In this document: piece by piece, positions 1 through 64,000 of the stretch
Position numbering within the stretch: position 1 is the stretch's first letter
How the letters are laid out: each line of letters starts with the position of its first letter
From: Candidatus Helarchaeota archaeon
Lineage (GTDB): Archaea; Asgardarchaeota; Lokiarchaeia; Helarchaeales; RDOG01
Assembly (NCBI GenBank): GCA_019058315.1
Contig: JAHPZH010000002.1
Coordinates: forward strand, 352,001-416,000
DNA: 64,000 bases
Direction of reading: 5' to 3'
The notes under the pieces: generated by a model
Told to the model about the DNA's origin: nothing
The model's input: the letters and a program-made list of their open reading frames with translations, nothing else
The model's database searches: none
Program-made: the position numbers and the translations under genes

Positions 1-393
1 AATTATTCCTTCTTTATCTAATATTAATAATGCTGGCATTCTTCCTAACTTTGTCCAATTGACTTCTTGCTTTAACATTTTTAGAACTGTTTTTTTTGGA
101 TCATAATATATTGCAAATTTATTTTGGGCATATTTAGTTTCAAGTTTTTTAGCATTTTTCTCTCTATCCGGAGTGATTGGATATAAAACAGTATTCAACT
201 CTTCAAATTTCTCAATATCTCTTGCTAATCTCCTAATATGTGCTCTACAATATGGTCACATAATACCTCGAAGCATTATTACAATTACATTTTTCTTTCC
301 ATAGAATTGATTGATATTGATTGTTTCTTCTCTTGAACTTGGTAGATTAATTTCTGGAATTTTCTTCCCAATCATGTCGAACTTATCTTTCAT
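1..393 (-). CDS. Peroxiredoxin/AhpC-TSA-like thioredoxin-fold selenoprotein (3'-truncated by window edge; Sec at codon 46)
   Basis: Manual translation from ATG at 393: MKDKFDMIGKKIPEINLPSSREETININQFYGKKNVIVIMLRGIM-TGA(258..256)-PYCRAHIRRLARDIEKFEELNTVLYPITPD...GRMPALLILDKEGII. The frame stays open to base 1. TGA sits at the first Cys position of a CxxC motif. Confidence 0.88.
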
Positions 394-590
394 CCTTTTC
401 TTACTCACTTTTTATGATGATCTTATATGTTCTTAAAACCCCAAAGAGAAAATTTCAATAAAAATATGTTTGATTATTTTTTACCTAAAATGAATGTGTA
501 GGATAAATGGAATAATTTAAGCAATATTAAATAAGATTTTAAAGAAAAATAGAAGGTAAGAATATTAAAATAATAAAAAAATTATATAAA

Positions 591-1241
591 TTAAGAAAGT
601 GCTTTCTTACCAGCTTCATAACCTGTCATTAAAGCTTTTATATTAGTTTCAACTGCTCTTGGCCATTGTTTTTCTAAAGTTTTTTTCATGATTTCAATAG
701 AAATTGGAAAGTTAGGAACACAACCGATGCTAAAACCTAATAATACGATGTTCATCTGTAAAAAGGTTCCAAATAATTCCTTTGATTTCATATTTGCATT
801 ATACGTGAAAACTTTTGGAGAAAATTGTTTCATACTCTCAATATATTCTTCTTTTGTAGGATAGTGTAAATCTCCAGAAAAATGTTCTTTTAAAGGCATG
901 GGATATTCGTTCACAACAATTGTGGTTTCAGGCCCTGCATAATTTAAATATCGAATCCCTTCTAAAGGTTCAGATGCAATTAAGACATCTGCTGAACCGC
1001 TCAAAAGTCTTACAGCATATAATGCATCTCTTTCGCTCGATGCACTTATATCTTTATCACTTTGTTCGGGTACTCCATATCTGACAGTAGCTGTTACTGA
1101 TCCTTCTCTCTGGGTCGCTCCCCGCATCTCTGTACCAATCACCCGAATATCTGCATCAATTGCTGCCATTTTTAGAATTTGCCCAAGAGTTACTATACCT
1201 TGACCTCCCACACCACAACAAAATATATTAAATTTCTTCAA
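591..1241 (-). CDS. iorB: Indolepyruvate:ferredoxin oxidoreductase beta subunit
   Basis: GVGGQG N-terminal motif, 'GATQREGSV', 'ADVLIASEPLEGIRYL'; directly downstream of iorA. Confidence 0.9.
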   Translation of the reverse strand: MKKFNIFCCGVGGQGIVTLGQILKMAAIDADIRVIGTEMRGATQREGSVTATVRYGVPEQSDKDISASSERDALYAVRLLSGSADVLIASEPLEGIRYLNYAGPETTIVVNEYPMPLKEHFSGDLHYPTKEEYIESMKQFSPKVFTYNANMKSKELFGTFLQMNIVLLGFSIGCVPNFPISIEIMKKTLEKQWPRAVETNIKALMTGYEAGKKALS

Positions 1242-1256
1242 TTCAAATCTACCTCT

Positions 1257-3167
1257 TTAATGAATTAATATATCCGCCTCAACAATTGCTGAATTTGGAC
1301 ATACATCTTTACAGACTCCACAATTTGTACACTTGGCATCCTCAATGTAATAGTATTTCTCACCATTTTCGTCAAATCCAACCCTAATCGCAACACAACC
1401 AAAGATTAATAGACATTCGTCGCATTGTTGGCATCGTTCAGGAATGATTCGATAATAACTTTGTAATGGTTTTATAATGCCCCTAGCGGCTTCTCTCTTT
1501 TCTCTTCTATCGACTTGAATATTACATTCTCTAGAAGAAATTATGACTTTTGGTCCTTTTACATTAAAGGTTTGACGATAAACCCTTTCAAGAGTCTTAA
1601 TGTTATAGGCATCTACTACTCGAATAAATTTAACTCCAAATGCTCGACAAATATCTGCAATTTTTATTGGATCAAAAGGTTCTCCTAAAGAATTAACCCC
1701 CGAATGTGGGAGTGGCTGATGTCCAGTCATTGAAGTCCATCTATTATCCATAATTATTAAAGTTATATTTGCTTGTGTGTATACTGCATTTAGTAATGCT
1801 TGCATTCCGGTATGGAAAAATGTAGAATCTCCCATAAATGTAAAAACGGGTCTATCATCTCTATGAGCAATTCCTTGTCCAATTCCTAGTCCTGAACTCA
1901 TGCAAACCATCCACTCTCCCATACCATATGTTGTGACAAGTGCATTACACCCAATATCTGCTCCAATTATTACATCTTTACCTTCGGTTGCTTTTCTTAA
2001 AGCATAAGCAGTGGCACGATGAGGACAGCCTGCACAAAAAGTTGGTAATCTTGTGACGAGAGATCCTCTTACTTTTCCGTGCATTTTTGAAATAGAATCA
2101 ATATCATATCTCGATTTCACACCTTCTACCGCTTTCATTATGCCTTTAATAACAATGTCTGGTGAAAATTCATCAACACGAGGAAAAACGTCTTTTCCAA
2201 AGACTTTAAATTTCAAACCTCCATCAAAGGCTATTTGTTTAATGTAATTTTCTAAAAATGGTTCCATCTCTTCAAGTACTATTACTGTTTCTAAATCGTT
2301 ACAAAAATTTAATACTTGTTCTTCATCTAGAGGAAATTGGATTCCTGGACGAAATATAGGAACGTCATTTAAATCACAAGCATTTAAAGCTTCCAAAGCA
2401 TATCCAAAAGACATTCCGCCAGCAATTACGCCAATTTTAGAGTCTCCAGGTATTATTTTATTAAAAGGCGATTTAGCAGCATATTTTTTGATTTTTTTGT
2501 GTCTTTTAAAAAGCCGCTTGTGATTTTGGAGGCCGATCATCGCCCCTAATAGAAATCTAGTCTTATCAGGTTTGAATTTACCTTTTCCTTCAATAACTCC
2601 AAGAGGACCTAGTTCTATGTCACCCATGGAATGAGCAATTCGGGTATTAAAATTAATTGTAATGGGGATATCATTTTTCTTTGAAACTGGAAAAGCTTCT
2701 TTAGTAAAATCTTTCAATTCTTGAATAGATGATGGTTCAAAAATGGGAATTCCCATATGTCTAAAAACATCTCTGTTATCTGCCTCGTTAGTAGAGCTTA
2801 TAAGCCCTGGATCACCAGCATGAGCGATGACAAGTGCACCAGGTTTTGTTCCTCCATAAGTGGCGCATTGCATATAATCTGCTGCGACATTTAACCCTAA
2901 CATTTTAAAGCAAACAAGTGCATTTGCTCCACTCCAAGCACCACCAAATGCACTTCCAGCAGCCATAGCTTCATTTGTTGAATATTCGAAATAAATTTCT
3001 GGTATCTCTTTAACTACTTCAGCATAGGCATCTGCAACTTCAGAGGCAGGAGCACCAGGATAAGTTGTAACATAATTACATCCCGCCTCAAGTGCACCTC
3101 GAACGATAGCTTCATCTCCCAGTACTAAAATACGCTTCCCAGGAGAGTCCAACATTATTCTCTTCAT
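1257..3167 (-). CDS. iorA: Indolepyruvate:ferredoxin oxidoreductase alpha subunit
   Basis: 'LGDEAIVRGALEAG..TYPGAP', 'FCAGCPHR', 'DIGC', TPP motif 'GDSTFFH...DN', C-terminal 2x[4Fe-4S] motifs. Confidence 0.93.
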   Translation of the reverse strand: MKRIMLDSPGKRILVLGDEAIVRGALEAGCNYVTTYPGAPASEVADAYAEVVKEIPEIYFEYSTNEAMAAGSAFGGAWSGANALVCFKMLGLNVAADYMQCATYGGTKPGALVIAHAGDPGLISSTNEADNRDVFRHMGIPIFEPSSIQELKDFTKEAFPVSKKNDIPITINFNTRIAHSMGDIELGPLGVIEGKGKFKPDKTRFLLGAMIGLQNHKRLFKRHKKIKKYAAKSPFNKIIPGDSKIGVIAGGMSFGYALEALNACDLNDVPIFRPGIQFPLDEEQVLNFCNDLETVIVLEEMEPFLENYIKQIAFDGGLKFKVFGKDVFPRVDEFSPDIVIKGIMKAVEGVKSRYDIDSISKMHGKVRGSLVTRLPTFCAGCPHRATAYALRKATEGKDVIIGADIGCNALVTTYGMGEWMVCMSSGLGIGQGIAHRDDRPVFTFMGDSTFFHTGMQALLNAVYTQANITLIIMDNRWTSMTGHQPLPHSGVNSLGEPFDPIKIADICRAFGVKFIRVVDAYNIKTLERVYRQTFNVKGPKVIISSRECNIQVDRREKREAARGIIKPLQSYYRIIPERCQQCDECLLIFGCVAIRVGFDENGEKYYYIEDAKCTNCGVCKDVCPNSAIVEADILIH

Positions 3168-3349
3168 GTTTAGCTTACCTTAACATTGTTTTATTATATT
3201 AAATAATCAAAATTCTTTTCAATATAGAATATTTCAATTTGAATTATTTTTATCTTTTCCAATTAAAAATTATTCTCAATTAACAAAAATACAAATTTTA
3301 TTTAATAATAATGCATGTAAATATGATATGAGTTTTCATTAAGTAGGTA

Positions 3350-6300
3350 ATGAATATGATAGGGAATAAATTAACAAAAGCATTCACGTTATTAACTTTA
3401 CTTTTTTTATTAAGTTCGAGTATGCAATTTATATTTTCGCATGAATCTAGCAATTTATCATATATCTACTCTTCAAGTTCTTATACTGAACCAACTGTGG
3501 CAATAGCTAATGAAAATCCTCCTACATTGACTAATGGACAGGTTTATCCGACGATAGGGTACAAAAAGGCCACAAGGTTTACTTTTTCGGTTAATTATAC
3601 TGATGCTGATAATAATACACCTGATTATGTAAATGTGACAATAAATGGGACATCTCATATCATGAATAAGCAAGATGGATTTGATAGTAATTATACGGAC
3701 GGTTGTATATATGAATCTATTATATTATTAAATGAAACCGGGTCTTATACTTATCATTTTACTTGTTCAGATGGTATTTTTCCAGCAAGTCTTGGAACGC
3801 AAGTTGGTCCAACCGTAGAAAATTGCTCCTTATTTGAGAGTATGTACATAAATCATACCTTTACAAATTCTACTGGTGGAAGTGGTCCTTCGAGTTTTGT
3901 TTATTCATTTAACTCAGGACATAGTTTTAACGCGACTTGGACTTATTGGGGAGAAACATGGGATGTAGATGTTCGAAATAGAATCATAGAAAACACCACA
4001 AGTTGGTTTGGTAATAATAATCACACTCCAGCATGGATTTTTACAAATATTTCACTTGGAGATTCGGTCTTAATTGCTGTTAATAGTGAAGGTGACCATA
4101 CATTTAATGTTTCAGACGAATTTGAATATCAACTTTCGGGATTTGGTCCCATAGAGGTCTTGGTGTTGGAAGATCTGACTACTCCAGGCGGAATAGCTTG
4201 GTATGAGAAGAGCACAGGAATTCTTCTAAATGGGACTTTTTATTACAATGGAACGTCACAAAATTATACTTATGATTTTGTAAATACAAATGTTGAGTTC
4301 TCTTATATACCAAACTATCCACCAGAATTGACTCCAGGATTTATCGCACCATTAATTTACAATCAAACCAGTCTTTTAAATTTCACTGTTAATTATACAG
4401 ATAAAAATAATGATGTTCCCGAATATGTGAACGTGCTAATTAATGGAACTTCTTATCCAATGGAAAAACAAAACTCATCGGATGAATACTACATAGATGG
4501 TTGTTTATATCGATATCTTATTTATTTACAACCAGGAACTTATAATTATTCATATGAATGCTCTGATGGAGCTCTTTATAATTCAACAAGCACTTATTTT
4601 GGGATAAATATTGTGGGAATTAATTCCAATTCTCCTACATTAATTAATGGGCAGGTAGATCCAGTTACAGGTTGGAATGGGGTGACATATTTCGCATTTA
4701 CGGTGAACTACACCGATACAGATAATAATGCTCCTAATTATATGAATGTGACAATCAATGGAACATCCTATTCTATGACCCAACAAGATATATATGATAG
4801 CAATTATTCCGATGGTTGTTTGTACTTATATAATACAACATTAAACGTAGTTGGTAATTATTCTTATTACTTCAATTGTTCGGATGGATCTTTTCCGGCA
4901 AGCATTGGTCCATACAGCAATTTAATGGTCGAGGAAGTAGAACAACTTGTAATTTTAATGCCAACACCTTCAAAATATGTAGACCCTTATGTAGATAAGT
5001 TTAAAATTTGGTATTATAACGAGACAAATAAACCAATTGATGTCACACATGTTCGTAAGGGAGGAGTTGAATGTATTGAATATGTTGAAGAACAAGGAGG
5101 GAATCCTAATGAGGATGTTATTGCAAGTATGGGATATAACGATATGGATCGTCTTAGGTTGGGGGGTTATCTAGATCCTTATCAGAGCCCAAACGCAATA
5201 TTTATTAATGATACTTATCTTGAAACAATTCCTGGAAAAAATCCTGATGGGTATTTCACCGGATTTAGTTATAATGCCTTAGGAATTATGGTGAATAATG
5301 ATACTCTTCAAAATAATAATCTATCATATCCTACGGGATATAGGGACTTAGCGTTTAACCATAGTTATAAGGATTTCATTATTATGGGCTCTCCTGTTTT
5401 AGGCACAATTGCCCATACTAATATACAATTAATACTTTTTCACTATGGTTGGATTCAAGGATGGAATATAACCCTTCATTTGGCTTCATTAATAGACGAT
5501 TTCACTGACACAACTGGAACTGCAAATAGTTTAACTGCTGCTGGAGATTATGCTGCAGTTTTGACTAAAGACTCCTACTGGTGGGAATATACTGTTCAAA
5601 ATTACTCTGTTGGTTGGGTATGGCCAGATGAGGGTTCATATTTCCGAATTTTGCATACTGGCATATTGAGTGGAGCGAAAAATGAACAAAACGCTCAATT
5701 TTGGGTGGATTGGATGCTTAGTAAAGAAGGACAAGAAGCATGGATTGACTGTCGTTATGAAGGTGTGTTAAGATCTGACATTACATTGCCACCTGGAATG
5801 CATAGTATGAATGATTTGGCTAATATTACAGAAGCTGAACCAAATTATAGGCAAGATATTGAAGAAGCCCGATATGATACAGTAACTGATATATGTACGA
5901 ATATTATAGGATACCATGGTGAGTTAAAGAACAATTATGATGATGAGGAAGTTCTTGAATATTACCTTAATCTATGGGTAATAAAACCTCAGCAGGAAGC
6001 ACAAAAAGCAATAGAATTAGCAAAAGACACTATAAACTTAGCTTTTATGATGCCATTATCTGATCAAGGGCTAGATTTTCTTATTGTTTCAATAAATTTA
6101 TTTAATCATGCTAAAGAAAAGTACAGCTCAGAATATAACTATGAACAGGCAGCCTCAATAGCAAAAGATGCTGATTACTACGGAAAAATAGCAATGTTAT
6201 TCCCTGTTCAACCTCCAGTTTGGTTATATTACGTAATTATAACAATTATAGTCATAGCGTCATTTGTAATTATACTAAGTGTTTATTTAAAAAGAAGACA

Positions 6301-7414
6301 ACTAGAAAAACATAGTAAAGAGCTAGAGGTAAAGGTTAAAGAACGAACAAGTGAGTTATCTAAAGAAAAACAAAGAATTGAAACTATTATTGAGACTGTT
6401 CCAAATGGAATACTGGTATTGGAGTCAGATGGATCTTTATATTTATCTAATAGGATCTTTAGAAGATATTACCAAAAAATTTTACAAGAAAAGATACATC
6501 AAGACTTTAATATTAATGAAACTCCAAGTATTCAATTGTTTGATACTATAAGAAAGCTAATCACTTCAAAAGATCCGGAACCGATAACTATTGAACCATA
6601 TAAGGGGTTATATTTAAAATTATATTCGGCCCCGCTAGAATCTCGAACGAAAAAACCATTCGGTTTTATAATTGAACTTAATGATGTTACTCCATTTGTT
6701 GAATTTGATAATCAAAGAAAACAATTTGTTTCAACTGTTTCCCATGAATTACGTACACCTATCTCAGCAATTATTCAATCATTGAATAATATAAAGAAAT
6801 ATGGAGATCGAATGCAAGTTGATACGCGAAATAAATTAATGAACATATTAGATCTTAATGCAGATCTACTGGCACAGATGATTGAAGACCTATTATTGGT
6901 TTCCAGAATTGATGAAAAGAGAATTAAGCTTGAATGGAAGAAATATAATCTTAAAGATCTTCTAAATGAGGTTTTGTACGTATTAGAACCTAAAAGAAGG
7001 GAAAAAGAAATCGAAATAACTCTTGAGGCTGATAATGATATTTTATTATTTGGAGACCAAAAAAGAATTGGTCAAATATTCAGAAATCTAGTCGATAATG
7101 CAATAAAATATTCACCCAAAGGAAGTAAAATAGTGGTTAAAACAATTGATAATTATTTAGGTAAATATAACCAATTAAAAAAAGAGGGTGTCTTAATACA
7201 AGTTATTGATAATGGAAGAGGTATTCATAAAGATGAAATTTCCCACCTTTTTCAAAGGTTTTTTAGATCTGACGAAATAAGAGAGATAAGCGGTACAGGA
7301 TTGGGGCTATCAATAGCCAGAGATTTAGCCCGTAATCACCAAGGAGAAATATTCGTTGATAGTGAGTATGGGAAAGGATCAACATTTTCTGTTTTCCTTC
7401 CCAGAATACCTTAA
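3350..7414 (+). CDS. Membrane sensor histidine kinase with large extracellular region (3 repeats + ABC solute-binding-protein-like domain), PAS, HisKA, HATPase
   Basis: N-terminal hydrophobic signal; three copies of 'PTLxNGQV...FxVNYTDxDNNxPxYxNVxINGTS..M...DxNYxDGCxY'; SBP-like segment ('YQSPNA','GIMVN','AQFWVDWMLSKEGQ'); TM helix near aa 962-985; 'VSHELRTP', 'NLVDNAIKY', 'DNGRGI', 'GTGLGL'. Confidence 0.9.
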   Translation: MNMIGNKLTKAFTLLTLLFLLSSSMQFIFSHESSNLSYIYSSSSYTEPTVAIANENPPTLTNGQVYPTIGYKKATRFTFSVNYTDADNNTPDYVNVTINGTSHIMNKQDGFDSNYTDGCIYESIILLNETGSYTYHFTCSDGIFPASLGTQVGPTVENCSLFESMYINHTFTNSTGGSGPSSFVYSFNSGHSFNATWTYWGETWDVDVRNRIIENTTSWFGNNNHTPAWIFTNISLGDSVLIAVNSEGDHTFNVSDEFEYQLSGFGPIEVLVLEDLTTPGGIAWYEKSTGILLNGTFYYNGTSQNYTYDFVNTNVEFSYIPNYPPELTPGFIAPLIYNQTSLLNFTVNYTDKNNDVPEYVNVLINGTSYPMEKQNSSDEYYIDGCLYRYLIYLQPGTYNYSYECSDGALYNSTSTYFGINIVGINSNSPTLINGQVDPVTGWNGVTYFAFTVNYTDTDNNAPNYMNVTINGTSYSMTQQDIYDSNYSDGCLYLYNTTLNVVGNYSYYFNCSDGSFPASIGPYSNLMVEEVEQLVILMPTPSKYVDPYVDKFKIWYYNETNKPIDVTHVRKGGVECIEYVEEQGGNPNEDVIASMGYNDMDRLRLGGYLDPYQSPNAIFINDTYLETIPGKNPDGYFTGFSYNALGIMVNNDTLQNNNLSYPTGYRDLAFNHSYKDFIIMGSPVLGTIAHTNIQLILFHYGWIQGWNITLHLASLIDDFTDTTGTANSLTAAGDYAAVLTKDSYWWEYTVQNYSVGWVWPDEGSYFRILHTGILSGAKNEQNAQFWVDWMLSKEGQEAWIDCRYEGVLRSDITLPPGMHSMNDLANITEAEPNYRQDIEEARYDTVTDICTNIIGYHGELKNNYDDEEVLEYYLNLWVIKPQQEAQKAIELAKDTINLAFMMPLSDQGLDFLIVSINLFNHAKEKYSSEYNYEQAASIAKDADYYGKIAMLFPVQPPVWLYYVIITIIVIASFVIILSVYLKRRQLEKHSKELEVKVKERTSELSKEKQRIETIIETVPNGILVLESDGSLYLSNRIFRRYYQKILQEKIHQDFNINETPSIQLFDTIRKLITSKDPEPITIEPYKGLYLKLYSAPLESRTKKPFGFIIELNDVTPFVEFDNQRKQFVSTVSHELRTPISAIIQSLNNIKKYGDRMQVDTRNKLMNILDLNADLLAQMIEDLLLVSRIDEKRIKLEWKKYNLKDLLNEVLYVLEPKRREKEIEITLEADNDILLFGDQKRIGQIFRNLVDNAIKYSPKGSKIVVKTIDNYLGKYNQLKKEGVLIQVIDNGRGIHKDEISHLFQRFFRSDEIREISGTGLGLSIARDLARNHQGEIFVDSEYGKGSTFSVFLPRIP

Positions 7415-7492
7415 ATATTATCCGAAAAAGTCTAAATTATAATATAATATAAATGATAATTATAAAAAATTGAGAAAAATAGAGGAATATAG

Positions 7493-8371
7493 ATGAAACC
7501 TATGATATTGGTCGTTGAAGACAAGGAAGATATTTTGTTAAATTTGAAAATTACTTTAGAATTTAACGAATTTAATGTAACTACAGCAAGAGATGGAGTG
7601 GAAGCGTTAGAAAATCTTTCAAAACTTGAAAAACCACCTAATCTCATCTTAAGTGATATAATGATGCCTAGAATGAATGGCTATGATTTTTTCGAAGAGG
7701 TTTCTAAAAACCCCCTATGGAATTCAATTCCTTTTATTTTCTTAACGGCTAAAACCTCTCCTGATGAGGTTCGTTTTGGTAAAATGTTAGGTGTGGATGA
7801 CTATATCAAGAAACCCTTTAAAGAAGAGGATTTACTTGCCAGTATTTCTGGAAAATTAGCTAAGAGTGAAAAAGTTAAATCAATTAATAAAAAAATTGAA
7901 GAATATTATTCTGCTTTGAAATTAGACTTTATTCCTTCAATAGATGAAAAGGAAAAAAAATCAATTATTTTATTATTAGTAATCTGGGATGATAAAGTGG
8001 GACCTGAATTGAAAATTTCCTATCCACATCAAATACAACTACCTGTACCCCTCGCAAAGGTAGGATTTCAATTATTTAATAGTGTGTCGTCTATTTACGG
8101 ACAAAGTGAAATCCAAGAAGCAGAAGGTATTCTGATAGATATTAAAAATATACAAAAGCAAGGGTATATTTATTTTAATGCAATTCCTAATTTAGAAATA
8201 AGAGGATTTGAACAACCATTCATGTTAGGAGTAATAACTTCACAGATCTCTTACTTTGAATCATTAAAGATAAAAGAAGTTCTTCAAGAAATATCAATAG
8301 AAATTAAAGAGTGTCGACAATGGAATATAGAAAAATATTGGGAGCAGATTTCAAATCTCCTTTCTACATAA
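7493..8371 (+). CDS. Response regulator (REC) with C-terminal longin/uDENN-like domain
   Basis: 'ILVVED', 'LSDIMMPRMNG', 'FLTAK', 'KPF' define REC; C-terminal domain starts 'LLLVIWDDKVGPELKISYP'. REC is secure, the C-terminal fold is inferred. Confidence 0.85.
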   Translation: MKPMILVVEDKEDILLNLKITLEFNEFNVTTARDGVEALENLSKLEKPPNLILSDIMMPRMNGYDFFEEVSKNPLWNSIPFIFLTAKTSPDEVRFGKMLGVDDYIKKPFKEEDLLASISGKLAKSEKVKSINKKIEEYYSALKLDFIPSIDEKEKKSIILLLVIWDDKVGPELKISYPHQIQLPVPLAKVGFQLFNSVSSIYGQSEIQEAEGILIDIKNIQKQGYIYFNAIPNLEIRGFEQPFMLGVITSQISYFESLKIKEVLQEISIEIKECRQWNIEKYWEQISNLLST

Positions 8372-8919
8372 ATTCTGCCCTAAAAATCCTTTAATTTCTT
8401 TTATTATATATTCTTAAATACCCATTTGGAATAATTTTTTCCGCTCTGGAAAATTAGTAGATAAATCTTGCTGGTTTTTATTAAGTTCTGTCATGAAAAT
8501 TTCCCTATTTATATTTTTATTTCATCTCTTCTTATTAAAAAATTTATAAAAATAAAATTTATTGATTAAGAATTCAGTTAATTTAATAATAGTCTTTTTC
8601 CACTTTCGTAAAAATCTAAAAATTTATTGAAATTAATTTATTCAAAAAATTTATTTTAATAATCGAGATTTTTTTTATTGATAAAATTAAAATTTATAAG
8701 GTATTCAGCTTATTGGCATTTTATAATAATTCTATTATAAAATAAAATATGATTTCTATTATTTTCCTTTTATAAATATCAAGAAATTGCTTTCTTCATC
8801 CCATACATTTATAAATTTAACAGTCATCAGTAAAAGTGAAATTTCATTTATACGAAAAATAGCTATAAATATCAATTTCAACTGGAAAATATGTTTTTAC
8901 GAGAGGCGGATAAAAAAAT

Positions 8920-9846
8920 ATGACCTCAAGAGCATTTGAATCACTAGACGAAGTTTTTAGCAAATTTTTACAAAATAAAGATAGCATTTTTAAAGATAGA
9001 GAAGCATTAAGTCATGGTTATGTTCCTTATAAACTCTATCATAGAGAAAAGCAATATAAATCTATTTTTGAAGCGTTATTAACAGGATATAAAAATAAAA
9101 ATTCATTCATTTTATGTTACGGAGATGCAGGAACTGGAAAGACTTCTTTAATAATGTCCTTATTAAACAAAATCTCTAAAAAATGTGAGGAGATTGGCTG
9201 TAATGACATATTTACTTCTTTAATTAATTGTCGTCTGACGACCACTAAATATCGAATACTCGTCAACTTAATTAGCCAAATTGGATTACCGATCCCTTCT
9301 AGACTTAATTTTAATAAATTATTTCAAAGATTTAAAAAAGAAATTGATACGAAAAATCGATTTATAATATTAGTCTTAGATGAAATTGATAGAATCTTTG
9401 GTAATAGTTCCAAAAATGCAAAAAATATTGCTAATCTATTAATAAGTCTGAGCAATCAGTTAAAAAATACAAAATTATGTATTATTGGAATATCTAAAGA
9501 TTTGAATTTTAAAAATCATTTATCTGCAGAGTTTTTATCAAATATAAGTATTTATTTGTGTGAATTTCAGCCATATAATGCAAACGAAATGCGATACATT
9601 TTGAGTGAAAGAGTCATTTTAGGATTTTGTCCTGGTGTTGTATCTGAAAGAGTATTAAATTTAATCGCTGTTTTTTCAGCAGAAGCGGGGGGAGATGCTA
9701 GATATGCATTATGTTTATTACAAAAAGCAGGAGAACTTGCTGAAAGAAATGGTGAGAAAACTATAACTGAAGAACATGTAAAAAATGTCCGTAAAATATT
9801 AAAAAACAGTAATAGTAAATATAATGGATATTGTAAAATAAATTAG
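8920..9846 (+). CDS. cdc6: Cdc6/Orc1-family AAA+ ATPase lacking the C-terminal winged helix
   Basis: 'YVPYKLYHRE', Walker A GDAGTGKT, Walker B LVLDEID, 'FQPYNANE', sensor-2 GDAR; ends at 308 aa soon after 'ITEEHV'. Confidence 0.85.
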   Translation: MTSRAFESLDEVFSKFLQNKDSIFKDREALSHGYVPYKLYHREKQYKSIFEALLTGYKNKNSFILCYGDAGTGKTSLIMSLLNKISKKCEEIGCNDIFTSLINCRLTTTKYRILVNLISQIGLPIPSRLNFNKLFQRFKKEIDTKNRFIILVLDEIDRIFGNSSKNAKNIANLLISLSNQLKNTKLCIIGISKDLNFKNHLSAEFLSNISIYLCEFQPYNANEMRYILSERVILGFCPGVVSERVLNLIAVFSAEAGGDARYALCLLQKAGELAERNGEKTITEEHVKNVRKILKNSNSKYNGYCKIN

Positions 9847-9867
9847 AGAATAATAAAAAAAATTTCA

Positions 9868-10968
9868 TTAATTTTTTTCAAGATTTTCAAGAAATCTAGC
9901 TGCTCTTTCTGCTTTCCAATTTGAATATTTTGAAATTTTGGAAATTATATCTTGTTTCTCATCTTTTTTAAGGGATTTTTCCTTTATATACCCTTGACGA
10001 ACGGCTCCATTAAAAATTTCTTCCCCGTTTGGTCTTCTTATTACTACTGTTGTAAATCCATCAGGTGCACCAAGTCCTCCAAAAGATAAATCAGAAAAAT
10101 GATTTGAGTAGTCTTTGCAGGCATGACATGCAGGGCGCATATAATCTTCTAATTGTTCAAATTTAATATTTATTCTTTTACCATTTATTAAGTCGATTAT
10201 CAAATTTTCTTTGATATTAATTTTCTTAATATCTTTAAGCTTGATTTTTAATTGATTTTCTAGTTTTTCCTTAAGAAATTTATCAAAAGAAAAATTTTCA
10301 GTACAAAATAGACCAAATACATAACTTATATTATTTGAGGGAACAACTCCAAGTTCTTGCATTTTTCTAATTGTAGTAATTTGGCAAGGAGTCCCAACTA
10401 CCGCCAATTTCTTAAATTCCTTTTCTTCACTTTTCTTTAAAGATGTTATTGTAGGGGTATAAGTAGAATATTTACTTGTCTCATAGATACTGTGAGAAAC
10501 ATCATACGTTGAACCTGCAGATTCAAGAATATCTTCTTTAGTGGTTGCAATTATAGCTTCTCTTGAAAATGGACCAATCTTTTTAGATAGAATTGCACCA
10601 TCTATTAATCCTTTATCTAATAAATAAATCAACAGAGATGTTACAACTCCACCATCAGTTGCAATTCTTAGTATATTTTCATCTGTAGTTTGAGCTTGGG
10701 TAATTCTTTTATAATATCCTAGAGGATAATCAAACTTATATTTAGCTTTTAATTCGTCCTTAAAAGCTATAATTTGAGGACAAATAAGATAGCAAATTCC
10801 ACATTCTAAACATTTATCTTTATTTATGTAAACTGGAGGTCCGTCAGGAGACATTTCAATAACGCCAAAATCTCCTGCAGAACAAAAACTTACGCAGCCT
10901 CCACATCGTCCACACAGTCCTTTTTCATGAACTTCTTTTATTAAATCAGCAAATGTCTTTTTTGCCAT
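9868..10968 (-). CDS. F420-binding FrhB/FdhB/FpoF-family protein with N-terminal 2x[4Fe-4S] ferredoxin
   Basis: CGRCGGCVSFC and CLECGICYLICP; 'TDGGVVTSLL', 'VGTPCQ', 'GLFCTENF', 'CHACKD'. Confidence 0.88.
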   Translation of the reverse strand: MAKKTFADLIKEVHEKGLCGRCGGCVSFCSAGDFGVIEMSPDGPPVYINKDKCLECGICYLICPQIIAFKDELKAKYKFDYPLGYYKRITQAQTTDENILRIATDGGVVTSLLIYLLDKGLIDGAILSKKIGPFSREAIIATTKEDILESAGSTYDVSHSIYETSKYSTYTPTITSLKKSEEKEFKKLAVVGTPCQITTIRKMQELGVVPSNNISYVFGLFCTENFSFDKFLKEKLENQLKIKLKDIKKINIKENLIIDLINGKRINIKFEQLEDYMRPACHACKDYSNHFSDLSFGGLGAPDGFTTVVIRRPNGEEIFNGAVRQGYIKEKSLKKDEKQDIISKISKYSNWKAERAARFLENLEKN

Positions 10969-11059
10969 TTAAAATACTTCCTTTTTAGCTTTGGTTTAAA
11001 TTAATGCTAAAATACAATCAAGAAAAAATAATACAAAAATTATGGATGAAATCCTAATT

Positions 11060-11872
11060 TTAAGAATCCACCTTTTTTTCACGTTCCATTTTCTTTTTAA
11101 CTTTTTTTGCGTGACTTTTACCACCATAAGCATCAAATAGACCAGGGGTAGGGTCTATTTCTGCTCCATAAAAGGGTATAGGGTATCTTATTCCCTTTTT
11201 ATAAAGTTCCTCTAGACCATTTACAGCTTTTTCATACATATCAGCAGGAATCGCTATAGCCAATTCATCATCTTGAAGGCCACCATACCGTCTTTCTCCA
11301 TAACATGGAATTGATATTTGTGGTTTCTTATTTATAAAACATCTAGCTATAACATCAGCACAACTCGATTCTCCAACACAAAACATTTCCATAACTTTGT
11401 AATCCTCATATTGTAAAGCGTTAATTAATACAATCATTTGAGCTGGATTTGCATATATTAGAATAATATCCGGATCAAATGGATTATATACTAAAGGAGC
11501 CATAATAAGAGCATTATATTTACCGAAAGGTAAAGTTGGGAAGGTTTCTTCAAATTTCTTTGATTCTTCAATTGTCTTAAACCACTTGATTGCCCGATAT
11601 GTTCCAGTCTTAACCATTTGCGGCTTTTCAATAAAACCAAGCATATAAGCACATATTGGAGTAGCTAAATTTTCCTCTGTAATCCCCACAGTCCAATCAT
11701 GTGTGCGAACTTTAGTAATAAATTGACAAAGAGTCTGTTTAGTCTTTGAAATACGTACCCAAGGATTTTTAGTTAAACCCTCTTTATTTTCTAGAAGTTT
11801 AAAAGCTACAGGAAAATCTTTTAAGCGTAATAATCGTTCAATTCTTTTCGTTAATTTTGTCCAATTTGGCAT
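11060..11872 (-). CDS. DUF169 family protein
   Basis: 'LRLKDFPVAFK', 'LCQF', 'PDIILIYANPAQM', 'ESSCAD', 'PCYGER...DDEL'. Confidence 0.8.
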   Translation of the reverse strand: MPNWTKLTKRIERLLRLKDFPVAFKLLENKEGLTKNPWVRISKTKQTLCQFITKVRTHDWTVGITEENLATPICAYMLGFIEKPQMVKTGTYRAIKWFKTIEESKKFEETFPTLPFGKYNALIMAPLVYNPFDPDIILIYANPAQMIVLINALQYEDYKVMEMFCVGESSCADVIARCFINKKPQISIPCYGERRYGGLQDDELAIAIPADMYEKAVNGLEELYKKGIRYPIPFYGAEIDPTPGLFDAYGGKSHAKKVKKKMEREKKVDS

Positions 11873-11881
11873 AATATTTCC

Positions 11882-12511
11882 TCATTTTCTAAATTTCTTT
11901 ACTTCAAAATTACTTGCATGTAATTCTTTAACAAGATCATTTTCATTTTTTATTTCATTTTGGAATTCGGTCACAACTTTTCCAATTTCATATAATTCGT
12001 GGGCATCAGATCCTCCAATTCCTATCAGTTGCAGTTTTTTATTAACTTTAAATGCAAATTTATTGGCTTGATCTGAAACACGTCCATTATTTATTTCAAT
12101 TCCATCCATAAATTTGAATATAGGTCTATTTGCACCATCTTCAATAGATAGTTTTAAAGCTCCAATTCCAACAACTAAAAATTCTCTAAATGGATGTGCT
12201 GCTGCAACAAAAACCCCATCATTTCCCACAAATTCCCTTAATTCTTGAACAGAAATTATGTCATCCGTATTATTATTAGAGCCATATACCAAAACATCGC
12301 CTTGTAAAGTTGTAAACTCATTTCCCTGTAAAATTAATAAATCATGTTTTTTTTGCAGTTCACTTATTTCCTCTTTGGATCTTATTTTATTATGTTCGGT
12401 GAAGACTATACCATCTAATCCAATTTTTTTAGCTTCATTGATGGCTTGTTCTGGGCTTATATTTGAACAAGGGGAAATGGGTTTTGTATGAATATGCAGA
12501 TCAATAATCAA
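11882..12511 (-). CDS. PHP-domain metallo-phosphoesterase
   Basis: 'IDLHIHT', 'FTEHN', 'AHPFR', 'GGSDAH'. Start moved to the TTG at 12511, overlapping the upstream stop, instead of 12559. Confidence 0.85.
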   Translation of the reverse strand: MIIDLHIHTKPISPCSNISPEQAINEAKKIGLDGIVFTEHNKIRSKEEISELQKKHDLLILQGNEFTTLQGDVLVYGSNNNTDDIISVQELREFVGNDGVFVAAAHPFREFLVVGIGALKLSIEDGANRPIFKFMDGIEINNGRVSDQANKFAFKVNKKLQLIGIGGSDAHELYEIGKVVTEFQNEIKNENDLVKELHASNFEVKKFRK

Positions 12512-12965
12512 ATTCGTTAAATTCCTTACAAAAGTTCTTAATTTGTGGATATTTTTCAACCAAACCCTTTAAAAATTCTTCCTGGGAGAGGTTTGGATTT
12601 TTCTCAATGGCTTCTCGCCAATTTAATGTAATTAGAGCTGGTATTAATGAGTCACAACATTCATTAATTATGTTAGCATAATGGCGACAGCCGGGTCTAC
12701 CTATCATTCTTCTTATTTTGCTTGAAAATCCTGGTTCAATTTTTAATCCCAATGCTAAATCTAATTTTTCAGTGGCTTTGGGACATAAAGGGGTTGTATA
12801 TCTTTTCATTTTACCCTCTATGGAAGTAATCTCAAATTCTGGTAATTTAACATGCATTTCAACTTCATGTGCATAAAGATTATCCTCTAGAACACCACTG
12901 ATGAGATATTCCTCATCGTTGATTTTTTCATAGCCCACAAATTTATTACGACAAAAATTTAACAT
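12501..12965 (-). CDS. DUF2889-like Cys-containing protein
   Basis: 'LEDNLYAHEV', 'PLCPKA..L...GLKIEPGF', 'GCRHY..IINECC'; paralog of the next gene. Confidence 0.7.
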   Translation of the reverse strand: MLNFCRNKFVGYEKINDEEYLISGVLEDNLYAHEVEMHVKLPEFEITSIEGKMKRYTTPLCPKATEKLDLALGLKIEPGFSSKIRRMIGRPGCRHYANIINECCDSLIPALITLNWREAIEKNPNLSQEEFLKGLVEKYPQIKNFCKEFNEFDY

Positions 12966-12978
12966 ATGACTATCTCCG

Positions 12979-13476
12979 TTATTTTTTTTCTTCCATGAAT
13001 GCTATACAAGTATTTTTTAAATTTGGCATCATTCTTATCAGCTTTTTTGTAGTTACGTCTTTCATTTTCTTTATTTGTGGAACAGCGTTGTATAATGGAC
13101 CAACAGTAAGCCCTAAAATAGCCGCTTCACAACATTCGACTGCTAAACTTGCTAAATAATCACAACCTTTAGTCTTTCCAAGGACACTATAGGCAATTTT
13201 AATGATTCCAGGTCCAATTCGTAATCCCACTAATTTTTCAAGTTTAGAAAGAGCCCCTTGACATCCCTCGAAATAAGTTCTCTTTATATTGCCTTTTATA
13301 GATAAAATTTCCATTTGCGGAACTTTAACCTCTAATTCCAATTCTCCATCAAAAAAATAATCTTCAAGAGTAGCACGAATTTTAAGATTCTTTCCATCTT
13401 GTTCAATGACATCGACATATTTATGCTTGCTATAGAATAAAACCAACTTTAAATCTCCAGCTCTTACTATAAACAT
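12979..13476 (-). CDS. DUF2889-like Cys-containing protein
   Basis: 'LEDYFFD', 'GCQGA..LVGLRIGPG', 'GCDYLASLAVECC', 'LKNTCIAF'. Confidence 0.7.
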   Translation of the reverse strand: MFIVRAGDLKLVLFYSKHKYVDVIEQDGKNLKIRATLEDYFFDGELELEVKVPQMEILSIKGNIKRTYFEGCQGALSKLEKLVGLRIGPGIIKIAYSVLGKTKGCDYLASLAVECCEAAILGLTVGPLYNAVPQIKKMKDVTTKKLIRMMPNLKNTCIAFMEEKK

Positions 13477-13616
13477 AAAATTATTTCAAAATATAAATTA
13501 GACTTGTGAAATAATTTCAATTTGCAACTATTTAGTTATTCAAAAAATATCTGAAAAATAGGAATTGTAAGTGTGTTCTTAAGCTTAAAATTCAAAAATA
13601 AGAAAAAAAAAGAAAA

Positions 13617-14828
13617 TTATATTATAAGTTCATTAACTAATTCTACAATGTCCTTAAATACTAATTTTGATCCGCTTTCTTTAATTGCATCCATTAGATT
13701 ACGTTGACAGAATGGACATGATGAAACTAAAATTTCCGCACCAGTGTCTTCAGCTTCTTTTATTCGGTCGATTGCAGTTTCTAAAGCCATATCTTTAAAT
13801 GCAGCCTTCACACCACCACCAGCACCGCAGCACCAAGCATTTTCCTGATTTCTTACCATTTCAACAAGCTTCAGTCCAGGAATGGCTTTTAAAATCCTTC
13901 TAGGCTGTTTATAAAGACCTCTACGCCTCGGCCTTGAATCGGACATTATACCTCTACCGATATGACAAGGGTCGTGGTAAGTAACCGTCTTATTTAATTC
14001 CTTAAGTTTTATCTTTCCATCTTTAATCAGTCTGTCTAGAAACTGTGTTATATGTATCAATTCAATATCTAATTTCTCTCCCAATAACTCAGGATAGTCA
14101 ACTAAAATAGTTCGATAACAACCTGCACAAGAAAAAATAAGCTTTTTTATACCTGCTTTTTTTATAGCTTCCATATTCTTTTTTGCTAATTCCATTGCTT
14201 GCTTTTGCATACCAGTTCGTAATAACGGACTTCCACAACAAATTTCTTCAGAACCAAGGATACGAAAGGGAGTATTTGTTTTATTTAAAATTTCTACAGT
14301 ATCTTTTGCAAGCTCTTTTTCTCTATAAGCCGATGTACATCCCACAAAATATGCAAGTTCTGCATTTGGGTCAATTTTTACATCTTTTGATAGCCAATCA
14401 AATCGTTGTCCATGTGGGTCTCCATAAGGGTTATTATTTTCAGCAGTACTCTTTGCAAAACCTAGATGTTGGGGCATAGGTCCCCATTCCATTTCTGCTA
14501 GCTTAGTCCTTAATGCTTCAATTATAGCAACATTATCCATACCTTTGAATTCTTTACAAGTAAGTGCACATGCACCGCAAGTGGTGCAAGCCCAAACAAG
14601 CTCTTTTAATGCTTCTGATGGTTCTTTTATTTCACCCTCGATGATAGCTCTCGCAATTTCCATACGTCCAACTGCATAATATGAGATAAAACCAAATTTT
14701 TTACCGCTTGGGCAACATTCTAGCCATTCATCTAGTGTCCAGTAATTAAATTGGTTACAGCCCATACAATGACCGCATGTTATAACATCATCTCTATATT
14801 CATCTAATTTTTTAACTTTTATTGTCAT
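13617..14828 (-). CDS. HdrD/GlpC-like Fe-S oxidoreductase with two CCG domains
   Basis: CGHCMGC...CP and CTTCGACALTC; 'FVGC', 'CCGSP', 'CAGC', 'YHDPCH', 'CCGAGGG', 'SCPFC'. Confidence 0.9.
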   Translation of the reverse strand: MTIKVKKLDEYRDDVITCGHCMGCNQFNYWTLDEWLECCPSGKKFGFISYYAVGRMEIARAIIEGEIKEPSEALKELVWACTTCGACALTCKEFKGMDNVAIIEALRTKLAEMEWGPMPQHLGFAKSTAENNNPYGDPHGQRFDWLSKDVKIDPNAELAYFVGCTSAYREKELAKDTVEILNKTNTPFRILGSEEICCGSPLLRTGMQKQAMELAKKNMEAIKKAGIKKLIFSCAGCYRTILVDYPELLGEKLDIELIHITQFLDRLIKDGKIKLKELNKTVTYHDPCHIGRGIMSDSRPRRRGLYKQPRRILKAIPGLKLVEMVRNQENAWCCGAGGGVKAAFKDMALETAIDRIKEAEDTGAEILVSSCPFCQRNLMDAIKESGSKLVFKDIVELVNELII

Positions 14829-14829
14829 T

Positions 14830-16290
14830 TTACCAAGTCAACTCCTTTTCCTCTGGAAATACTTTTCCTGGGTTCATTATTTCATTTGGATCAATTAACT
14901 TCATGATCTTGTGCCAAATTTCACCGTAAGTTCCTAATTCGTTGATTATCAATTTCATAGGATTTAAGAACGGTCTGAACCAGCCATAGATATGATATTC
15001 CTTAGTAATTAATTTTTTCAAAACGGCGTAATGGAAATTCTTGACCATTTCAACAGATTTCGGGTCTGCGCTAGTATAAGGGACTTCTGCCTCATAGTAG
15101 CAAGCTTGACCCCAAAAACCCGCAATAGGGGCATTTAATAAATCGACATTTTTTGCTTCGTATCCTGCTTTCACTCCAAGTTCTTTCATCATAGGTACAT
15201 ATTTGGGATATTGATATAAAGGACCTAAGAAAGCTAAAGCATGATAAGAACCCTCTCTTAAGAACCCAAAGATGTTACGAGGATATTTAAATTCCCTTGC
15301 TTGTTCTTCTGGAAGGGGAATGGCATTTGCCTTGTTTAAAGGCGATGATGTTTTATTTATAATCTCAAGTGCTAATTCTTTTTTGGCATCAACGATTTTT
15401 TGATGCCCTTCAATTACAATTGGAATTGTCCATTCTGGAAATGATCCACGCATCGACTCTAGGTCTTTTCTTGATCTTGCAAACAATTTAATTATGGTAT
15501 ATTGTGGTAAAATCCACAAAAGTGCTGGTATTTTATTCCACATGAGTTGTGGGACGGGTTTGATAGCTTCTTCGATTGAATTAAAACCAATACCTATAAA
15601 GGCTTCTGCTTCAGGGAGTGGGTAGAGTTTAACAGTCATTTCAGTGCATATTGCCATACTACCAGGCATACTTTGAAAGAGTCCTACAAAATCTGGGCTA
15701 CATGTGAATCTAAAGTGAGGTGGTGCATTAGGAAAAGCTACGGCACCTGTCTTCAAAATTCTGCCATCTGGAAGGACGAACTCAGCAGAACAGACGTGAT
15801 CAATACCATCTCCAGCATTTGTATGATAGACACCTCTTAATAAGTAGTTTGCAAGCAATGAGCCTGTTGCAGGAGCACCGGGAATACATGGACGCATACC
15901 ATATTTCCGAACTGCGATAGCCACTTGTCCATGAGTCACTCCTGGCTGAATGGTGGCTGTCATCATATCATGATTTATTTCAAGAATCTTGTTCATTCTT
16001 CTCATATCAAGCAAAATACTTCCATCTTTAGCTGGTGTACATAATCCTCTTACGTTTACACCGCGACTTAAAGGAACTACAGGAATCTTATTTTGATTAG
16101 CGAATTTTACTATTTCTTGAATTTCTTCTGTTGAAATTGGACGTACTATGACCGCAGGACGCTTTGGTACTACAAAAGGCCAATGCTGATCTCTGCTATA
16201 AGGTATTAACACTGCTTCTTCGTCTGAAACATGTTGATCTCCGACAATTTTTACTAAATTATCAACTAAACTTGCCAAATTTATACACAA
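14830..16290 (-). CDS. FAD-binding oxidoreductase (GlcD/D-lactate dehydrogenase, VAO family)
   Basis: 'PAVIVRPISTEEIQEIVKFA', 'LLDMRRMNKILE', 'QPGVT', C-terminal 'DPNEIMNPGK'; 1 nt from the CCG gene. True start may be the TTG at 16278. Confidence 0.88.
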   Translation of the reverse strand: MCINLASLVDNLVKIVGDQHVSDEEAVLIPYSRDQHWPFVVPKRPAVIVRPISTEEIQEIVKFANQNKIPVVPLSRGVNVRGLCTPAKDGSILLDMRRMNKILEINHDMMTATIQPGVTHGQVAIAVRKYGMRPCIPGAPATGSLLANYLLRGVYHTNAGDGIDHVCSAEFVLPDGRILKTGAVAFPNAPPHFRFTCSPDFVGLFQSMPGSMAICTEMTVKLYPLPEAEAFIGIGFNSIEEAIKPVPQLMWNKIPALLWILPQYTIIKLFARSRKDLESMRGSFPEWTIPIVIEGHQKIVDAKKELALEIINKTSSPLNKANAIPLPEEQAREFKYPRNIFGFLREGSYHALAFLGPLYQYPKYVPMMKELGVKAGYEAKNVDLLNAPIAGFWGQACYYEAEVPYTSADPKSVEMVKNFHYAVLKKLITKEYHIYGWFRPFLNPMKLIINELGTYGEIWHKIMKLIDPNEIMNPGKVFPEEKELTW

Positions 16291-16383
16291 TCCATTTTTT
16301 TATTGTATTTTTCTTTTATTTCTGAAAAAAACAGATTTTGATTATTGTTAAGTTATCCTTAGAAAATATAGATAAAAATTAAA

Positions 16384-16400
16384 ATGTCGAAATTCGATAT
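16384..16400. promoter_or_regulatory. Palindromic operator candidate ATGTC-GAAATTC-GATAT between the redox cluster and padR
   Basis: Near-perfect inverted repeat (ATGTCGAA-A-TTCGATAT) 22 nt upstream of the padR ORF; same spacing as the sites at 21291 and 24263. Confidence 0.6.
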
Positions 16401-16422
16401 TAATAATATAAGATACTAATGA

Positions 16423-17256
16423 GTGTTAATTATGTTTAAAAAAAAGCACAAAAGAGCACCAGTCAATAATTTTCAACTACAAATCCTAAGATTATTAAGA
16501 TATAGACCCATGTATGGGTATGAAATTTTAAATATATTCGAACAAAAAGGGTGGAGACCAAGTACAGGGACGTTATACCCTGCCTTAAAACAATTGGAAA
16601 AAAAAGAATTTATAGAATCATATAAAACTGAAGATCAAATACGTGGAGCCAACCCACGCACTAATTATAAATTAACAAAAAAAGGATTCGATTATGTCCA
16701 GACTACTTTTAATATTGATATAAGGCATCCTGAGCTCTATATTGAACCATTTATAGAATTACAGAATATGTATCTCAATGAAATATTTCGAGCCAAAGCT
16801 CTAGTGCTTGATTTTTTAAATTTCATTAATCCAGAAAATGTATTTAAAACCATGGCGGCTGGAAAAGTTCCTTCAAATATTGAATTTAAGAAAGTATACG
16901 ATTTTAACCTTGAGAATCCAAAATCTAAACTTTATGATTATATCGTATTATTTCTACCATTTTCATTTACTTTTCAAGATTTTTATAGTAATCCTGCTCG
17001 AAACCACCTAAAAGTTTTAAAAGATGTTAAATTAGCATTGAAACCAGATGGAGGCATTTTAATTATAGATATTGAATGGACTAAACATGCTCTTGTAGAT
17101 GTTTTAAGTTTTATGGCTACGGGTGAAGTAATGGAAATGGCTTACACAGAAGAACAAATAAAAACACTTTTAACAAATTCTGGATATGTTAACATTAATA
17201 TATTGAAGAAACAACGAGGAATAATAATAATATTGGCTGATAATAAATCTAATTAA
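16423..17256 (+). CDS. PadR-family transcriptional regulator with C-terminal degenerate methyltransferase-like domain
   Basis: 'ILRLL..PMYGYEIL', 'PSTGTLYPALKQLEKKEFI', 'YKLTKKG'; C-terminus 'LKVLKDVKLALKPDGGILIIDIE', 'YTEEQIKTLLTNSGY' without a GxGxG motif. Confidence 0.85.
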   Translation: MLIMFKKKHKRAPVNNFQLQILRLLRYRPMYGYEILNIFEQKGWRPSTGTLYPALKQLEKKEFIESYKTEDQIRGANPRTNYKLTKKGFDYVQTTFNIDIRHPELYIEPFIELQNMYLNEIFRAKALVLDFLNFINPENVFKTMAAGKVPSNIEFKKVYDFNLENPKSKLYDYIVLFLPFSFTFQDFYSNPARNHLKVLKDVKLALKPDGGILIIDIEWTKHALVDVLSFMATGEVMEMAYTEEQIKTLLTNSGYVNINILKKQRGIIIILADNKSN

Positions 17257-17294
17257 AAGATATTTTGAATTTCATTTACCGAGAAGATTGAAAT

Positions 17295-18677
17295 ATGTTT
17301 CAAAAAAAACAAACCATATTAAAAAAGATTCTAAAAAAAATTGGAAAGTTTTTTAAGTGGTTTGGTGTTTTTCTCATTCTTCTTTTTTCCATGTTATTGG
17401 GTATGATAATTTATTGGGTCATAAGACCAAATACTTCTGAAGTAAATTATACTCTCAGCACGGAATATTGGGTAGCAATGGGGTTGAAAATAGAAGGCCA
17501 TTCACATAACTCCAATACTGATATGATATATTGGAATGGTTCATTTTACCTAGTTCACCAAAATTCTCCTTATCATCTTACAAGTAAGCAAAGTAAATTG
17601 ATAATTTGGCGTTCTTCTGATGCGATAAGCTGGGATTTAGTTAAAATCATTTATTATCAAGAAGATATTAGAGATCCAAAGTTCGCTGTTATCGGTTCAA
17701 GACTCTATATGTATGCTCTCGTTAATTTCGGAGAGTTTATCGCGTCACCTGAAACCACTGTTTATACATATACTGAAGATGGGCAATCGTGGAAAGATTT
17801 CAAATTTATTGAGCCATACGGATGGTTATTCTGGAGGCCTAAAACCAGAGATAATAACACCTGGTACGTCCCAGCTTATTGGCGGGGACATGGAGCTTCA
17901 ATTTTATTGAATTCTACCGATGGTATGCATTGGGACTTTGTCTCACCAATATATTATGGTGAAAGAAATGATGAGACTGATATAGAATTTTTTCCAGATG
18001 GTAGAATGCTCTCAACTGGACGTTTAGAAGGTGAATCAGAATTTTTGTTTGGAGACAATAGAGGATCAACTGTCATTGCCGTTTCAAAACATCCTTATAA
18101 AAGTTGGACTTACATAAAATCCCAACTTACACGTTTAGATGGTCCTTGCCTCTTCGAATATGCAGGTAAAATTTTTGCGGTTGGGAGATATGAGACTCAA
18201 AATGATCCAGTATTTCATCAACAAGGAAGCTTTTTTAATCGAAAAAGAACGTCGTTATTCCTTGTTTCAGAAATTGGACTCGTTCACTTAGCAGATTTAC
18301 CTAGTGCAGGTGATACTTCATATGCAGGAGTTGTTATAAGGGGTGATCAAGCCTATATTTCCTATTATAGTAGCCCTATAAACCAAGATTGGCCATGGAT
18401 TCTAGGAGTAATCAGTGAAAGCGCAATTCGAATGGCAAAGATTGATCTCGATCGTTTAACATCTCTTGCGGAAATGAAACTATTGCAAGGAGTCAATAAT
18501 GATAAGAATATCGAACTTCCTTGGCAAGAATACATTGTCTTTTCCTTTATTATAATCATACAAAATTCAATTATCTATCTTCTAAAGAGATACAATCCTC
18601 TCTCTAAAAGAAAAAAGAAAATTAAACAAAAAATTACTCATATTCAAGTAATATTACTAATGGAATATATTAAATAA
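17295..18677 (+). CDS. Membrane-anchored sialidase/BNR-like beta-propeller protein
   Basis: TM near each end; Asp-box-like 'SSDAISW', 'TEDGQSW', 'STDGMHW'; 'DIRDPK', 'GDTSYAG'. Confidence 0.65.
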   Translation: MFQKKQTILKKILKKIGKFFKWFGVFLILLFSMLLGMIIYWVIRPNTSEVNYTLSTEYWVAMGLKIEGHSHNSNTDMIYWNGSFYLVHQNSPYHLTSKQSKLIIWRSSDAISWDLVKIIYYQEDIRDPKFAVIGSRLYMYALVNFGEFIASPETTVYTYTEDGQSWKDFKFIEPYGWLFWRPKTRDNNTWYVPAYWRGHGASILLNSTDGMHWDFVSPIYYGERNDETDIEFFPDGRMLSTGRLEGESEFLFGDNRGSTVIAVSKHPYKSWTYIKSQLTRLDGPCLFEYAGKIFAVGRYETQNDPVFHQQGSFFNRKRTSLFLVSEIGLVHLADLPSAGDTSYAGVVIRGDQAYISYYSSPINQDWPWILGVISESAIRMAKIDLDRLTSLAEMKLLQGVNNDKNIELPWQEYIVFSFIIIIQNSIIYLLKRYNPLSKRKKKIKQKITHIQVILLMEYIK

Positions 18678-18693
18678 AAGAAGTCGAGACTGA

Positions 18694-18804
18694 TTATTCA
18701 AGCGAAAAAGTCACCAACTTATTTTGAGTTAAATCTAAAGAACCTCTTTTCTCAACATACCCAATTCCAGTTTTAAATAGGACTATTTTGCGTATAATTA
18801 ACAT
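18694..18804 (-). pseudogene. 36-codon N-terminal remnant of a DUF4139-family gene
   Basis: MLIIRKIVLFKTGIGYVEKRGSLDLTQNKLVTFSLE* matches the N-termini at 37021/39038/45265/47288 (e.g. MLPINKVVLFKTGIGYFERKDKIDL); similarity stops at the TAA. Confidence 0.8.
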
Positions 18805-18916
18805 TCGAATCAATCTTCTTCTTAAAAAATTTATAAAATAAATCATTTTTCTATTGTTTTTCAGATGAATAAAATATATAATATACCAATAATAATAATA
18901 ATCTAGGGCGAAAATT

Positions 18917-19714
18917 ATGCAAATCAATTTCGAATATGGGGTTTTTTTCACGCTGAATAAAATAACTGGCTTTTCAATTTTTACAGATCCGTTGAATCTT
19001 TTCCAATTGCTAATATTATTGTCTGCAATGATATTTGGGATTTATGTTCTACATATTATATGGAAAGAATATAAAAGAACGAATAGTACCAATTCATTAA
19101 TCTTCTACGTTGCCGGAGTAATTATGTTAATTTCCGGTATTAGCATAACAACTGCAAAATTATGTTATGCAACGTTCGGGTGGCCTGAAATTGGAAGAAT
19201 ATTTGTTGGAATAAGCTGGGGCATAGCTATTTCAGGAATGATCTTTTATAATATATTTGCTTTACGTTCCACATTTCCAAAAAGGGTTAATGTATTAACT
19301 TCAATTATTATAGCAATATCATTTCTTTGTATATTAGTTCTGAATTATGCTATTTATATAGAACCGCCATTAGTATACACTGATCCAATTGATTTTGAAG
19401 ATCGATTCAGCTTAATAGTTTTATTGGTAATTTATTGCACTTTTATACCTGTTTCATTACTTCCTCCTTTGGTTTTTTCCTATTATTCAATAAAAATAAG
19501 AAATGAAGATAGAGCAAAAAGTAATTTGGCAATTTTCTTTGTAATAGGACTTCTTTGTATAGCTCTGGGTGTAATAAATGAGATAGGGCTTATTTATATC
19601 TTTATATTAGAAGTTATTTTCCGGTTCTTTATCTTGGCATATCCTATAGTGTTTTATTTTATCTTTGCTATGCCTGATTGGTTCAGAGAAAAACTTGGAT
19701 TAAAAAAAGAGTAA
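18917..19714 (+). CDS. Seven-transmembrane protein of unknown function
   Basis: About seven hydrophobic helices with short loops; ends 'FAMPDWFREKLG'. Confidence 0.7.
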   Translation: MQINFEYGVFFTLNKITGFSIFTDPLNLFQLLILLSAMIFGIYVLHIIWKEYKRTNSTNSLIFYVAGVIMLISGISITTAKLCYATFGWPEIGRIFVGISWGIAISGMIFYNIFALRSTFPKRVNVLTSIIIAISFLCILVLNYAIYIEPPLVYTDPIDFEDRFSLIVLLVIYCTFIPVSLLPPLVFSYYSIKIRNEDRAKSNLAIFFVIGLLCIALGVINEIGLIYIFILEVIFRFFILAYPIVFYFIFAMPDWFREKLGLKKE

Positions 19715-19892
19715 CCCTACTAAGCAGCAGAATATATCAAATTTTCTAAATTATTTTCTTATACATGACTTAGATATTCTTGATTCATTATTAGTTTTGC
19801 TAATGTCTATCATCGAATTTTCTGATATCTTTTTATTCGCTTTTTTTTTTGTTTATTAAAAAAAGGTTTAAAAATTAAAAGATGTGAACTAA

Positions 19893-21185
19893 ATGACAGA
19901 AAAGGTAGATCATTATCCTATGTGGAAAAATTTAGGTCTTGATCTTGAAAAACATGATCAATTATTAGCAATATTGCCTGATATTTACAAAAAAATTTAT
20001 ATCGAGACTCAAAAAAATCGTCCCGACATGAGTTTCTGGGACTTTGTTGTCGGAGATATACATGGAATTAGAATCAAAGAATTAAAAGAAGCAAAAGAAA
20101 AAGGTCAAAAAATTCTAGGTACATTTTGCCTTTATGTTCCAGATGAATTAATATTTGCAGTTAATGCAATTTCGGTAGGGCTTTGTGGGGGAACGAATTT
20201 CTCTAATTATGCTGCAGAAGGAATAGTTCCACCAAACCTTTGTCCATTAATAAAATCTGCCTTAGGTTTTGCTCTAGGAAATATTTGTCCCTATTTCAAT
20301 TCTCTAAACTTATTGGTTGGAGAAACAACATGTGATGGAAAGAAAAAAGCTTGGGAAGTTATGGAAAAATATTTCCCTTGTGAGTTATATGTTGTGGAAA
20401 TTCCCCAATGCAAAGACCGACCACAAGCAAGAGAGCATTGGATTGCAGAACTAAAAGCATTAGTTAAAAAGTTGGAAAATCTGACTAGTAATAAACTTAC
20501 GTTTGAGAATCTAAAAGCGGCAATGGAAAAAATAGAAAATAAAAGAAATCAAATTAGAAGAGTTTATCAAGCAAGAAAAGCCGATCCTCCTCCTATATCT
20601 GGAAAAGACGCCCTTTTAGTATCACAAGTTGCGTTCTATGATGATCCCGATAGAGAAATTCAAATGGTTGGGAAGCTTGCAGATGAATTGGAAAAGAGAA
20701 TAAGAGATGGGGTTGGTGTAGTTAAAAAAAGTACTAAAAGAATTTTGATTTCTGGAACTCCTATGGCGATACCAAACTGGAAATTACATCAAATAATAGA
20801 AACTAGTGGGGCTATTGTGGTTTGCGAAGAAACTTGCACTGGAACAAGATATTTTGACGCTAAACTGGAAATTACTGGAAAAACGTTAGAAGGATTGATC
20901 GGAAATTTGGCTGAGAGGTATTTAAATATTAATTGTGCTTGTTTCACTCCTAATGAAGCAAGAACTGAGGATATAAAAAGACTTGTAAAAGAATACAAAG
21001 CCGATGGTGTAGTTCTATATTCATTATCATTCTGTCAGCCTTATATAATCGAATCAATCGCCATTGAAAAAAAATTAAAAGAAATAGGAATCCCAACAAT
21101 CTCAATTGAAACCGATTACTCAAGCGAAGATGAGGGACAATTAAAGACCCGAATAGAAGCATTCCTAGAAATGATTAAAAAATAA
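19893..21185 (+). CDS. Double-cubane-cluster reductase (DCCP)-like member of the 2-hydroxyacyl-CoA dehydratase family
   Basis: 'HGIRIKEL', 'GTFCLYVP', 'GLCGG', 'LCPLIKS', 'CPYF', 'GETTCDGKKK', 'EETCTG', 'NCACFTPN', 'FCQPY', 'ETDYS..D.GQLKTRIEAF'. Confidence 0.82.
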   Translation: MTEKVDHYPMWKNLGLDLEKHDQLLAILPDIYKKIYIETQKNRPDMSFWDFVVGDIHGIRIKELKEAKEKGQKILGTFCLYVPDELIFAVNAISVGLCGGTNFSNYAAEGIVPPNLCPLIKSALGFALGNICPYFNSLNLLVGETTCDGKKKAWEVMEKYFPCELYVVEIPQCKDRPQAREHWIAELKALVKKLENLTSNKLTFENLKAAMEKIENKRNQIRRVYQARKADPPPISGKDALLVSQVAFYDDPDREIQMVGKLADELEKRIRDGVGVVKKSTKRILISGTPMAIPNWKLHQIIETSGAIVVCEETCTGTRYFDAKLEITGKTLEGLIGNLAERYLNINCACFTPNEARTEDIKRLVKEYKADGVVLYSLSFCQPYIIESIAIEKKLKEIGIPTISIETDYSSEDEGQLKTRIEAFLEMIKK

Positions 21186-21290
21186 AATTATTATTTTTTT
21201 TCTAATTTTTCTAATATTTCTTGTTCAGTAAAAACAAATTTATCTGGAATCTTATTTTTCTGTTTCCTATTTTTTAGATTATTGTGTTTT

Positions 21291-21307
21291 ATATCTTAAT
21301 TTGACAT
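21291..21307. promoter_or_regulatory. Palindromic operator candidate ATATC-TTAATTT-GACAT
   Basis: TTATATC-N7-GACATAA about 107 nt upstream of the ORF at 21415. Confidence 0.5.
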
Positions 21308-21414
21308 AAATTTTTAAAAATTTAGAAATAATTCAAGAATTGTTAATAATTTGAGTTATATCTAAAATTTACTAATATTTTAAAATTCTAAATTATTCAA
21401 AATCAATATTTAAG

Positions 21415-22665
21415 GTGTTTTTATTGGCTTGGCATGAAAAGGTAAAAGAAATAAAAGAAAGAAGACTTAAGGAATTGGAAGGTGTTGATATAAAAAGTAT
21501 ACTAGCCGCTGGTGATAAAGAAATTTATAATACAATCCCAGATAGTGTATTTTCCAAACCTTATCTACCTTTATGTACACAAGTTTGGAAATTTTTTAAG
21601 TATATGGATTGGCATTACTTTGATAGTATCTATGCCGATTTTGCAGAAGCATGCCTTGATGAACTAGTTTTGCGGATGGAGGAAGCAATTGAGGTCTCTA
21701 AAGCTTACTCAGAAGGTAAATTGAAAGATCCTAAGAAAACAATATGTTATTGGATTTTACCACCAGTTCTAGTTGTCAGGGCAGATTTAATACAGGGTGC
21801 GATCAGGCTTGTGTATGGAAACTCGGCTGATATAACCTTCATGGGTGTCTCAGACTTCGATAAAGAAGTTCTTTTTGGAATAAACTTTCATTTCGAAAAT
21901 GGGCTTGCAACAAACTATTGGTATATGAAACCTGGTGATGAATTTCTCGATAAACGGCATATGAAACTGGGAACTAAACTTAAAGATTTGCCAAAAGAAA
22001 TACCCGACTTTCATGAAGCAGCAGGTAAAATCCGTGATATTTTATTAGATGTAAGAAATATTCAAGATCCTAATCATGCTCAATCTGCATACAATGTATG
22101 TTTATTTTTAATGTCAGCAGGTCCAAATAATGGTGTTTTTGTAAGTAATTTCGATGAATACAGCTTCATGTGGGAGGGAATTAACAGTTATAAATTGAAT
22201 GAGGAATGTAAAACTGACATTTTAAAAGACACTATCCAATTTTATGAGCCATGGCCACCAATTTTCCTTCAGCTTACCCGTTTAAAAAGAGATCTCTGGA
22301 TAAAACGGATTTCAGGTCTTCTAATTGACAAACAACTCTATTGTCAATACGTATTGAACAAGAAACTCTTTGATATTTTACCAGTAAAAGAAGTACTTGA
22401 AAAAGATTGGGAAGAAGGTGTTCCTACTCCCGCTCAAACTATTGCCCATGAATTCTCAGATTATAAAAATTGGCGATTTGGTTATAAATTACCAGAAGGA
22501 CCTCGTATTCACTATGAAGATTTCGGTTTATCTCTTAAAGAAGCTATGGGAGGTTTTTTAACAGATATAACTTGGCAAACTGAACCACCCTTTACAAGAG
22601 ATAATTTAATTTCCATTGGTCATGGATTAAATACAAAAATTATAAAAAAGGATGAAGAGACTTAA
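21415..22665 (+). CDS. Hypothetical protein, paralog of 22918..24084 (acr-associated unknown family)
   Basis: Long ORF; shares PPVLxVRxDL, YGNSxDITF, RHMKLG, DILxDVRN, SAY, EEGVPTP with its neighbour. Confidence 0.85.
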   Translation: MFLLAWHEKVKEIKERRLKELEGVDIKSILAAGDKEIYNTIPDSVFSKPYLPLCTQVWKFFKYMDWHYFDSIYADFAEACLDELVLRMEEAIEVSKAYSEGKLKDPKKTICYWILPPVLVVRADLIQGAIRLVYGNSADITFMGVSDFDKEVLFGINFHFENGLATNYWYMKPGDEFLDKRHMKLGTKLKDLPKEIPDFHEAAGKIRDILLDVRNIQDPNHAQSAYNVCLFLMSAGPNNGVFVSNFDEYSFMWEGINSYKLNEECKTDILKDTIQFYEPWPPIFLQLTRLKRDLWIKRISGLLIDKQLYCQYVLNKKLFDILPVKEVLEKDWEEGVPTPAQTIAHEFSDYKNWRFGYKLPEGPRIHYEDFGLSLKEAMGGFLTDITWQTEPPFTRDNLISIGHGLNTKIIKKDEET

Positions 22666-22917
22666 TTTTTTTCAGGTATTATTCTGTAATAATCCTTCTA
22701 GCATATATCACAGAATGTAAAATTTATTAATAGAAATTATAATGATAATAAAATTCTTAGGATGAAAAAATATATTTTTTATATAGAGTTTAAATAATAA
22801 GTTTTATTAAATTCAAAAAAACACTATTTAATCAAAATAAAAAATCGAAAGCCACTCACATAAAAAATATAAATTTTAATTAGAATACATAAAAAAAATA
22901 AAAAGGAGATAGTATAA

Positions 22918-24084
22918 TTGACTCATACTTATGGAGAGATACCAGATGACGTTGTGACGAAACGTTTCGTTCCCTTGGCAGAAAATTTATATTCATTATT
23001 TCAGGAACTAGGTTGGGATTATTTCTATGAAGAATTTACAGATAAAGGCACTCAATTTTTCGAGAAAGTCCCAGATTTTTTAAGTGATAAATTTCAAAGG
23101 GCAGTAACGACAGCTAAAAAGGTTATAGACGGATCAATACCAACACCTGAGAATGTATTTACAACATTCTTCTTTCCCCCTGTGTTATATGTACGAACTG
23201 ATCTACAAATGGGCAGTACTAAACTTATCTATGGAAATTCGACTGACATTACATTTATTGTCATGAATGATATGAATTATAATTTGGAACTCTTAATAAA
23301 TGCACACATGGAGGATGGAATTCCAGTAGATTATTGGTTCATTAAAAGTGGTGACGAAGTCTTTGATAGAAGACATATGAAGCTTGGTTTTAGACTTGCA
23401 GAGATTCCTTCAAAAACAAAGGACTTTTTCAAAAGTGGGCTTCGTATATTGGATATTTTAAGAGATGTTAGAAATGAACGAAGTCCACAATGGTCCGATT
23501 CTGCATATTCCATGGCAATGAATTGGGCTGGTGGATCAACCAACATGTTCATGGAGTCATCAAGTTACAATGTACTCGGACAACTTTGGGATGGTGTAAA
23601 CGCTAAAAAGGAATATGGTATGCCCGATATGTACTTTGGATACATCCCTTACCCTCCGATATTGAAGATGCTACTATCAATGGGACGTCCAGAGTTCATG
23701 ATAAGAATTGAAGGTTTGCTAAGTCATAATCGCTTATTTATTCATGCATATGAACCTGAACACTATGAATTTATGAAATTCATCTCACCAGAAGCATTAG
23801 AATGGAGCTTTAGGAAAATGAAGGAAGAAGGTGTGCCAACTCCTAGACAGTCTTTAGGTTGCCATGTACCTAAATTAAAAGATAAAAAAACATATAAAAA
23901 TGAAGAGTTCGGATTTGTATACCCCGAAGGAACAAGAATAATGCCTTACGAATGGGGCCTAACAGATGATGAAGCATTCAGCGGAATTTATACCGATATT
24001 TCACATGAAACTCCGTCGGAACCATTTTATGGGAAGGAACATGTAGTCAATATAGGCGTCGGTAAAGACGTGAGACCAATTTAA
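22918..24084 (+). CDS. Hypothetical protein, paralog of 21415..22665 (acr-associated unknown family)
   Basis: TTG start after AGGAG; full-length colinear similarity to the upstream gene. Confidence 0.85.
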   Translation: MTHTYGEIPDDVVTKRFVPLAENLYSLFQELGWDYFYEEFTDKGTQFFEKVPDFLSDKFQRAVTTAKKVIDGSIPTPENVFTTFFFPPVLYVRTDLQMGSTKLIYGNSTDITFIVMNDMNYNLELLINAHMEDGIPVDYWFIKSGDEVFDRRHMKLGFRLAEIPSKTKDFFKSGLRILDILRDVRNERSPQWSDSAYSMAMNWAGGSTNMFMESSSYNVLGQLWDGVNAKKEYGMPDMYFGYIPYPPILKMLLSMGRPEFMIRIEGLLSHNRLFIHAYEPEHYEFMKFISPEALEWSFRKMKEEGVPTPRQSLGCHVPKLKDKKTYKNEEFGFVYPEGTRIMPYEWGLTDDEAFSGIYTDISHETPSEPFYGKEHVVNIGVGKDVRPI

Positions 24085-24262
24085 TTAATTCTATATTTTA
24101 ACAACCAATATTTTTTCTTTTAATTATTTAATTCCTTGGAAGAGGACTTAGTATTTCTTTATTAGGAAAAAGATCTTTTTATTTACTTATCTATTTATTA
24201 AAAAATTTAATAAAATAATAGCTATTTTCTCTTGTCCTAGTTTTTTATCATTTATTTTTATT

Positions 24263-24279
24263 ATGTCTATATTTGACAT
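24263..24279. promoter_or_regulatory. Palindromic operator candidate ATGTC-TATATTT-GACAT upstream of acrA
   Basis: Perfect 7-bp arms TTATGTC-N7-GACATAA (24261..24281), about 134 nt upstream of the acrA ATG. Confidence 0.6.
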
Positions 24280-24413
24280 AAACATTTTTGAAAAAAAAAT
24301 CGTCTAAAGATTAACCAAGATTTAGTTTAATAGTCGGAATTTTCATTTATTATTGTTAAAAAATAATGAAGTTAGAGCAATTTATCTAATTTAAATAATT
24401 TTAAGGCGATTGT

Positions 24414-26213
24414 ATGTCAAAAGAAGGAAAAAAATCTGAGAAAACAATTCGAGAGATAGATTATGGCTATGATCTTTTCTCAATAGCAAAAAAATTTCTT
24501 CCAGTTGAACAGGAACGTGTTGTTTATAAGACAATGCAAAAGGTCTTTGGCGTAAATCCATTAGCTCCTAGAGACAACTCTATGTATCGCAGAGGTGGAT
24601 TTAAACAAAATAAAAGAAAAGTAGAATTCATGAAAGCTGCTAAAAAAATTGCCAAAGAGAGAGGAATTCCCATGTATAATCGTGCAGTCGGAATTCCACT
24701 TGGACAAAGAGCGTTAGAGCCATATCTAATATCTGGTACAGATACTTTTGTTGATTTTGATGATGTTCATCATGTTAATAACGCTGCCATCCAACAGATG
24801 GTAGATGATATTAAAAGAACCGTAATTATCAATCTTGATATTCCACATCGTGTTCTCCAAGTTAGAGCAGGAAAGGAGATTACACCTGAAACTGTAAATC
24901 TTTACTTAGAAACTATTCAGCACACCATGGCAGGAGGTGCTGTAGCCCAAGAGCATATGGCTGAAATAAATCCTGGATTAACATTTGATGGATATGCGAA
25001 GGTAATCACAGGAGATGATGAAATACGGGACATGCTCGACAAGAGATTTTTATTAGATATTGATAATTTATTCCATCCAAGTCGGGTTGAACAATTAAAA
25101 AGAGCAATTGGTAGCACAATGTTTTTACTTGCCCGAGTTCCAACCATAGCGGTTCGGATGGCAGATGGTGGAGTTGTATATCGATGGGCTGCAATGCAAT
25201 CTACTATGGCATTTGTTGCAAGTTACCGATTAACAGGAGAAAGCATTATCTCAGATTTAGCTTATGCTGCAAAAAGTGCACAGCTTGTCCAGATGGGTGA
25301 AAGAACGTGGTTTGCGAGAGCAAGGAGTCAAAATGAAATAGGTGGAATACCATTTGGCTATATGAATGACTTTATGCAATCAGATTCTCGACTTCCAGCA
25401 AAACCGTTCCTAAGGGTCATACATGAAGATGGCGTTGATGTGGCAAGAGAATATATAGGTGCATTAACAAAAGGCCTTGGTGCTATTGGGGCAGTTTTGA
25501 CTGAACAATATTGGTTAAGTTTTTATATGTCTGGAGGTATTGGATTTGCCACCACAGTTGCAAGCGCAGGATATTGTGGTAATGTATTAGAAGAATTCAC
25601 TGACCAAACTACGGAAATTCTTGCAAAATATGGCAAGGTGCTTAAAGTCAAACCAAATTGGGATACAGTCCGTTGGGTTATTGATCTTATTATACAATAT
25701 TGCATGGAGACCTATGAAAAATATCCATCATTGACCGAATATCATTGGGGTGGTGCACATAGAATATCAGTAATTGGGAACCTTTCAGCGACTGTAGCTT
25801 CTTTATTAACAGGCTCTTCAACTTTAGGCTGTATGGCTATGCATTATTCAATAGGTTTGTTAATGAAGGAAGGTTGGTTAAGAACGGGTTGGGCAGGTCA
25901 AGAAGTCCAAGATCACGTGGGTATCGCTTATCTTTGTAGTCCCAGAATAGAGGAAGGAGTCTTTCCAGAACTTAGAGGCATGAATTATCCTGTTGCAAGC
26001 TTTACTGCTGGTCATGCTAGCGGATATATTGGCGCTGCGGCAGGAACTGCTCTTCATAGGGGTCAACCTTGGTCAACTTCTCCTATAGTCAAAGCCGCAT
26101 TTGCAGATCCTCATTTAATATTTGATTTCGCAGAACCAAGGCTAGCAATTGCTAAAGCGTGTTTGAGAGAATTCAAACCCGCAGGTGAACGAGATCTAAT
26201 TATTCCAACATAA
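24414..26213 (+). CDS. mcrA: Methyl/alkyl-coenzyme M reductase alpha subunit, divergent ACR type
   Basis: 'ERGIPMYN', 'GIPLGQR', 'DDVHHVNNAAIQQMVDDIKRT', 'EITPETVNLYLE', 'AVAQEHMAE', 'RARSQNEIGG', 'YMSGGIGF', 'PELRGMNYP', 'AFADP', 'EFKPAGER'. Confidence 0.96.
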   Translation: MSKEGKKSEKTIREIDYGYDLFSIAKKFLPVEQERVVYKTMQKVFGVNPLAPRDNSMYRRGGFKQNKRKVEFMKAAKKIAKERGIPMYNRAVGIPLGQRALEPYLISGTDTFVDFDDVHHVNNAAIQQMVDDIKRTVIINLDIPHRVLQVRAGKEITPETVNLYLETIQHTMAGGAVAQEHMAEINPGLTFDGYAKVITGDDEIRDMLDKRFLLDIDNLFHPSRVEQLKRAIGSTMFLLARVPTIAVRMADGGVVYRWAAMQSTMAFVASYRLTGESIISDLAYAAKSAQLVQMGERTWFARARSQNEIGGIPFGYMNDFMQSDSRLPAKPFLRVIHEDGVDVAREYIGALTKGLGAIGAVLTEQYWLSFYMSGGIGFATTVASAGYCGNVLEEFTDQTTEILAKYGKVLKVKPNWDTVRWVIDLIIQYCMETYEKYPSLTEYHWGGAHRISVIGNLSATVASLLTGSSTLGCMAMHYSIGLLMKEGWLRTGWAGQEVQDHVGIAYLCSPRIEEGVFPELRGMNYPVASFTAGHASGYIGAAAGTALHRGQPWSTSPIVKAAFADPHLIFDFAEPRLAIAKACLREFKPAGERDLIIPT

Positions 26214-26294
26214 TTTCAAAGTTTATTTAATCATTTTAATTTATTTAGCATAGAAATAACCTAGAAATGTGATTTAAAAAAAAGATGATAAAAA

Positions 26295-27896
26295 ATGGAA
26301 GATTTTATTGTTGTTAAAAACCTATTTAAAGAGTTTGAAAGAGGCTCCCCTGCTTATATTGATATAAGCTTTACAATTAAAGAAGGAGCCTCATTTGGTA
26401 TTTTGGGTAAGTCAGGATCTGGAAAAAGTGCTTTAATGCATGCACTTCGTGGCACTCCAGAATATAAACCGACGAAAGGAACAGTCATATATAGGATTTC
26501 TGCATGTCCTAATGATGATTGTCTTTATATCGATTACCCCTCATTAGCAAATTCAAGTTGCCCAAATTGCAACTCAACTTTGGAATTGAAAGAATTCGAT
26601 TTTTGGAAAGAGGCAGAAACTAACTCTCCCCTTTTTCGCGCACTTTATAATCGAATATCAATTATGTTGCAACGTACGTTCGCACTTTACGGAGAACTAC
26701 CCGTATTAGCAAATCTAACTGAGGCTCTAGAAAAAGCAGGCGTTCCTGAAAGACGAAGAGAGGGTAAAGCAGCATTATTACTATCAAAAGTTAATTTAAC
26801 ACACCGTTCAATGCATATTGCCCGTGACTTATCAGGAGGAGAAAAACAACGTGTAGTTTTCGCTATGAGTCTGGCGAAAAATCCACTTCTTTTCCTTGCA
26901 GATGAACCCACTGGAACACTTGATGTAATAACAAGTAAAAAAATCCATAAAACAATGAAGACGGCTGTTAATAAGGATAAACTTACGCTTATTGTGACTT
27001 CACATTGGCCACTTGCCGTTGAAGAATTAACATCAGAAGCAATATTATTAGAGGATGGAAAAATTACGATGCATGCTGATTCTTCTGAAGTGGCTAAGAA
27101 GTTTTTAAGTCAAGTAGAAAAAGTAGAGAGGACAAAAAGAGAGTTTAAAAATAAAATTATGAAAGTTGAGAATTGTATTAAACATTATTACACATTTGAT
27201 AGGGGAATTATTAGAGCTGTAGATGGTGTCTCTCTTGATATTTATGAAAATGAGATTTTTGGGCTTGTTGGTCTTTCAGGTTCTGGAAAAACAACTCTGT
27301 CCCTAATGATGTGTGGTTTGAAAGATATTACAATGGGAAAAATCTGGGTCAATATAGGGGATGAATGGGTCGATATGAGCATCCCAGGTCCATATGAACG
27401 TGGTAGAGCTACAAATTATATGGACATTCTTCACCAAGAATATGCTCTCTATCCTCATTTGATAGTTCTACAAAATCTAACTGGGGCAATAGAATATCCG
27501 ATTCCAGAGGAAATGAAAACCAAAAAAGCTTATGACTCATTAAAGGCAGTAAATTTCACAAATGATGAAATTGAAAATATTCTCTATAAATTTCCAGAAC
27601 AAATTAGTGAAGGAGAACGACACCGAGTTGCCATTTCTCGAATTTTAATAAAAGAACCGAAAATTTTGTTTTTTGATGAGGCAACTGGAACTGCAGACCC
27701 ATTAACTCGGATGGAAATAGTACGTTCAATAAAAAAATCCCGTGATGACCTTAATCAAACATATGTCATAATAAGTCATGATATTGATTTTGTCTTAGCT
27801 GCTTGTGATAGAGCAGCATTAATGAAAGATGGTCACGTTTTAAAAGTTGGAGAACCCGCGGAGATCATAGAATATTTTAAAGAGGTAGAGAAATAA
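26295..27896 (+). CDS. atwA: Methyl-CoM reductase system component A2 (tandem ABC ATPase)
   Basis: Two Walker A motifs (GKSGSGKS, GLSGSGKT), Cys insert CPNDDC..CPNC, 'IMLQRTFALY', 'HIARDLSGGEKQR', 'GDEWVDM', 'LHQEY', 'SEGERHRVA'; no TM partner. Confidence 0.93.
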   Translation: MEDFIVVKNLFKEFERGSPAYIDISFTIKEGASFGILGKSGSGKSALMHALRGTPEYKPTKGTVIYRISACPNDDCLYIDYPSLANSSCPNCNSTLELKEFDFWKEAETNSPLFRALYNRISIMLQRTFALYGELPVLANLTEALEKAGVPERRREGKAALLLSKVNLTHRSMHIARDLSGGEKQRVVFAMSLAKNPLLFLADEPTGTLDVITSKKIHKTMKTAVNKDKLTLIVTSHWPLAVEELTSEAILLEDGKITMHADSSEVAKKFLSQVEKVERTKREFKNKIMKVENCIKHYYTFDRGIIRAVDGVSLDIYENEIFGLVGLSGSGKTTLSLMMCGLKDITMGKIWVNIGDEWVDMSIPGPYERGRATNYMDILHQEYALYPHLIVLQNLTGAIEYPIPEEMKTKKAYDSLKAVNFTNDEIENILYKFPEQISEGERHRVAISRILIKEPKILFFDEATGTADPLTRMEIVRSIKKSRDDLNQTYVIISHDIDFVLAACDRAALMKDGHVLKVGEPAEIIEYFKEVEK

Positions 27897-27897
27897 A

Positions 27898-28395
27898 ATG
27901 AAAGATTTAGATTCAGAACTGGAATATGAGTATAAAGAACCTTCAGGAAAATGGTGGGAAGAACTCGAATGGATTTTTCCTCCAGAAGAAGACCGAGAAC
28001 CCACATGTTATGAAATGGTTCAGAGTTTTATTATAAATAAAGTTGTTCCTTGTGCTAAGTGTGTGGAATTATCGGGACGGTTTTTACCTCGTGTAATTAC
28101 CATTGAAGCTGAACACCCGATTCGAGGAAATGAGTACTCACGAATAATTATAAGTCCAGTCGATGTAGCAGACGGAGCTCCAACAGTAGAACCCGACCTC
28201 TTAATCCATATTAAATATTACGACTTGTTAAGAGTATTAGATGGAGAATTAGATATAATGAAACCATTATTTTTTGGAGAAGGCTGGTTAATCGGTAATA
28301 CAACAACTGGTTTTGATTTGAAAGATTTAGTCGATGTAGCAAATGGAAAAGAATTAGTTGAGAGACCTAAAGCTTGGCCAATAGGTCACCCATAG
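27898..28395 (+). CDS. SCP2 (sterol carrier protein 2)-like lipid-binding protein inside the acr operon
   Basis: 'EPDLLIHIKYYDLLRVLDGELDIMKPLFFGEGWLIGN' follows the SCP2 C-terminal pattern (PD-x-x-I...L..G.LD.M.....G....G); 1 nt after atwA, 11 nt before acrB. Confidence 0.65.
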   Translation: MKDLDSELEYEYKEPSGKWWEELEWIFPPEEDREPTCYEMVQSFIINKVVPCAKCVELSGRFLPRVITIEAEHPIRGNEYSRIIISPVDVADGAPTVEPDLLIHIKYYDLLRVLDGELDIMKPLFFGEGWLIGNTTTGFDLKDLVDVANGKELVERPKAWPIGHP

Positions 28396-28406
28396 GAGAG
28401 TTTAAT

Positions 28407-29801
28407 ATGATTAAAGATAAAGTTGACGTTTATAATGATGAGGGTGAATGCATAGGAGAAGATTTACCCATAAAAGCATTCTCTCCCTTATATAATCCGT
28501 ATATGGTAAAAGTTTATAATATGATCAAGAGAACCGCATTTATTTCACTAGAAAAATTAGAACAAAATATACGTAAAGGTCGTTTTGGTGAAATGACAAC
28601 CTTACGTCAGGACGAAATACAGATGCCTCAATTTGAACGGAAATGGAAGCTTGTTGATATGGGGCCTGAAATTGCGGAAAAAATGAATAAAATCATTTCT
28701 ATGGACGAAGGATTTAATGGTAAGGATGATGGTTCGAATGTAGATCTGATAGCGGGTGGTAAAATGCTAAGAGTATCCTTACCACAAAGAAGAATAGATA
28801 TTGCAGCTTCCATTGCCCCACTTTATACAATAACTGGGACTGCACTCGCTCAATCTCTTATTGATCTTCTTGATTTAAACCCAATGAATGATATTGATGG
28901 TTGTAATATAGTAAAAACGGCAATTTTTGGTCGTTTTCCACAAACCAGAGAATTTGGATCTTCATGTCCTATTTTTGCTTTTTGTAAACCTCCTCAATTG
29001 GAAGAAGGCATAGGAACTCTGTTCCGTGGTCTCATGATAAACCATATAGTTGCTTTGTCCAATTTTCGGACTTTCGATGCAGTAGCATTAGCAACTTTAT
29101 TAGAACAAGCAGGACAAACAGAGATGGGAAATGCTATAGGGTGGTATGAGCGCTATAATTTATTGACAACCGCATATCAAGGATTTAATGGAAATAACTT
29201 AGTGTTAGATTTAATTAAAGAATACGGTACTGATGGGACAGTTAGTGATGTTGTACATGGTCTAATTGAAAGATCTTTAAATGATGGGGTTATATATCCT
29301 AAAGGAGATAAATTCCCACACACTCAACCTTCTGGATATAAAATTTATTCAACTAAAGATTATCCGCTTTGGAATGCATATTCATGTGCTGGGTTGTTAG
29401 CTGCTGTTTGTGTAAATGTAGGTGCATCTCGTGCTGCACAAGGTTGTGGCGCAGTAATGTCTAGTTTTAGTGATATTCTTTCATTTGAAACTGGGGGTCT
29501 TCCAGATCCAGATGCTGGAAGGATTTTTGGGACTGCACTCGGTTTTACATTTTATACACATTCAATTTATGGTGGGGCTGGACCTGGGGCTTTTACGATG
29601 GACCATGTTATAACTCGCCATACTAGTGGCTTTTTTACACCATGTGTTGCTGCAGCGATGTGTCTAGATGCAGGAACCCAAATCTTTACTCCAAAATTGA
29701 CTTCTGGAAATTATTTTACGCTTCGAAAAGAAATACCACTGCTCACTGATGTTGTTGTTAAGACCACTGAGGCTGCAAAGGAGATAAAAAATAAATTTTA
29801 A
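28407..29801 (+). CDS. mcrB: Methyl/alkyl-coenzyme M reductase beta subunit
   Basis: 'DKVDVYNDEG', 'SPLYNP', 'FGRFPQT', 'EMGNAIGWYER', 'AYQGFNGNNLV', 'LWNAY', 'HSIYGGAGPG', 'HVITRH', 'LDAGTQ'. Start set to the ATG at 28407 after GGAGAG. Confidence 0.96.
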   Translation: MIKDKVDVYNDEGECIGEDLPIKAFSPLYNPYMVKVYNMIKRTAFISLEKLEQNIRKGRFGEMTTLRQDEIQMPQFERKWKLVDMGPEIAEKMNKIISMDEGFNGKDDGSNVDLIAGGKMLRVSLPQRRIDIAASIAPLYTITGTALAQSLIDLLDLNPMNDIDGCNIVKTAIFGRFPQTREFGSSCPIFAFCKPPQLEEGIGTLFRGLMINHIVALSNFRTFDAVALATLLEQAGQTEMGNAIGWYERYNLLTTAYQGFNGNNLVLDLIKEYGTDGTVSDVVHGLIERSLNDGVIYPKGDKFPHTQPSGYKIYSTKDYPLWNAYSCAGLLAAVCVNVGASRAAQGCGAVMSSFSDILSFETGGLPDPDAGRIFGTALGFTFYTHSIYGGAGPGAFTMDHVITRHTSGFFTPCVAAAMCLDAGTQIFTPKLTSGNYFTLRKEIPLLTDVVVKTTEAAKEIKNKF

Positions 29802-29802
29802 G

Positions 29803-30687
29803 GTGAAAATTATGGAAGAAGATGTTTTTGCAGTTGCAGATATTGAAAAATTCAAGAGAAAGAAAAAGAAAGTAGAAAGAAAAGAAGTAGAGAAAAAAGT
29901 TGAAGTTATAGAGGGTAAATATGAACCTCAATTTTACCCAGGACAAGGTCCGGTATCGGAAAGAAGGCGAAAATTATTAAATAAAAATAAAAAGTTATTG
30001 AAATTACGAAGTATTCCAGATGATGATGTGGTTAAATTACTCGGACATCGTCTACCGGGCAGTTTATATCGTAGTATTCATCCCCCTCTAGACGAATTAA
30101 TCCAAGAATATGATCCTATTAAAATGCTTGTAAAACCTACCCCAGGAGCACGTGCAGGTGATCGTGTCCGCTTTGTCCAATTCACTGATAGTTTTTGGAG
30201 ACCTCCTTTTGCCCCTTGGTTAAGAGCAAGGTATTATTTCAATCGTCTACGAGGTGTGGATACCGTTATTTACTCGGGACGTGAAATTTTAGAAATGAGG
30301 GAACGTGATCTAGAGGCAGCCACAAAAATACTAATTGAAACAGAACTTTTCGATCCAGCTAGAACAGCTCTTAGAGGAATTACTGTTCATGGTAGTTCAT
30401 TGAGATTAGATACTGATGGATTAATGTTTGACGCTCGACGTCGATATGTATTGGATAAAGACGTTAATGAAGTTGTTTATATTAAAGATATGCATGCAAA
30501 GATGTTAGATAAACCTATCCCGGTAGGAAGACCTTTCAACGAAGATGAATTAGTTGAGTTTGACGTGACTTATAGATGGGATGCTTCGATGTATAAATCA
30601 CGTACTGAAATTTTAACAGTAATTAATAGAATTGCAAAAGGTAGATTATTAGCAGGTTTTAGACCAGAATTAGTAAATGATTTTTAA
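29803..30687 (+). CDS. mcrG: Methyl/alkyl-coenzyme M reductase gamma subunit
   Basis: 'PQFYPG', 'LGHRLPG..Y.SIHPPL', 'PTPGARAGDRVRFVQFTDS', 'SGREILEMRERDLE', 'RGITVHG', 'DGLMFD'. The ATG at 29812 (after AGGTGA) is an equally likely start. Confidence 0.95.
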   Translation: MKIMEEDVFAVADIEKFKRKKKKVERKEVEKKVEVIEGKYEPQFYPGQGPVSERRRKLLNKNKKLLKLRSIPDDDVVKLLGHRLPGSLYRSIHPPLDELIQEYDPIKMLVKPTPGARAGDRVRFVQFTDSFWRPPFAPWLRARYYFNRLRGVDTVIYSGREILEMRERDLEAATKILIETELFDPARTALRGITVHGSSLRLDTDGLMFDARRRYVLDKDVNEVVYIKDMHAKMLDKPIPVGRPFNEDELVEFDVTYRWDASMYKSRTEILTVINRIAKGRLLAGFRPELVNDF

Positions 30688-30706
30688 TAAAAAGGATTGA
30701 AAATTT

Positions 30707-31570
30707 ATGACAGAAGAAATTGATGTTGAATTAACAGAAAAAATAAAAGAATTATGCCTGAAAGCAGGTGCAGACAAAGTAGGAATTGCAGATGCTGATA
30801 AAGCGGTAGGATCATCACAAGGTCATGCAAATCCAAGGGATATTCTCCCTAATGCGCGGTCAATAATTGTTTTAGCTTCAAAAATCCCCGATAGTGCCAT
30901 CGAATGTAAACATTCTGATGAATTAATCCACGCAAACTTTGTTGCCGTGCAACAAGCAATGAATATGGAACTTGTAAGAATAGGTTATAAACTCTCTCGA
31001 TTTTTAGAAAAATTAGGATATGATTCTATTCCAATTGCACCAGATATTCCTCGAGAAGAAAGTAGGAATATTTGGGTAGGAACTATATCTCATAAATATG
31101 TGGCACAACTCGCTGGTTTAGGTGAAATTGGTCTTGCGAACCTATTTCTTACACCTGAATGGGGTCCAAGAGTCAATTTATGTTGTATACTTACTGATGC
31201 ACCCCTACAACCAGATGGACCTAAATTAGTTGATAAAGTTTGTACAAAATGTAATAAATGTATAGAAGCATGTCCAACTAGAGCCTTAACTTCGAATAAT
31301 TATCCACCATTTAACTTCAATTTAAATCGGTGTCTATGGGCTACTCTTGGATTTTATCGGTTAACAAAAGTTGAGGAACCACCCGAAGACTGGATAGATG
31401 CAAAACCAAGCGCAAATATTGTTCTTCCCAAATATGAGGAAAAATACCCACAAATTCGCACTTTTGAAAATTGGGCTTCTAGATTGGGCGACTTTCCCCA
31501 ATGTATTGCATGTATGGCTGCATGTCCAATAGGAAAGGAGACTCATCAAAAAAGAATTGAGGGCGAATAA
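30707..31570 (+). CDS. Epoxyqueuosine-reductase/reductive-dehalogenase-like cobalamin and 2x[4Fe-4S] protein
   Basis: 'GADKVGIA', 'P.DILPNARSIIV', 'SHKYVAQLAGLGEIG..NLFLTPEWGPRV', CTKCNKCIEACP, CIACMAACP; 19 nt after mcrG. Confidence 0.82.
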   Translation: MTEEIDVELTEKIKELCLKAGADKVGIADADKAVGSSQGHANPRDILPNARSIIVLASKIPDSAIECKHSDELIHANFVAVQQAMNMELVRIGYKLSRFLEKLGYDSIPIAPDIPREESRNIWVGTISHKYVAQLAGLGEIGLANLFLTPEWGPRVNLCCILTDAPLQPDGPKLVDKVCTKCNKCIEACPTRALTSNNYPPFNFNLNRCLWATLGFYRLTKVEEPPEDWIDAKPSANIVLPKYEEKYPQIRTFENWASRLGDFPQCIACMAACPIGKETHQKRIEGE

Positions 31571-31604
31571 TCTCTTTTATTTTTGTTAAAAAAATAAAAA
31601 AAAA

Positions 31605-31826
31605 TTAAGATTCATGATCTCTTGGCATATAGTATATTACCGCCATTAAAATAAGGATTATCGTGAAAAAAACCAAAACAAACATCACATTAAGTGCATT
31701 TGGTGGAACTAAGTATGATGGGGTCATGCTTAATTGACAGAAATTATAAAAAACTAGTCCTATCATTCCTCCTATCAAAGTCATAAAGACAAAAACCGAT
31801 TTTTGATGATTTTTCAAGGACATCAT
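31605..31826 (-). CDS. Small two-TM membrane protein
   Basis: 73 aa with two hydrophobic helices; fills an intergenic gap. Confidence 0.5.
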   Translation of the reverse strand: MMSLKNHQKSVFVFMTLIGGMIGLVFYNFCQLSMTPSYLVPPNALNVMFVLVFFTIILILMAVIYYMPRDHES

Positions 31827-31952
31827 TTTTTTACACTAGATTATAATCGACTCTAATGTATAAAATCTAATGATTGCGGCAAAGGGGTTAAAAAATCTTA
31901 CTAATATGGCAAAAACCTTAGTAGCAAGCATAAAAAAATTTTAAAAATAAAT

Positions 31953-34391
31953 CTATAAGGCTAGTTCAATTTTGGTTGCTTTCTTTTCATCTGGAAATTT
32001 GATTGTTAAAATCTTATTATTTTTATCAAAATTTAACTTATCACTTTCTAAAGTTAATTCTATCCCATTTAAAACAATTTTTTTTGGTATTTCATCCAAA
32101 CAATTAAATCGAATCTCATAATCTCGCTTTTCGGGGTGAAAAGAACCCTTTGGTAGCCCAATTTTAAAAATTATATTACTATCTTCAAGAATACATTCAT
32201 ATTTTGTCTCACAATATTCCCCTTTTTGATAATTCAAAGTATCTCCATCATCTTCATAAAGAGTATATTCCGAAAATCCACTTGGATAAACATCTAAAAT
32301 TAGTGGATTGATAGGTTTTTCACCAATATACTGCATATCTGGCTGCAAGGGGATAATTGAGTCGCCTTTGACAAAAATTGGGATATTTTCAATTGTAATG
32401 TCTATCTCTATCTCTTTGGGACCTTGATATTCTTTCTTATTCCAATAATCTATCCACTTACCAGCTGGTAAATATACTTTCTGCTTTTTGATACGCTTTT
32501 TAGTAATTGGAACAACTAACAACTGACTTCCAAAAAGGAATTCATCATCTAAGGTCACACAACGCTTATCATCTTGATATTCTAATATAAGAGGTCTCAT
32601 AATCGGAAGTCCTTGTGTATGGGCTTCATGAAAAAGTGTATATATATAAGGCATCAATCTATATCGAAGTTTAATGTAATTTCGGCTAATTTCTTCTACT
32701 TTTTTACCAAATTGCCAAGGTTCTTGAGGTCTTGTTCCTGTCATAGTGTGAGTTCTACTAAAAGTATAGAAAACCCCCAGTTGAATCCACCTAGCGTATA
32801 AAGTTGGGTCAAGTTTGAAAAATATTTTTCTGGGATGCATAAGACTAGCTGCAAAACCGCCTATATCCGCTCCACAAAAATGTATTCCACTCAATCCCAT
32901 GTTTAAGAGCATTGAAACACTTAATTTTAAATGTAACCACGAACTTGTATTATCTCCGGACCAAATCGCCGTATATCGTTGAATTCCGGCATAACCAGCT
33001 CGTGTAATTATAAATGGTCTCTTATTAGGCTGTAATTTTAAAAGCCCATCTTGAGTAGCTTGACACATAAATAAAGCATAAACATTATGTATTTTTGCAT
33101 GCCTCGAATTTAATGCATTATCATAATGTAAAACATCTGCTGTTGAAACTTTTCGAAATAATGTATTAATAACATTCCCCGATTCAATAGATGGTTCGTT
33201 CATATCATTCCAAATACCAGCAATCCCCTCATCTAAATATGCTTTTAAATTATTTCCCCACCATTCCCTTACAGTTTCCCTCGTAAAATCAGGAAAAACA
33301 CATTTTCCCGGCCAAACCCAACCATAGAAAGGTTTACCATTTTTTCGTTTACAATATAATTCTTGTTCCATTATTTTATTATAGAATTTGTAATTCTTAT
33401 CAACCTTAATACCCGGATCTACGATTAAATAGATTTTAAAACCTTTATCACGCATATCTGCCATTAATTTCTTCGGATCTGGAAATCTTTTTTTATTCCA
33501 TGTAAAAACACGAAATCCATCCATATAATCTATGTCTAAAACTATCATATCACATGGGATTTTACGCTTTCGTAGCTCATTTGCCACATCCCGAACTTCT
33601 TTTTCTGTTTTATAACTCCATTTACATTGCTGATACCCTAAAGCCCACTTCGGTGGAAAATAGGGTCTTCCTGTTAAAGCTGTGTATAGATTAATAACTT
33701 CTTTAATTGCAGGTCCATAAATGAAATAGTAATTTAATTCTCCCTCTACAGCTCCAAAATAATATATATCTTTGAGTTTTTTACCCATATTAAAGAAAGA
33801 CTTGAAAGAGTTATCAAAAAATATTCCGTATGCCCGACCCTCATTTAAACCGATAAAAAAAGGTATTGATACATATAAAGGATCAGTTTTGTGGTTATAC
33901 ATCATAGCATCTACATTCCAGTTCACGAAATCATTTTTTCTCTTATCCAATTTTCTTGATTTCTCCCCAAAACCGTAATAATGCTCATTTGGAAGCATTT
34001 GCTTAAAACAAATTACCTCTTTATCATGCCATGCATGTCCTCCAAATCCCGCATCTTGATTTATGATATTTCCTTCACTATCATGTATCGTCAAATGAAA
34101 AAGCTTCTTTCTAATACGAAGCTGTAGTTGCGATGTTATAATAATAATCTGATCTTCTTCTTCAGAAATTGTAAGCTGAACTTCAGGCCAGTTATTTTTG
34201 ATAACTGCATAGGAGTAATCTTTTCCAAATTCTTTATTTGTTATGCGAACTCGAATCATTTGTTCATTTAGAAAAGATATCTGGATCTTTGCATTATCAC
34301 ATATAATTTTAATGAGATTTCCGTCCCTCTCAAAACTTTGGATGGCTCTTATAAATTGATATTTGCTTAATTTTCGCAATTTATACTTCAT
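31953..34391 (-). CDS. Glycoside hydrolase family 31 (alpha-glucosidase-like)
   Basis: 'YGFGEK', 'PLYVSIPF', 'PPKWALGYQQ', 'LDIDY', catalytic 'WNDMNEP', 'HNVY', 'WSGDN', 'GADIGGF'. Confidence 0.95.
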   Translation of the reverse strand: MKYKLRKLSKYQFIRAIQSFERDGNLIKIICDNAKIQISFLNEQMIRVRITNKEFGKDYSYAVIKNNWPEVQLTISEEEDQIIIITSQLQLRIRKKLFHLTIHDSEGNIINQDAGFGGHAWHDKEVICFKQMLPNEHYYGFGEKSRKLDKRKNDFVNWNVDAMMYNHKTDPLYVSIPFFIGLNEGRAYGIFFDNSFKSFFNMGKKLKDIYYFGAVEGELNYYFIYGPAIKEVINLYTALTGRPYFPPKWALGYQQCKWSYKTEKEVRDVANELRKRKIPCDMIVLDIDYMDGFRVFTWNKKRFPDPKKLMADMRDKGFKIYLIVDPGIKVDKNYKFYNKIMEQELYCKRKNGKPFYGWVWPGKCVFPDFTRETVREWWGNNLKAYLDEGIAGIWNDMNEPSIESGNVINTLFRKVSTADVLHYDNALNSRHAKIHNVYALFMCQATQDGLLKLQPNKRPFIITRAGYAGIQRYTAIWSGDNTSSWLHLKLSVSMLLNMGLSGIHFCGADIGGFAASLMHPRKIFFKLDPTLYARWIQLGVFYTFSRTHTMTGTRPQEPWQFGKKVEEISRNYIKLRYRLMPYIYTLFHEAHTQGLPIMRPLILEYQDDKRCVTLDDEFLFGSQLLVVPITKKRIKKQKVYLPAGKWIDYWNKKEYQGPKEIEIDITIENIPIFVKGDSIIPLQPDMQYIGEKPINPLILDVYPSGFSEYTLYEDDGDTLNYQKGEYCETKYECILEDSNIIFKIGLPKGSFHPEKRDYEIRFNCLDEIPKKIVLNGIELTLESDKLNFDKNNKILTIKFPDEKKATKIELAL

Positions 34392-34525
34392 TATTAAAAC
34401 CCGAAGTAATTTGTTATTCTATCTTTAATCATAAATTGATTTTTTTATGTTCCTTATTCTTTATGTCTTTTACATTCATAAAAAAATCCTAATATATGGA
34501 ATTTAAAATAAAATCATATTAAGAA

Positions 34526-35110
34526 TTGATGGTGGCAAAAATTATATTCAACACTTTTGATGTTGTCCAACAAATTAAAGACCTTAAAGAGTCCTTGAAA
34601 ACAATTAAAGCTAAGGAAAATCCCATTAAATACGGTGATGTATTAAGAGAATTAGGATTTAAATATATTTCACTCTCAAAATCTCAAAATACTAAAAAAA
34701 ATTTAAAAAATGCAATAAATACTTTTAGAAAAGGGACTAATCTTAAAGGAGTTTCCACTGAAATTTTTCATGCACATATTGGTTTTGCACTTGCTGCTCT
34801 TTCCAAACACGAAAATAGAAAGAAAAATCTAATAAAAGCTATAAAATCGTTTAAAGTCGCGTTAAACTTAATAAATTCGGATAATAATCCAAGTTTTTAT
34901 GCAAAACTTCAATTAAATCTTGGTCAAGCACATTATTTTTTAAGCGATATTCAAGATATTGAACCAAATCTTAAAATTGCTCTGAATGCTTATCAGGAAG
35001 CTATTATGTATTATGATAATTTGGAAGAGTATACAGAGATTGTTAAGGGGATGCATCAAATTATTGATGATATTGAAGAAAAGCTTAATAATTTGAATAA
35101 TAAAAAATAA
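34526..35110 (+). CDS. TPR-like helical repeat protein
   Basis: Repeats of 'NLxxAIxxFxxAL...YAxLQxNLGxA'. Confidence 0.65.
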   Translation: MMVAKIIFNTFDVVQQIKDLKESLKTIKAKENPIKYGDVLRELGFKYISLSKSQNTKKNLKNAINTFRKGTNLKGVSTEIFHAHIGFALAALSKHENRKKNLIKAIKSFKVALNLINSDNNPSFYAKLQLNLGQAHYFLSDIQDIEPNLKIALNAYQEAIMYYDNLEEYTEIVKGMHQIIDDIEEKLNNLNNKK

Positions 35111-35196
35111 TAAAATAGTCGTTTTTAGATTTTACCTCCTTTTTTCACTAGTACTATGAAAATGAAAAAAAAAGAAAAATGGTAAATTAGTCTAGA

Positions 35197-36780
35197 TCAT
35201 TCACTCTTTTTTACTATCAATATGAATATAATTGTTGCAACAGCGGCACCGATTCCAATTATCACAAAAATTATAATTGTATCGGGTTCTTGTGCTCCCA
35301 TAATCAGAATTAGAAGTTCCAGCCGATTAGAAGGAGATACTGTACGGGGTTGAAAATATTTATAAAATATATCATTACCTACTCCGGAACCCCCATAATC
35401 AGAATATTCATCCCATGCCACGTGTACTTTCCCAGATCCATCCACCGCAATTGATGGACTATAAGAATGGTTTGTGCTCTCCGTGGAGATTACATCTGTC
35501 GCGTTAACATAGCCATTCCAATTCCCTGAGATGGGGTCCCAGAATTTGTAAAATATATCAAAATACGGCCCCGCACCATCATAGGGTGACCAATCATACC
35601 ATGCCACGTGTACACTCCCGGATCCGTCCACTGCGATTGATGGCTCATAAGAAAGCGATGTACTCTCTGTGGAGACCACGTCGGTTGCATTGATAGTACC
35701 GTTCCATATGCCTGTCGAGGCGTTCCAGAACTTGTAAAATATATCATTCTCTCCTGCACCTGCGCCTCCATAGTCCGTAAAATCATTCCAAACCACATGT
35801 ATATTCCCTAAAAGGTCTACCGCGATCGAAGGTTGGCTAGAATCTAGTGTGCTCTCAGTGGAAACCACACTAGTTGTGCTCCAGGTGCTTGATGTAGCAT
35901 TCCAGAACTTATAAAATATATCATAATCCGTTCCTACTCCGGTATAATTCGTTTGATCATGCCATACCACGTGAACATTCCCAGAACCGTCCACTGCAAG
36001 TGATGGAAGTATAGAATTATTCAAACTCTCTGTGGAAACTACATCAGTCGCAGTAATAGTACCGTTCCATAAGTTTGTTGTGGCGTTCCAGAACTTGTAG
36101 AATATATCATAATCTGTTCCTGAGCCCCCGTAATTCGCATCATCATACCATACTACGTGCACATTCCCAAAACCATCTGCTACGATTTTTGGTCCGTAAG
36201 CACTACCTGTACTTTCCGTGGAGACCACAGTTGTCGTTTTCCAAGTGCTCGTAGTGGCGTTCCATACCTTGTAAAATATATCAAAATCCGTTCCCGCACT
36301 AGTATAATTCGTATTATCAAACCATACTACATGTACATTCCCGGAACTGTCCACAGCAATCGATGGACTATCAGAAGGTCCCGTGCTCTCTGTGGAGACT
36401 ATATCAGTCGCATTAACTCTACCGCTCCATATACCTGAATTGGCATTCCAAAACTTGTAAAATATATCCAAATCCGTTCCCGCACCCCCAATATTTGTAT
36501 AATCCTCCCATACTACATGTACGTTCCCGGCACCGTCCACTGCGATCGACACATCTTTACCACCAACCGCATGCAAGCTCTCCGTGGAGATCACTTCTGT
36601 TGTGGTCCATCCTGATGTAGACATTTTTAATTTAGGCTCATCTTTTAGTGCATTGTTAGATATTGTTACGTAGCTCCAAGATGATGACTGGTTTGTTGTA
36701 TTTGTGTAAATGATAGGAACAATTGCTAGAATAACTAGCATTTGGGCAAGCGTCAAAATACTAATTTTATTTTTGTTCAT
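35197..36780 (-). CDS. Cell-surface protein with seven 'VSTES..PSIAVDGSGNVHVVWxD...DIFYK' repeats (probable 7-blade propeller), C-terminal TM anchor
   Basis: Signal peptide, seven repeats, many NxT/S sequons, terminal hydrophobic helix followed by KK. Confidence 0.8.
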   Translation of the reverse strand: MNKNKISILTLAQMLVILAIVPIIYTNTTNQSSSWSYVTISNNALKDEPKLKMSTSGWTTTEVISTESLHAVGGKDVSIAVDGAGNVHVVWEDYTNIGGAGTDLDIFYKFWNANSGIWSGRVNATDIVSTESTGPSDSPSIAVDSSGNVHVVWFDNTNYTSAGTDFDIFYKVWNATTSTWKTTTVVSTESTGSAYGPKIVADGFGNVHVVWYDDANYGGSGTDYDIFYKFWNATTNLWNGTITATDVVSTESLNNSILPSLAVDGSGNVHVVWHDQTNYTGVGTDYDIFYKFWNATSSTWSTTSVVSTESTLDSSQPSIAVDLLGNIHVVWNDFTDYGGAGAGENDIFYKFWNASTGIWNGTINATDVVSTESTSLSYEPSIAVDGSGSVHVAWYDWSPYDGAGPYFDIFYKFWDPISGNWNGYVNATDVISTESTNHSYSPSIAVDGSGKVHVAWDEYSDYGGSGVGNDIFYKYFQPRTVSPSNRLELLILIMGAQEPDTIIIFVIIGIGAAVATIIFILIVKKSE

Positions 36781-37020
36781 AATTTTTCCTCGAATTCTAT
36801 AAAGATTTAAATTAGGTTTTCCTTTAGACTATTAAGTCCAAAAATAATGATTTAGTTTATAGAAGAATATTTATTTTTAAGGCTTATCAAAATCATGAAA
36901 TTGTTGTGAGTTATATTCTTTTAGAAATTTTGAATTTCTGGACTATTTCGATAAGAACTAAAAATATTTAAATTATGAATACGATTTTATCTTTAAATTA
37001 ATAATCGGAGGAATCAACAA

Positions 37021-39036
37021 TTGTTACCAATTAATAAAGTCGTCTTGTTTAAGACGGGAATCGGTTATTTCGAAAGAAAAGATAAAATAGATCTAGCAAA
37101 GAAATCAATAAATTTAAGTTTCAAACGAAAAGTTATGAATGATATATTAGCCACACTTACCATTGCGACGGGAAACAGTTTAGTTACTGGAATAAGTTAT
37201 GAAGGTGCAGAAACTGATCTTCAAAGAGCTCTCGAAGACGCTTTGATTAAGATCCCCAATGAAAACAGTTTTATAACTCTTTTAAAACAGCTGGTGGGAA
37301 GCACTGTCACCTTAAAAATTGTTGGAGAAGTTATAACTGGAATTGTTCTTGGTGTGCAAGAATTGAAAAAAGGAATTGAAAAAGCAATCATCAATGAACC
37401 GTATCTTGTTCTACGTGATATTAGTGGTTCGATTAGGAATATTAAAATTTCTGATCTTACTGGACCAAGTGCCCAATTATCAGTTAGTGATGATAAAATG
37501 AACAAAGAACTTCAATTCTTTATCGAAAAAATGTATACAAGCAAAAAAAAGGACATGAAACCCGTTACAATCTTCTTTGAGGGTGAAGGAAAAGATGATG
37601 TTACCGTATCTTATCTTCATGAGATGCCCAGCTGGAAAGTATCTTATCGTCTAACATTTATCGATGAAGATAATTTCTTACAAGGATGGGCGCTAATAGA
37701 CAATACATTAGATGAAGATTGGGAAAATATTGAACTCAGTTTAATTGCAGGTTTACCTATTTCATTTATTTACGACCTCTATACACCTAACTGGATTCTA
37801 AGACCTACTGTAGCTCGTAAGGATAAATATGACATCCAAGTAACTGAATTTGAGGGTGAACTTGAAGAATTACGCGAAATGAAAGAAGAAGCAAAGAGGC
37901 CAATGGCTCAACCAGCTGCTCCACGACCAATGAAAGCAATGGCTGGGAAAAGGAGAAGTAAGTTTAAAGTAACTGCAAAAGAAAAGATGGTAGCTACGGC
38001 ATCTGATAAGTCTGATGCATTAGATAGGCTAGAATCTACAAAGGTGGAGGCAAAAGGAGAAGAAGCTGGAGATTTTTTTGAATACAAGATAATGGTTCCA
38101 GTTACTGTAAAGCGAAATCAATCTAGCCTTGTTCCAATCTTACAATCAAAGATAACGGGTAAAAAGATGAGCGTTTATAATGAATCAGTTAGAGCCGATA
38201 ATCCAATGTTATGTTGCGAAATTGAGAATGATTCAGGACTTACCTTGGAGGAAGGACCAATCACGGTATATGATGCATCTACATTCATAGGCGAAGCAAT
38301 GCTGCCCTTCGTTAAACAAGGAGAGAAAAGAAGAATTCCTTACTCTGTGGATCTAGGGATAACAGTAAATACAAAAAGGAAAGAAAAATCAGTCGATATA
38401 CATCAAATTAAACTTGGAAAAGATTACCTCTACTCGTTCCAATACTATCTAAAAAAGTGCGAATATCTCGTTAAGAATAAATCTGAAGAAGCTAGAGAAG
38501 TCATCGTCGAACATCCCAAAGAAGATAGATTCGAACTCTATGAAACAGAAAAACCATTTGAAGAGTCTAAGAATTTTTACCGTTATATGGTCAAGGTAGA
38601 TCCAAAAACACAAGCTAAGCTTTTGATTAAAATTAGGCGAGTTGATCGCTCTAGTTGGTACTTTAGCAATGTTTCAAAGTCAGAAATCGATCTTTGGTAT
38701 AAACAGAAATTAATAAATGAAGAAGATAGGGATTTTCTACTAAAAATATGGAAACTTAATACAGAAAAAAATGAAGTCGATAACAAGATTAATGAATTAG
38801 AAAATAAGAAAAACAGTATTATTAATGACCAAAATCGGTTGAGACAAAACCTAAAAAGCATCGGAACAAGTAGGAGTGAAGAACGACTTAGAAACAAATA
38901 TATTACAAAAATGGATGAACAAGAGAATGAATTAGAAAAGATTGAGGCTGAAATCAAAGAATTAACAAAGAAAAGTGAAGAATTAGAACAAAAAATTAAT
39001 GATGAAATTCGAAAACGCCCTGTAGTGGAGGATTAA
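37021..39036 (+). CDS. DUF4139-family protein, type A, copy 1
   Basis: 'VLFKTGIGYFER', 'SYL...PSWKVSYRL', 'QGWALIDNTLDEDWENIELSL', 'LTLEEGP', C-terminal coiled coil 'DQNRLRQNL'. Confidence 0.75.
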   Translation: MLPINKVVLFKTGIGYFERKDKIDLAKKSINLSFKRKVMNDILATLTIATGNSLVTGISYEGAETDLQRALEDALIKIPNENSFITLLKQLVGSTVTLKIVGEVITGIVLGVQELKKGIEKAIINEPYLVLRDISGSIRNIKISDLTGPSAQLSVSDDKMNKELQFFIEKMYTSKKKDMKPVTIFFEGEGKDDVTVSYLHEMPSWKVSYRLTFIDEDNFLQGWALIDNTLDEDWENIELSLIAGLPISFIYDLYTPNWILRPTVARKDKYDIQVTEFEGELEELREMKEEAKRPMAQPAAPRPMKAMAGKRRSKFKVTAKEKMVATASDKSDALDRLESTKVEAKGEEAGDFFEYKIMVPVTVKRNQSSLVPILQSKITGKKMSVYNESVRADNPMLCCEIENDSGLTLEEGPITVYDASTFIGEAMLPFVKQGEKRRIPYSVDLGITVNTKRKEKSVDIHQIKLGKDYLYSFQYYLKKCEYLVKNKSEEAREVIVEHPKEDRFELYETEKPFEESKNFYRYMVKVDPKTQAKLLIKIRRVDRSSWYFSNVSKSEIDLWYKQKLINEEDRDFLLKIWKLNTEKNEVDNKINELENKKNSIINDQNRLRQNLKSIGTSRSEERLRNKYITKMDEQENELEKIEAEIKELTKKSEELEQKINDEIRKRPVVED

Positions 39037-39037
39037 A

Positions 39038-41284
39038 ATGTTAACCATTAAAAGTGCGATATTATATAAGACGGGCGTTGGATATTTCGAAAGATCTGGT
39101 AAAATTGATTTAAGTAAGACGAATAAAATTGTCTTATCATTCAAGAAAAAACTTATGAATGACGTTCTTGCTTCGCTCTCGGTGGCAGGTAAAGATGCGT
39201 TAGTTTCTGGGGTTTCCTATGAGGGTCACGATATTGATTTGGATAGAGCTCTTGAAGATTGTCTAATCAAAGTGCCTGAATTTGATTCATTTATCGTTCT
39301 TTTAAAACAATTAATCGGCAGTCATATTGAAATTATATTGGGTTCTGAAAAAATATCCGGTATAGTTTTAGGAATTCAAAAATTCGAACGAGGAGTCGAA
39401 GGAACTGAAGAAAAAATTATGGAACCGTTCCTAGTTCTATCAGATGATACTGGAGATATTAAAAATATTAAAATAGCTGACATGACAGGACCTGATGCCC
39501 GATTTTCGGTGAGTGATGAAAAGATGAACAAAGAACTGCAATACTTTTTGGAGACTATTTATACATCGAAGAAACGTGATGCAAAAAGCATGACCATTTT
39601 TCTTGAAAAAAAACCAGATTCAACAACTATGGATTCAGAGGTTTCGATTTCTTACCTTCATGAGGTACCTTCCTGGAAAGCTAGCTATCGCCTTCTTCTA
39701 TTTCCTACGGAAACCGTAATCCAAGGCTTTGGTTTGATTGATAATCCCACTGACGAAGATTGGAATGAAATTAATCTATCACTAATATCTGGTCTTCCAA
39801 TATCATTTATATATGACCTTTACTCCCCAAATTGGATTCAACGTCCAAGAGTTCAGCGGAGAACACAATATGATATAACTCCAACAACTTATGAAGAATC
39901 GACAACAGAAGAGGGTTATTTTGATCTTAAAGGGACGGGTGTATTGGGTGATGTTATGATACCAAAACTGGACGCTCATCGGGGTATACCAGCAGAAAAA
40001 ACAGGTGAACAGAGAATGAAACACATGATTCAATCTACAAAAGTAAGTGCTGCTGGAACAGAAGGTGGAGATTTTTTTCAATACGAAATTACAGTCCCCA
40101 TAACAGTAAAACGAAACCAAAGCTCATTGGTTCCTATTTTACAGTCTAATATAAAATCAAATAGAATGTCGGTCTATAATGAAAATGTAAGGAAAGATAA
40201 TCCGATGTTAACCATTGAGCTCACCAATGACACTGGACTTACTTTGGAAGAAGGTCCAATATCTGTATTCGAACTGGACAATTATGCTGGTGAAGCGATG
40301 CTTCCTTTTCTAAAGAAAGATGAAAAAAGAAGAATCGGATATGCAGTAGATCTTGGAGTACTGGTTAATAAAACAACAAAAGAAGATTCATTAAATTTCC
40401 ATGATATCAAAATTGAGAATAACATTCGAGCATTTAGGTACAGGATAAAGAAGGTAGAATATATAATTCGAAATAAATCCGATGATCCGAAAGAAGTTGT
40501 AATAGAACATCCGAAAGAGACTGATTATAAACTATATGAGACTGCTGATCCATTCGAAGAATCCAAAAATTTTTACAGATATAAAGTTTCAGTTGCTCCA
40601 AAGGCATCAGAAAAACTCCTTGTTAAAACGCGTATTGTTGAAAGTACTTATACATATTATTCTGGAGTTTCTAAATACCAAATTGAGGAATGGTATAATT
40701 TAAAATTGATAAATGATCAAGAAAAGGATTTCCTAATGAAAATATGGAAGGTAACAACGAAGTTACAAGATGTCAATGATGAAATTGATAGTAAAACTGA
40801 TGAAAAAAACAATATTTCAACGGATCAAAACCGTTTACGTCAAAATATTAAGGTTTTAGGACCATCTCATGGTGAACGTCAACTTAGAGAAAAATATGTC
40901 AAAAAATTAGAATCCCAAGAAGAAATTCTTGAAAGAATTGATGTGGAAATAGAGAAACTAAATAAAGAAAAAGAAAATCTCGAGTATCTGATAAATAAAT
41001 TAAATGAATTGGATTATGAAAATGGAACATCTCTGAATAATGTAGCATGGGGTTTCTACCTAGTCGGAGAAAGTGAGGTCGTAGTGGAATATGCAAGGAA
41101 AGCAATAGCTCTTGATGATGAGAAGGGTTTTATTTGGGATACATTGGGCTGTGGGTTGTATAGGATTGGAAAAATTAAAGAATCTTATGAAGCATTCTTA
41201 AAGGCAATAGAGTTAAGCCCCAAGGGTGAAGAAGATATAACAAAGGAAATCTATGAAAAAGTTAAAGCTGAATATAACCCCTAA
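39038..41284 (+). CDS. DUF4139-family protein, type B with C-terminal TPR, copy 1
   Basis: Same core as type A plus 'LNNVAWG...IWDTLGCGLY' TPR pair; starts 1 nt after type A. Confidence 0.75.
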   Translation: MLTIKSAILYKTGVGYFERSGKIDLSKTNKIVLSFKKKLMNDVLASLSVAGKDALVSGVSYEGHDIDLDRALEDCLIKVPEFDSFIVLLKQLIGSHIEIILGSEKISGIVLGIQKFERGVEGTEEKIMEPFLVLSDDTGDIKNIKIADMTGPDARFSVSDEKMNKELQYFLETIYTSKKRDAKSMTIFLEKKPDSTTMDSEVSISYLHEVPSWKASYRLLLFPTETVIQGFGLIDNPTDEDWNEINLSLISGLPISFIYDLYSPNWIQRPRVQRRTQYDITPTTYEESTTEEGYFDLKGTGVLGDVMIPKLDAHRGIPAEKTGEQRMKHMIQSTKVSAAGTEGGDFFQYEITVPITVKRNQSSLVPILQSNIKSNRMSVYNENVRKDNPMLTIELTNDTGLTLEEGPISVFELDNYAGEAMLPFLKKDEKRRIGYAVDLGVLVNKTTKEDSLNFHDIKIENNIRAFRYRIKKVEYIIRNKSDDPKEVVIEHPKETDYKLYETADPFEESKNFYRYKVSVAPKASEKLLVKTRIVESTYTYYSGVSKYQIEEWYNLKLINDQEKDFLMKIWKVTTKLQDVNDEIDSKTDEKNNISTDQNRLRQNIKVLGPSHGERQLREKYVKKLESQEEILERIDVEIEKLNKEKENLEYLINKLNELDYENGTSLNNVAWGFYLVGESEVVVEYARKAIALDDEKGFIWDTLGCGLYRIGKIKESYEAFLKAIELSPKGEEDITKEIYEKVKAEYNP

Positions 41285-41295
41285 TTTTTTTATTT

Positions 41296-42381
41296 TTACT
41301 TATTTGCCTTAATACTAAGTAATCTTTCTGAGCATTCAACCATACTTTGATAGTCTCCCAATCTTTCATATGCAATTGCCATTCTATTCCAAACATCCTT
41401 ATATTCAGGAGAACTAACTATAATTTGTTTGAAAAAATCTATAGCTTTTTGATAATCACGAGAATTTAGAAACATATTTCCCATTTTGTATAATCTTGTA
41501 ATATTTTTTTCTTGATCTTCTTTGGTTAGTACTTTTTCAACCTTTTCCTCAACCTTATCTTCAACCATTCCTTCAACTTTTTTTTCAACTACTTGTTCAA
41601 GTTTATCTCTAGATATTTTCTCATAAATTTTTTTAATTCTTGCTTGATCTTCATGATTAGGTAATTCCTGGATATGTTCTTTTGGAATTTTTTCTTCCAA
41701 TGATTTAACAATTTTTAAAGCAGTTTTATTACTAGGTTCGATTTTAATAACTTTTTTAAAAAAATCCAAAGCTATTTTTTCGTTTCCAGTATTCATATTA
41801 GCAATCCCAAGGTTAAAATATGCTCTTTCATTTAATGGATCCATATTAATGACTTTTTCACTATAAGCAATTGATTTTTTATGATCTCCTAATCTCCCGT
41901 AAATAGATGCTAAATTATTTAAAGCTTTTTTATTTTTTTTGTTCTTTTCAAGGGCCATTTCGTTATATTCTATTGCTTTTTGGTGATTTTCTAATTTAAT
42001 GTAAGCATCGGCTAAAGAGTTTAGAACTTCATTAAAGGTTGGATCTAATTTAAAAACTTGTTTGAAACATTTAATGGCTTTTTCATATTCTTTGATTATC
42101 ATATAAGAGTTACCTAGGAAATTCCAAGCTTCTTTATCTTCTGGATCAAGTAAAACCACGTTTTCATTGCATAAGATGGCATTTTCAATATCTCCAATAT
42201 TTGAATAACATATCGCTAATTCAACCCAAGCTTCTATAAAGTCAGAGTCAGACTCTACAGCCTTTCTAAAACTTTCAATGGCGTCTGCATTATCTCCTGC
42301 TCTTAAACAACTAAGTCCTTTGAAATAAGATATTCGGACTATTAAATCACGATCTTCTAGTTGAATAGGTTGCTTCATCAA
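41296..42381 (-). CDS. TPR repeat protein
   Basis: About eight 34-aa repeats ('AW..LG..Y......EKAI..F.....LDP'). Confidence 0.9.
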   Translation of the reverse strand: MMKQPIQLEDRDLIVRISYFKGLSCLRAGDNADAIESFRKAVESDSDFIEAWVELAICYSNIGDIENAILCNENVVLLDPEDKEAWNFLGNSYMIIKEYEKAIKCFKQVFKLDPTFNEVLNSLADAYIKLENHQKAIEYNEMALEKNKKNKKALNNLASIYGRLGDHKKSIAYSEKVINMDPLNERAYFNLGIANMNTGNEKIALDFFKKVIKIEPSNKTALKIVKSLEEKIPKEHIQELPNHEDQARIKKIYEKISRDKLEQVVEKKVEGMVEDKVEEKVEKVLTKEDQEKNITRLYKMGNMFLNSRDYQKAIDFFKQIIVSSPEYKDVWNRMAIAYERLGDYQSMVECSERLLSIKANK

Positions 42382-42491
42382 AAAATTAAATGCTCGATTT
42401 TATTTATACTAATTGATAAAATAAATGCTAAAATTTTTAAAAAAGACCTAGTTATATTTATACAACGGGCTACTCATGCGCGTTAAAAATC

Positions 42492-43532
42492 ATGATAGAA
42501 ATAAAATTTAATAAAAAGGTCACTTTAAAAGAGCACACCATTTTCTCAATAGTATTTTCTCACAATAACCGTTATTTTCTTAATGTTCTCAGCCCGTATT
42601 CTCCTCAGAGTGATTTTATTAATGTTAGGGAGTTAGAAACTGGAAAACTTGTTTGCTCGTTTAAATATGAAAATAGAGTAAAATCAATTGCAGTTTCTTC
42701 TAACATTTTCTATATTTTAAGTGGGTCAGAAGTCTGGGAGTTGGATTCAAGTAGTGCATGGACTCATAATCTAATATGGTCTCAAGGATGTTCTCAAAAT
42801 TTGTGGGGTAATCTTATTGAAATCTCACCTGATGGTCGTTATGTAATAACACAATCTGAGGGTAATACTATTAAGGTTCTAGAGATACGGTCTGGAAAAC
42901 AACTGTTTAAAATTGGAGGACATAGATATCCCATAAAGAAGATAAATGTCTCTCTTGATAATCGCTATATTATGACTACATCCGAAGATAAAACCATGAA
43001 AATTTGGGAATTTAATACAGGTAGATTAGTTCACACTTTAAAAAAGAACCATGATTTTGGTTCGAGTTTATTCTCTTCTGATGGAGGATATTTGATAACT
43101 GTAGCTGACTATAATAACCTCAATGTTTGGGAGCTAGAATCAGGAAATCTCAAACATAATATTAAAGGACATAAGAGTTATATTGACACATTAAATACTT
43201 TTGGAAATTATGTAATATCGGGATCTAGAGATAAAACCATTAAAATTTGGGAATTAACCACTGGTAAATTATTACATACACTTAAAGAACATACTGCTGG
43301 TGTGAGTTCAATCGCAATATCACCCGATGGGCGTTATCTATTTAGTGGATCAATTGATAAGACTGTTAAAGTTTGGGAATTACTCACAGGTAAATTATTA
43401 AAAACACTTGAAGGGCATGATGATTGGATAACTTCAGTTATGGTCTCTCCAAATGGTCGCTATATTATAACTACATCTTCTGCTGGTCCTAATCGTAGTC
43501 AAGAATATATCATCTGGCTGGTCGAATATTGA
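42492..43532 (+). CDS. WD40 repeat protein
   Basis: 'GH...V.S.AISPDGRY..SGS.DKT.KIWE' repeats. Confidence 0.92.
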   Translation: MIEIKFNKKVTLKEHTIFSIVFSHNNRYFLNVLSPYSPQSDFINVRELETGKLVCSFKYENRVKSIAVSSNIFYILSGSEVWELDSSSAWTHNLIWSQGCSQNLWGNLIEISPDGRYVITQSEGNTIKVLEIRSGKQLFKIGGHRYPIKKINVSLDNRYIMTTSEDKTMKIWEFNTGRLVHTLKKNHDFGSSLFSSDGGYLITVADYNNLNVWELESGNLKHNIKGHKSYIDTLNTFGNYVISGSRDKTIKIWELTTGKLLHTLKEHTAGVSSIAISPDGRYLFSGSIDKTVKVWELLTGKLLKTLEGHDDWITSVMVSPNGRYIITTSSAGPNRSQEYIIWLVEY

Positions 43533-43546
43533 TTAAAGAATAAGTT

Positions 43547-45076
43547 CTAGTAGATTTGGATTATTTTTTTTAATCTTTCTTCAGTTTTTTCATATTCTTC
43601 CTCACTTAATGGGTTATCATAAAGATATACTTTTTTTAATTTAAGAAGTTCTTTTAAGCCTTCTATTTTATTGATTTGATTGTCATAAAGACTTAAGAAT
43701 TGTAATTCAGCAAGCTTTTCTAATCCCTCTATTTTTGTAATATTGTTAGAACCAAGTTTTAAATCTTCCAATTGGTATAAATTTTCCAATCCCTCTAATT
43801 TTGTAATTTGATTATTACTCAAATCTAAATAATTTAAATTTTTAAGATTTTGTAATCCCTTAATTCTTTCAATTTCATTATGAGAAAGGTCTAATTCTTT
43901 TAATTGAAAAAGACTATCTAATCCTTCTATTTCGGCAATTTGATTACTAAATAGATCCAAATTCTGTAATAGGGAAAGACTTTCTAACATCTCTATTTTT
44001 GTAATTTCATTTGAATCAAGGGACAATTCTCTTAATTGTGAAAGTTGATGAATACCCTCTATTTTATTAATTTGATTATTATTAATACTTAATTCTTGTA
44101 ACTCTATCAGATATTCTAACCCCTCTATCTTTGAAATTTTGTTATTAGAAAGCCCCAAATCTTGTAATTTAATAAGTTTATTTAAATTCTCTATCTTTAT
44201 AACTTGATTTGCACTCAAATATAATCTATTTAATTGTATAAGATTCTCCAAATTTTCAATTTTTTCAATATCATTCTCTGAAAGATTTAAATATTCTAAT
44301 TCAGAAAGCTTTTCCAAGCCTTCTATCTTTGTAATTTTATTATGATCAAGGCTCAATTCTTTTAAATGTGTAAGAACTTCCAATCTTTGGATTTTAGATA
44401 TCTCATTTTCTCCTAGATATAATGATTGCAATTGAGAAGAATTTTCTAACCCCATAATTTCTGTGATTTTATTTTCAGTAAGCATTAACATTCTCAATTG
44501 TGTAAGATTTTCTAAACCTTCAATTTTTGTGATTTGATTATTATAAAAGATTAATTCTTGTAATCGAGAGAGCCTTTCTAAACCTTCTATTTTTGAAATT
44601 TTATTTGAATTAAAGTTTAATTTTCTTAAGTTAATAAGACTTTCTAACCCCTCTATTTTTGAAATTTGGTTACGAATAAGATTTAATTCTTGTAACTGGG
44701 AAATTCCCGACAACCCTTTTATCTTTGTTATCATATTAATGGATAAGTCTAATATTTTTAATTGAAAAAGTCCCTCTAATCCTTCAATTTTCTTAATATG
44801 ATTGTCTTTAATGAATAATTCCTGTAATTGGTTTAATCTATTTAAGCCTTCTATTTTTGTAATCTGATTATGTCCAAGATCTAAGGATTGTAATTGGGTA
44901 AAATCTGAAAGTAATATTGGAATTTTTTTCAAATTTTTATTTAATAATACAAGTTTAACTATATTACCTTCATTATTAATTTCAAAATCGTTATCATTTA
45001 ATTTAAATTTCTCCATTAATTCTTCCATTGTTGTTTTTTCTCGAAGTTCTTTGATTTGATTTATTTTTTCAATCAT
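43547..45076 (-). CDS. Leucine-rich repeat protein (Sds22-like, 22-aa repeats)
   Basis: About 19-20 repeats of LxxLxLxxNxIxKIEGLExL. Confidence 0.93.
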   Translation of the reverse strand: MIEKINQIKELREKTTMEELMEKFKLNDNDFEINNEGNIVKLVLLNKNLKKIPILLSDFTQLQSLDLGHNQITKIEGLNRLNQLQELFIKDNHIKKIEGLEGLFQLKILDLSINMITKIKGLSGISQLQELNLIRNQISKIEGLESLINLRKLNFNSNKISKIEGLERLSRLQELIFYNNQITKIEGLENLTQLRMLMLTENKITEIMGLENSSQLQSLYLGENEISKIQRLEVLTHLKELSLDHNKITKIEGLEKLSELEYLNLSENDIEKIENLENLIQLNRLYLSANQVIKIENLNKLIKLQDLGLSNNKISKIEGLEYLIELQELSINNNQINKIEGIHQLSQLRELSLDSNEITKIEMLESLSLLQNLDLFSNQIAEIEGLDSLFQLKELDLSHNEIERIKGLQNLKNLNYLDLSNNQITKLEGLENLYQLEDLKLGSNNITKIEGLEKLAELQFLSLYDNQINKIEGLKELLKLKKVYLYDNPLSEEEYEKTEERLKKIIQIY

Positions 45077-45264
45077 TTTATAACCTAAATACTCAATCCT
45101 AAATTTTTATTATAAAAAAATAATCAATTAAAAATTTATGTGTTAATTAAAAAACTTGGTATTCCAACTGAATTAAAATTATTCAGAACTAAATTTTCTC
45201 AAAAATAAAAGTATTTAAACGATTAACTTTTACTTTTATTAATTTATTAGTAGAGGAATATTCC

Positions 45265-47283
45265 ATGTTACCAATAAATAAAGTAATATTGTTTAAAACA
45301 GGAATCGGATGTTTCGAAAGACAAGGAAAAGTTGATTTAAAAAAGAAAACTATTGATTTGAGCTTTAAGAGAAAGGTTATGAACGATTTATTAGCCACTT
45401 TATCAATTGCGACAAAAAACAGTCTAGTTACTGGAATTAGTTATGAAGGTTCTGAAATCGATCTTGAAAGGGCATTAGAAGATGCTCTTATCAAAATACC
45501 TCCCGAAGATTCTTTTCTAAATTTATTAAAACAATTAGTAGGTAGCAATATAACATTAACAATTGCTGGAGAAATAATTGAAGGAGTAATACTTGGTATA
45601 CAGAGAATGAAAAAAGGTCTTGATAAAGCAATCATTAATGAACCTTATCTGGTATTAAGTGAAAAAGGTGGAACTGTAAAAAATCTTAAAATTTCTGATC
45701 TAACTGGTCCTAATTCCAAATTATCAGTTAGCGATGAAAAGATGAATAAGGAGTTAAAATTCTTTATAGAGAAGATGTATACAAGTAGAAAGAAAGATAT
45801 GAAATCTTTAACGATATTCTTCGAAGGGGAAGGAGAAGATGAAGTTACAGTCACTTATTTACACGAGATGCCAAGCTGGAAAGTTTCGTACCGATTAACT
45901 TTTATAGAAGAGGACAATTTTATTCAAGGTTGGGCTCTAATCGATAATACATTAGATGAAGACTGGGAAAATATAGAATTAAGCCTTGTAGCTGGATTGC
46001 CTATAAGTTTTATCTATGATCTATACACACCTAATTGGATTCAACGCCCAACAGTTGCTAGACGAGAAAAATATGATATTGAAGTAACCGAATACGAAGA
46101 AGAAATGGACAATTTAATGGATATGGCAAAAAAGTCAGAAGAAATGGCTATGCCTACAACAGCCACAACAACTCCTGCACCAGCCCAATTCGGAGGAGCA
46201 GGAGCATTTAGAGCTCTAGCCAAGCAAAAAAGCGTATATGGAGCAAAAGATAGAGCTAATGCAGAAGCCCGACTAGATTCTACAAAAGTAGAAGCCAAGG
46301 GAGAGGAAGCTGGGGATTTCTTCGAATATAAAATAATGGTTCCAGTCACTGTTAAACGAAACCAAAGTTCATTAGTGCCGATATTGCAAGCTAAGATTAC
46401 GGGTAATAAAATGAGTGTATATAATGAATCGGTTAGAGCTGATAATCCAATGTTATGTTGCGAAATTGAGAATGATTCCGGACTTACTCTAGAGGAAGGA
46501 CCAGTTACGGTATACGAAATGTCCACCTTTGTAGGTGAGGCGATGTTACCTTTCATTAGACAAGGAGAAAAAAGACGAATCCCATACTCGGTCGATTTAG
46601 GGATTACAGTTGAAACTAAATGGAAAGAAAAGTATGTAGATATTCATAAGATTCAGCTTGGAGAAGATTACTTGTATAGTTTTAATTATTATAAAAAGCA
46701 ATGTAAATATACTGTTAAGAACAAATCTGAAGAGGGTCGTGAAGTAATAATTGAATTTCCCAAGGAATATGGCTATGAGCTCTATGATACAGATGATAAT
46801 AAGCCTTTTGAAGAGAGTAAGAATTTTTATCGATATAAAGTTAAAGTAGATCCCAAAACACAAGCAAAACTGTTGGTTAAAAGCAGAAGAGTTGACAAAT
46901 CGACATATTATTTCCAGAATGTTTCAAAATCAGACATTGATCTATGGTATAAACAAAAATTAATTACTGATGCTGAATATGAGTTTCTTTTAAAAATTTG
47001 GGAATTGAATAATGAAAAAAGAGAAGTTGATAACCAGATCAACGATTTGCAGAACAAGAAAAATAGTATCATTAATGATCAAAATAGATTAAGGCAGAAC
47101 TTACGAAGTATTGGAACAAGTAGGAGTGAAGAACGGCTTAGAAACAAATATATTACAAAATTAGACGAGCAAGAGGTTCAATTAGAAAATATTGAGGCAG
47201 AAATTAAAGAATTAACTAAAAAAAGTGAGGATTTGGAACTAAAAATTAATGAAGAAATTCGAAAACGACCTGTGGAAGTGTAA
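45265..47283 (+). CDS. DUF4139-family protein, type A, copy 2
   Basis: Colinear close paralog of 37021..39036. Confidence 0.75.
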   Translation: MLPINKVILFKTGIGCFERQGKVDLKKKTIDLSFKRKVMNDLLATLSIATKNSLVTGISYEGSEIDLERALEDALIKIPPEDSFLNLLKQLVGSNITLTIAGEIIEGVILGIQRMKKGLDKAIINEPYLVLSEKGGTVKNLKISDLTGPNSKLSVSDEKMNKELKFFIEKMYTSRKKDMKSLTIFFEGEGEDEVTVTYLHEMPSWKVSYRLTFIEEDNFIQGWALIDNTLDEDWENIELSLVAGLPISFIYDLYTPNWIQRPTVARREKYDIEVTEYEEEMDNLMDMAKKSEEMAMPTTATTTPAPAQFGGAGAFRALAKQKSVYGAKDRANAEARLDSTKVEAKGEEAGDFFEYKIMVPVTVKRNQSSLVPILQAKITGNKMSVYNESVRADNPMLCCEIENDSGLTLEEGPVTVYEMSTFVGEAMLPFIRQGEKRRIPYSVDLGITVETKWKEKYVDIHKIQLGEDYLYSFNYYKKQCKYTVKNKSEEGREVIIEFPKEYGYELYDTDDNKPFEESKNFYRYKVKVDPKTQAKLLVKSRRVDKSTYYFQNVSKSDIDLWYKQKLITDAEYEFLLKIWELNNEKREVDNQINDLQNKKNSIINDQNRLRQNLRSIGTSRSEERLRNKYITKLDEQEVQLENIEAEIKELTKKSEDLELKINEEIRKRPVEV

Positions 47284-47287
47284 TTAA

Positions 47288-49534
47288 ATGTTAGAAATAA
47301 CAAAAGCAATTTTATATAAAACTGGAATTGGCTACTTTGAGCGTATAGGAAAAATCGATTTTAATAAATCAAATAAGATAATTCTATCTTTCAAGAAGAA
47401 GCTTATGAATGATGTTCTAGCATCTCTTTCGGTCTCGGGCAAATCCAGCTTAGTCACTGGAGTTTCTTATGAAGGACACGACATAGATCTGGCAAGAGCA
47501 CTAGAAGATGCTCTTATTAAGGTACCGAATGAAAATTCTTTTATTTCCTTACTAAAACAGACCGTAGGCTCTCAAATTGAAATCAAGATTGGAAGTGAAG
47601 TTATTAAAGGGATTGTTCTTGGAATTCAAAGTTATGAAGTTGGGGTAGAAGGAACAAAAGAAAAAATCCAAGAACCTTTTTTAGTTTTAGCTGATGAAAG
47701 TGGGGATATAAAAAATATCAAAGTAGCAGATATGACTGGTCCTGATGCAACATTTTATTTAACTGATGAAAAAATGAACAAAGAATTACAATATTTCCTA
47801 GAAACAATCTATAGTTCAAAGAAACGTGATGCTAAAACGATGACAATTTTTCTAGAACAAAAACCAGATTCCCCTAATGAATCCGAAGTTTCAATATCTT
47901 ACCTGCATGAAGTCCCTTCATGGAAGGCCAGCTACAGACTTTTAGTATTTCCAGGTGGAGAAACCATCATTCAGGGTTTTGGTTTAATCGATAACCCAAC
48001 AGATGAAGATTGGAATAGTATTAATTTATCACTAATATCTGGATTACCAGTATCATTTATATACGATCTTTATTCCCCAAATTGGATAAAACGTCCTTTT
48101 GTTGCACGTAGGGAAAGTTATGATATCACTCCGACTACTTATGAGGAGGATATATCTGGATCTGATCAAACTCTTGATGGTGCTCCAATGGAATTAGGGG
48201 CAGTCACGAAGATCCCACGGGTTACGTCCGGGTCTACAGCTAACTTGAGAGATGAAAGAGAAAGAATGCAGAGAGTTTTAGAATCAACAAAAGTTGCTGC
48301 TGCAGGATCTGAAGGTGGAGACTTCTTCGAGTACGAGATAACAGTTCCTATAACTGTAAAACGAAATGAATCGTCATTAGTCCCAATATTACAATCTGAA
48401 ATAAAAGCAAATAGAATGTCAGTTTATAATGAAAAAGTCCGTAAGGATAATCCAATGCTAACAGTAGAATTGACAAATAACACTAATTTGACTTTAGAAG
48501 AGGGTCCTATATCAATCTATGAAGCAGGAACTTTCTCAGGAGAGGGAATGTTACCATTTCTAAAAAAGGAAGAAAAGCGAAGGATCGGTTATGCTGTAGA
48601 TCTTGGTGTTCTCGTTACCACAAAGACTGAAGAAGACTCATTAGATTTTCATCAAATTAGAATTGCACGTAATCTTCAAGGATACCGATACAGAATAAAA
48701 AAAGTCGAATATACTATAAAAAATAAAACTGATGAGCAAAAAGAAATCGTCATAGAACATCCAAAGATTAAAAAATGGGACTTATTTGAAACCAAAGATC
48801 CATTTGAAGAGTCGAAAAATTTCTATCGATATAAACAGACATTAGCTCCCAATACTTCAGAGAAGCTTCTTATAAAGACTAGAAATGTTGAAATTGAATA
48901 CAGATACTATTCAAATGTTTCAAAATATGATATTGAAGCTTGGTATGAATTAAAATTAATCAATGACGAACAAAAAGAATTTTTAATGAAAATCTGGAGA
49001 GCAACCACCAAACTAAGCGATTTAAGAGCTGAAATTCAATCTTTACAGAATGATAAAAACAACATTTCAACGGATCAAAATCGTCTTCGTGAAAATATTA
49101 AAGTTCTTAAAATAAGCCATGGCGAACGTCAACTTCGTGAGAAGTATATTAAAAAATTAGAAGATCAAGAAGAAATCCTTGAAAAGATTGAAGCAAAAAT
49201 CGAAAAAATACAAAAAGAAGTTAAGAATTACGAATATCTTATTAGCAAATTAAATGAGTTAAATTATAATAATGCCTCCTCCCTAAATAGTGTCGCTTGG
49301 GGATTCTGGCTAATTAAAGACGCTGAAACATGTGTAGAATATGCTAAAAAATCAATTGATCTCGATCCTACACGAAGTTCTACCTGGGATACTTTAGCTT
49401 GTGGCTTATATGGAATTGGAAAAATTAAAGAAAGTTATGAAGCATTTCAGAAAGCTATAGAATTAAAGCCTAAAGGTGAAGAAGGTTTAACTAAAGAAGT
49501 TTGGGAAAAAGTGAAGTCTCAATACAATCCTTAA
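47288..49534 (+). CDS. DUF4139-family protein, type B with C-terminal TPR, copy 2
   Basis: Colinear close paralog of 39038..41284 (both 748 aa). Confidence 0.75.
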   Translation: MLEITKAILYKTGIGYFERIGKIDFNKSNKIILSFKKKLMNDVLASLSVSGKSSLVTGVSYEGHDIDLARALEDALIKVPNENSFISLLKQTVGSQIEIKIGSEVIKGIVLGIQSYEVGVEGTKEKIQEPFLVLADESGDIKNIKVADMTGPDATFYLTDEKMNKELQYFLETIYSSKKRDAKTMTIFLEQKPDSPNESEVSISYLHEVPSWKASYRLLVFPGGETIIQGFGLIDNPTDEDWNSINLSLISGLPVSFIYDLYSPNWIKRPFVARRESYDITPTTYEEDISGSDQTLDGAPMELGAVTKIPRVTSGSTANLRDERERMQRVLESTKVAAAGSEGGDFFEYEITVPITVKRNESSLVPILQSEIKANRMSVYNEKVRKDNPMLTVELTNNTNLTLEEGPISIYEAGTFSGEGMLPFLKKEEKRRIGYAVDLGVLVTTKTEEDSLDFHQIRIARNLQGYRYRIKKVEYTIKNKTDEQKEIVIEHPKIKKWDLFETKDPFEESKNFYRYKQTLAPNTSEKLLIKTRNVEIEYRYYSNVSKYDIEAWYELKLINDEQKEFLMKIWRATTKLSDLRAEIQSLQNDKNNISTDQNRLRENIKVLKISHGERQLREKYIKKLEDQEEILEKIEAKIEKIQKEVKNYEYLISKLNELNYNNASSLNSVAWGFWLIKDAETCVEYAKKSIDLDPTRSSTWDTLACGLYGIGKIKESYEAFQKAIELKPKGEEGLTKEVWEKVKSQYNP

Positions 49535-49564
49535 TAAAACTCTTTTTTTAATTTCTATATTTTT

Positions 49565-49880
49565 TTAAAACCCATAATTTGTAGTTTCATTAAAAATATG
49601 TTTAGATTCTATTAGAAAGACATCTTTTTGCCAAATTCTTAAAGAAATTTTTTTAATTTCTCCATTAATAATGAGCTTATCTCCTGCTTGTATATCAGTA
49701 CTAAAGATAGAACTGCCACGCCCCCAAGCAACTACTGGAATTTCATTAGGAACGCCGTGAATTCTTTCATCCAATTTTAAGATAAAACTAATTATTACAC
49801 CATGAGAGGCAGAATATTTAACTTTCCTTTCAGTTACTGTTCCACGTATAGTACCCTTAAAAATTGGTTTTTGGTAACAT
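49565..49880 (-). pseudogene. Small OB-fold-like gene with a 1-nt frameshift just after the start
   Basis: GGAGGTG then ATG at 49880 gives MLPKTNF*. Removing one A from CCAAAAACC gives MLPKPIFKGTIRGTVTERKVKYSASHGVIISFILKLDERIHGVPNEIPVVAWG...GDKLIINGEI. Confidence 0.55.
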
Positions 49881-49987
49881 ATACACCTCCATAGGATTTT
49901 TTAAAATCTAATAAATTATTTATGGATAAAATTGCTATTTATATTTTGAAATAAATGGGATATATGTGATTAAAAAAGGAAAATAAA

Positions 49988-50560
49988 ATGAGTCGTCGAA
50001 TAAAGAAAAAAGTTTCCAAAGACGTAGGAGCTAAGATGGCTGGTTTAGACAAGCTCCAATTGAAAATTATGAAGGGTTTAAGTAGGACTAAATCAATTTT
50101 CCAAAATATAAAAATAAAAAGGGAGAATAAAGAAAAAGAAATGGATATTACAGAAAAAACACAATCAGAAATAGCTAAAATAAGTAAAAAACTTGAAAAT
50201 AATGAAAATATATTTGAAAAAATTTCAAAACAAATAACAGTTCAAGGGGAAATATTATCACAAAGAGTTGCAAGATTTCAAGAAGTTATGAAAGGTCTTG
50301 TAATTAAAAGTGAAGAATTGGAAGAATTTGGAAAGGCTCCGGTTGAAGGACACATGACAGTCGAGGATATAGAAAGTTTCTTAGCTACATTATACGAAAA
50401 TTATGGTATGATGCAACGAACGTATGAGGAAACTAAGGATGATGCCTTTTTAGAAATGGCTATGGATACACAGTTAGCAATTCAGGAGATTAATGAAATT
50501 AAAGGGTATTTAATAGAACGTGGACGATTCGATAAAGAATTTGATTCACTAGGAATATAA
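49988..50560 (+). CDS. Hypothetical coiled-coil protein
   Basis: 190 aa, helical and charged; no family recognised. Confidence 0.7.
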   Translation: MSRRIKKKVSKDVGAKMAGLDKLQLKIMKGLSRTKSIFQNIKIKRENKEKEMDITEKTQSEIAKISKKLENNENIFEKISKQITVQGEILSQRVARFQEVMKGLVIKSEELEEFGKAPVEGHMTVEDIESFLATLYENYGMMQRTYEETKDDAFLEMAMDTQLAIQEINEIKGYLIERGRFDKEFDSLGI

Positions 50561-50600
50561 AAATAATTTTTACATAATATTAAATAAAAAGGAGAGGATA

Positions 50601-51542
50601 ATGGAAAGTTTACCTAATTGGCATCCATATTGGTCATCATTTCCTAATGAACTTGAATATAGTGATTTAGATACAGCTGTAATTGACTTTATAATGAGTT
50701 GCTATCACAAAGTGGAGGGGGGATTTGGAGATTATAAGACGGAAAAAGAGCCGTATGTAAGCTCAACAGCTAAAGGGTTAATTTGTCTAGATTTATTAAA
50801 AAAAATAGATATGGTAAAAAGAATCGATATATATTCATTTTTAAGAGGTTGTCAAAATTCTGATTTTGGATTTGCTATTACAACTTCGAAAAGTGATTTA
50901 TATCCATCAAACTTAGAAAGCACTTATTATAGTATAATCGCAATAAACCTGATTGGATATTTACCTCGTTTAAAACTTCACCAACCTAAAATAATTAATT
51001 GGGTTCTTTCCCACTATAATTTCGATGGAGGATTTCATAGTGATGAAAGTGTTGTTTCTAACGAATATTACACATTTCAGGCTTTATTAATATTGAATCT
51101 TTTAAAGGGTCTTGATAGAATAGACCCAAATTTAACGGTAAGTTATTTAATTAATAGACAAACCTTTAAAAACCCTGAAGTCACATTGACAACAAGCCAG
51201 CTTCTATCCTTATATCTGCTAATAAGTCCAGAAGAAGTAATAGATAGATTGAATATCAAGGTTTCAACTAGTCGTTTATTACGTTGTCAAAACAAGACGG
51301 GAGGATTTCGTAAGAAAAAAATAGATTTAATATATAAATCCGATATGCTTTATACATTCCAAGCTATTATAGGATTAACTATTATAAGAAAGCTGACAAG
51401 AATTAACAAAGAAAAAGCAATTGAATGGATAATTTCTTGTCAAAATGATGATGGTGGTTTTGGAAACAAACCAAATGCAAAATCGTCCCTTTCAAATACA
51501 TTCTATGCTTTAATATCATTATATCATCTGACGAGTCTATAA
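50601..51542 (+). CDS. Prenyltransferase-beta/squalene-cyclase repeat protein
   Basis: Repeats 'CQNxDGGF' (CYHKVEGGFG, CQNSDFGF, HYNFDGGF, CQNKTGGF, CQNDDGGFG) each followed by 'TxxAxxxL'. Confidence 0.82.
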   Translation: MESLPNWHPYWSSFPNELEYSDLDTAVIDFIMSCYHKVEGGFGDYKTEKEPYVSSTAKGLICLDLLKKIDMVKRIDIYSFLRGCQNSDFGFAITTSKSDLYPSNLESTYYSIIAINLIGYLPRLKLHQPKIINWVLSHYNFDGGFHSDESVVSNEYYTFQALLILNLLKGLDRIDPNLTVSYLINRQTFKNPEVTLTTSQLLSLYLLISPEEVIDRLNIKVSTSRLLRCQNKTGGFRKKKIDLIYKSDMLYTFQAIIGLTIIRKLTRINKEKAIEWIISCQNDDGGFGNKPNAKSSLSNTFYALISLYHLTSL

Positions 51543-52033
51543 GTTATGGAATTTTAATTTAAATTATTCTGCAAAAAAACTGATTTTACCGATAAAATTT
51601 AAATTTTTGAAACTTCTAGCGATGAAAAACTATAATCAGATCTTCGGTGTATTTTGAAATTCATCATAAAAAATTGGCGCCTTATGAAATTATGTTCTAC
51701 CTTTGCTATCTCCTAAGGTTTTTACCAAATTCAAAAACAAAGGTGTAAAAAGCTTTTTCTCAAGATTTTAAGGATCTATATCTCATAAAATCAAAAAATA
51801 AGCCTTTAGAAACGAGATAGCTTAAACAATCGATATGACAAAAATCATCTGATCTAGAAAAAAGTTATGAGAAATTTGTCGAATATGAGAATTTGATATT
51901 GAAATCGAATGCTTTATATAGGAGTTTTGGTTGAAAGTTTCATAATTGAACTAATATTTCGAAATACCATTTCGAAAAAAAATTAAAATTAAAAAAAAAT
52001 CGATTAAAAAAAAATAAATTTGAGGGAAAAAAT

Positions 52034-52255
52034 ATGGCAAAGAAAGCCAAAGTTATAACGAAAACCGCTCTTAGGCGATTAATGAAAGTAGAAGCAGATG
52101 CAAGCATTGTAAGTGCTGATGCAATCGCAGCATTAATGGATTATCTCCAAGATACTGCAGTCACAATCACAAAGAAAGCACTAGAACTTACTAAACATGC
52201 TAAAAGAAAAACAGTCTCAAAAGAAGACGTAAAAATCGCCCTTCAGAGCTTATAA
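52034..52255 (+). CDS. Archaeal histone (histone fold)
   Basis: 'ALRRLMK', 'VSADAI', 'HAKRKTVSKEDV'; TATA-like CTTTATATA at about 51912. Confidence 0.92.
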   Translation: MAKKAKVITKTALRRLMKVEADASIVSADAIAALMDYLQDTAVTITKKALELTKHAKRKTVSKEDVKIALQSL

Positions 52256-52265
52256 ACCTTAATCA

Positions 52266-52286
52266 TTTCCTTTTTTTTTTCTTTCT
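52266..52286 (+). terminator. Oligo-T archaeal terminator candidate after the histone gene
   Basis: T10 run at 52271..52280 within a pyrimidine tract just after the stop. Confidence 0.5.
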
Positions 52287-52386
52287 AATTCTATAGAGTT
52301 AAAACTTTTCTGCATTTTAAACCAAAATTTCTTTTTAGTAATATTTTTAACTTAAATTTCAATCTATAATTTCAATCAATTTTAGA

Positions 52387-53670
52387 GTGATATTTTTGCT
52401 TGAAGGATTAGACGACGTTGAATGGGACACTTTAGAGCACGCGTATGGTGAAGCATCCGATGTTCCTGAACAAATTCGAAATTTGGCTTCAAATGATCAA
52501 AAAGTTCGAGATCAAGCTTTATGGGATCTAAATGGAAATATTCTTCACCAAGGTACTCGATATGAGGCATCAGCTTATGCAGTTCCGTTCATATTTGAGA
52601 TATTAAAAGAACCTGGAGCTGGCGATAAAGTAAAACTAATTGAATTTTTGGTGAATTTAGCCCTAGGATATCCCGACTCTTTTTTACCATTCGGTCCAAA
52701 TGTGCAAGGGTGGATAGATGAATATAATTATTGGGTTGAAAGGGCAGAAAAAGAGAGGTTAACCTTTGACGATGAAATGTGGATGACTAACTTAGGGGAT
52801 TTTGTTGAAGTTTATAAGGCAGTACAAAAACAAGTATCTGATTTTTATAGTTTTCTTGATAGTGAAAATGACGATGAACGATTATGGGCCACTTTTACTG
52901 TTGCTTGGTTCCGTGAAGACGCTAAAAGTAGTATACCAAAGGTTCGTAAAGTATTAGATAAAGAGAAATCCGAAAAGAATATAGCAAATGCCATTTTATC
53001 TCTTTCATTGCTAGACTCATATCTTAATGATGTTTCAGATGTTGATTTATTTAAAGAATATTTAGCAGAGGATAATCCTACCCTTGTTAAGACTTCAGCA
53101 GCGATTGCACTTATAAATGTCCTTAAAGAGGGTACAGAAACAAGCGTGTTAAAAAGTTTAGGCGATACATTAATTGAGTTGGCGAAAAAGGATAGTCCTC
53201 CCGGCGATACACATAAGGTAACTGCCTCAGTTGAAAAGGAGGATGGAGAAACTATTAATTTAGGGGTCTATACCTCTGGCGGAAAGGGAGCAGCTTCTGA
53301 ATTTCCTTGGAATGATGGAGATATGGTAGGTTACATATCCAAAATATTGAAAAGTTTTGGAAGAAAAGACCCAGAAAAAATTCTACCTCCATTATGTGAT
53401 GCATTACAATATTTAGATGGTATTCCTGCACTTACAATAACGCAGACTATGTTATGGATAGTGTTTCCAGAACCACCAAAGGGAGATCTTTGGACAACGG
53501 AAGAATTAAATGAAAACCAAAAATTAGTAATACGAGCAATTGCGAATAGTCCTCGTGCTTGGACATACGGTGGACAACCTTTTGGTAATTATCGAATGGA
53601 GATAAGTGGATGGAGACTACCTACTAAATTTGAAGAGTTGAAAAGATTAGCAGGACCTAATAATAAGTAA
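52387..53670 (+). CDS. HEAT-like repeat protein
   Basis: 'LDDVEWDTLEHAYGEASDVP', 'ILHQGTRYEASAYAVPF', followed by helical repeats. Confidence 0.7.
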   Translation: MIFLLEGLDDVEWDTLEHAYGEASDVPEQIRNLASNDQKVRDQALWDLNGNILHQGTRYEASAYAVPFIFEILKEPGAGDKVKLIEFLVNLALGYPDSFLPFGPNVQGWIDEYNYWVERAEKERLTFDDEMWMTNLGDFVEVYKAVQKQVSDFYSFLDSENDDERLWATFTVAWFREDAKSSIPKVRKVLDKEKSEKNIANAILSLSLLDSYLNDVSDVDLFKEYLAEDNPTLVKTSAAIALINVLKEGTETSVLKSLGDTLIELAKKDSPPGDTHKVTASVEKEDGETINLGVYTSGGKGAASEFPWNDGDMVGYISKILKSFGRKDPEKILPPLCDALQYLDGIPALTITQTMLWIVFPEPPKGDLWTTEELNENQKLVIRAIANSPRAWTYGGQPFGNYRMEISGWRLPTKFEELKRLAGPNNK

Positions 53671-53693
53671 GTTTTGAGTTTTGGAATTCATCA

Positions 53694-55190
53694 TTATGGA
53701 TTAAACTCTTTTATTTTTTCATTTATTTCGTCTACTCTATTCTTTAATGTTTGTAAATCTCTTAAATTAAATCTAACACTATTTATTCGTTTTTTTATTA
53801 GCTCTAATTCTTCAAGAAGGTTTTTTGTTTTCAGCTTCTTCCAATTCGCAATTACTAATTCTGGTTCACTTCTGTATGTCCAAACGTTATTTGAAAATAT
53901 ATGACCTGCATCAAGATTTAGAATTGTTAATTTTCTCAGGTTTTCGAAATTATTTATTTCTAAAATTTTATTCATTACGAGATATAATTCTTTTAATTTC
54001 GTTAAATTTTCTAGATTCTTAATTTCTGTAATTTGATTATTCTGAAGATTTAATTTTTTTAATTTAGTCAGATTATCTAAATTCTTAATTTCCGTAATTT
54101 GATTTACTTCTAGTATTAATTTTTTTAATTGTGTCAAATTTTCTAAATTCTTAATTTCTTTAATTTGGTTACGACCAAGAAATAATTCTTCAAGTTGTGT
54201 CAGATGTTCTAAATTCTTGATTTCTGAAATTTGATTAGAGTCAAGATATATAGTTTTTAATTTATTTTGGTTTTGCAAATTCTCGATTTCTGAAATTTGA
54301 TTAATTCCAAGAGCTAATAACTGGAGTTGTGTAAGATTTTCTAAATTTTTGATTTTTTTAATTTGATTTGCTTCAATTTTTAATTCTTTTAATTGTTTTA
54401 AATTATCTAAATTCTTAATTTCTGTAATTTTATTTGAATCAATACTTAAAACTTGAAGTTGGGTTAAATTTTCAACATTCTTAATTTCTGTAATTTTATT
54501 TGAATCAAGATTTAAAACTTGAAGTTGTATTAAATTTTCAACATTCTTAATTTCTGTAATTTTATTAATTTGAAGCCATAATTCTTTTAATTTTGATAAC
54601 TTTTCTAAATTCTTTATTTCTGTAATTTTATTATCTTGAAGTATTAATTCTTCTAATTCTGTTAGATTTTCGAGATTCACGATTTCTGTAATTTGATTTA
54701 GACCAAGGTCTAATCGATGAAGTTTGGTTAAATGTCCCAGATTCTTGATTTCATTAATTTGGTTTTCACATAGATCTAATTTCTGAAGTTGAGTAAGATT
54801 TTCGAGATTTTTGATTTCAAAAATTTTATTTACACCAAGATCTAAAACTTTTAGTTGTGTAAGTTTGTCTAAATTCTCGATTTCTGAAATTTTATTTAAA
54901 CCAAGATTAAGTTGTTGAAGTTGCATCAGTTGTTCTAAATTTTTGATTTTCGAAATTTCATTTATTGAAAGATCTAATACTTGGAGTTGCGTTAGATGTT
55001 CCAGATTCTCAATTTCTGAGATGTCATTTCTACTTAGATCTAATACTTGAAGTTGTTTCAGATTCTCTAGATTTTTGATTTTGGTAATATTTTGGATTTG
55101 TAGATCAATAAGTTTCAGAGTTTTTAATCCATTTATTTTTTTAACCTGAAAATTTTTTCCTTTATATCGCACAGACATATTAATTGACAT
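53694..55190 (-). CDS. Leucine-rich repeat protein (Sds22-like)
   Basis: About 18 repeats of LxxLxLxxNxIxEIKNLENLT; C-terminal coiled coil. Confidence 0.93.
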   Translation of the reverse strand: MSINMSVRYKGKNFQVKKINGLKTLKLIDLQIQNITKIKNLENLKQLQVLDLSRNDISEIENLEHLTQLQVLDLSINEISKIKNLEQLMQLQQLNLGLNKISEIENLDKLTQLKVLDLGVNKIFEIKNLENLTQLQKLDLCENQINEIKNLGHLTKLHRLDLGLNQITEIVNLENLTELEELILQDNKITEIKNLEKLSKLKELWLQINKITEIKNVENLIQLQVLNLDSNKITEIKNVENLTQLQVLSIDSNKITEIKNLDNLKQLKELKIEANQIKKIKNLENLTQLQLLALGINQISEIENLQNQNKLKTIYLDSNQISEIKNLEHLTQLEELFLGRNQIKEIKNLENLTQLKKLILEVNQITEIKNLDNLTKLKKLNLQNNQITEIKNLENLTKLKELYLVMNKILEINNFENLRKLTILNLDAGHIFSNNVWTYRSEPELVIANWKKLKTKNLLEELELIKKRINSVRFNLRDLQTLKNRVDEINEKIKEFNP

Positions 55191-55221
55191 ATTTTAACCA
55201 ATTTTCACTTTGATCTTGAAA

Positions 55222-56379
55222 TTACATTTCAAGGGATTTTATTTTGTCATTTATTTCCTGAACTTTCGCTTTTAATTTCTCTAAATCTTCTAATTTAATT
55301 CCTGGCATATTCATTTGTGTTTTTATTGACTCTAATTTTTCAACGAGTTCAGCTACTTTAAGATTATTACAATGCTCGATTACTGCTTTTACTCCTTCTT
55401 CATATATTTTTTTATCATTATCTAATAAATAAGATGAAGTTAGAAATAAGGTTTGAAGTTTTGTTAGATTTACTAAATTCTTAATTTCTAAAATCTGATT
55501 TTCATTTAGATTTAATATATAAAGTTCTGTTAGATTATCTAAATTCTTAATTTCTGAGATTTGATTGAACTCAAGAGATAATCTTTCTAATTTAGTCAAA
55601 TTAGCTAAATTCTTCATTTCCGAAATTTGATTATGTCCTAATTCTAAATTTTGCAGTCGTGTTAAATTGTTTAAATTCTTTATTTCTGAGATTTGATTAT
55701 GTCCTAATTCTAAAAATTGCAGTCTTGTTAAATTATCTAAATTCTTAATTTCTGAAATTTGATTATGTCCTAATTCTAAATTTTGTAGTTGTGTTAAAGT
55801 ATCTAAATTCTTAATTTCTGAAATTTGATTATGTCCCAATTCTAAAAATTGTAATCGTGTTAAATTGTCTAAATTCTTAATTTCTGAAATTTGATTTTTG
55901 TCAAGATCTAACCTTTGGAGTTGTATAAGATTATCTAAATTTTTAATCTCTGAAATTTGATTTTCTTGAAGCCATAATTCTTCTAATTTTTTTAGATTAT
56001 CTAAATTACCTATTTCTGAAATCTGATTAGTATTGAGCATTAATATTTGGAGTTGTGGTAGATTATCCAGATTTTTTATTCTCGAAATTTGATTATTACC
56101 AAGATATAAAACTTCTAACTGTGTTAAATTTTCTAAATTCTTGATTTCTGTAATCTGATTTCCACTAAGCTCTAATTTTTTTAGTTTTCTTAGGTTTTCT
56201 AGATTCTCGATTTCTGAAATTTCATTTATTGAAAGATCTAATACTTGGAGTTCTGTTAGATTTTCTAAATTTTTAATTTCTGTAATATCTTGGATTTGTA
56301 AATCAGAAAGATCTAGAATTTTTAACCCATTACTTAAAATTTCAACAGGGTAAGTATTTCCTTCATATTCCACCGACAT
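55222..56379 (-). CDS. Leucine-rich repeat protein (Sds22-like), paralog of 53694..55190
   Basis: About 13 repeats; same N-cap (MSVxYxG) and C-terminal coiled coil as its neighbour. Confidence 0.93.
   Translation of the reverse strand: MSVEYEGNTYPVEILSNGLKILDLSDLQIQDITEIKNLENLTELQVLDLSINEISEIENLENLRKLKKLELSGNQITEIKNLENLTQLEVLYLGNNQISRIKNLDNLPQLQILMLNTNQISEIGNLDNLKKLEELWLQENQISEIKNLDNLIQLQRLDLDKNQISEIKNLDNLTRLQFLELGHNQISEIKNLDTLTQLQNLELGHNQISEIKNLDNLTRLQFLELGHNQISEIKNLNNLTRLQNLELGHNQISEMKNLANLTKLERLSLEFNQISEIKNLDNLTELYILNLNENQILEIKNLVNLTKLQTLFLTSSYLLDNDKKIYEEGVKAVIEHCNNLKVAELVEKLESIKTQMNMPGIKLEDLEKLKAKVQEINDKIKSLEM
55600..55900 (-). repeat. Near-identical 66-bp tandem repeats inside the LRR gene
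   Basis: Four consecutive LQxLELGHNQISEIKNL units, almost identical at DNA level (ttgattatgtcctaattctaaa). Boundaries approximate. Confidence 0.8.
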
Positions 56380-56696
56380 ATTCTTTCGACTATCTTCACT
56401 TTGAGATAAAAAAATTTATGATTTATTAGTAAATGTTTGTGAAATTAACTCTTGGGATGGTTTAAAAATCGTTATGTTTCTATCCCAAATAAACTAAATT
56501 TCCTTTAAATTGCGTTTCAAATAATATGGGGAATAAATTCAGTTTACTTTTTGAATTCTGCAGAGAAATCATATAAAATTACACCTTTTTGTTTTATATC
56601 AAGAAGTGTTTATATTCCCCTTACCTTATTAAAATTTATATGTAAGAAAAAGAATGAATTAATATCTCCTTTTTTTTAATTTTAAGAAGGGATATT

Positions 56697-58574
56697 ATGA
56701 GAACCAAAAAAAAAATTATATTAGTTACACAGATTTTTCTTATTTTGACATTATACCTTGTTATTAACACTTCTAAATTTGATATTACTGCTATTTCCTT
56801 GTCTTCAGTCAACGATAAAAGCTTTACCTTAAATACTACTGCAAGCTGGTCCAATGCGACTGCGATTTCAGATGTTTACGGGTGGAACGATGATGGTAGT
56901 GTATATCCAAGCGTCGCTGTGGACAGTAGCGGCAACCTGCACGTGGTCTGGCAAGATTGGACGGACGGTGAGTGGGGATCTGATATAGAAATATTTTACG
57001 TAAACTATACCGCTTCTGGCTGGTCCAACGCCACCGCGATTTCGGACCTTTACGGGTGGAACAATGGTGATAGTTATGATCCAAGCGTCGCCGTGGATGG
57101 TGACGGAAATGTGCATGTGGTCTGGTATGATGACACCAATGGTGAGTGGGGAACTGATCAAGAAATAATGTATGCCAATTACACTGGGTCGGGTTGGTCC
57201 AACGCCACCGCTATTTCCGACCTTTACGGGTGGAACAATGGTGATAGTTATGATCCAAGCGTCGCCGTGGACGGTAACGGTAATGTACACGTGGTTTGGC
57301 ACGATGCTACTAATGGTGAGTGGGGAACTGATCTTGAAATAATGTACACAAACTACACCGCTTCTGGCTGGTCCAACGCCACCGCGATTTCGGACCTTTA
57401 CGGGTGGAACAATGGTGAAAGTTATTGGCCAAGCGTCACCGTGGACGGTAGCGGCAATGTACATGTGGTCTGGAACGATTACACGGCCGGTGGGTGGGGT
57501 GGTGGTGGAAGCGACCCTGAAATATTTTACACAAACTACACCGCTTCTGGCTGGTCCAACGCGACCGCGATTTCGGACCTTTACGGGTGGAACAATGGTG
57601 AAAGTTATAGGCCAAGCGTCGCCGCGGACGGTAGCGGAAACGTACACGTGGTCTGGGAAGATGACACGGACGGTGCGTGGGGAACTGATATAGAAATATT
57701 TTACACAAAATACACCGCTTCTGGTTGGTCCAACCCTATTGCGATTTCCGACCTCTACGGGTGGAACAATGGTGAAAGTTATAGGCCAAGTGTCGCCGCG
57801 GACGGTAGCGGAAACGTGTACGTGGTCTGGCAAGACTTAACCAGTGGTGCGTGGGGAACTGATGATGAAATAATGTATGCAAACTACACTGCAGCGGGTT
57901 GGTCCGATGCCACCGTGATTTCAGACCTTTACGGGTGGAATAATGATTTTAGCGGCGGACCAAGTATCGCAGTGGACGGCACCGGTAATTTACACGTGGT
58001 TTGGCACGATGACACGGACGGTGAGTGGGGAACTGATTATGAAATAATGTACACAATATTAACTGAAAAACCTTCTTCAAGCAACCCGTCTGATATTTTT
58101 ATGTTAACCATGGGTTCAGATACTATTGATTGGGTAATTTGGGATGAATCTGGCATAGGAAAATATCGGGTTTCCGTGTATGATATTATCAACAAAAGTT
58201 ATTATTTATGGGTAAATTGGACTGTATGGACGAATAATACAAATTTAAAAGTCCCTATTAATCGAAGTGTAGAAGGAATATTCAATTATACAATTGAATA
58301 TTATGATTTTTATCATCAATTCGGCATTTCAGACTCAGTTATTGTAACAATAACCGAGTATATTCCCTCTAAAGATGAGCCAATTATAATCGCACCACAA
58401 GGCAGTGGAGATATTTCCAACTTCTTATTATCGCCATTGGGTCTTGGAATTATAGCTGGCGTTGGGGCGATGTTTCTAATATTGGTAGCAGTCGTAATTA
58501 AACTCAATAATACTGTTAAAGAACTTAAAAAAAGTAGTAAATTTTCGACTTCTAAAAAATCAAACGAGAAATAA
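56697..58574 (+). CDS. Cell-surface protein with seven 58-aa repeats (probable 7-blade propeller), stalk and C-terminal TM anchor
   Basis: Signal peptide; repeats 'WSNATAISDLYGWNNGxSYxPSVAVDGxGNVHVVWxDxTxGxWGTDxEIxYxNYTASG'; C-terminal TM plus basic tail. Confidence 0.85.
   Translation: MRTKKKIILVTQIFLILTLYLVINTSKFDITAISLSSVNDKSFTLNTTASWSNATAISDVYGWNDDGSVYPSVAVDSSGNLHVVWQDWTDGEWGSDIEIFYVNYTASGWSNATAISDLYGWNNGDSYDPSVAVDGDGNVHVVWYDDTNGEWGTDQEIMYANYTGSGWSNATAISDLYGWNNGDSYDPSVAVDGNGNVHVVWHDATNGEWGTDLEIMYTNYTASGWSNATAISDLYGWNNGESYWPSVTVDGSGNVHVVWNDYTAGGWGGGGSDPEIFYTNYTASGWSNATAISDLYGWNNGESYRPSVAADGSGNVHVVWEDDTDGAWGTDIEIFYTKYTASGWSNPIAISDLYGWNNGESYRPSVAADGSGNVYVVWQDLTSGAWGTDDEIMYANYTAAGWSDATVISDLYGWNNDFSGGPSIAVDGTGNLHVVWHDDTDGEWGTDYEIMYTILTEKPSSSNPSDIFMLTMGSDTIDWVIWDESGIGKYRVSVYDIINKSYYLWVNWTVWTNNTNLKVPINRSVEGIFNYTIEYYDFYHQFGISDSVIVTITEYIPSKDEPIIIAPQGSGDISNFLLSPLGLGIIAGVGAMFLILVAVVIKLNNTVKELKKSSKFSTSKKSNEK
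56847..58060 (+). repeat. Seven GC-rich 174-bp tandem repeats
   Basis: tggtcc unit starts at 56847, 57021, 57195, 57369, 57552, 57726, 57900 (period 174; one unit is 183). Confidence 0.9.
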
Positions 58575-58831
58575 AAATAATATAACAGATTTTTAAGATA
58601 AGTTAAATTATTATGTAATTTTATAGTTTTTAGACTTTTTTATTTCTTTAGAATAATAATATTTATACGCTCTGCCATTCACTATTTCTATTTATTATAT
58701 CTATAAGAATTTATACGAAAATAATGTAAAAGATACTGAATGAAATAGAGTCTAGAATCTATAGTGTATAATAAGTAAATTTCATTAATTTATTCATTGA
58801 CCAAAGCCTAATAAAAGTGAGATAGGTATAA

Positions 58832-60286
58832 ATGAGTAAAGTAAAATGGGAAACCGAATTAAAAAGAGAACAAATTGAAAAGACTTGTATCAGAATAACC
58901 AGAAATTTGGTTGGGGAAGAAAAGAAAAGAGAATATGATGCATGTATCAATAAATTGAACTCAATCCTAGACAAAAACAGAATTAATGAAGAATTCGAAA
59001 ATCTAAAGCAAGAAGATTATGAAACTAGTTGTCTATCTATAATAGACCAATTGAATGTTAAAAATCCTAATAAATTGAAAAATAATTGTATAAATAAATT
59101 TAAAATTCAAATTAGTGACCCTATTTGGATAGAAAAAATGACTGAATATAAAAAAACTTTTCTATTTAATGAATTAAATGAATTAAATACTATGGTTGAT
59201 TTAGAAAAATATGAACATCAAAATAAGCTATTTATGAAGCAAATATTAGCTAGTGATGTAAAGAAAAACTTACAAATTTACTTTAAAGATATTAAATTGA
59301 AGGATGATCCTGATTTTTTAACGAGAAAAAAATCCATTTCATATAAACTAAATAAAGAATATTTATCAGAAAATATAGAGAAACAAGAAAAACTGAGACT
59401 TTTAGCAACTTATTTATTAACTGATGGGAGTCTATACAAGGATGGCAACAACTACAAATTAGATTTCACTAATAAATCTATTATTCTTATTGAAAAATTC
59501 ATGGATATACTAAAAGAATTTATACCTAATGCGCATTTCAATTTTACAAAACATAAGGTCCCAACAGGAATTAGTTATCAAGTCAAAGTTCCTTCTAATG
59601 AACTAGCTGAGTTATTATTTGAAATTTCACCATCCTACAAGACAAAACCCTATAAAAACCTTTCAGAATGTGAAAATGAATATAAAAAAGAACTTTGTGT
59701 AAAATGGAAGGTGAAAGACAAACAAATGGGATATAAAGAGAAATATTTCGCACCTGCAACTTACCGAAATATAATGGATAAAGTATCTGTTACAGATATT
59801 CTCAGAATAATTTTTGATAATGAAGGTAGTGTTGGTTTAAGCATTCGAAAAGATGGAAGAACAGATAAAAAATTGTCAGTTACTTGTCTACATCCTGGTT
59901 TAGCTGAAGAAATAAGACAAATGTTAATTGCAGTAGGAATTCACACAAATCCAATTCCTGAAAATTATAAAGGAGATTTTGAAATTTTATCTGAATATTA
60001 TGAAACTTTTCGTGATAAAATAGGATTTACTAGAGGAGTAACAAAAGAAAAGGGAAAATATTTAATTGGAAAAAATAAATCTGATATTTTAGATATTTTT
60101 ATTCTAATTTCTTGTATGCAAAAGGATAAGGGACTAATTTTAAAAAATATACCGAATTTAGAAAAAAAACTGGAGTCTATAGTAACCGAATATGAAGAAG
60201 GTGTAAACCAAGGTATTTCTAAAAACTTGTTATTAAAAAAGATTTCAGAAAAGTTAACTATTTTTCAAGATAATCGTAATAAATAG
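58832..60286 (+). CDS. Free-standing two-motif LAGLIDADG homing-endonuclease-like protein with N-terminal extension
   Basis: 'LATYLLTDGSL...LDFTNKS..LIEKF' and 'ILRIIFDNEGSV...LSVT....LAEEIRQML..VGI', 'FRDKIGF'; no intein splice motifs seen. Confidence 0.75.
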   Translation: MSKVKWETELKREQIEKTCIRITRNLVGEEKKREYDACINKLNSILDKNRINEEFENLKQEDYETSCLSIIDQLNVKNPNKLKNNCINKFKIQISDPIWIEKMTEYKKTFLFNELNELNTMVDLEKYEHQNKLFMKQILASDVKKNLQIYFKDIKLKDDPDFLTRKKSISYKLNKEYLSENIEKQEKLRLLATYLLTDGSLYKDGNNYKLDFTNKSIILIEKFMDILKEFIPNAHFNFTKHKVPTGISYQVKVPSNELAELLFEISPSYKTKPYKNLSECENEYKKELCVKWKVKDKQMGYKEKYFAPATYRNIMDKVSVTDILRIIFDNEGSVGLSIRKDGRTDKKLSVTCLHPGLAEEIRQMLIAVGIHTNPIPENYKGDFEILSEYYETFRDKIGFTRGVTKEKGKYLIGKNKSDILDIFILISCMQKDKGLILKNIPNLEKKLESIVTEYEEGVNQGISKNLLLKKISEKLTIFQDNRNK

Positions 60287-60294
60287 AAAAAGAG

Positions 60295-60477
60295 TGGGAC
60301 CGCCGGGCTTCGATCCCGGGACTTTACCCATGAGAGACGTTTATTCTCTCATTTCTGGCTTTCTCCGAGGAGAATTGTAAAGAGAGTGGTCAAGCTCTGA
60401 AATACAATTGTAAATCTTATAAGGCCAGCACTCTTTTTGGGAAGTTTTAGACTCTAACCAAGCTGAGTCACGGTCCC
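60295..60477 (-). tRNA. tRNA-Ile(UAU) with three introns (D-loop 60435..60455, 37/38 60361..60417, variable loop 60324..60353)
   Basis: Acceptor GGGACCG/CGGTCCC plus A73; D-stem ACTC/GAGT; anticodon stem CTGGC/GCCAG with loop CT-TAT-A^A; T-stem CCGGG/CCCGG. Removing 21+57+30 nt leaves a 75-nt cloverleaf. CCA is not encoded. Confidence 0.88.
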
Positions 60478-60534
60478 ATTAATTGTAGGTATCCATTGAT
60501 ATTATTGCAAATAATTAATGACTTTTATCTTTTT

Positions 60535-63501
60535 TTATTTTTCCGATTTTTTGAAATAGAATTGAATATCCACGTTTTCTATTGACAATTTACCCGAAAC
60601 GAAACCTTTTTTGACTTTATCTGGAGCTGATTTTACTATTTGAATTGTTTGAGCTCTTGTAATTGAAGTTATCATATCCTGAAACGTTGTTAATTTATCT
60701 AAAACGTCTTTATCATTACAAACCACTATTAATTCTATAGTTTCCTTCACATGGAATTTGTTTTTCTTCCGATTTTGCTGAATATGTCTTGTTAGCTCCC
60801 TGACCATATGTTCTGCTTTTAGTTCATCTTTTACTTCAGTTTCGAGTCCAACTGAGCACTTAGGTCGTTCTTTGAATTTTATTGTCTTCTTTTTCGGGGC
60901 TGATTTTACAACCTCTGTAGTTTTTACATTCGCTTGATTATTTATTATATCTAATAAGTTATCAATTTTATTCATTTTTTCCTTGGGAACAATTATTGCC
61001 TTAAGCAAAGGATAACGTAGTTTTATTCCTTCTTCTTGGCGAATGGATAAAAGAGATTCCACAATATGTTTAACCAGTTCCATTGATTCTTCCAATTCAG
61101 GTTTAATAAGTTTGGTATTTGTTTTTGGCCATTTAAGTAATTGGATGCTTTCTGGAGTTTTAGTTTCAGCAGGTCGAACTAAATGTTGGTAGAGTTCTTC
61201 AGATAAAAATGGTATGGCGGGTGTACTAAGTACGATAAGAGTACGGAGGACTTCATATAACGTTGCCATAGCTGCAGAATCTTGATTATTTATACGATCT
61301 CTGATTATTCTCACGTACCAATGACTAAGGTCGCTCATATAAAAATCCTGTAATAATTTCGGAATTTTTGGTAAATTATACGTTTCAAACTCTTCTGTCA
61401 CGTTTTTGATTAAAGAATTTAATCTTGAAAGAAGCCAAGTATCTTCAATTTGAAGTTTCATTTTACTAAGATTATGTTTTGTTGGATCAAAGTCTGCAAT
61501 TTTTAGAAACGTAGTAGCATAAACATAGACATTATATATAACATTTAGCATACGATGAGCATCTTTTAATTCAGTCCATACGAATTTCATATCTTCTCCG
61601 GGTGCTGTTGATTTAACGGAATAGAATCTGAAAGCTTCTGAGCCATACTTTTCTATTACTTCTTCTGGTGCTACGACATTTCCTATAGATTTACTCATAG
61701 GTCGTCCTTCTTCATCCATTGTAAATCCATGCATATATACTGCCTCGTAAGGACGAGTTTCTGACGATACAATACTCGAAGACATCAAAGTATTAAACCA
61801 ACCACGAATTTGGTCCTTTCCTTCTAATATGAAATCTGCTTTTTTCCAGTTATCAAAGTCATTTTTTCCATAAACAACCATATTTGTAGACCACATACCG
61901 GATCCTGAATCTAACCAAACATCCAATACATCTGGAATTCGTTTTTTAGTTCCACCGCATTTGCATTTCCAAGTAACTTCGTCTATCCAAGGTCTGTGGA
62001 GATCTTCAGGAACTTTATTAGAAAGCTTCTTCAGTTCATCTACTGACCCTATAATTGTAACATCGTCACATTTATCACATTCCCAAATTGGCAGCGGAGT
62101 TCCCCAATATCTTTGACGGGAAATACACCAGTCCCAAAGATTCGAAATCCAGTTGTGAAACCAACCACCTGCCCATTGAGGTTGCCAATAGACTTTTTTA
62201 TTTTCACTTATCATGAGTTCATGCAGTACACTCATTTTAAAGAACCACTGTTCAATATTTCGATAGATGAGTGGTGTTTTACACCTCCAGCAGTGAGCAT
62301 ACTCATGTTTTAATGTACCTAGATTTAACAATGTTCCTTTTTTCTTCAAATCATCCAATATTTTTTTGTTTGCATCTTTAACATAGAGTCCTTTGTATTT
62401 TCCTCCTTCTTCGGTAAAGTTCCCTGCAGAATCAAGAGGTGAAAAAGCTGGCACTTTGTATTTTAAACCAACTATGTAATCCTCTTGTCCATGCCCAGGA
62501 GCAGAATGAACTAATCCAGTGCCTCCTTTATCTACAGTAACATATTCTTCAGATAAAATAACTGTATGAACATTTGGATTTCCTTTTTCATATTCTAAAT
62601 TTTTAGGAACTTCTTCAGCTAATGGAGGAATGTATTTTAATCCTTCTAATTTTTCTCCTAAAAATTCTTCAATTATTTTAAAATCTTTGCCCAATAATCC
62701 TTGAATTACTGCTGTAGACAATGCTTTAGAAATTATCCAGACTTCATTACCAACTTTCGCTCGAATGTAGTTATATGTAGGATTCACCATAACTGCTAAA
62801 TTAGCAGGAAGTGTCCAAGGCGTTGTTGTAAATATTAGTAAATACTCATTTTTTTTATCTTTCACCTTAAATTTTAGAAATAAGGAGATATCTTCAATAT
62901 TATAATATTCAAATTCATGTTTAGCAAGCGCCGTTTCACATCTAGGGCATGTATTTAACGGTCGAGCACCTTTATACAAGTATCCATTATCCCATGCCTT
63001 TCGAATAGCCCACCATATTCCTTCTATATAGCTATTAAAGACTGTTTCGTAAGGATGTTCCCAATCATAAAAGCACGCCAGCCTTTTAAACTGTTCATTC
63101 ATTTTCCATAAATTTGTTTCTGCAAATTCACGACATTTTTTAATAAAATTTTCTAGACCAAATGCTTCTATTTCCTTTTTATTAGATATTTCTAATTCTT
63201 TTTCCATTAAAACTTCAATAGGTAATCCGTGCATATCATATCCTGGATTTACTTTTACATAATGACCTGTCATGCTTTTATAGCGGAGTACATAATCTTT
63301 CAAGACCTTATTCCAAGCAGTACCTAAGTGAATTGCTCCTGTTGTATAGGGAGGACCGTCAATAAATTTCCATTCAGGATCATTTTGTTCCAAATTCTTT
63401 TTCCAAATTTTTTCGAAGATTTTATTCTTTTCCCAGAATTTTAGAATTTTATCTTCCATCTCTTTAAATACAATTTTTTTTGGCAGTTCTTTTATTGGCA
63501 T
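60535..63501 (-). CDS. ileS: Isoleucyl-tRNA synthetase (archaeal/eukaryote type)
   Basis: 'DGPPYTTGAIHLG', 'DMHGLPIE', 'TTTPWTLPAN', 'GTGLVHSAPGHG', 'DWCISRQRYWG', 'EGKDQIRGWF', 'PMSKSIGN'. Confidence 0.97.
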   Translation of the reverse strand: MPIKELPKKIVFKEMEDKILKFWEKNKIFEKIWKKNLEQNDPEWKFIDGPPYTTGAIHLGTAWNKVLKDYVLRYKSMTGHYVKVNPGYDMHGLPIEVLMEKELEISNKKEIEAFGLENFIKKCREFAETNLWKMNEQFKRLACFYDWEHPYETVFNSYIEGIWWAIRKAWDNGYLYKGARPLNTCPRCETALAKHEFEYYNIEDISLFLKFKVKDKKNEYLLIFTTTPWTLPANLAVMVNPTYNYIRAKVGNEVWIISKALSTAVIQGLLGKDFKIIEEFLGEKLEGLKYIPPLAEEVPKNLEYEKGNPNVHTVILSEEYVTVDKGGTGLVHSAPGHGQEDYIVGLKYKVPAFSPLDSAGNFTEEGGKYKGLYVKDANKKILDDLKKKGTLLNLGTLKHEYAHCWRCKTPLIYRNIEQWFFKMSVLHELMISENKKVYWQPQWAGGWFHNWISNLWDWCISRQRYWGTPLPIWECDKCDDVTIIGSVDELKKLSNKVPEDLHRPWIDEVTWKCKCGGTKKRIPDVLDVWLDSGSGMWSTNMVVYGKNDFDNWKKADFILEGKDQIRGWFNTLMSSSIVSSETRPYEAVYMHGFTMDEEGRPMSKSIGNVVAPEEVIEKYGSEAFRFYSVKSTAPGEDMKFVWTELKDAHRMLNVIYNVYVYATTFLKIADFDPTKHNLSKMKLQIEDTWLLSRLNSLIKNVTEEFETYNLPKIPKLLQDFYMSDLSHWYVRIIRDRINNQDSAAMATLYEVLRTLIVLSTPAIPFLSEELYQHLVRPAETKTPESIQLLKWPKTNTKLIKPELEESMELVKHIVESLLSIRQEEGIKLRYPLLKAIIVPKEKMNKIDNLLDIINNQANVKTTEVVKSAPKKKTIKFKERPKCSVGLETEVKDELKAEHMVRELTRHIQQNRKKNKFHVKETIELIVVCNDKDVLDKLTTFQDMITSITRAQTIQIVKSAPDKVKKGFVSGKLSIENVDIQFYFKKSEK

Positions 63502-63713
63502 TTACACTAACATCTCCTCAAATTTCAATTGAATTAATGATGAAAGATGACTTAGTCTAAAAAAGTAGCTGTTTTCATTTTTAATTTTTTTTATTTTTGT
63601 TTTGGTCGCTAATTTCGCAAACCCTCATTAAAGTCACCTAGCATTAATAAAATTGATCGTGTATTATAAAGGTTATGTTTTAAGTTAAATTATCTAATTT
63701 TTTTCTATAAATT

Positions 63714-64000
63714 TTATCTCTGTATCTTGTTTTTTATATTAGCAATTTTTTCATAATATTTAGCAACATTTTTATGTTGTTGTAGTCTATTTAAGATTCT
63801 TTTTCTTGATATAAATCGTGGATCTGTAATAACTGCCAAAGTATTTGTCATATTGATTTTTCCTCCGTTATATCTGCAATATTTTCTTAATGCTGAACTG
63901 AATATAGAGTCAATTCCTTTTGAATTTGGAACAGGTTTTAATCCTCCAATTTTTTTAAAAATATCTCTTCTTACGCACATATTAGATCCACTAAATTCTA
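63714..64000 (-). CDS. C-terminal part of a probable family-2 glycosyltransferase (5'-truncated by window edge)
   Basis: Frame open to the edge: EFSGSNMCVRRDIFKKIGG...D..FS..L...VITDPR. Confidence 0.65.
   Translation of the reverse strand, partial: EFSGSNMCVRRDIFKKIGGLKPVPNSKGIDSIFSSALRKYCRYNGGKINMTNTLAVITDPRFISRKRILNRLQQHKNVAKYYEKIANIKNKIQR

Follow-up and report, generated by a model that had tools for sequence, protein, structure and literature searches.

PadR-family regulators fall into two described subfamilies according to their C-terminal part, which is either a helical domain of ~80-90 aa (subfamily 1) or a single dimerisation helix (subfamily 2). Their operators are canonically inverted ATGT/ACAT repeats whose halves stand ~8-10 nt apart (PMC3506622). 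The archaeal winged-helix protein RosR binds an imperfect palindrome near start codons, and has other regulators among its targets (PMC4287449). Transcription factors of other families have been examined for methanogenesis genes in archaea, among them MreA of Methanosarcina, described as TrmB-like (PMC3419521), and FilR1 of Methanosaeta, which does not bind the mcr promoter (PMC3991700). Our literature searches returned no described regulator or operator for any acr operon. To our knowledge, the Helarchaeales-type Asgard alkyl-CoM reductases are known from metagenomes only.

Here we document a family of palindromes near a gene for a PadR-like protein and an acr operon in 64,000 nucleotides of DNA from such an archaeon (the window). 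From what is demonstrated, namely the sites, their conservation and likeness to one another as a family, and the domain make-up of the protein, we consider it probable that a PadR-like homodimer binds the 17-bp palindrome and controls the acr promoters, as judged from sequence and structure models.

The PadR-like protein and the three sites in the window

The features under discussion are:

13617..16290, minus strand: FAD_binding_4 and CCG (GlcD/HdrD-like) genes, divergent from padR (Pfam)
16384..16400, no strand: site 1, a strong palindromic operator candidate, ATGTCGAAATTCGATAT (exact match)
16432..17256, plus strand: padR-like gene, 274 aa, with a PF03551 winged helix and a ~180-aa degenerate methyltransferase-like C-terminal domain
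19794..19836, plus strand: conserved ~43-nt block 5´ of the HGD-D gene (three-way alignment of the window, L031 and L028)
21256..21327, plus strand: promoter block copy A, site 2 followed directly by TATA-like AAATTTTTAAAAAT (local alignment, nhmmer)
21291..21307, no strand: site 2, the weakest copy, ATATCTTAATTTGACAT, ending 107 nt 5´ of the first unknown gene (unk416)
21415..24084, plus strand: unk416 and unk388, two paralogs (34% identity) from a large family without a Pfam match
24226..24303, plus strand: promoter block copy B, site 3 followed by AAACATTTTTGAAAAAA (local alignment, nhmmer)
24263..24279, no strand: site 3, a weak operator-like palindrome, ATGTCTATATTTGACAT, an exact ATGT-N9-ACAT ending 134 nt 5´ of the acrA ATG
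24414..30687, plus strand: acrA-atwA-165aa-acrB-acrG operon, the proposed target (Pfam MCR alpha, beta and gamma; ABC ATPase)

By the sequence of its DNA-binding domain, the 274-aa protein is a PadR member, with an atypical architecture outside the two described subfamilies. Residues 21-91 match Pfam PadR (PF03551) at 60.8 bits against a cut-off of 27, and by sequence the protein comes closest to solved PadR structures (5dym, E 5e-9), over residues 14-90. The C-terminal 180 aa are modelled as an alpha/beta methyltransferase-like fold, which is the C-terminal part of neither subfamily, with a weak match to Methyltransf_31 and a fold match to O-methyltransferases (Foldseek E 4e-10). The protein is predicted to form a homodimer through residues 214-237 of this domain (0.52 versus 0.01 for the best control, with 59% or more of contacts common to the runs and a partner pLDDT of 74 or higher), a mark that 20 of 30 proteins solved as one-chain pairs attained, against 1 of 23 solved as single chains. 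Two PadR-like paralogs lie in tandem at C1:108303-109988, with a nearly identical recognition helix and the stretch STG(T/S)LYPAL in common. Among 40 related species genomes, only that of the window has a full-length padR ortholog, and a scan of genome contigs with the PadR alignment for further padR loci found no relative.

The first-pass annotation of this DNA had placed 17-mers at 16384, 21291 and 24263 on the plus strand; the letters are exact, and all three are intergenic. Site 1 has the padR ATG 31 nt downstream and, on its other side, the divergent FAD_binding_4 gene 94 nt away. The strict pattern given for the three sites occurs 6 times in the 5.79-Mb genome and the looser ATRTC-N7-GAYAT 46 times, with 5 of the 46 intergenic and sites 1-3 among those five, both counts being post hoc because the pattern was derived from the sites themselves. 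The mutual likeness of the three sites, taken alone, is not beyond chance when set against generic nulls. In 59% of 120 random islands, the best 17-mer common to three of seven neighbouring intergenic regions was at least as similar, the intergenic DNA being 78% A+T. For any 5-N(0-15)-5 palindrome having no more than one mismatch and two or more G/C in each half-site, clusters of three intergenic sites per 10 kb filled 16-20 of ~580 10-kb bins in shuffled intergenic DNA versus 51 in the real genome; neither null was exceeded. Support for the motif thus comes from conservation in other loci.

Sites 2 and 3 sit within a similar block of ~70 nt, passed over in the first reading, whose local alignment score of 56 was reached by 1 of 3000 random intergenic pairs. 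With nhmmer, the block matches copy A, copy B and the close relative L027 only, so that a dispersed repeat or MITE was rejected, and the best local alignments of the copy B region with L066 and L067 consist of the site and the A/T box. Since the FAD gene is directly divergent from acrA in padR-less relatives, we also considered an insertion scar or att site bordering the padR-to-unk388 segment; this was discarded because L028 and L031 retain both sites in different gene orders. An RNA element was set aside as Rfam gave no match in 16000-24600, and an A/T-rich 5-bp stem with a 7-nt loop is implausible for a terminator. In L027, site 2 reads ATATCTAAGTTTGACAT, which adds little because the entire L027 spacer is ~82-86% identical. 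We take site 3 as functional because its orthologs are conserved, and site 2 mainly as a duplicate of site 3.

The unk416 ortholog directly follows acrA in relatives, and in L036 it is divergent from padR. Pfam and the protein atlas gave nothing usable on the identity of unk416, and a search for the motif before the other 31 members of its family found none.

Conservation of the palindrome before padR, acrA and an alkylsulfatase-like gene

Of nine orthologous loci, with proteins 64-93% identical, eight keep the palindrome, at 19-31 nt 5´ of padR. Equivalents of site 1 were found in L027, L032, L033, L028-30, L031, L034 and L035, with the core CGAA-NN-TCG; in L036, there is no clear palindrome before padR. 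Conservation at these sites is 1.38 bits per column versus 0.33-0.40 in unconserved flanks. In L034, both half-sites have changed symmetrically, giving TGAA.TTCA, and in L035 the site is kept although the divergent neighbour of padR differs. An inverted repeat of the kind that PadR-family proteins usually bind at their own promoters is present before padR and its orthologs. The letters that had been thought to unite the sites are a different matter: at padR-proximal sites the inner CGA/TCG is invariant and the outer ATGT/ACAT letters differ, and in relatives the padR sites vary at positions 3-4 and 14-15 of ATRTC/GAYAT. The FAD_binding_4/CCG redox cluster is a possible further target, site 1 lying in the spacer that it shares with padR. 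The divergent FAD/padR arrangement is retained in L027, L028-30, L031, L032 and L033.

On the matrix derived from them, padR sites score 14.5-23.5 bits, with G6 and C12 invariant; site 3 scores 10.2 bits and site 2 4.3 bits, both lacking G6 and C12. The other 564 kb of intergenic DNA in the genome contains no position of at least 18 bits and four of at least 14.5 bits; the score of site 3 is attained at 43 further intergenic positions. Site 1 ranks second genome-wide. The top match, at 26.7 bits, lies outside the window, in intergenic DNA 31 nt before an MBL/Alkyl_sulf_dimr (alkylsulfatase-like) gene, and had escaped the first-pass annotation. An 81% ortholog of this gene in L068 has ATATCAAATTTCGACAT 97 nt upstream, the sole match of at least 12 bits in a 21-kb locus.

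Orthologs of acrA, with proteins 90-97% identical, are found in L028, L031 and L065-L067. Scored with a matrix from padR sites alone, the regions 5´ of acrA in these five further loci yielded a palindrome of this family at a distance of 100-180 nt: ATGTCAAAATTCGACCT (L067), ATATCAATATTCGCCAT (L066), ATATCAAATAACGACAT (L065), ATATCGAAAATCGCAAA (L028) and ATATCGATTTCCAACTG (L031). Three of the five score far above background; empirical p-values, which are not independent because orthologous promoters share descent, are <0.001 for L067, 0.0014 for L066, <0.003 for L028, 0.022 for L065, 0.035 for the window and 0.12 (weak) for L031. These closer acrA orthologs overturn the view that sites 2 and 3 are probably unrelated to site 1. 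Footprinting upstream of acrA orthologs, as had been suggested, thus reveals a palindrome conserved at six loci including the window, and a prior-free search of the six upstream regions ranks it first (98.8 versus at most 93.9 across 150 null trials), on a par with the ribosome-binding site. Position 6, a G in all padR sites, is A, T or G in acrA sites, and all sites adjoin A/T-rich TATA-like boxes. Five padR-less loci (G005, G006, L037, L038 and L059) and the two paralogous acrA genes of the window genome are without a site (p 0.12-0.95). In the window, L028 and L031, padR and acrA are no more than 8 kb apart; co-occurrence of padR with the acrA site rests on these three loci because the L065-L067 contigs are too short to show whether their genomes carry padR, and the L068 contig is likewise short in this respect.

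The 14 sites pool to the consensus ATGTCGAAATTCGACAT, or ATGTCGAA-A-TTCGACAT, which is ATGT-N9-ACAT and has the shape of a PadR operator. The motif is found before padR (8 loci), acrA (6) and the alkylsulfatase-like gene (2), conserved among orthologs and rare elsewhere, as expected of a regulon defined by a motif at two or more promoters. The earlier proposal of a shared palindrome is supported for padR, acrA and, as a duplicate, the first unknown gene; the second unknown gene (22918) lacks one. The ~43-nt block upstream of the HGD-D gene contains ATGTC and GATAT half-sites 16 nt apart, then TTTTTAT, and its 17-mer at 19803 scores 11.1 bits on a matrix pooled from all sites. In the padR-less loci, a conserved palindrome of a different form, CGA-N5-TCGGTKAT, separates the FAD gene from acrA and has the same arms.

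Proposed mechanism and competing explanations

In our model, the 274-aa PadR-like protein probably binds the 17-bp ATGTCGAA-A-TTCGACAT as a homodimer. A strong copy abutting TATA-like sequence just 5´ of the padR start codon would provide autoregulation, weaker copies, followed immediately by a TATA-like AAATTTTTAAAA box, stand 100-180 nt ahead of acrA and, in the window, ahead of the relocated, acr-linked unk416 too, and a further strong copy precedes the alkylsulfatase-like gene elsewhere in the genome. The bound protein would cover the edge of the BRE/TATA element and hold the acr operon off, until a small-molecule effector, presumably taken up by the methyltransferase-like C-terminal domain, releases it. 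As to the sign of regulation, we lean slightly towards repression over activation. A more specific version, in which the degenerate methyltransferase-like domain lets the protein sense an alkane-derived metabolite (such as an alkyl-thioether or acyl-CoA intermediate) and thereby switch on the acr operon, accessory genes and the alkylsulfatase-like gene, is tentative.

Alternatively, the PadR operator might comprise site 1 and the site of the alkylsulfatase-like gene only; the conserved element before acrA and unk416 would then belong to the core promoter or be bound by a different factor, its likeness confined to A/T-rich outer letters. The low scores of sites 2 and 3 against the padR range, their missing CG core, the relaxed position 6 and the constant TATA-like neighbour of the acrA element all fit this explanation. 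Yet TCG persists in one or both halves of the acrA site in L067, L066 and L028, and the 13.8-18.0 bits that these three reach come from a matrix built without any acrA site. The acrA element is also palindromic, shares the 17-bp span and the centre, and is missing from padR-less loci and paralogous acr operons; we consider this explanation unlikely, while giving it more weight than any other rival. A different objection grants the palindrome family and assigns it to another binder, such as one of the two tandem PadR-like paralogs on C1 or an unrelated factor, with padR as a target instead of encoding the binder. The recognition stretch common to the paralogs favours this, as does the palindrome with the same arms in padR-less loci, which implies that some factor besides this PadR reads such arms in this archaeal order. 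Against it, the strongest and best-conserved sites track padR whatever its neighbour, including in L035, upstream regions of the paralog operon have no matrix match, and PadR-family members usually regulate their own promoters. This reassignment seems improbable to us.

That the three window sites are alike by chance in A/T-rich DNA, and all non-functional, is what the unexceeded nulls and a motif spotted by eye would suggest. It is contradicted by conservation amid unalignable flanks at the padR, acrA and alkylsulfatase-like loci, and flanks so diverged argue against the loci being recent copies of one sequence; we regard chance as very improbable. Binding by the PadR-like protein encoded in the window thus stays our preferred reading, and it would provide the first testable candidate switch for this alkane-activating enzyme in a Helarchaeales-type Asgard archaeon and its relatives. 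A conserved candidate operator beside a putative ligand-binding regulator can be approached at the bench without culturing the organism, and a ligand that frees the protein from DNA would indicate the pathway substrate or its first intermediate. If the metabolite-sensing reading is true, this would be the first substrate-responsive ACR regulator, and its ligand would reveal the hydrocarbon used by these uncultured Asgard archaea.

Comparison with known regulators and methyltransferases

The class I O-methyltransferases of plants and bacteria (ASMT, COMT and Rv2258c) have the same order of folds as the 274-aa protein, an N-terminal winged helix for dimerisation and then a Rossmann-type methyltransferase fold, at 10-14% identity and a TM-score of 0.35. 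A glycine-rich SAM loop is usual in these enzymes; it was not seen at the expected place in the ortholog alignment, where the conserved stretch is VLDFLNFINP. A sensor role appears likelier than catalysis, since the N-terminal domain is a true PadR match and conserved candidate operators lie nearby.

Among archaeal winged-helix relatives, RosR of Halobacterium salinarum is a weak match (6qfd/6qil among the matches, E 0.008). It differs in having a single domain of ~120 aa, a G+C-rich 20-bp motif and an oxidative-stress regulon.

Close counterparts are B. subtilis PadR, L. lactis LmrR and B. cereus bcPadR1/2, with which the protein has the PF03551 winged helix in common. The bacterial repressors recognise ATGT...ACAT inverted repeats whose halves are 8-10 nt apart (PMC3506622), N9 here, and likewise have a site at the regulator's own promoter; the protein described here is also a predicted homodimer. 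Unlike them, it resides in an archaeal host with TBP/TFB promoters, and the conserved core of its candidate operator reaches inward to CGAA/TTCG. Where the bacterial proteins have a short helix or a ~80-aa domain, it carries a methyltransferase-like domain of ~180 aa, so that a PadR winged helix fused to a putative sensor of this kind would be an architecture beyond the two described subfamilies. Finally, in contrast to the bacterial PadR systems, the proposed target is an alkyl-CoM reductase operon.

The window pattern and its chance level

The window is C5:352001-416000 of a genome that spans 5.79 Mb at 30% G+C; proteins closely related to its own are assigned in public records to Candidatus Helarchaeota.

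Gene order of the window, assigned by Pfam
Minus strand: redox cluster of seven genes, ending with CCG (13617-14828) and FAD_binding_4 (14830-16290)
16432-17256, plus strand: padR, ATG at 16432
Plus strand, downstream of padR: beta-propeller protein, then an unknown 265-aa gene, then an HGD-D family gene
21415-22665, plus strand: unk416, unknown, paralog of unk388
22918-24084, plus strand: unk388, unknown, paralog of unk416
Plus strand: acrA (24414), ABC ATPase (atwA), 165-aa gene, acrB and acrG

The unk416/unk388 family has ~33 paralogs in the genome and no Pfam or atlas match. The 265-aa gene family has ~30 copies, and the 265-aa and HGD-D genes (18682-21191) are missing from the close relative L027 as a 2.5-kb indel.

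The first-pass annotation had proposed a PadR regulon from three 17-mers of the form ATRTC-N3-ATTY-GAYAT. All three, at 16384 (site 1, before padR), 21291 (site 2, before unk416) and 24263 (site 3, before acrA), matched exactly on checking and are intergenic. The pattern was found three times against 0.01 expected after shuffling, and ATRTC-N7-GAYAT has only five intergenic sites genome-wide, three of them these. Since both counts use a pattern written from its own sites, we applied two nulls that keep the original freedom of choice. The first sought the best 17-mer common to any three of seven neighbouring intergenic regions, with G/C matches weighted; the trio's score of 40.6 was reached by 59% of 120 random islands, bearing out the annotation's own caveat that the motif was picked by eye in AT-rich DNA. 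The second counted clusters of three intergenic sites within 10 kb for any 5-N(0-15)-5 palindrome with at most one mismatch and at least two G/C per half-site; such clusters fill 51 of ~580 bins in the real genome and 16-20 after shuffling. Because of both nulls, the window pattern alone proves nothing.

Conservation of the palindrome in related loci

Nine loci with full-length PadR orthologs (64-93% identity) on metagenome contigs were compared. In eight of them a palindrome is found at a matching position, 19-31 nt before the padR start codon; within this comparison, L036 has no clear palindrome upstream of padR.

padR-proximal sites
Window and L032: ATGTCGAAATTCGATAT
L027: ATTGCGAATATCGAAAT
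L033: AAGGCGAAATTCGAAAT
L028-30: ATTGCGAAAATCGACAT
L031: AAGTCGAATTTCGATAT
L034: AAGTTGAAATTCATCAT, symmetric change in both half-sites
L035: ATATCGAAGGTCGTCCT

Conservation is 1.38 bits per column inside the site versus 0.33-0.40 in the flanks. Counted within the palindrome, C5 G6 A7 ... T11 C12 G13 are invariant and positions 3-4 and 14-15 variable, and L035 keeps the site despite a different divergent neighbour gene. Site 1 is a conserved candidate operator of padR.

AcrA orthologs at least 90% identical occur in L028, L031 and L065-L067 (96%). Their upstream regions were scored with a matrix built solely on the seven distinct sites at padR, the empirical p being based on the maximum over a same-length region drawn from the genome's other intergenic DNA.

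Matrix matches upstream of acrA (the p-values are not independent, because orthologous promoters have common ancestry)
L067: 18.0 bits, p <0.001
L066: 14.5 bits, p 0.0014
L028: 13.8 bits, p <0.003
L065: 9.1 bits, p 0.022
Window, site 3: 10.2 bits, p 0.035
L031: 5.1 bits, p 0.12

The other intergenic DNA (564 kb) holds no position of at least 18 bits, two of at least 16.5 and four of at least 14.5. A matrix-free search of the six regions returned the same site as the top common 17-mer (98.8, where the highest of 150 null trials gave 93.9 and the ribosome-binding site did equally well), and the best local alignments of window regions with L066 or L067 are the site and the following A/T box. The site persists though its flanks have diverged beyond alignment. 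Phylogenetic footprinting upstream of acrA orthologs, a check named in the first-pass annotation, came out in favor of a conserved acrA site of the same family as the padR site. Matrix p was 0.12-0.95 in padR-less loci with acrA directly divergent from a FAD gene (G005, G006, L037, L038, L059), and likewise upstream of this genome's two paralogous acrA genes.

In sites 2 and 3, G6 and C12 are both replaced by T; with 4.3 and 10.2 bits they are weak copies, and site 3 is matched in score by 43 other intergenic positions. What stands of the proposed regulon is one palindrome family before padR and acrA, kept in orthologs, with weak representatives at these two window sites. Both lie inside a ~70-nt similar block (alignment score 56, reached by one of 3000 random pairs) with no further copy elsewhere in the genome. 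Relatives have the order acrA-unk416-atwA, and in the window unk416 stands upstream of acrA with its own block copy; read most simply, the move of unk416 came with a duplication of the acr promoter module. We credit site 3 because its orthologs are conserved, and site 2 mainly as its duplicate. In L014, L028, L031, L037 and L038 the unk416 ortholog is directly downstream of acrA; in L036 it is divergent from padR.

The genome's best matrix match (26.7 bits, ATGTCGAATTTCGCCAT) is intergenic and outside the window, at C5:847215-847231 (L062:4216-4232), 31 nt upstream of a gene whose product combines a Lactamase_B and an alkylsulfatase dimerisation domain. Its 81% ortholog lies on an unrelated contig, L068, where ATATCAAATTTCGACAT, at 9888 and 97 nt ahead of the gene, is the only match of at least 12 bits in the 21-kb locus. 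This alkylsulfatase-like gene is a third candidate target; in the genome it comes after a GNAT-SCP2 gene. Upstream of the HGD-D gene, a ~43-nt block (window 19794-19836; L031 near 11415; L028 ~12530-12575) is nearly invariant in three lineages and carries ATGTC and GATAT half-sites 16 nt apart, then TTTTTAT; it may mark a fourth target with different spacing.

The PadR-like protein

Residues 21-91 form a clear PadR winged helix, and the model gives the other ~180 an alpha/beta fold like that of class I methyltransferases (pLDDT 73), with a weak Methyltransf_31 match (E 0.007) and Foldseek similarity to O-methyltransferases (E 4e-10, TM 0.35). Class I methyltransferases usually have a glycine-rich SAM loop; at that position the orthologs' conserved stretch is VLDFLNFINP, and we infer that the domain acts as a sensor. 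A homodimer model scored 0.52 versus 0.01 for the best control. Of proteins whose solved structures are pairs of one chain, 20 of 30 reach that mark, against 1 of 23 with single-chain structures; part of the model's score may be likeness to solved dimers. Runs had at least 59% of contacts in common, with partner pLDDT at least 74. The predicted interface is symmetric (residues 214-237, conserved EWTKHALVD.LSF stretch) and lies in the methyltransferase-like domain, outside the winged helix. Such a symmetric homodimer would fit a palindromic site.

Two tandem paralogs (43-45% identity) lie at G000:C1:108303-109988 (L063:4304-5986) in the same genome, immediately downstream of a gene for an FGGY sugar kinase; the second is open in the ORF list, though one reading gave an internal TAA. 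A 250-aa protein with weak HTH_24/HTH_11 matches adjoins or is near acrA in L028 (2857-3609) and L031 (14274-15026), and may serve those lineages as a second regulator; its homologs in this genome are only 38-41% identical, and none of them lies at the acr locus.

Proposed regulation, alternatives and known systems

In front of acrA, unk416 and the HGD-D gene, the right half-site leads within 1-4 nt into a TATA-like run (AAATTTTTAAAA, AAATATTAAAA or TTTTTAT); the padR site is squeezed in between such runs and the start codon. The BRE of archaeal promoters lies just upstream of TATA, and a dimer bound at the acrA, unk416 or HGD-D site would cover that position. Because of family precedent, we favour the PadR-like protein as a ligand-released repressor; an activator binding just upstream of BRE/TATA is a serious contender, at somewhat under an even chance. 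The redox cluster may also be under its control, given the shared spacer and a divergent arrangement that is conserved in six loci.

It is unlikely that another factor reads the acrA element, and improbable that a paralog or unrelated factor reads the whole motif family. The latter reading draws support from padR-less loci, whose FAD gene-acrA spacer carries another conserved palindrome with identical arms, CGA-N5-TCGGTKAT. As [AC]CGA-N5-TCGGTKAT (for example ACCGAAATTCTCGGT), it occurs in five loci with FAD gene and acrA directly divergent (L014:3286-3589, L024:1031-1441, L037:9517-10000, L038:9489-10000 and L059:1445-2026). It shares the CGA/TCG arms of the padR operator, but its spacer is 2 nt longer, and a different acr regulator may use it as operator. 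Pure chance is very improbable.

Our literature search returned no description of a PadR winged helix fused to a methyltransferase-like domain, nor of a conserved operator upstream of the alkyl-CoM reductase operon of an Asgard archaeon. The PadR family and the operator type are already known. The two described PadR subfamilies both bind ATGT/ACAT inverted repeats whose halves are ~8-10 nt apart (PMC3506622), an expectation independent of the present data, and the pooled consensus of 14 sites is a perfect palindrome, ATGTCGAA-A-TTCGACAT, or ATGT-N9-ACAT.

Follow-up and report, generated by a model that had tools for sequence, protein, structure and literature searches.

What is the role of the two unannotated genes that stand directly upstream of an ACR operon in a Helarchaeales genome? 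Anaerobic alkane oxidation in archaea begins with ACR, which makes alkyl-CoM. The conversion of this thioether to acyl-CoA has gone unsolved since 2016 and is still called unknown (PMC10322722, PMC11297162, PMC10811742, PMC11543930), and the dedicated comparative-genomics search for this step among these papers reported no candidate. We analysed a stretch of 64,000 nucleotides (the window) in which the two genes lie beside such an operon.

The original prediction placed two tandem paralogs of an unrecognised family directly upstream of acrA, and this is the arrangement found. F1 (P0001; 21415..22665, forward strand) is 416 aa long as an open reading frame, although, judging from its sequence, translation probably starts at TTG 21424 (413 aa, with GGTG 6 nt upstream; compare the ortholog P0005) rather than at GTG 21415, and an oligo-T tract immediately follows its stop codon. 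F2 (P0002; 22918..24084, forward strand) encodes 388 aa from a TTG start with GGAG 9 nt upstream. Next on the same strand come acrA, coding for an mcrA-type alpha subunit (24414..26213; Pfam MCR_alpha_N, 3.9e-101, and MCR_alpha, 4e-24), atwA for the component A2 ATPase (26295..27896; TIGR03269, 4.3e-202), orf165 (27898..28395), which represents a second unannotated family without a Pfam match, acrB for the beta subunit (28374..29801; Pfam MCR_beta and MCR_beta_N) and acrG for the gamma subunit (29803..30687; TIGR03259, 2.7e-83). The orf165 family occurs downstream of acrA in Helarchaeales, Hadarchaeales and Syntrophoarchaeum butanivorans, the genes 3' of acrA in contig C3, Hadarchaeales L061 and S. 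butanivorans L066 being 38-52% identical to orf165. On the far side of the paralogs lie a gene for a PadR-family regulator (16423..17256, forward strand; Pfam PadR, 1.3e-16) and, on the reverse strand, genes for a GlcD-like FAD oxidase (14830-16290) and an HdrD-like CCG/Fe-S protein (13617-14828), both identified by BLAST clustering with Pfam on representatives. As in the window, the GlcD-like/HdrD-like pair borders the acr island in other lineages, and it is found beside acrA and F in L055, L057, L045 and L072.

F1 and F2 are diverged, full-length colinear paralogs (34% identity over 390 columns, E 7e-72 by BLASTP), and the motifs originally listed for them (PPVLxVRxDL, YGNSxDITF, NxHxExG, DxRHMKLG, DILxDVRN, SAY and EEGVPTP) are all present in their alignment. 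They are members of a previously undescribed soluble family, here called F, whose proteins measure ~375-580 aa. In an alignment of 31 family members, most of the listed motifs coincide with invariant columns, and the family as a whole is marked by YGxSxD, HxExG, R-H-(M/L)-(K/R)-x-G and DxRNE, carried on a ~240-residue alpha/beta core. Both proteins of the window carry these motifs except at residue 216 of F1, where Ile replaces the Glu of DxRNE (VRNI) in P0001 and a close ortholog. The polar cluster is conserved in all lineages: across Helarchaeales and distant lineages, H159 is kept in 54/54 sequences, E161 in 53/54, D212 in 52/54 and R214 in 53/54. The family alignment contains no conserved Cys, no phosphate-binding motif was recognised by eye, and the translated sequence, in which neither a signal peptide nor a TM anchor was seen, is that of a cytoplasmic protein.

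A match to a characterised family would have refuted the original prediction, and none was found in Pfam, NCBIfam, PDB sequences, Foldseek, VIA-align or the ESM atlas. Neither F1 nor F2 matched Pfam or NCBIfam, nor did ten distant relatives match Pfam (E up to 0.01 in each case); a profile search of PDB sequences returned only a chance match (E 1.3), and the ESM-atlas feature search returned no usable match. Pfam and NCBIfam gave nothing usable for ten small ORFs neighbouring F genes either. The idea that small F-adjacent ORFs are a split-off part of the Helarchaeales F protein was dropped, as the family HMM does not detect them. Searching the literature by locus tags and accessions of the S. 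butanivorans, Methanoliparum and BA2 homologs yielded no paper, and SBU_000316 is absent from the portion of the PMC11543930 supplementary tables that was searched.

Where the family occurs is the second point on which the original prediction could have failed. When 1.84 billion representatives were searched exhaustively with the family HMM, only 123 relatives emerged, of which 96 fall below 1e-10. For ~30 of these 123 clusters the taxon name was checked, and the named relatives all come from ACR lineages: Helarchaeota, Hadarchaeales, Bathyarchaeota BA2, Methanoliparum, S. butanivorans (SBU_000316), Alkanophagales and other Syntropharchaeia, with one further relative from a "Halobacteriota" MAG. 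Two labels (Deferrimicrobium and Hodarchaeota) resemble mis-binning or loose naming. Within the Asgard archaea, F is found in 7/7 Helarchaeales and 0/393 other genomes, a pattern identical to that of mcrA. The family is thus not widespread in genomes lacking acr, and if membership is judged by occurrence in ACR-encoding lineages only (named members) together with linkage to acrA, F meets that criterion.

The linkage itself recurs across phyla, F lying within 3 kb of acrA in six ACR lineages. In other Helarchaeales, the F1 ortholog is found inside the operon acrA-F-atwA-orf165-acrB-acrG, where the genes of acrA-F-atwA are separated by 14-21 nt or overlap by 11 nt. The order is orf117-F-acrA, with a 1-nt gap, in Syntropharchaeia and F-orf183-acrA in S. 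butanivorans, where SBU_000316 has SBU_000315 as its partner and acrA is SBU_000314, and acrA lies 1.3 kb from F in Alkanophagales. Hadarchaeales have acrA-orf194 and, further on, orf156-F followed by SCP2 and AOR genes, and BA2 has glcD-hdrD-orf152-F, an SCP2 gene and then acrA. Most type-II operons of other Helarchaeales (acrB-acrG-acrA-orf165) are without F on the contig. Since neither a match to a characterised family nor a wide distribution in acr-lacking genomes was found, we regard the association of F with ACR as well supported. Because horizontal transfer of ACR genes is considered likely, these lineages are not independent samples, and F could be travelling along with the acr island, nothing more.

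Adjacency that is specific to the alpha-subunit gene, and often translationally coupled, would also be expected if F were an ACR-specific maturation or assembly factor for that subunit, be it a chaperone of apo-AcrA, a helper in inserting modified F430 or a component of A2-linked reductive activation, taking the roles of McrC, McrD and the marker proteins. In Helarchaeales, F is flanked by acrA and by atwA, which encodes the activation ATPase, and the operon is devoid of mcrC and mcrD, all of which fits this. So does one Helarchaeales contig with an F pair in the vicinity of an A2-like ABC ATPase and of a DUF2112 protein, and the copy number outside Helarchaeales, only one to a few per lineage, also speaks for such a factor. 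We nevertheless consider this explanation unlikely. Thirty-three paralogs against three acrA genes are hard to reconcile with it; F is not near most type-II acr operons; and in Methanoliparum F is followed by ferredoxin and AOR genes, with an acyl-CoA synthetase gene nearby and no acr gene within 10 kb. The absence of conserved Cys in F argues against an Fe-S role of the McrC/Mmp7 kind, and the BA2 locus has mcrC, mcrD and marker-protein genes in addition to F, which therefore is not simply their replacement. A predicted complex of AcrA with residues 38-416 of F scored 0.00 and gave no verdict, and is evidence neither way.

The original prediction also held that F1 shares an operator with acrA, and this is borne out at the scale of the genome. 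An operator-like inverted repeat, TTATATC-N7-GACATAA (21289..21309, forward strand), lies ~115-125 nt upstream of F1, and a palindrome with perfect 7-nt arms, TTATGTC-N7-GACATAA (24261..24281, forward strand), lies 133 nt upstream of acrA. The 21-nt pattern TTATRTC-N7-GACATAA has two matches in the 5.79 Mb genome, these two and no others, while the reversed control pattern has none in the same genome. It is the full palindrome counted genome-wide that is decisive, not the 12-mer ATTTGACATAAA alone, which is seen twice in the window against 2.35 occurrences expected (one mismatch allowed) and is not significant there. The exact 12-mer core is kept upstream of P0005, a 93% ortholog in the sister MAG. 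The genome-wide pattern search found no palindrome upstream of F2 or of the two remaining acr operons, and more distant Helarchaeales show no clear conservation of it in the upstream regions examined. As the F1 operator is shared with the acrA promoter only, the F1 and acrA units are probably co-regulated. The neighbouring PadR protein is, by inference, possibly what binds the palindrome; other Helarchaeales (L055) and the sister MAG likewise have a PadR gene next to acrA.

F1 and F2 are only two of 33 intact F paralogs in this genome, which are 30-63% identical to each other. Four of the 33 adjoin acr operons and 29 are not near acr genes. F1 falls in a tree clade of 15 rows (support 96), all members of which, where the context is known, are in an acrA-F-atwA operon; F2 falls in a four-member clade specific to this genome (support 100), one member of which immediately precedes the second acr operon (contig C3:194202-195356), and has a 93% ortholog in the sister MAG. 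A pair of F genes precedes two of the three acr operons, and no F lies within 17 kb of the third. The suggestion that the two paralogs may differ in chain-length range is conjectural, and it is also too narrow, given that there are 33 paralogs and only four adjoin acr operons.

Thirty-three dispersed copies, along with weak Foldseek matches to RNase-H-like folds (ASKHA, the C-terminal half of UvrC, EndoV and PIWI), raise the question of whether F is a selfish or mobile-element gene, such as a transposase or nuclease with an RNase-H fold, whose copies have spread through the genome. This is extremely improbable, as the paralogs have diverged far beyond the near-identity of active insertion sequences, all 33 are intact, the operon position of orthologs is kept across Helarchaeales families, no Pfam transposase or nuclease matches F, and the structural matches all have TM <0.3. 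The transposase reading was accordingly rejected, the copies being divergent, intact and syntenic.

Most Helarchaeales copies are scattered and seemingly monocistronic, with neighbours as varied as MFS transporters, aminotransferases and a 7-TM membrane family. This is what one would expect of a general handler of hydrophobic ligands in these degraders of hydrocarbons and lipids, acting for instance in uptake, solubilisation or detoxification without any specific role in ACR metabolism, its proximity to acrA stemming from co-transfer on a shared island; SCP2 genes near F in Hadarchaeales and BA2, and a weak SCP2/LCP-like resemblance of the F fold, point the same way. Such a general function seems doubtful to us, as no named ACR-less lineage appears among the relatives drawn from 1.84e9 representatives, and none of the many other known anaerobic degraders of hydrocarbons and lipids is among the named matches. 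A general binder would also leave unexplained the tight operon embedding of F across Helarchaeales families and the operator that F1 has in common with the acrA promoter exclusively, and the strongly conserved charged cluster exceeds the needs of a plain lipid carrier.

We propose instead that F is coupled to ACR and either binds or processes its product, alkyl-CoM, a functional inference without biochemical or expression evidence (a search for RNA sequencing runs listed none) for which we consider the case evenly balanced. F would bind the amphipathic product of ACR, with its alkyl chain and anionic CoM head group, in a site formed by a lipid-binding-type alpha/beta core and lined by the polar cluster H159-x-E161, R181-H182 and D212-x-R214-N215-E216, and would either pass alkyl-CoM on to the route through aldehyde, acid and acyl-CoA or convert it in that direction. 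On this reading F1 has moved from between acrA and atwA, its position in other Helarchaeales, to just upstream of acrA in this genome. The expansion to dozens of paralogs in Helarchaeales could represent diversification over many hydrophobic substrates, as is suggested by its occurrence beside large families of aldehyde:ferredoxin oxidoreductases, acyl-CoA synthetases and GlcD/HdrD-like proteins in the window's genome. Genome-wide enrichment of AOR genes near F in this organism is not significant (p = 0.054), and GlcD/HdrD are not among the enriched families. Also counting against the proposal are the weakness of all structural matches, the 29 paralogs away from acr genes, the lack of F on the contigs of most type-II acr operons in other Helarchaeales and near the third acr operon here, and the possible co-transfer of F with the island. 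Of the original proposal of an ACR-pathway enzyme or hydrophobic-substrate binder, the association with ACR therefore stands, by distribution and by linkage, and the biochemical role remains inferred only.

A more specific version of this proposal, which we put forward only as a speculation with the weight of probability against it, is that F is the substrate-binding or catalytic part of a system cleaving the alkyl-CoM thioether, together with the GlcD-like flavoprotein and the HdrD-like Fe-S protein. C1 of alkyl-CoM would be oxidised to a hemithioacetal, releasing CoM-SH and an aldehyde, which the tungsten aldehyde:ferredoxin oxidoreductase and acyl-CoA synthetase encoded nearby in Hadarchaeales and Methanoliparum could take on to acyl-CoA; the 33 paralogs would differ in which hydrophobic thioethers or chain lengths they are specific for. 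The gene context cited for this version is glcD-hdrD-orf152-F in BA2 and glcD-hdrD adjoining acrA-F in Helarchaeales.

Family F is thus a concrete, hitherto unannotated candidate for the unsolved step after alkane activation, its function being inferred. Some of the organisms that carry it are in culture or have been enriched (S. butanivorans, with SBU_000316, and Methanoliparum), and it also occurs in MAGs of the orders to which the Alkanophaga and Hadarchaeota enrichment cultures belong. Several such cultures have omics data, and alkyl-CoM standards have already been synthesised for them, so that the role of F is directly testable. Whatever its function, F is a new metagenome marker for ACR-based metabolism and a striking lineage-specific expansion in an Asgard archaeon.

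Comparison with known systems offers no established homolog and a few weak likenesses. McrC (PF04609), McrD (PF02505) and the marker proteins are, like F, encoded in or beside the reductase operon and restricted to the same lineages as the reductase. F meets none of their profile criteria (no Pfam or NCBIfam match, E up to 0.01) and differs in its size, its lack of Cys motifs, its massive expansion and its co-occurrence with mcrC and mcrD in BA2. AlphaFold models of F, called for in the original prediction, are confident (pLDDT 88 and 90.7) and match no known fold: Foldseek against the PDB gave nothing at E up to 0.001 for whole and core models, a shape search of the atlas with the whole model reached TM <=0.32, and all structural matches lie below the reliability marks of the tools (Z <8, TM <0.5). 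Foldseek weakly favours ASKHA/RNase-H-like folds rather than lipid-binding ones, listing PilM, FtsA, EutJ and UvrC-C (E 0.007-0.1, TM <0.25), without a Pfam match.

The best resemblances of the predicted structure, weak as they are, are all to folds that bind lipid chains, namely the SCP2 and LCP domains. The top six VIA-align rows for the F core are all SCP2 (PF02036) entries, residues 70-310 of P0001 aligning with almost the entire domain (106-116 of 111-130 residues; Z 6.0-4.9, below reliability; rmsd 3.1-3.9 A), and the SCP2-like domains of alkylsulfatase (YjcS/SdsA1), UbiJ and Eis match weakly as well. A role in binding hydrophobic chains would suit the gene context of F, which adjoins SCP2 genes in Hadarchaeales and BA2. 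There is, however, no sequence similarity, the SCP2 profile criterion is not met by F1, F2 or ten distant relatives, the F core, twice as large as SCP2, has large insertions and additional regions at both termini, and SCP2 lacks the invariant charged cluster.

For LytR-CpsA-Psr (LCP; PF03816) and DUF4012 (PF13196), profile criteria are likewise not met, the conserved motifs differ and homology is not established. Residues ~131-306 of P0001 superpose on an archaeal DUF4012 model with TM 0.47/0.48 (<0.5; 139 residues, rmsd 3.2 A), LCP crystal structures match the core with Z 4.6-3.4 (VIA-align, below reliability), and Foldseek gives a probability of 0.5-0.8 with E >0.01. LCP and DUF4012 proteins are polyprenyl-pyrophosphate-binding enzymes. 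F differs in being cytoplasmic, without a visible signal peptide or TM anchor. LCP enzymes hold the lipid tail in a tunnel and the anionic head group by conserved Arg and Asp, and such an architecture is what a binder of alkyl-CoM would need.

The two open reading frames 5' of acrA, the mcrA-type alpha subunit gene of the alkyl-CoM reductase (ACR), encode colinear paralogs (34% identity, E 7e-72), neither of which matches Pfam or NCBIfam. F1 (protein P0001; 21415-22665, plus strand) and F2 (P0002; 22918-24084, plus strand) lie directly 5' of the mcrA-type gene. The original prediction of two paralogs of an unrecognised family immediately upstream of acrA is thus borne out, and every motif it listed recurs when the two proteins are compared. 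Translation of F1 most likely starts at the TTG codon at 21424, as in P0005, its 93% identical ortholog from a sister MAG. On the minus strand are an hdrD-like gene (13617-14828) and a glcD-like gene (14830-16290), and a plus-strand series begins with a PadR gene (16423), followed by genes for a 460-aa beta-propeller protein, a 265-aa membrane protein and a double-cubane reductase (19893), then F1, F2, acrA, atwA (A2 component ATPase), orf165, acrB, acrG and a gene for a reductive-dehalogenase/QueG-like Fe-S protein. The double-cubane-cluster reductase gene (19893-21185, plus strand; NF040772, 2.6e-142) immediately precedes F1 in both this genome and the sister MAG, with no BcrAD/HgdC-type activator gene adjacent to it. 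Since oligo-T tracts directly follow F1, F2 and the upstream double-cubane gene, and gaps of 229-329 nt separate F1 and F2 from their neighbours, both genes look, as read from the sequence, like separate transcription units in this genome.

The first gene was also predicted to share the acrA operator, which proved correct. The palindrome TTATRTC-N7-GACATAA occurs only twice in the whole genome, before F1 (21289-21309) and before acrA (24261-24281), with 0 matches to the reversed control pattern. Its core is kept before the F1 ortholog of the sister MAG, where an MFS transporter gene lies between the F1 and F2 orthologs. Because of this restriction to the two promoters and the retention in the sister MAG, the predicted co-regulation of F1 with acrA is well supported. 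That PadR is the protein binding the palindrome is an inference. A second palindrome type, ATGTCGA-N-TCGATAT, is found immediately 5' of the PadR gene in the two genomes (window 16383-16403; L072:6090-6110 in the sister MAG) and may be a PadR autoregulatory site, distinct from the F1/acrA operator.

Linkage to acrA extends beyond this genome. In other Helarchaeales, F1 orthologs (57-61% identical) are operon-internal, in the order acrA-F-atwA-orf165-acrB-acrG, with gaps of 14-21 nt or an 11-nt overlap, and a glcD-hdrD pair, sometimes with PadR, is divergent upstream; most acrB-acrG-acrA-orf165 operons of these organisms have no F gene. The order is orf117-F-acrA in a Syntropharchaeia MAG (1-nt gap) and F-orf183-acrA(SBU_000314)-orf197 in Candidatus Syntrophoarchaeum butanivorans, while Alkanophagales carry orf152-F with a convergent acrA 1.3 kb off. 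Hadarchaeales have acrA-orf194, an opposite-strand CoA-ligase gene and orf156-F, then genes for SCP2 and aldehyde:ferredoxin oxidoreductase (AOR). Bathyarchaeota BA2 has glcD-hdrD-orf152-F, SCP2 and acrA, flanked at one end by mcrC, mcrD and genes for marker proteins, and at the other by a B12-radical-SAM gene and A2. The main rival reading, a factor for AcrA maturation or activation, draws on how tightly F is coupled to acrA and atwA, but it remains unlikely given the 33 copies of the family in the window genome and its context in Methanoliparum, where orf388-F-ferredoxin-AOR is followed by an acyl-CoA synthetase gene and a second AOR gene, with no acr gene within 10 kb.

Several small unannotated genes accompany these loci. 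The orf165 family travels with the acr system, always 3' of acrA, and is found immediately downstream of it in Helarchaeales, Hadarchaeales and S. butanivorans (34-52% identity; window 27898-28395, plus strand; L015:13590-14096; L061:7406-7990; L066:11602-12195), with no match in Pfam, SCP2, McrC and McrD included. A third unannotated family, of small proteins (~117-183 aa, 28-43% identical; L066:9132-9683, L063:9645-9998, L067:7542-8000, L069:9308-9691), travels with it too: its genes always abut F in Alkanophagales, Syntropharchaeia and one MAG labelled 'Halobacteriota'. The orf152 of BA2 is similar in size and position, and Hadarchaeales have a different small ORF before F, which matches the C-terminal portion of the ORF preceding F in Methanoliparum.

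The window genome (5.79 Mb, 12 contigs) carries 33 intact full-length paralogs (343-447 aa, mutual identity 29-63%), making this its fifth-largest paralog family. Genes outside the window were called with a simple ORF finder and BLAST clustering. Copies tend to stand in tandem pairs, and they also cluster with acr operons and with a family of ~258-aa polytopic membrane proteins that numbers 26 copies (permutation p < 0.002 in each case, the tests taking no account of gene-order structure). An F pair directly precedes two of the three acrA operons, and no copy lies within 17 kb of the third. It cannot be excluded that F is a non-specific hydrophobic-ligand protein hitch-hiking on the acr island, improbable as we consider this. 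The membrane family (~7 hydrophobic helices, no Pfam match; window member 18917-19714, plus strand, with 25 further copies) clusters with F at 7/33 loci against 1.1 expected, and four of its genes stand in tandem right after one F gene from contig C1:333564 onward. Many redox and peripheral-pathway families of this genome are very large: by BLAST clustering and phmmer it has ~43 HdrD-like CCG proteins, 29 GlcD-like FAD oxidases, 24 double-cubane (HGD-D family) reductases, 15 AORs, ~24 AMP-forming ligases and 19 MFS transporters; a single ~41 kb open reading frame (~13,700 aa; C3:1001344-1042554, minus strand) was met while mapping motif matches.

In a quick, simple-model tree with some long branches, Helarchaeales sequences form one clade against all other lineages (SH-aLRT 95), which places the expansion within this order. 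That F is a mobile-element gene seems very unlikely. F1 is the sole window-genome member of a 15-sequence clade (support 96) whose members of known context are all operon-embedded, while F2 belongs to a 4-member clade confined to this genome (support 100), one of whose members immediately precedes the second acr operon.

Profiling of the family against acr presence, suggested in the original prediction, agreed with it. A profile of 31 members matched 7/7 genomes of the window's order and 0/393 other Asgard genomes (400 in total), exactly those with the mcrA N-terminal domain, although this co-occurrence alone is weak evidence, as it concerns a single clade. When 1.84 billion cluster representatives were searched exhaustively with HMMER, no more than 123 proteins matched, of which 96 fell below 1e-10. 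Source names were obtained by looking up 30 of the 123 clusters and by a second, word-indexed search. Homologs carry the labels Helarchaeota or Promethearchaeota, and members named beyond Helarchaeota come from Candidatus Hadarchaeales (at least 3 paralogs per MAG), Bathyarchaeota BA2, Ca. Methanoliparum LAM-1, Ca. M. thermophilum, Ca. S. butanivorans (SBU_000316), Ca. Alkanophagales, other Syntropharchaeia and one 'Halobacteriota' MAG; unnamed MAGs excepted, we take all of these lineages to be known for multi-carbon ACRs. Among the matches whose names were checked there was no methanogen, ANME or bacterium. The odd labels Deferrimicrobium and Hodarchaeota belong to contigs with Helarchaeales-like genes and synteny; one MAG serves as a GTDB species representative under the name Candidatus Deferrimicrobium, and the F genes on its DATKTP01 contigs (L031, L041), together with the genes around them, correspond almost one to one to those of Helarchaeota Hel_GB_A, which probably reflects mis-binning or mislabelling. 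Each distant protein, used in turn as query against the window genome, recovered all 33 paralogs and no other protein. Our literature search found no paper mentioning any family member, and a screen by comparative genomics, in which 9 alkane oxidisers were set against 12 ANME, reported no candidate; identities of only 20-30% between lineages may have split the family in clustering-based screens, which would have missed it.

This is a new family, confined to ACR lineages as far as names were checked, linked to acrA and having an operator in common with it. To that extent the idea of an ACR-pathway enzyme or hydrophobic-substrate binder stands, the function itself being only inferred. In an alignment of 54 sequences covering all lineages, the residues conserved are polar or charged, namely H159, E161, R181, H182, K/R184, D212, R214, N215, E216, R298 and R364, with no conserved Cys, a pattern that fits a putative catalytic or anionic head group site, not a redox cofactor. 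AlphaFold2 with family alignments gave confident models (whole protein, pLDDT 88, pTM 0.87; core 70-310, pLDDT 90.7, pTM 0.86), for which a Foldseek search with an E cutoff of 0.001 came back empty. Other structural matches all fall short of the reliability marks of the tools: VIA-align ranked SCP2 domains first for both models (best Z 6.0, nearly the whole domain covered), then the SCP2-like domains of UbiJ, an alkylsulfatase and Eis, then LCP enzymes, and an atlas search gave an archaeal DUF4012 (LCP-like) model (TM 0.47/0.48). As leads only, these suggest a heavily elaborated alpha/beta core of the lipid-tail-binding type, without demonstrable homolog. The chances that F binds or converts alkyl-CoM seem to us roughly even. 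Three points make us favour this role: a place downstream of ACR is suggested by the expansion of the family and by part of its gene neighbourhood (AOR, acyl-CoA synthetase, SCP2, GlcD/HdrD), the conserved charged cluster suits an anionic head group, and lipid-binding domains account for every one of the weak fold resemblances.

Follow-up and report, generated by a model that had tools for sequence, protein, structure and literature searches.

Positions 24414-31570 on the plus strand of the stretch analyzed here, 64,000 nucleotides of a Candidatus Helarchaeota archaeon assembly (GCA_019058315.1, JAHPZH010000002.1:352001-416000; hereafter the window), carry six co-oriented open reading frames that include the three subunits of an alkyl-CoM reductase (ACR), raising the question of whether the enzyme is encoded as one self-contained unit with its activator, a substrate carrier and a downstream B12 enzyme, as a first-pass annotation had proposed. 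Five of the genes could be named by Pfam or NCBIfam, giving the order acrA-atwA-acrX-acrB-acrG-rdhL (Table 1), and the ORFs recovered from the window sequence are separated by 81, 1, 11, 1 and 19 nt, in agreement with that annotation. These gaps are exact with acrB starting at ATG 28407, preceded by GGAGA at a distance of 7-8 nt; the frame is extendable to TTG 28374, and in this longer ORF the profile alignment does not begin until residue 14. The MCR_C and MCR_D profiles gave no match in the operon, confirming that mcrC and mcrD are missing from it. All six proposed members are present, but the unit is larger than proposed, as the conserved set also takes in two genes from an unknown family just 5' of acrA (21415-24084).

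Table 1. Features in and around the ACR gene cluster, with positions counted from the first nucleotide of the window
Feature	Position	Strand	Description	Basis
FAD_binding_4 + Fer4_8/CCG	13617..16290	-	Gene pair, GlcD-like and HdrD-like	Pfam
up2	21415..22665	+	Unknown-fold, Helarchaeales-restricted family	Orthologs by synteny
up1	22918..24084	+	up2 paralog	tblastn, AF2
Upstream region	24085..24413	+	329 nt, AT-rich	Read from sequence
acrA	24414..26213	+	Alpha subunit, 599 aa	Pfam MCR_alpha_N, MCR_alpha
atwA	26295..27896	+	MCR system component A2, double ABC-type ATPase	TIGR03269, Pfam
acrX	27898..28395	+	165 aa, SCP2 fold ("SCP2" in the first-pass annotation)	AF2, Foldseek
acrB	28407..29801	+	Beta subunit, 464 aa from ATG 28407	Pfam MCR_beta_N, MCR_beta
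acrG	29803..30687	+	Gamma subunit, 294 aa	Pfam MCR_gamma
rdhL	30707..31570	+	287 aa, two Fe-S cluster motifs	QueG/reductive-dehalogenase superfamily
T-rich tract	31571..31610	+	3' of the last gene (rdhL)	Read from sequence

The upstream region, with a TATA-like TTTAAATA about 20 nt 5' of the acrA ATG, probably holds the promoter, and the T-rich tract behind rdhL is a plausible archaeal terminator; the AT-rich 81-nt gap 3' of acrA could contain an internal promoter or an attenuator. Four of the five operon junctions are bridged by short contigs of an independent study. Because the atwA-acrX-acrB-acrG block recurs in three other genomes of the order, with 64-80% amino-acid identity, the arrangement of the six genes is more than chance. 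The AtwA orthologs of genomes L013, L014 and L016 are 74-77% identical and occupy the same position. Gene-order comparison across acr loci, suggested earlier as a check, showed that the acrA-atwA junction holds up2 in these relatives: L016 and L014 read acrA-up2-atwA-acrX-acrB-acrG (acrA of L014 being cut by the contig start), and the L013 contig begins within up2, leaving a fragment of it before atwA-acrX-acrB-acrG. Nine other loci have the order B-G-A-X or B-G-A-X-atwA, and L008 has A-B-G-X-rdhL. The gene order of the window is indeed unusual, fitting none of the published MCR operon types BDCGA, BDGA and BGA (PMC9584954).

The up2 orthologs inside these three operons are 59% identical to up2 of the window, which matched nothing in Pfam or NCBIfam. 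About 40 paralogs of the up1/up2 family were found in this genome by tblastn. All homologs of up1 are labeled "hypothetical protein" in Helarchaeota-type MAGs, and its AF2 model (pLDDT 90.6) had no significant match in the PDB or the Atlas.

Alternatively, the six genes may be neighbors and not a single unit, with a highly transcribed acrA standing alone, atwA-acrX-acrB-acrG, perhaps with rdhL, expressed from a promoter in the 81-nt gap, and a gene order of no functional meaning. This gap is the sole sizeable one, the sister family has the whole up2 gene at this position, and the strand of rdhL varies between relatives; however, the gaps are just 1-19 nt at the other four junctions, and four genomes from two families retain the atwA-acrX-acrB-acrG block. 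We therefore regard separate units as possible but doubtful, and the six genes would be co-transcribed.

The A2 gene was correctly annotated as a true atwA: its product scored 672.4 bits against TIGR03269 (cut-off 517.1) over residues 5-533 and matched ABC_tran twice, and component A2 has a role in the activation complex (PMC12176620). The canonical mcrBDCGA operon of methanogens, which follow the same cofactor logic and use an A2 ATPase from the same family, encodes homologs of the three structural subunits. It differs in gene order and in having mcrC and mcrD; moreover, atwA is unlinked in canonical methanogens, whereas here it is embedded in the operon together with the genes for an SCP2-fold and an RdhA/QueG-like protein. 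The MCR-like gene island of Bathyarchaeota BA2 (contig LIHK01000056) has the same gene set (identity 60% for AcrA, 56% for AtwA, 41% for AcrX and 47% for RdhL), likewise with a FAD_binding_4 and CCG gene pair and a distant up1/up2 relative. However, its genes are spread across both strands of a region of about 17 kb instead of forming one tight co-oriented block, with acrX divergent from acrA and atwA-rdhL as a pair of their own, and marker-protein/McrC genes are adjacent, whereas in the window genome McrC and McrD are encoded elsewhere. In the window, the FAD_binding_4 and Fer4_8/CCG pair lies 8 kb upstream of the operon; such a pair also stands beside ACR genes in L007, L008, BA2 (L009), L016 and contig C11 of the same genome.

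McrA was found in all seven genomes of the host's order and in 0 of the 393 others among the 400 genomes of the phylum scanned, making this order the only McrA-carrying one, and the best matches of AcrA came from MAGs named Helarchaeota or bearing inconsistent Asgard labels; the proposed Asgard-like host thus holds. This genome contains three ACR sets, in line with the three "Hel clusters" per MAG reported for Helarchaeota (Zhao and Biddle 2021, PMC9723726), and the Helarchaeota ACRs of Seitz et al. (2019, PMC6478937) are of the same enzyme type and from the same host group. The passages searched in both papers deal with clusters of mcrABG; PMC9723726 does not use the words atwA, sterol or epoxyqueuosine, nor PMC6478937 "component A2", so to this extent the order A-A2-X-B-G-rdhL and the accessory genes appear undescribed in them. 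The unit is not self-contained as first claimed: the single mcrD and single mcrC of the genome lie together on contig C11, which carries the sole MCR_D (PF02505) match of the genome (C11:299259-299567), and a marker-7-like MCR_C protein is also encoded on another contig and not at the operon.

By sequence, AcrX matched no family in Pfam or NCBIfam. When PF02036 (SCP2) was searched specifically, AcrX of the window gave no match even at E 1, and 8 of 15 family members matched, the best at 2.3e-8. The AF2 model (pLDDT 90.3) has as its top 45 PDB matches in Foldseek exclusively SCP2 or alkylsulfatase C-terminal domains (best E 2.7e-7), and structure comparison gave a VIA Z of 10.5 with an rmsd of 2.7 Å over 110 residues, which together with the Pfam matches of its relatives bears out the annotated SCP2 fold. 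AcrX has the same alpha/beta fold as SCP2 and non-specific lipid-transfer proteins (8af2, 4jgx, 1pz4 and UbiJ 6h6p; Foldseek probability 1.00) at just 10-20% identity, but is extended by 33 residues at the N-terminus and carries a conserved RPxxWPxGHP tail at the C-terminus; an N-terminal WW motif is specific to the family. The family is tiny, with 18 representative clusters among 1.84 billion proteins, and at 18 of the 19 loci read, ACR genes are no more than about 2 kb away from acrX. Among the 400 genomes, full-length AcrX (164-237 bits) occurs only in the same seven McrA-bearing ones, with a copy number about that of acrA.

Docking of AcrX to AcrA gave a model scoring 0.65 (best of three controls, 0.00), a mark attained by 58 of 80 solved complexes and 2 of 110 mismatched pairs; since AcrA alone was used, the other subunits of the complete (alpha-beta-gamma)2 enzyme may mask the modeled surface. 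At least 84% of contacts recur between runs, the partner pLDDT being at least 84, and the contacts involve AcrA residues 19-35, 333-338 and 398-433 and the conserved AcrX tail (154-165). The model suggests that AcrX docks on ACR-specific parts of AcrA. AcrX may carry a ligand, the SCP2 fold in itself being no proof of lipid or alkane carriage. Another reading is that AcrX carries neither substrate nor product but, as a functional McrD analog, is a chaperone for ACR assembly or cofactor insertion: AcrX resembles McrD in size, is encoded once per acrA in operons without mcrD and often next to the activation factor gene atwA, and is predicted to bind AcrA. However, AcrX did not match the MCR_D model (PF02505), a separate true mcrD is kept in the genome, and solved members of the SCP2 fold bind lipids, fatty acids or isoprenoid quinones; we consider a chaperone role unlikely.

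RdhL contains the motifs CxxCxxCxxxCP and C...CxxCxxxCP, and Cys189/266/269/273 and the core AGLGxxGxxN..TPExGPR are invariant in 14 orthologs. Its PDB matches, PceA (8q4h, 2.5e-12) and QueG (5d08, 6.2e-12), run along a common core motif. By this putative tetrapyrrole-binding core and the two Fe-S motifs, also common to QueG and RdhA/PceA, RdhL is placed in the broad QueG/RdhA superfamily. Assignment to QueG was rejected, as RdhL scored 54.7 bits against TIGR00276 (cut-off 200), gave no match to PF08331 (DUF1730) or to tRNA-binding domains of the HEAT type, and has 287 aa against 380-440 aa in solved QueG. Assignment to the reductive dehalogenase RdhA was likewise rejected (TIGR02486, 69.6 bits, cut-off 160.35; no twin-arginine motif or Tat signal at the N-terminus). 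RdhL departs from both in genomic context too, being associated with atwA and with ACR genes and not with tRNA modification or rdhB. RdhL matches of at least 348 bits were found only in the seven McrA-bearing genomes of the 400 (next best, 130 bits), and high-similarity RdhL is confined to ACR-bearing lineages, namely Helarchaeales-type archaea, BA2, Hadesarchaea and Ca. Syntrophoarchaeum. The gene is directly 3' of atwA in BA2 and L027, convergent and not co-oriented in L013 and L014, and away from ACR genes in L026 and in Ca. Syntrophoarchaeum, whose copies are without three Cys of the first cluster motif.

RdhL could be a corrinoid enzyme acting after ACR, with Co(I) attacking the alkyl-S-CoM bond to remove or transfer the alkyl group, which would make it the missing link from alkyl-CoM to acyl-CoA and, in essence, the "downstream B12 enzyme" of the first-pass annotation. 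Its core wraps cobalamin in PceA and QueG, its high-similarity members are restricted to ACR-bearing lineages, rdhL is the last gene of the operon both here and in L008, and our literature search found no paper tying the family to ACRs. However, corrinoid binding is a prediction from sequence, in those cases in which rdhL has a fixed neighbor it is atwA and not beta-oxidation or alcohol/aldehyde genes, and rdhL stands alone in Ca. Syntrophoarchaeum and L026, leaving this role distinctly improbable. The labels "cobalamin reductase" and "downstream B12 enzyme" overstate the evidence: RdhL scores under the cut-off of either family, and as a partner of atwA it would suit an activation role at least equally well.

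All MCR domains are present far above cut-off, namely PF02745 and PF02249 in the alpha subunit (MCR_alpha_N, 338 bits; MCR_alpha, 86 bits), PF02783 and PF02241 in the beta subunit and PF02240 in the gamma subunit (MCR_gamma, 305 bits across residues 42-287, behind an N-terminal extension of about 40 aa; TIGR03259, 279 bits). AcrA scored 560 bits against TIGR03256 (canonical cut-off 767.75) and AcrB 396 bits against TIGR03257 (cut-off 516.25). The McrA phylogeny, also suggested earlier as a check, set AcrA apart from the 15 canonical McrA included (branch support 100% SH-aLRT) and placed it within an eight-member clade, sister (96%) to the Bathyarchaeota BA1/BA2 group; AcrA clusters with ACRs from Syntropharchaeia, Bathyarchaeota BA1/BA2 and Helarchaeota, whose insertions and pocket substitutions it has, as expected of the divergent ACR-type enzyme first annotated. 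Alignment, with active-site numbering carried over via Methanothermus fervidus McrA and PDB alignment offsets, showed that the axial nickel ligand Gln (alpha Gln147, M. marburgensis numbering) is kept as Gln179, that the positions of methyl-His257, Arg270, Tyr333, Gln400, Phe443, Cys452, Asn481 and Val482 are replaced, and that AcrA has in common with ACRs only an N-terminal extension, an 18-residue insertion and the substituted pocket residues. Although all three subunits match MCR families and the axial Gln is retained, a methane-type MCR, for methanogenesis or methane oxidation, was rejected as extremely improbable, because AcrA branches away from canonical MCRs, the alpha and beta subunits are under the equivalog cut-offs and several of the canonical residues at active-site and modification positions are missing.

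The enzyme type itself is already known, and the ACR of a hexadecane-degrading culture forming hexadecyl-CoM is described as a close relative of those of Bathyarchaeia and Helarchaeales (PMC10811742). AcrABG would use F430 to turn CoM-S-S-CoB and a multi-carbon alkane, probably a long-chain one, into alkyl-CoM. This substrate is suggested by phylogeny only, as we know of no Helarchaeales organism in culture.

Taken as a whole, the locus is likely a conserved acrA-atwA-acrX-acrB-acrG-rdhL operon of an ACR with its helpers, together with the upstream pair, and is one of the three ACR sets in this genome, whose host is an Asgard archaeon of Helarchaeales type. In this operon, AtwA would serve as ATPase in the machinery for reductive activation, which brings nickel to Ni(I), and is encoded beside its client enzyme, and McrC, McrD and the marker proteins would act in trans from another contig. 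AcrX, found only alongside ACRs, most likely docks, as modeled, on the N-terminal extension and insertion of AcrA, and may exchange a hydrophobic ligand with the enzyme, be it the alkane or the alkyl-CoM formed. RdhL most likely provides redox or cofactor support of ACR activation with AtwA. Steps of anaerobic alkane use that await explanation thus gain testable candidates in AtwA, AcrX and RdhL.

All six genes of the operon (24414-31570) were found as open reading frames, all on the forward strand, and the intergenic gaps of 81, 1, 11, 1 and 19 nt reported in the first-pass annotation are exact, provided that acrB starts at ATG 28407, which is preceded by GGAGA. An AT-rich region of 329 nt lies upstream of acrA, and a T-rich tract lies downstream of rdhL, the last gene of the operon. 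The atwA/acrX, acrX/acrB, acrB/acrG and acrG/rdhL junctions were bridged by short contigs, 95-99% alike, from an independent study; among the contig pieces listed from its four runs, each of a few hundred bases, none bridged the acrA-atwA junction and none spanned the whole operon. As previously noted, MCR_C and MCR_D are both absent from the operon. A single mcrD and a single mcrC adjoin each other on contig C11 of the same genome, which also encodes a marker-7-like MCR_C protein. Of the interpretation first given to the operon, the alkyl-CoM reductase (ACR) type, the placement of the host in Asgard, the SCP2 fold and the AtwA identity stand, but the "self-contained" unit does not, since mcrC and mcrD are located on C11.

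Positions of the operon genes and of neighbouring features in the window
Feature	Position	Strand	Assignment or remark
Co-oriented gene run	9868-16290	-	FAD_binding_4, Fer4_8/CCG (HdrD-like), two DUF2889, PHP, DUF169, FrhB-like Fe-S protein
FAD_binding_4 + CCG pair	13617-16290		
Double-cubane-cluster anaerobic reductase	19893-21185	+	NF040772, 474 bits; HGD-D family; just 5' of up2/up1/acr
up2 and up1	21415-24084	+	Paralogues, 416 and 388 aa
acrA	24414-26213	+	McrA homologue (Pfam, NCBIfam)
atwA	26295-27896	+	MCR component A2/AtwA (TIGR03269, 672 bits vs cut-off 517)
acrX	27898-28395	+	No sequence-family match (Pfam, NCBIfam)
acrB	28374/28407-29801	+	McrB (Pfam, NCBIfam)
acrG	29803-30687	+	McrG (Pfam, NCBIfam)
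rdhL	30707-31570	+	Fe-S protein; scores highest with the reductive dehalogenase and QueG families, under the cut-off in each case
Small hydrophobic ORF	31620-31830	-	Seemingly within the 380-nt gap from rdhL to a GH31 glycosidase gene
Two-gene module, apparently duplicated	37021-41284 and 45265-49534	+	671/672 aa and 748/748 aa; about 8 kb apart; weak DUF4139 matches; TPR, WD40 and LRR repeat proteins between the copies

In a quick IQ-TREE phylogeny of 81 sequences, the branch separating 15 canonical McrA from 66 ACR-type sequences received 100% SH-aLRT, and the window AcrA lies on the ACR side, which supports the proposed enzyme type. It belongs to an eight-member clade whose sister is the group of BA1 and BA2 (96%), two Bathyarchaeota genomes with MCR-like genes, and the two AcrA paralogues of its own genome (5.79 Mb, 12 contigs, three McrA genes) fall in a different Helarchaeota-labelled clade. 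The best matches of AcrA are from MAGs that carry a Hodarchaeota (96% identity) or a Helarchaeota label, followed by those from BA2 (60%), BA1 (58%) and Syntropharchaeia (52%). When 400 genomes of the phylum were scanned, the order to which the window belongs had McrA in 7/7 genomes, against 0/393 elsewhere, in agreement with an Asgard host. NCBI labels do not agree for contigs within a single GTDB order: protein names and loci L012 and L022 show Helarchaeota, Hodarchaeota, Promethearchaeota, Lokiarchaeota and even "Candidatus Deferrimicrobium sp.", and name-based counts of ACR taxa are therefore misleading.

With alignment numbering transferred via M. fervidus McrA and PDB offsets, AcrA retains the axial Gln, Arg271, Gly445 and Asp450 positions and is changed at eight others (His257 to Ser, Arg270 to Ala, Tyr333 to Thr, Gln400 to His, Phe443 to Trp, Cys452 to Val, Asn481 to Thr and Val482 to Ala). 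Only the ACR-type rows of the alignment share two further features, a ~30-residue extension at the N-terminus and, at about residues 331-346, an insertion of 18 residues. A hexadecane-degrading Hadarchaeon forms hexadecyl-CoM, and its ACR is reported to be close to those of Bathyarchaeia and Helarchaeales (PMC10811742); we therefore infer, as the best reading, that the window ACR acts on a multi-carbon, probably long-chain, substrate. The reductase is of a known kind: two papers already report an ACR of Helarchaeota (PMC6478937) and three MCR variants per Helarchaeota MAG (PMC9723726).

The common ACR layout in the order is acrB-acrG-acrA-acrX, found on contig C3 of the same genome and at loci L015 and L018-L021; L017 and L022 have atwA after acrX, and L030 has it in convergent orientation. 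A second layout is that of the window's ACR orthologue group, reading up2-up1-acrA-atwA-acrX-acrB-acrG-rdhL in the window, acrA-up2-atwA-acrX-acrB-acrG in L016 and in L014 (where the contig start cuts acrA), and up2-atwA-acrX-acrB-acrG in L013 (where up2 is a fragment at the contig start). In L008, a more distant member with 70% identical AcrA, the order is acrA-acrB-acrG-acrX-rdhL. The layouts of L016, L014 and L013 indicate that this ACR group has conserved the embedded position of atwA, which is thus no single-assembly accident. The gene order of the window differs from the major types in a published mcr operon survey, BDCGA, BDGA and BGA (PMC9584954). McrC and McrD are able to act in trans (PMC9584954), which fits their remote position here.

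The 165-aa protein AcrX belongs to a very small family, with 18 representative clusters in 1.84 billion proteins. The window AcrX misses Pfam SCP2, which is matched by 8 of 15 family members (best 2.3e-8). Its AlphaFold model, computed with the family alignment as input, has a pLDDT of 90.3, its top 45 Foldseek matches in PDB consist entirely of SCP2 proteins and SCP2-like alkylsulfatase domains, and an independent structure aligner gave a Z of 10.5 against human SCP2; the SCP2 identity assigned in the first-pass annotation is therefore correct at the fold level. Two elements are particular to the family, namely an N-terminal segment in which one Trp is invariant and, at the C-terminus, an RPxxWPxGHP tail. 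The possibility that this gene encodes McrD or McrC was ruled out, as it has no MCR_D or MCR_C match and the true copies are on contig C11.

The window's genome has one acrX copy per acrA, and full-length matches (164-237 bits) among the scanned genomes of the phylum were confined to the seven that bear McrA, with copy number approximately following acrA; the remaining matches were partial and at most 48 bits. Among 19 loci with readable context, acrX lies within ~2 kb of ACR genes at 18, including BA2 and three unassigned metagenome contigs, the exception being G123:C32. A related-locus search with a narrow AcrX alignment returned only BA2 and one relative.

A model of the AcrA-AcrX complex, computed with AcrA lacking its partner subunits, scored 0.65, compared to 0.00 for the best of three controls; this mark is attained by 58/80 solved complexes and 2/110 mismatched pairs. 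The runs agreed on at least 84% of contacts, with a partner pLDDT of at least 84. The modelled contacts involve the N-terminal extension (19-35) and the insertion (333-338) of AcrA, both ACR-specific, together with its helices 398-433; on the AcrX side they involve the conserved tail at residues 154-165 and the loop at 119-136. The model supports a predicted binding of AcrX to AcrA; because AcrA was modelled alone, its partner subunits may occupy the docking surface in the assembled enzyme. No structure of an MCR bound to an SCP2-fold protein is known, and it therefore seems unlikely that the docking result merely reproduces a solved complex.

The identification of AtwA holds by its TIGR03269 score; the genome, with three ACR sets, has only two atwA genes. 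A2 belongs to the complex in which ATP drives the reduction of F430 to the Ni(I) state (PMC12176620). RdhL (287 aa) aligns with PceA and QueG across the conserved core with both Fe-S cluster motifs present, has neither QueG-specific domains nor a Tat signal, and scores below both family cut-offs. Homologues above 190 bits were found only in Helarchaeota-type MAGs, BA2-like contigs, one Hadesarchaea MAG and Ca. Syntrophoarchaeum butanivorans, after which scores drop to 127 bits; in the phylum scan, copies of at least 348 bits occurred only in the seven McrA-bearing genomes, the next best being 130 bits. The gene lies directly 3' of atwA in BA2 and L027, follows acrG closely in convergent orientation in L013 and L014, and stands alone in Ca. 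Syntrophoarchaeum and L026. In the Ca. Syntrophoarchaeum homologues (L025), the second Fe-S motif and the core are retained, whereas the first motif has only one of its four Cys, and these proteins may carry a single cluster only.

Because of the recurrent pairing of rdhL with the activation ATPase gene, our best guess, a tentative one, is that RdhL provides redox or cofactor support for ACR activation. The "downstream B12 enzyme" of the first-pass annotation, catalysing a corrinoid reaction on alkyl-CoM after ACR, is the less probable reading. More speculative still, RdhL would be the missing alkane-oxidation enzyme, de-alkylating alkyl-CoM with a corrinoid or F430-type tetrapyrrole, and AcrX a fourth ACR component channelling the long hydrophobic chain between them. 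A function as tRNA QueG is unlikely. The RdhL paralogue on contig C12 neighbours a tRNA-intron endonuclease gene and unrelated genes, which give no functional hint. At ~5 kb from this second RdhL (53% identical) lies a gene for a B12-binding radical SAM protein, which is 48% identical to a counterpart beside BA2 McrA and adjoined by a CobB/CobQ-like amidotransferase gene (G000 contig C12:5971-6801 and 11288-13895, L028).

Directly upstream of acrA, up2 and up1 belong to a family with ~40 copies in the genome, whose homologues are known only from Helarchaeota-type MAGs, where they are annotated as hypothetical proteins. Neither Pfam nor a PDB profile search gave a match for the family. Its predicted fold is confident (pLDDT 90.6) and gave no significant Foldseek match (best E 0.02), a best Z of 4.4 in VIA, weakly to SCP2 and LCP folds, and no significant Atlas shape match (TM at most 0.33 by query and 0.48 by match); recognition in the Atlas feature search was low. 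The presence of invariant His, Glu, Asp and Arg residues is suggestive of an enzyme. Three related genomes have one orthologue within the ACR operon itself, and a distant relative adjoins McrA in BA2. The FAD_binding_4 and Fer4_8/CCG pair (13617-16290), the first two genes of the 9868-16290 run, also recurs beside ACR genes in other genomes and in BA2.

In the searchable literature outside subscription journals, we found no description of the conserved accessory layout, no work tying ACR, alkyl-CoM or coenzyme M reductase to SCP2 or sterol carrier, none on epoxyqueuosine reductase in Syntrophoarchaeum, and nothing relevant on atwA in connection with alkanes. Since the enzyme type and its occurrence in Helarchaeota are already published, the value of the operon is in its accessory set rather than the reductase. 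ACR-based alkane oxidation has two gaps, namely the route of water-insoluble alkanes to the buried nickel site and the conversion of alkyl-CoM to acyl-CoA, and production of active ACR in methanogen hosts is limited by accessory needs. Here, one compact conserved block combines the genes for the three subunits with those for the activation ATPase, for a lipid-carrier-fold protein found only with ACRs, whose predicted docking site consists of ACR-specific surface features, and for a B12-enzyme-like protein restricted to ACR lineages, providing a short and concrete gene list for co-expression and pull-down.

Follow-up and report, generated by a model that had tools for sequence, protein, structure and literature searches.

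A tRNA-Ile(UAU) gene with three bulge-helix-bulge introns in a Helarchaeales genome and its probable role in AUA decoding without TiaS

Introduction

Decoding of AUA by an encoded tRNA-Ile(UAU) in organisms that lack TiaS is known from Nanoarchaeum and Korarchaeum (PMC8450103, PMC6000648), from ARMAN (PMC3239211) and from some bacteria (PMC3575796). The eukaryotic tRNA-Ile(UAU) carries a Psi-A-Psi anticodon (PMC8879553). Published Asgard tRNA genes are interrupted by several introns, in some cases by as many as five, and D-arm introns of ~21 nt in Asgard genes escape tRNAscan-SE (PMC11291895; bioRxiv 10.64898/2026.10.13.758758). An earlier note on the DNA studied here had placed triple-intron tRNAs mainly in the Thermoproteales, a view that is outdated by these Asgard genes. 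Neither of the two reports mentions tRNA-Ile(UAU), AUA decoding or TiaS, and the focal families of bioRxiv 10.64898/2026.10.13.758758 are not Helarchaeales. In our literature search no publication came up that connects Asgard archaea with loss of TiaS or with a UAU tRNA.

Here we describe a tRNA-Ile(UAU) gene in the genome of a Candidatus Helarchaeota archaeon (94% complete, 6.6% contamination). The window is the whole stretch of 64,000 nt that was analysed, and positions given without a contig name refer to it (Table 1).

Results

In its unspliced form the locus is invisible to standard tRNA finders. ARAGORN, run on the whole window, reported no tRNA there, and Rfam gave no match at the gathering score nor, on the locus itself, at E<=10. 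Automated annotation would for this reason show a genome without an AUA decoder. Removal of introns 1 to 3 leaves 75 nt, which ARAGORN calls tRNA-Ile(tat) with all stem pairs formed, and this bears out the perfect 75-nt cloverleaf that the earlier note had read from the DNA. The spliced 75-mer also reaches the maximum of our own cloverleaf score (27/27). It has the build of a class I tRNA: a 7-bp acceptor stem, a 4-bp D stem, an anticodon arm of 5 bp and a 7-nt loop (U33, purine 37), a 5-nt variable loop and a T arm of 5 bp and a 7-nt loop. The T-loop of the spliced sequence is ATCGAAG and begins with A54, as had been noted before; the missing U54 is unusual. Three tRNA-Ala genes of the same genome (C6:72218-72322, C10:16537-16670 and C3:631117-631191) have the same T-loop.

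Table 1 Positions of the tRNA-Ile(UAU) gene, its parts, its neighbours and the compared 37/38 introns
Feature	Location	Strand	Remarks
pre-tRNA-Ile(UAU) gene	window 60295..60477	minus	5' end 60477, 3' end 60295; 183 nt; CCA not encoded
exon 1	60456..60477	minus	5' strands of acceptor stem and D-stem with nt 8-9 between them, D-loop up to nt 20a
intron 1	60435..60455	minus	21 nt, site 20a/21
exon 2	60418..60434	minus	nt 21-37, anticodon within
anticodon TAT (U34 A35 U36)	60419..60421	minus	
intron 2	60361..60417	minus	57 nt, canonical site 37/38
exon 3	60354..60360	minus	nt 38-44, 7 nt
intron 3	60324..60353	minus	30 nt, site 44/45 (variable loop)
exon 4	60295..60323	minus	nt 45-73; T-arm (loop ATCGAAG), 3' strand of acceptor stem, discriminator base A73
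T5 run	60287..60291	minus	4 nt beyond tRNA 3' end; probable archaeal transcription stop
ileS (isoleucine--tRNA ligase, 988 aa)	60535..63501	minus	TIGR00392, 894.8 bits, cut-off 621.4
tRNA-Ile(UAU) gene of Thermoprotei MAG (AUK163)	L104:6397-6497	minus	intron-containing
ileS of Thermoprotei MAG (AUK163)	L104:6588-8000	plus	
37/38 intron	L015:1506-1584		
37/38 intron	L238:292-360		
37/38 intron	L101:1198-1267		
37/38 intron	L012:1440-1511		
37/38 intron	L011:1437-1511		
37/38 intron (Thermoprotei MAG)	L104:6427-6470		

The UAU anticodon is encoded in the genome and sits on an Ile-type body. The tRNA-Ile(GAU) of the same genome (C5:118689-118814, minus strand), whose gene has two introns, agrees with the spliced tRNA-Ile(UAU) in 63 of 75 positions, with identity throughout the acceptor stem, nt 8-9, the D-loop, the T-stem and A73. 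This tRNA-Ile(GAU) has the T-loop ACCGAAG (A54, C55); neither ARAGORN nor Rfam nor our first own scanner detected it. Judged from its sequence, the locus is a genuine tRNA-Ile(UAU) gene with three introns of the bulge-helix-bulge (BHB) type in an Asgard genome.

The stop codon of ileS is located 57 nt upstream of the tRNA gene on the same strand. Candidatus Helarchaeota archaeon Meg19_1012_Bin_504 (G001), from the sister genus, has the same arrangement with a gap of 66 nt, and in the Thermoprotei MAG the two genes are 90 nt apart and divergent. The linkage was not seen in the genomes G003 and G006, in the archaeal MAG L101 or in four genomes of family f4, and a related-locus search with the ileS protein gave no match. 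Adjacency to ileS lends indirect support to charging of tRNA-Ile(UAU) by IleRS. It bears on the possibility that the UAU tRNA is not specific for isoleucine, being charged by another synthetase or reading AUG in addition to AUA, so that decoding would be ambiguous. A U34 that is unmodified or carries an xm5 modification is able to pair with G by wobble (PMC8879553), and the D and anticodon arms resemble those of the tRNA-Thr(UGU) of the same genome. Against such ambiguity stand the parts shared with tRNA-Ile(GAU), including A73 where tRNA-Thr here has U73, the neighbouring ileS in two lineages, and the Ile-specific decoding that other organisms achieve with UAU (PMC3575796); we hold it to be very improbable and retain an isoleucine tRNA as our reading.

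Downstream of the tRNA genes in G003 and G006 there are T runs like the one in Table 1. On the opposite strand an ORF of 484 aa with a LAGLIDADG_3 (homing-endonuclease-like) domain (58832-60286, plus) runs convergently and ends 9 nt from the 3' end of the tRNA.

All three introns show the BHB layout, with the cleavage sites between the second and third bases of the 3-nt bulges. In intron 1 the central helix H is TTGG/CCAA with 4 of 4 pairs, flanked by the bulges TT^A and AA^A and an h' helix of 3 bp; its junction can slide across an AGAGT repeat, which leaves the product unchanged. The motifs of introns 2 and 3 are relaxed, the 4-bp helix of each containing one A.G mismatch. The H helix of intron 2 is CTTA/GGAG (3/4), with the anticodon stem as outer helix (h, 5 bp) and an inner 7-bp helix AATTGTA/TACAATT, while that of intron 3 is GCCA/GGGT (3/4), closed by an 8-bp h' hairpin ATGAGAGA/TCTCTCAT. 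The A.G mismatch occupies the same helix position in both, as the earlier note had said.

We also enumerated splicing solutions in the manner of SPLITS, by listing all BHB-like pairs of the candidate, splicing up to four of them and scoring the resulting cloverleaf. The top solution, with maximum score, consists of exactly these three introns. Both this enumeration and the inspection of the motifs thus uphold the helices, bulges and sites (20a/21, 37/38 and 44/45) first proposed for them, and the SPLITS-type search suggested as a check returned the proposed introns as its best solution. Under strict cloverleaf rules only two solutions remain, one D-loop base apart and both with UAU, which is the sole anticodon among the viable splice products. 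Our relaxed BHB test is passed by ~1.3% of the position pairs in the precursor, and with junction sliding allowed for, the probability of a pass in every one of the three required junction classes is ~2e-4. A junction of the 35/36 type, which would yield the anticodon UAA, does not give a viable product. Near the anticodon there is just one other BHB-like pair, and splicing there leaves a 5-nt loop; the class I body is also unlike that of a tRNA-Leu.

An initiator-type tRNA(CAU) gene of the same genome (C5:113829-114010, plus strand) is resolved with three introns as well (D-loop 41 nt, 37/38 31 nt, T-arm 35 nt), and three-intron genes are thus not peculiar to tRNA-Ile in this genome.

The H helix of intron 3 occupies nt 39-42 and thereby excludes the anticodon stem. 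Since the BHB of intron 2 requires this stem and that of intron 3 takes its nt 39-42, the two motifs are mutually exclusive, in agreement with the competition that the earlier note had postulated. Ordered or alternating splicing of introns 2 and 3 would be a fair structural inference from this exclusion. Under constrained folding, all three BHB conformers came close to the minimum free energy of the precursor (-60.9 kcal/mol), with values of -60.9, -58.3 and -56.8 kcal/mol for introns 1, 3 and 2, respectively. The genome has two EndA homologues, at C12:5422-5676 and C1:331438-331698, which match PF01974 and lie in open reading frames 184 and 204 aa long.

BLAST with the 183-nt precursor matched nothing in 40 relatives, and an exon pattern was needed for finding orthologues. 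Six were found in this way: in G001 of the same family, in G002, G003 and G006 at the order level, in the archaeal MAG L101 and in the Thermoprotei MAG AUK163 (L104). When the degenerate exon pattern was run over genome contigs, the matches listed were mostly chance. Across the seven mature sequences, our own included, 147 of 147 stem cells are paired, with changes on both sides (compensatory) in 10 of the 21 pairs, and neither the loop CTTATAA nor A73 varies. In G003, G006 and L101 the UAU genes have T-loops TCCGAAG/TCCGAAC, with C55 instead of the near-universal U55.

The 37/38 intron is present in all seven genes; the other introns vary. The gene of G001 is interrupted in the D-loop, at 37/38 and in the T-loop, those of G002 and L101 in the D-loop (16/17 region) and at 37/38, and those of G003 and G006 at 37/38 and 45/46, and the Thermoprotei gene has the 37/38 intron only. 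Orthologues without copies or with shifted copies support introns 1 and 2 as discrete units.

For intron 3, and for this intron only, the support comes from a natural allele. A 296-nt contig (depth 10.9) from run X3, an independent sediment metagenome, spans positions 60294-60619 and lacks exactly 30 nt after 60323, i.e. 60324-60353, the predicted intron 3. Among the five of its six differences that are listed, no further one lies inside the gene, either in the exons or in introns 1 and 2: four are upstream of the tRNA (60489, 60502, 60517 and 60520) and one is in the end of ileS (60568). The assembled contig demonstrates that an intron-less form is present and gives no frequency for it. This allele means that intron 3 is dispensable, and the presence/absence polymorphism is a direct and recent case of tRNA-intron turnover at a BHB-competent site. 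One of the X3 differences lies within a TATA-like box, AATAATAT, at -22 to -29 of the tRNA, which makes the promoter assignment doubtful and co-transcription with ileS possible.

These comparisons weigh on whether the locus could be a decaying or silent tRNA pseudogene with introns that can no longer be removed, AUA being read by another, undetected tRNA. The relaxed form of two of the three BHB motifs, the blindness of standard tRNA finders to the locus and the incompleteness of our own tRNA inventory would suit such a state. It is difficult to reconcile, however, with 21 of 21 stem pairs that are intact and covary over seven genes, with a strain that differs in the flank yet, among the differences listed, inside the gene only by the precise loss of intron 3, with the failure to find another UAU gene, TiaS or TilS in this genome, and with the very common use of AUA. 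We consider a pseudogene extremely improbable and treat the gene as functional in the following.

AUA amounts to 34.5 per 1000 codons in 2,194 long ORFs; it accounts for 34% of the Ile codons and is the 9th commonest codon. As AUA is among the commonest codons of this AT-rich genome, its reading is central to translation and to correct annotation. The search of the genome for tiaS that the earlier note had proposed gave no match to the TiaS FLD domain (PF08489), and the TilS-specific domains PF09179 and PF11734 gave no match in this genome either. In the relatives the FLD was likewise without a match (41 genomes); none of 71 genomes of the class gave one, among them 39 with a completeness of 90% or more, and the same search detected it in 120 of 201 genomes of the phylum, corresponding to 120 of ~130 outside the class. 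By family, it is missing in f2, f4 (0/51), f5, f6, f13, f15, f16 and f21 and present in nearly all others. Because TiaS is missing across the class and found outside it with the same search, this is a clade-wide pattern and not an assembly gap. A scan with a TiaS alignment gave matches chiefly in Bathyarchaeia.

No second UAU gene appeared in the tRNA scan of the genome. Two genes with a CAU anticodon were found, the one on C5 described above and another that belongs to a tRNA cluster on C3. With A1:U72 and a GGG/CCC anticodon stem, which are the marks of initiator tRNAs, both are initiator-like. The scan found no elongator tRNA-Met, and judged from this incomplete inventory alone a tRNA-Ile(CAU) gene may be present; screening of GC islands for hidden tRNA genes turned up so many islands that it was not informative. 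The C3 cluster (C3:627500-631800, minus strand) holds ~24 tRNA genes in 4.3 kb with AT-rich stems, among them three tRNA-Cys, an odd tRNA-Ile(GAU) and the initiator-like tRNA(CAU), and many of its specificities duplicate dispersed genes. It could be an array of a mobile element or virus, or contamination.

Both TiaS and tRNA-Ile(CAU) might exist and have been missed due to assembly gaps or a divergent enzyme, in which case the UAU tRNA would be a minor redundant isoacceptor. The genome is after all incomplete at 94%, the search covered the FLD domain of TiaS only, and the elongator CAU genes that were not found indicate that the scan misses some genes. We regard this as very improbable in view of the distribution of the FLD: it was found in no genome of the class (71 searched, 39 of which are 90% complete or better) and in 120 of ~130 other genomes of the phylum. 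Very probably, tRNA-Ile(UAU) replaces the agmatidine route for AUA in this lineage.

The UAU gene was not found in f4, the main family of the class. It is not among the Rfam tRNA matches of G032 and G010, the exon pattern matched only in coding sequence in five genomes, and the vicinity of ileS in four contained no UAU gene; this reflects a shortfall of the search and not absence of the gene.

The core of intron 2 is conserved in the order-level orthologues. The 37/38 intron keeps CACTCTCTTTACA in our genome, CACTCCGTACA in G003 and G006 and CCTCCGGTACA in the Thermoprotei MAG. Pairing of part of the core with exon nt 21-26 is possible, and G001 shows a compensatory change there. When RNAalifold was applied to the anticodon arm and intron 2 from six genes, the anticodon stem came out, and no convincing intron fold common to them. 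Visual inspection around the conserved TACA in intron 2 for C/D boxes or an H/ACA architecture revealed neither a proper C box nor a pocket, and with no guide-RNA layout we do not claim that the intron is a guide RNA. The Psi-A-Psi anticodon modification of eukaryotic tRNA-Ile(UAU) is intron-dependent. By way of speculation, the 37/38 intron might be obligatory for archaeal tRNA-Ile(UAU) because a U34/U36 modification that blocks reading of AUG, e.g. pseudouridylation, would be made on the precursor, with the intron core (CACTC..TACA in Helarchaeales, CTCCGGTACA in the Thermoprotei MAG) as recognition element. We think this unlikely; if true, intron-dependent Psi-A-Psi formation would be older than eukaryotes.

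Discussion

We propose that the gene gives rise to a precursor with introns in the D-loop (20a/21), at 37/38 and in the variable loop (44/45), each able to fold as a bulge-helix-bulge. The archaeal splicing endonuclease would cut the introns and an RNA ligase would join the exons to the 75-nt class I tRNA, which would then receive CCA and be charged by IleRS. AUA would be read by this tRNA-Ile(UAU) and not by an agmatidine-modified tRNA-Ile(CAU), because the lineage has neither TiaS nor TilS, and some modification of U34 would keep the tRNA from reading AUG. Very probably the gene encodes a functional tRNA-Ile(UAU) of this kind, which is spliced from a precursor with three BHB introns, is charged by IleRS and reads AUA in a lineage without TiaS and TilS; we infer transcription, splicing and its order, aminoacylation and the modification of U34.

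The distribution of TiaS in Asgard archaea, not found in our sample of Lokiarchaeia/Helarchaeales and kept in the tested families of Heimdallarchaeia, makes these organisms a natural system for the swap of decoding strategies. In current phylogenies, eukaryotes are nearest to Heimdallarchaeia. TiaS was found in 15 of 15 genomes of the family of Candidatus Heimdallarchaeota archaeon bin6 (f22; CP070695) and in 18 of 21 of the family of Candidatus Heimdallarchaeum aukensis PM71 (f8; CP084166), i.e. two Heimdallarchaeia families keep it in 33 of 36 genomes together. Scored on TiaS presence in these two families, the state of the closest Asgard lineages does not fit shared descent with eukaryotes. 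Since these two families keep TiaS and eukaryotes are nearest to Heimdallarchaeia, the state in Lokiarchaeia and Helarchaeales is explained more simply as a parallel replacement than as an ancestral link to eukaryotes, and the pattern speaks against the UAU route as a eukaryote-ancestral trait. The earlier note had suggested a eukaryote-like AUA route in an Asgard lineage. The UAU tRNA and a 37/38 intron in every copy stand; common descent is not supported, given TiaS in these Heimdallarchaeia and the same route in Nanoarchaeum, Korarchaeum and ARMAN. As a description, "eukaryote-like" goes no further than an analogy of function.

With the eukaryotic cytosolic tRNA-Ile(UAU), the gene described here shares an anticodon UAU read as isoleucine and a 37/38 intron in every copy seen (PMC8879553). 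Eukaryotes also use IAU, and their tRNA genes, unlike the present one, are without introns in the D-loop or the variable loop. In Mycoplasma mobile a UAU tRNA compensates for a lost C34-modifying enzyme (PMC3575796), similar to what we propose here, but this tRNA-Ile(UAU) is bacterial and has no introns.

Closer are the archaeal systems. In Nanoarchaeum equitans and Candidatus Korarchaeum cryptofilum, as here, an encoded UAU in tRNA-Ile3(UAU) stands in for tRNA-Ile2(CAU) (PMC8450103; PMC6000648), and the Korarchaeum gene likewise has an intron and is closest to the tRNA-Ile(GAU) of its own genome (PMC6000648). These organisms belong to other phyla, at most one intron is reported for them in comparison to three here, and adjacency to ileS does not figure in PMC8450103 or PMC6000648. 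The pre-tRNA-Ile(UAU) of ARMAN-2, -4 and -5 resembles ours in the anticodon UAU, the intron at 37/38 and the lack of TiaS, and ARMAN is in addition without tRNA-Ile(CAU) (PMC3239211). Its single intron of 25 nt conforms strictly to the hBHBh' motif, and in vitro the epsilon2 endonuclease was shown to cleave it (PMC3239211). In comparison to ARMAN, the present gene has two extra non-canonical introns, relaxed motifs and two separate EndA homologues in its genome. The published multi-intron Asgard genes are similar in having several BHB introns, D-arm introns of ~21 nt and intron presence that varies between close relatives.

In conclusion, UAU decoding without TiaS and heavily interrupted Asgard tRNA genes are both already known, and the gene described here is a well-supported new example of them. 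It is firmer than usual due to a natural intron-less allele, an isoacceptor twin in the same genome and the linkage to ileS.
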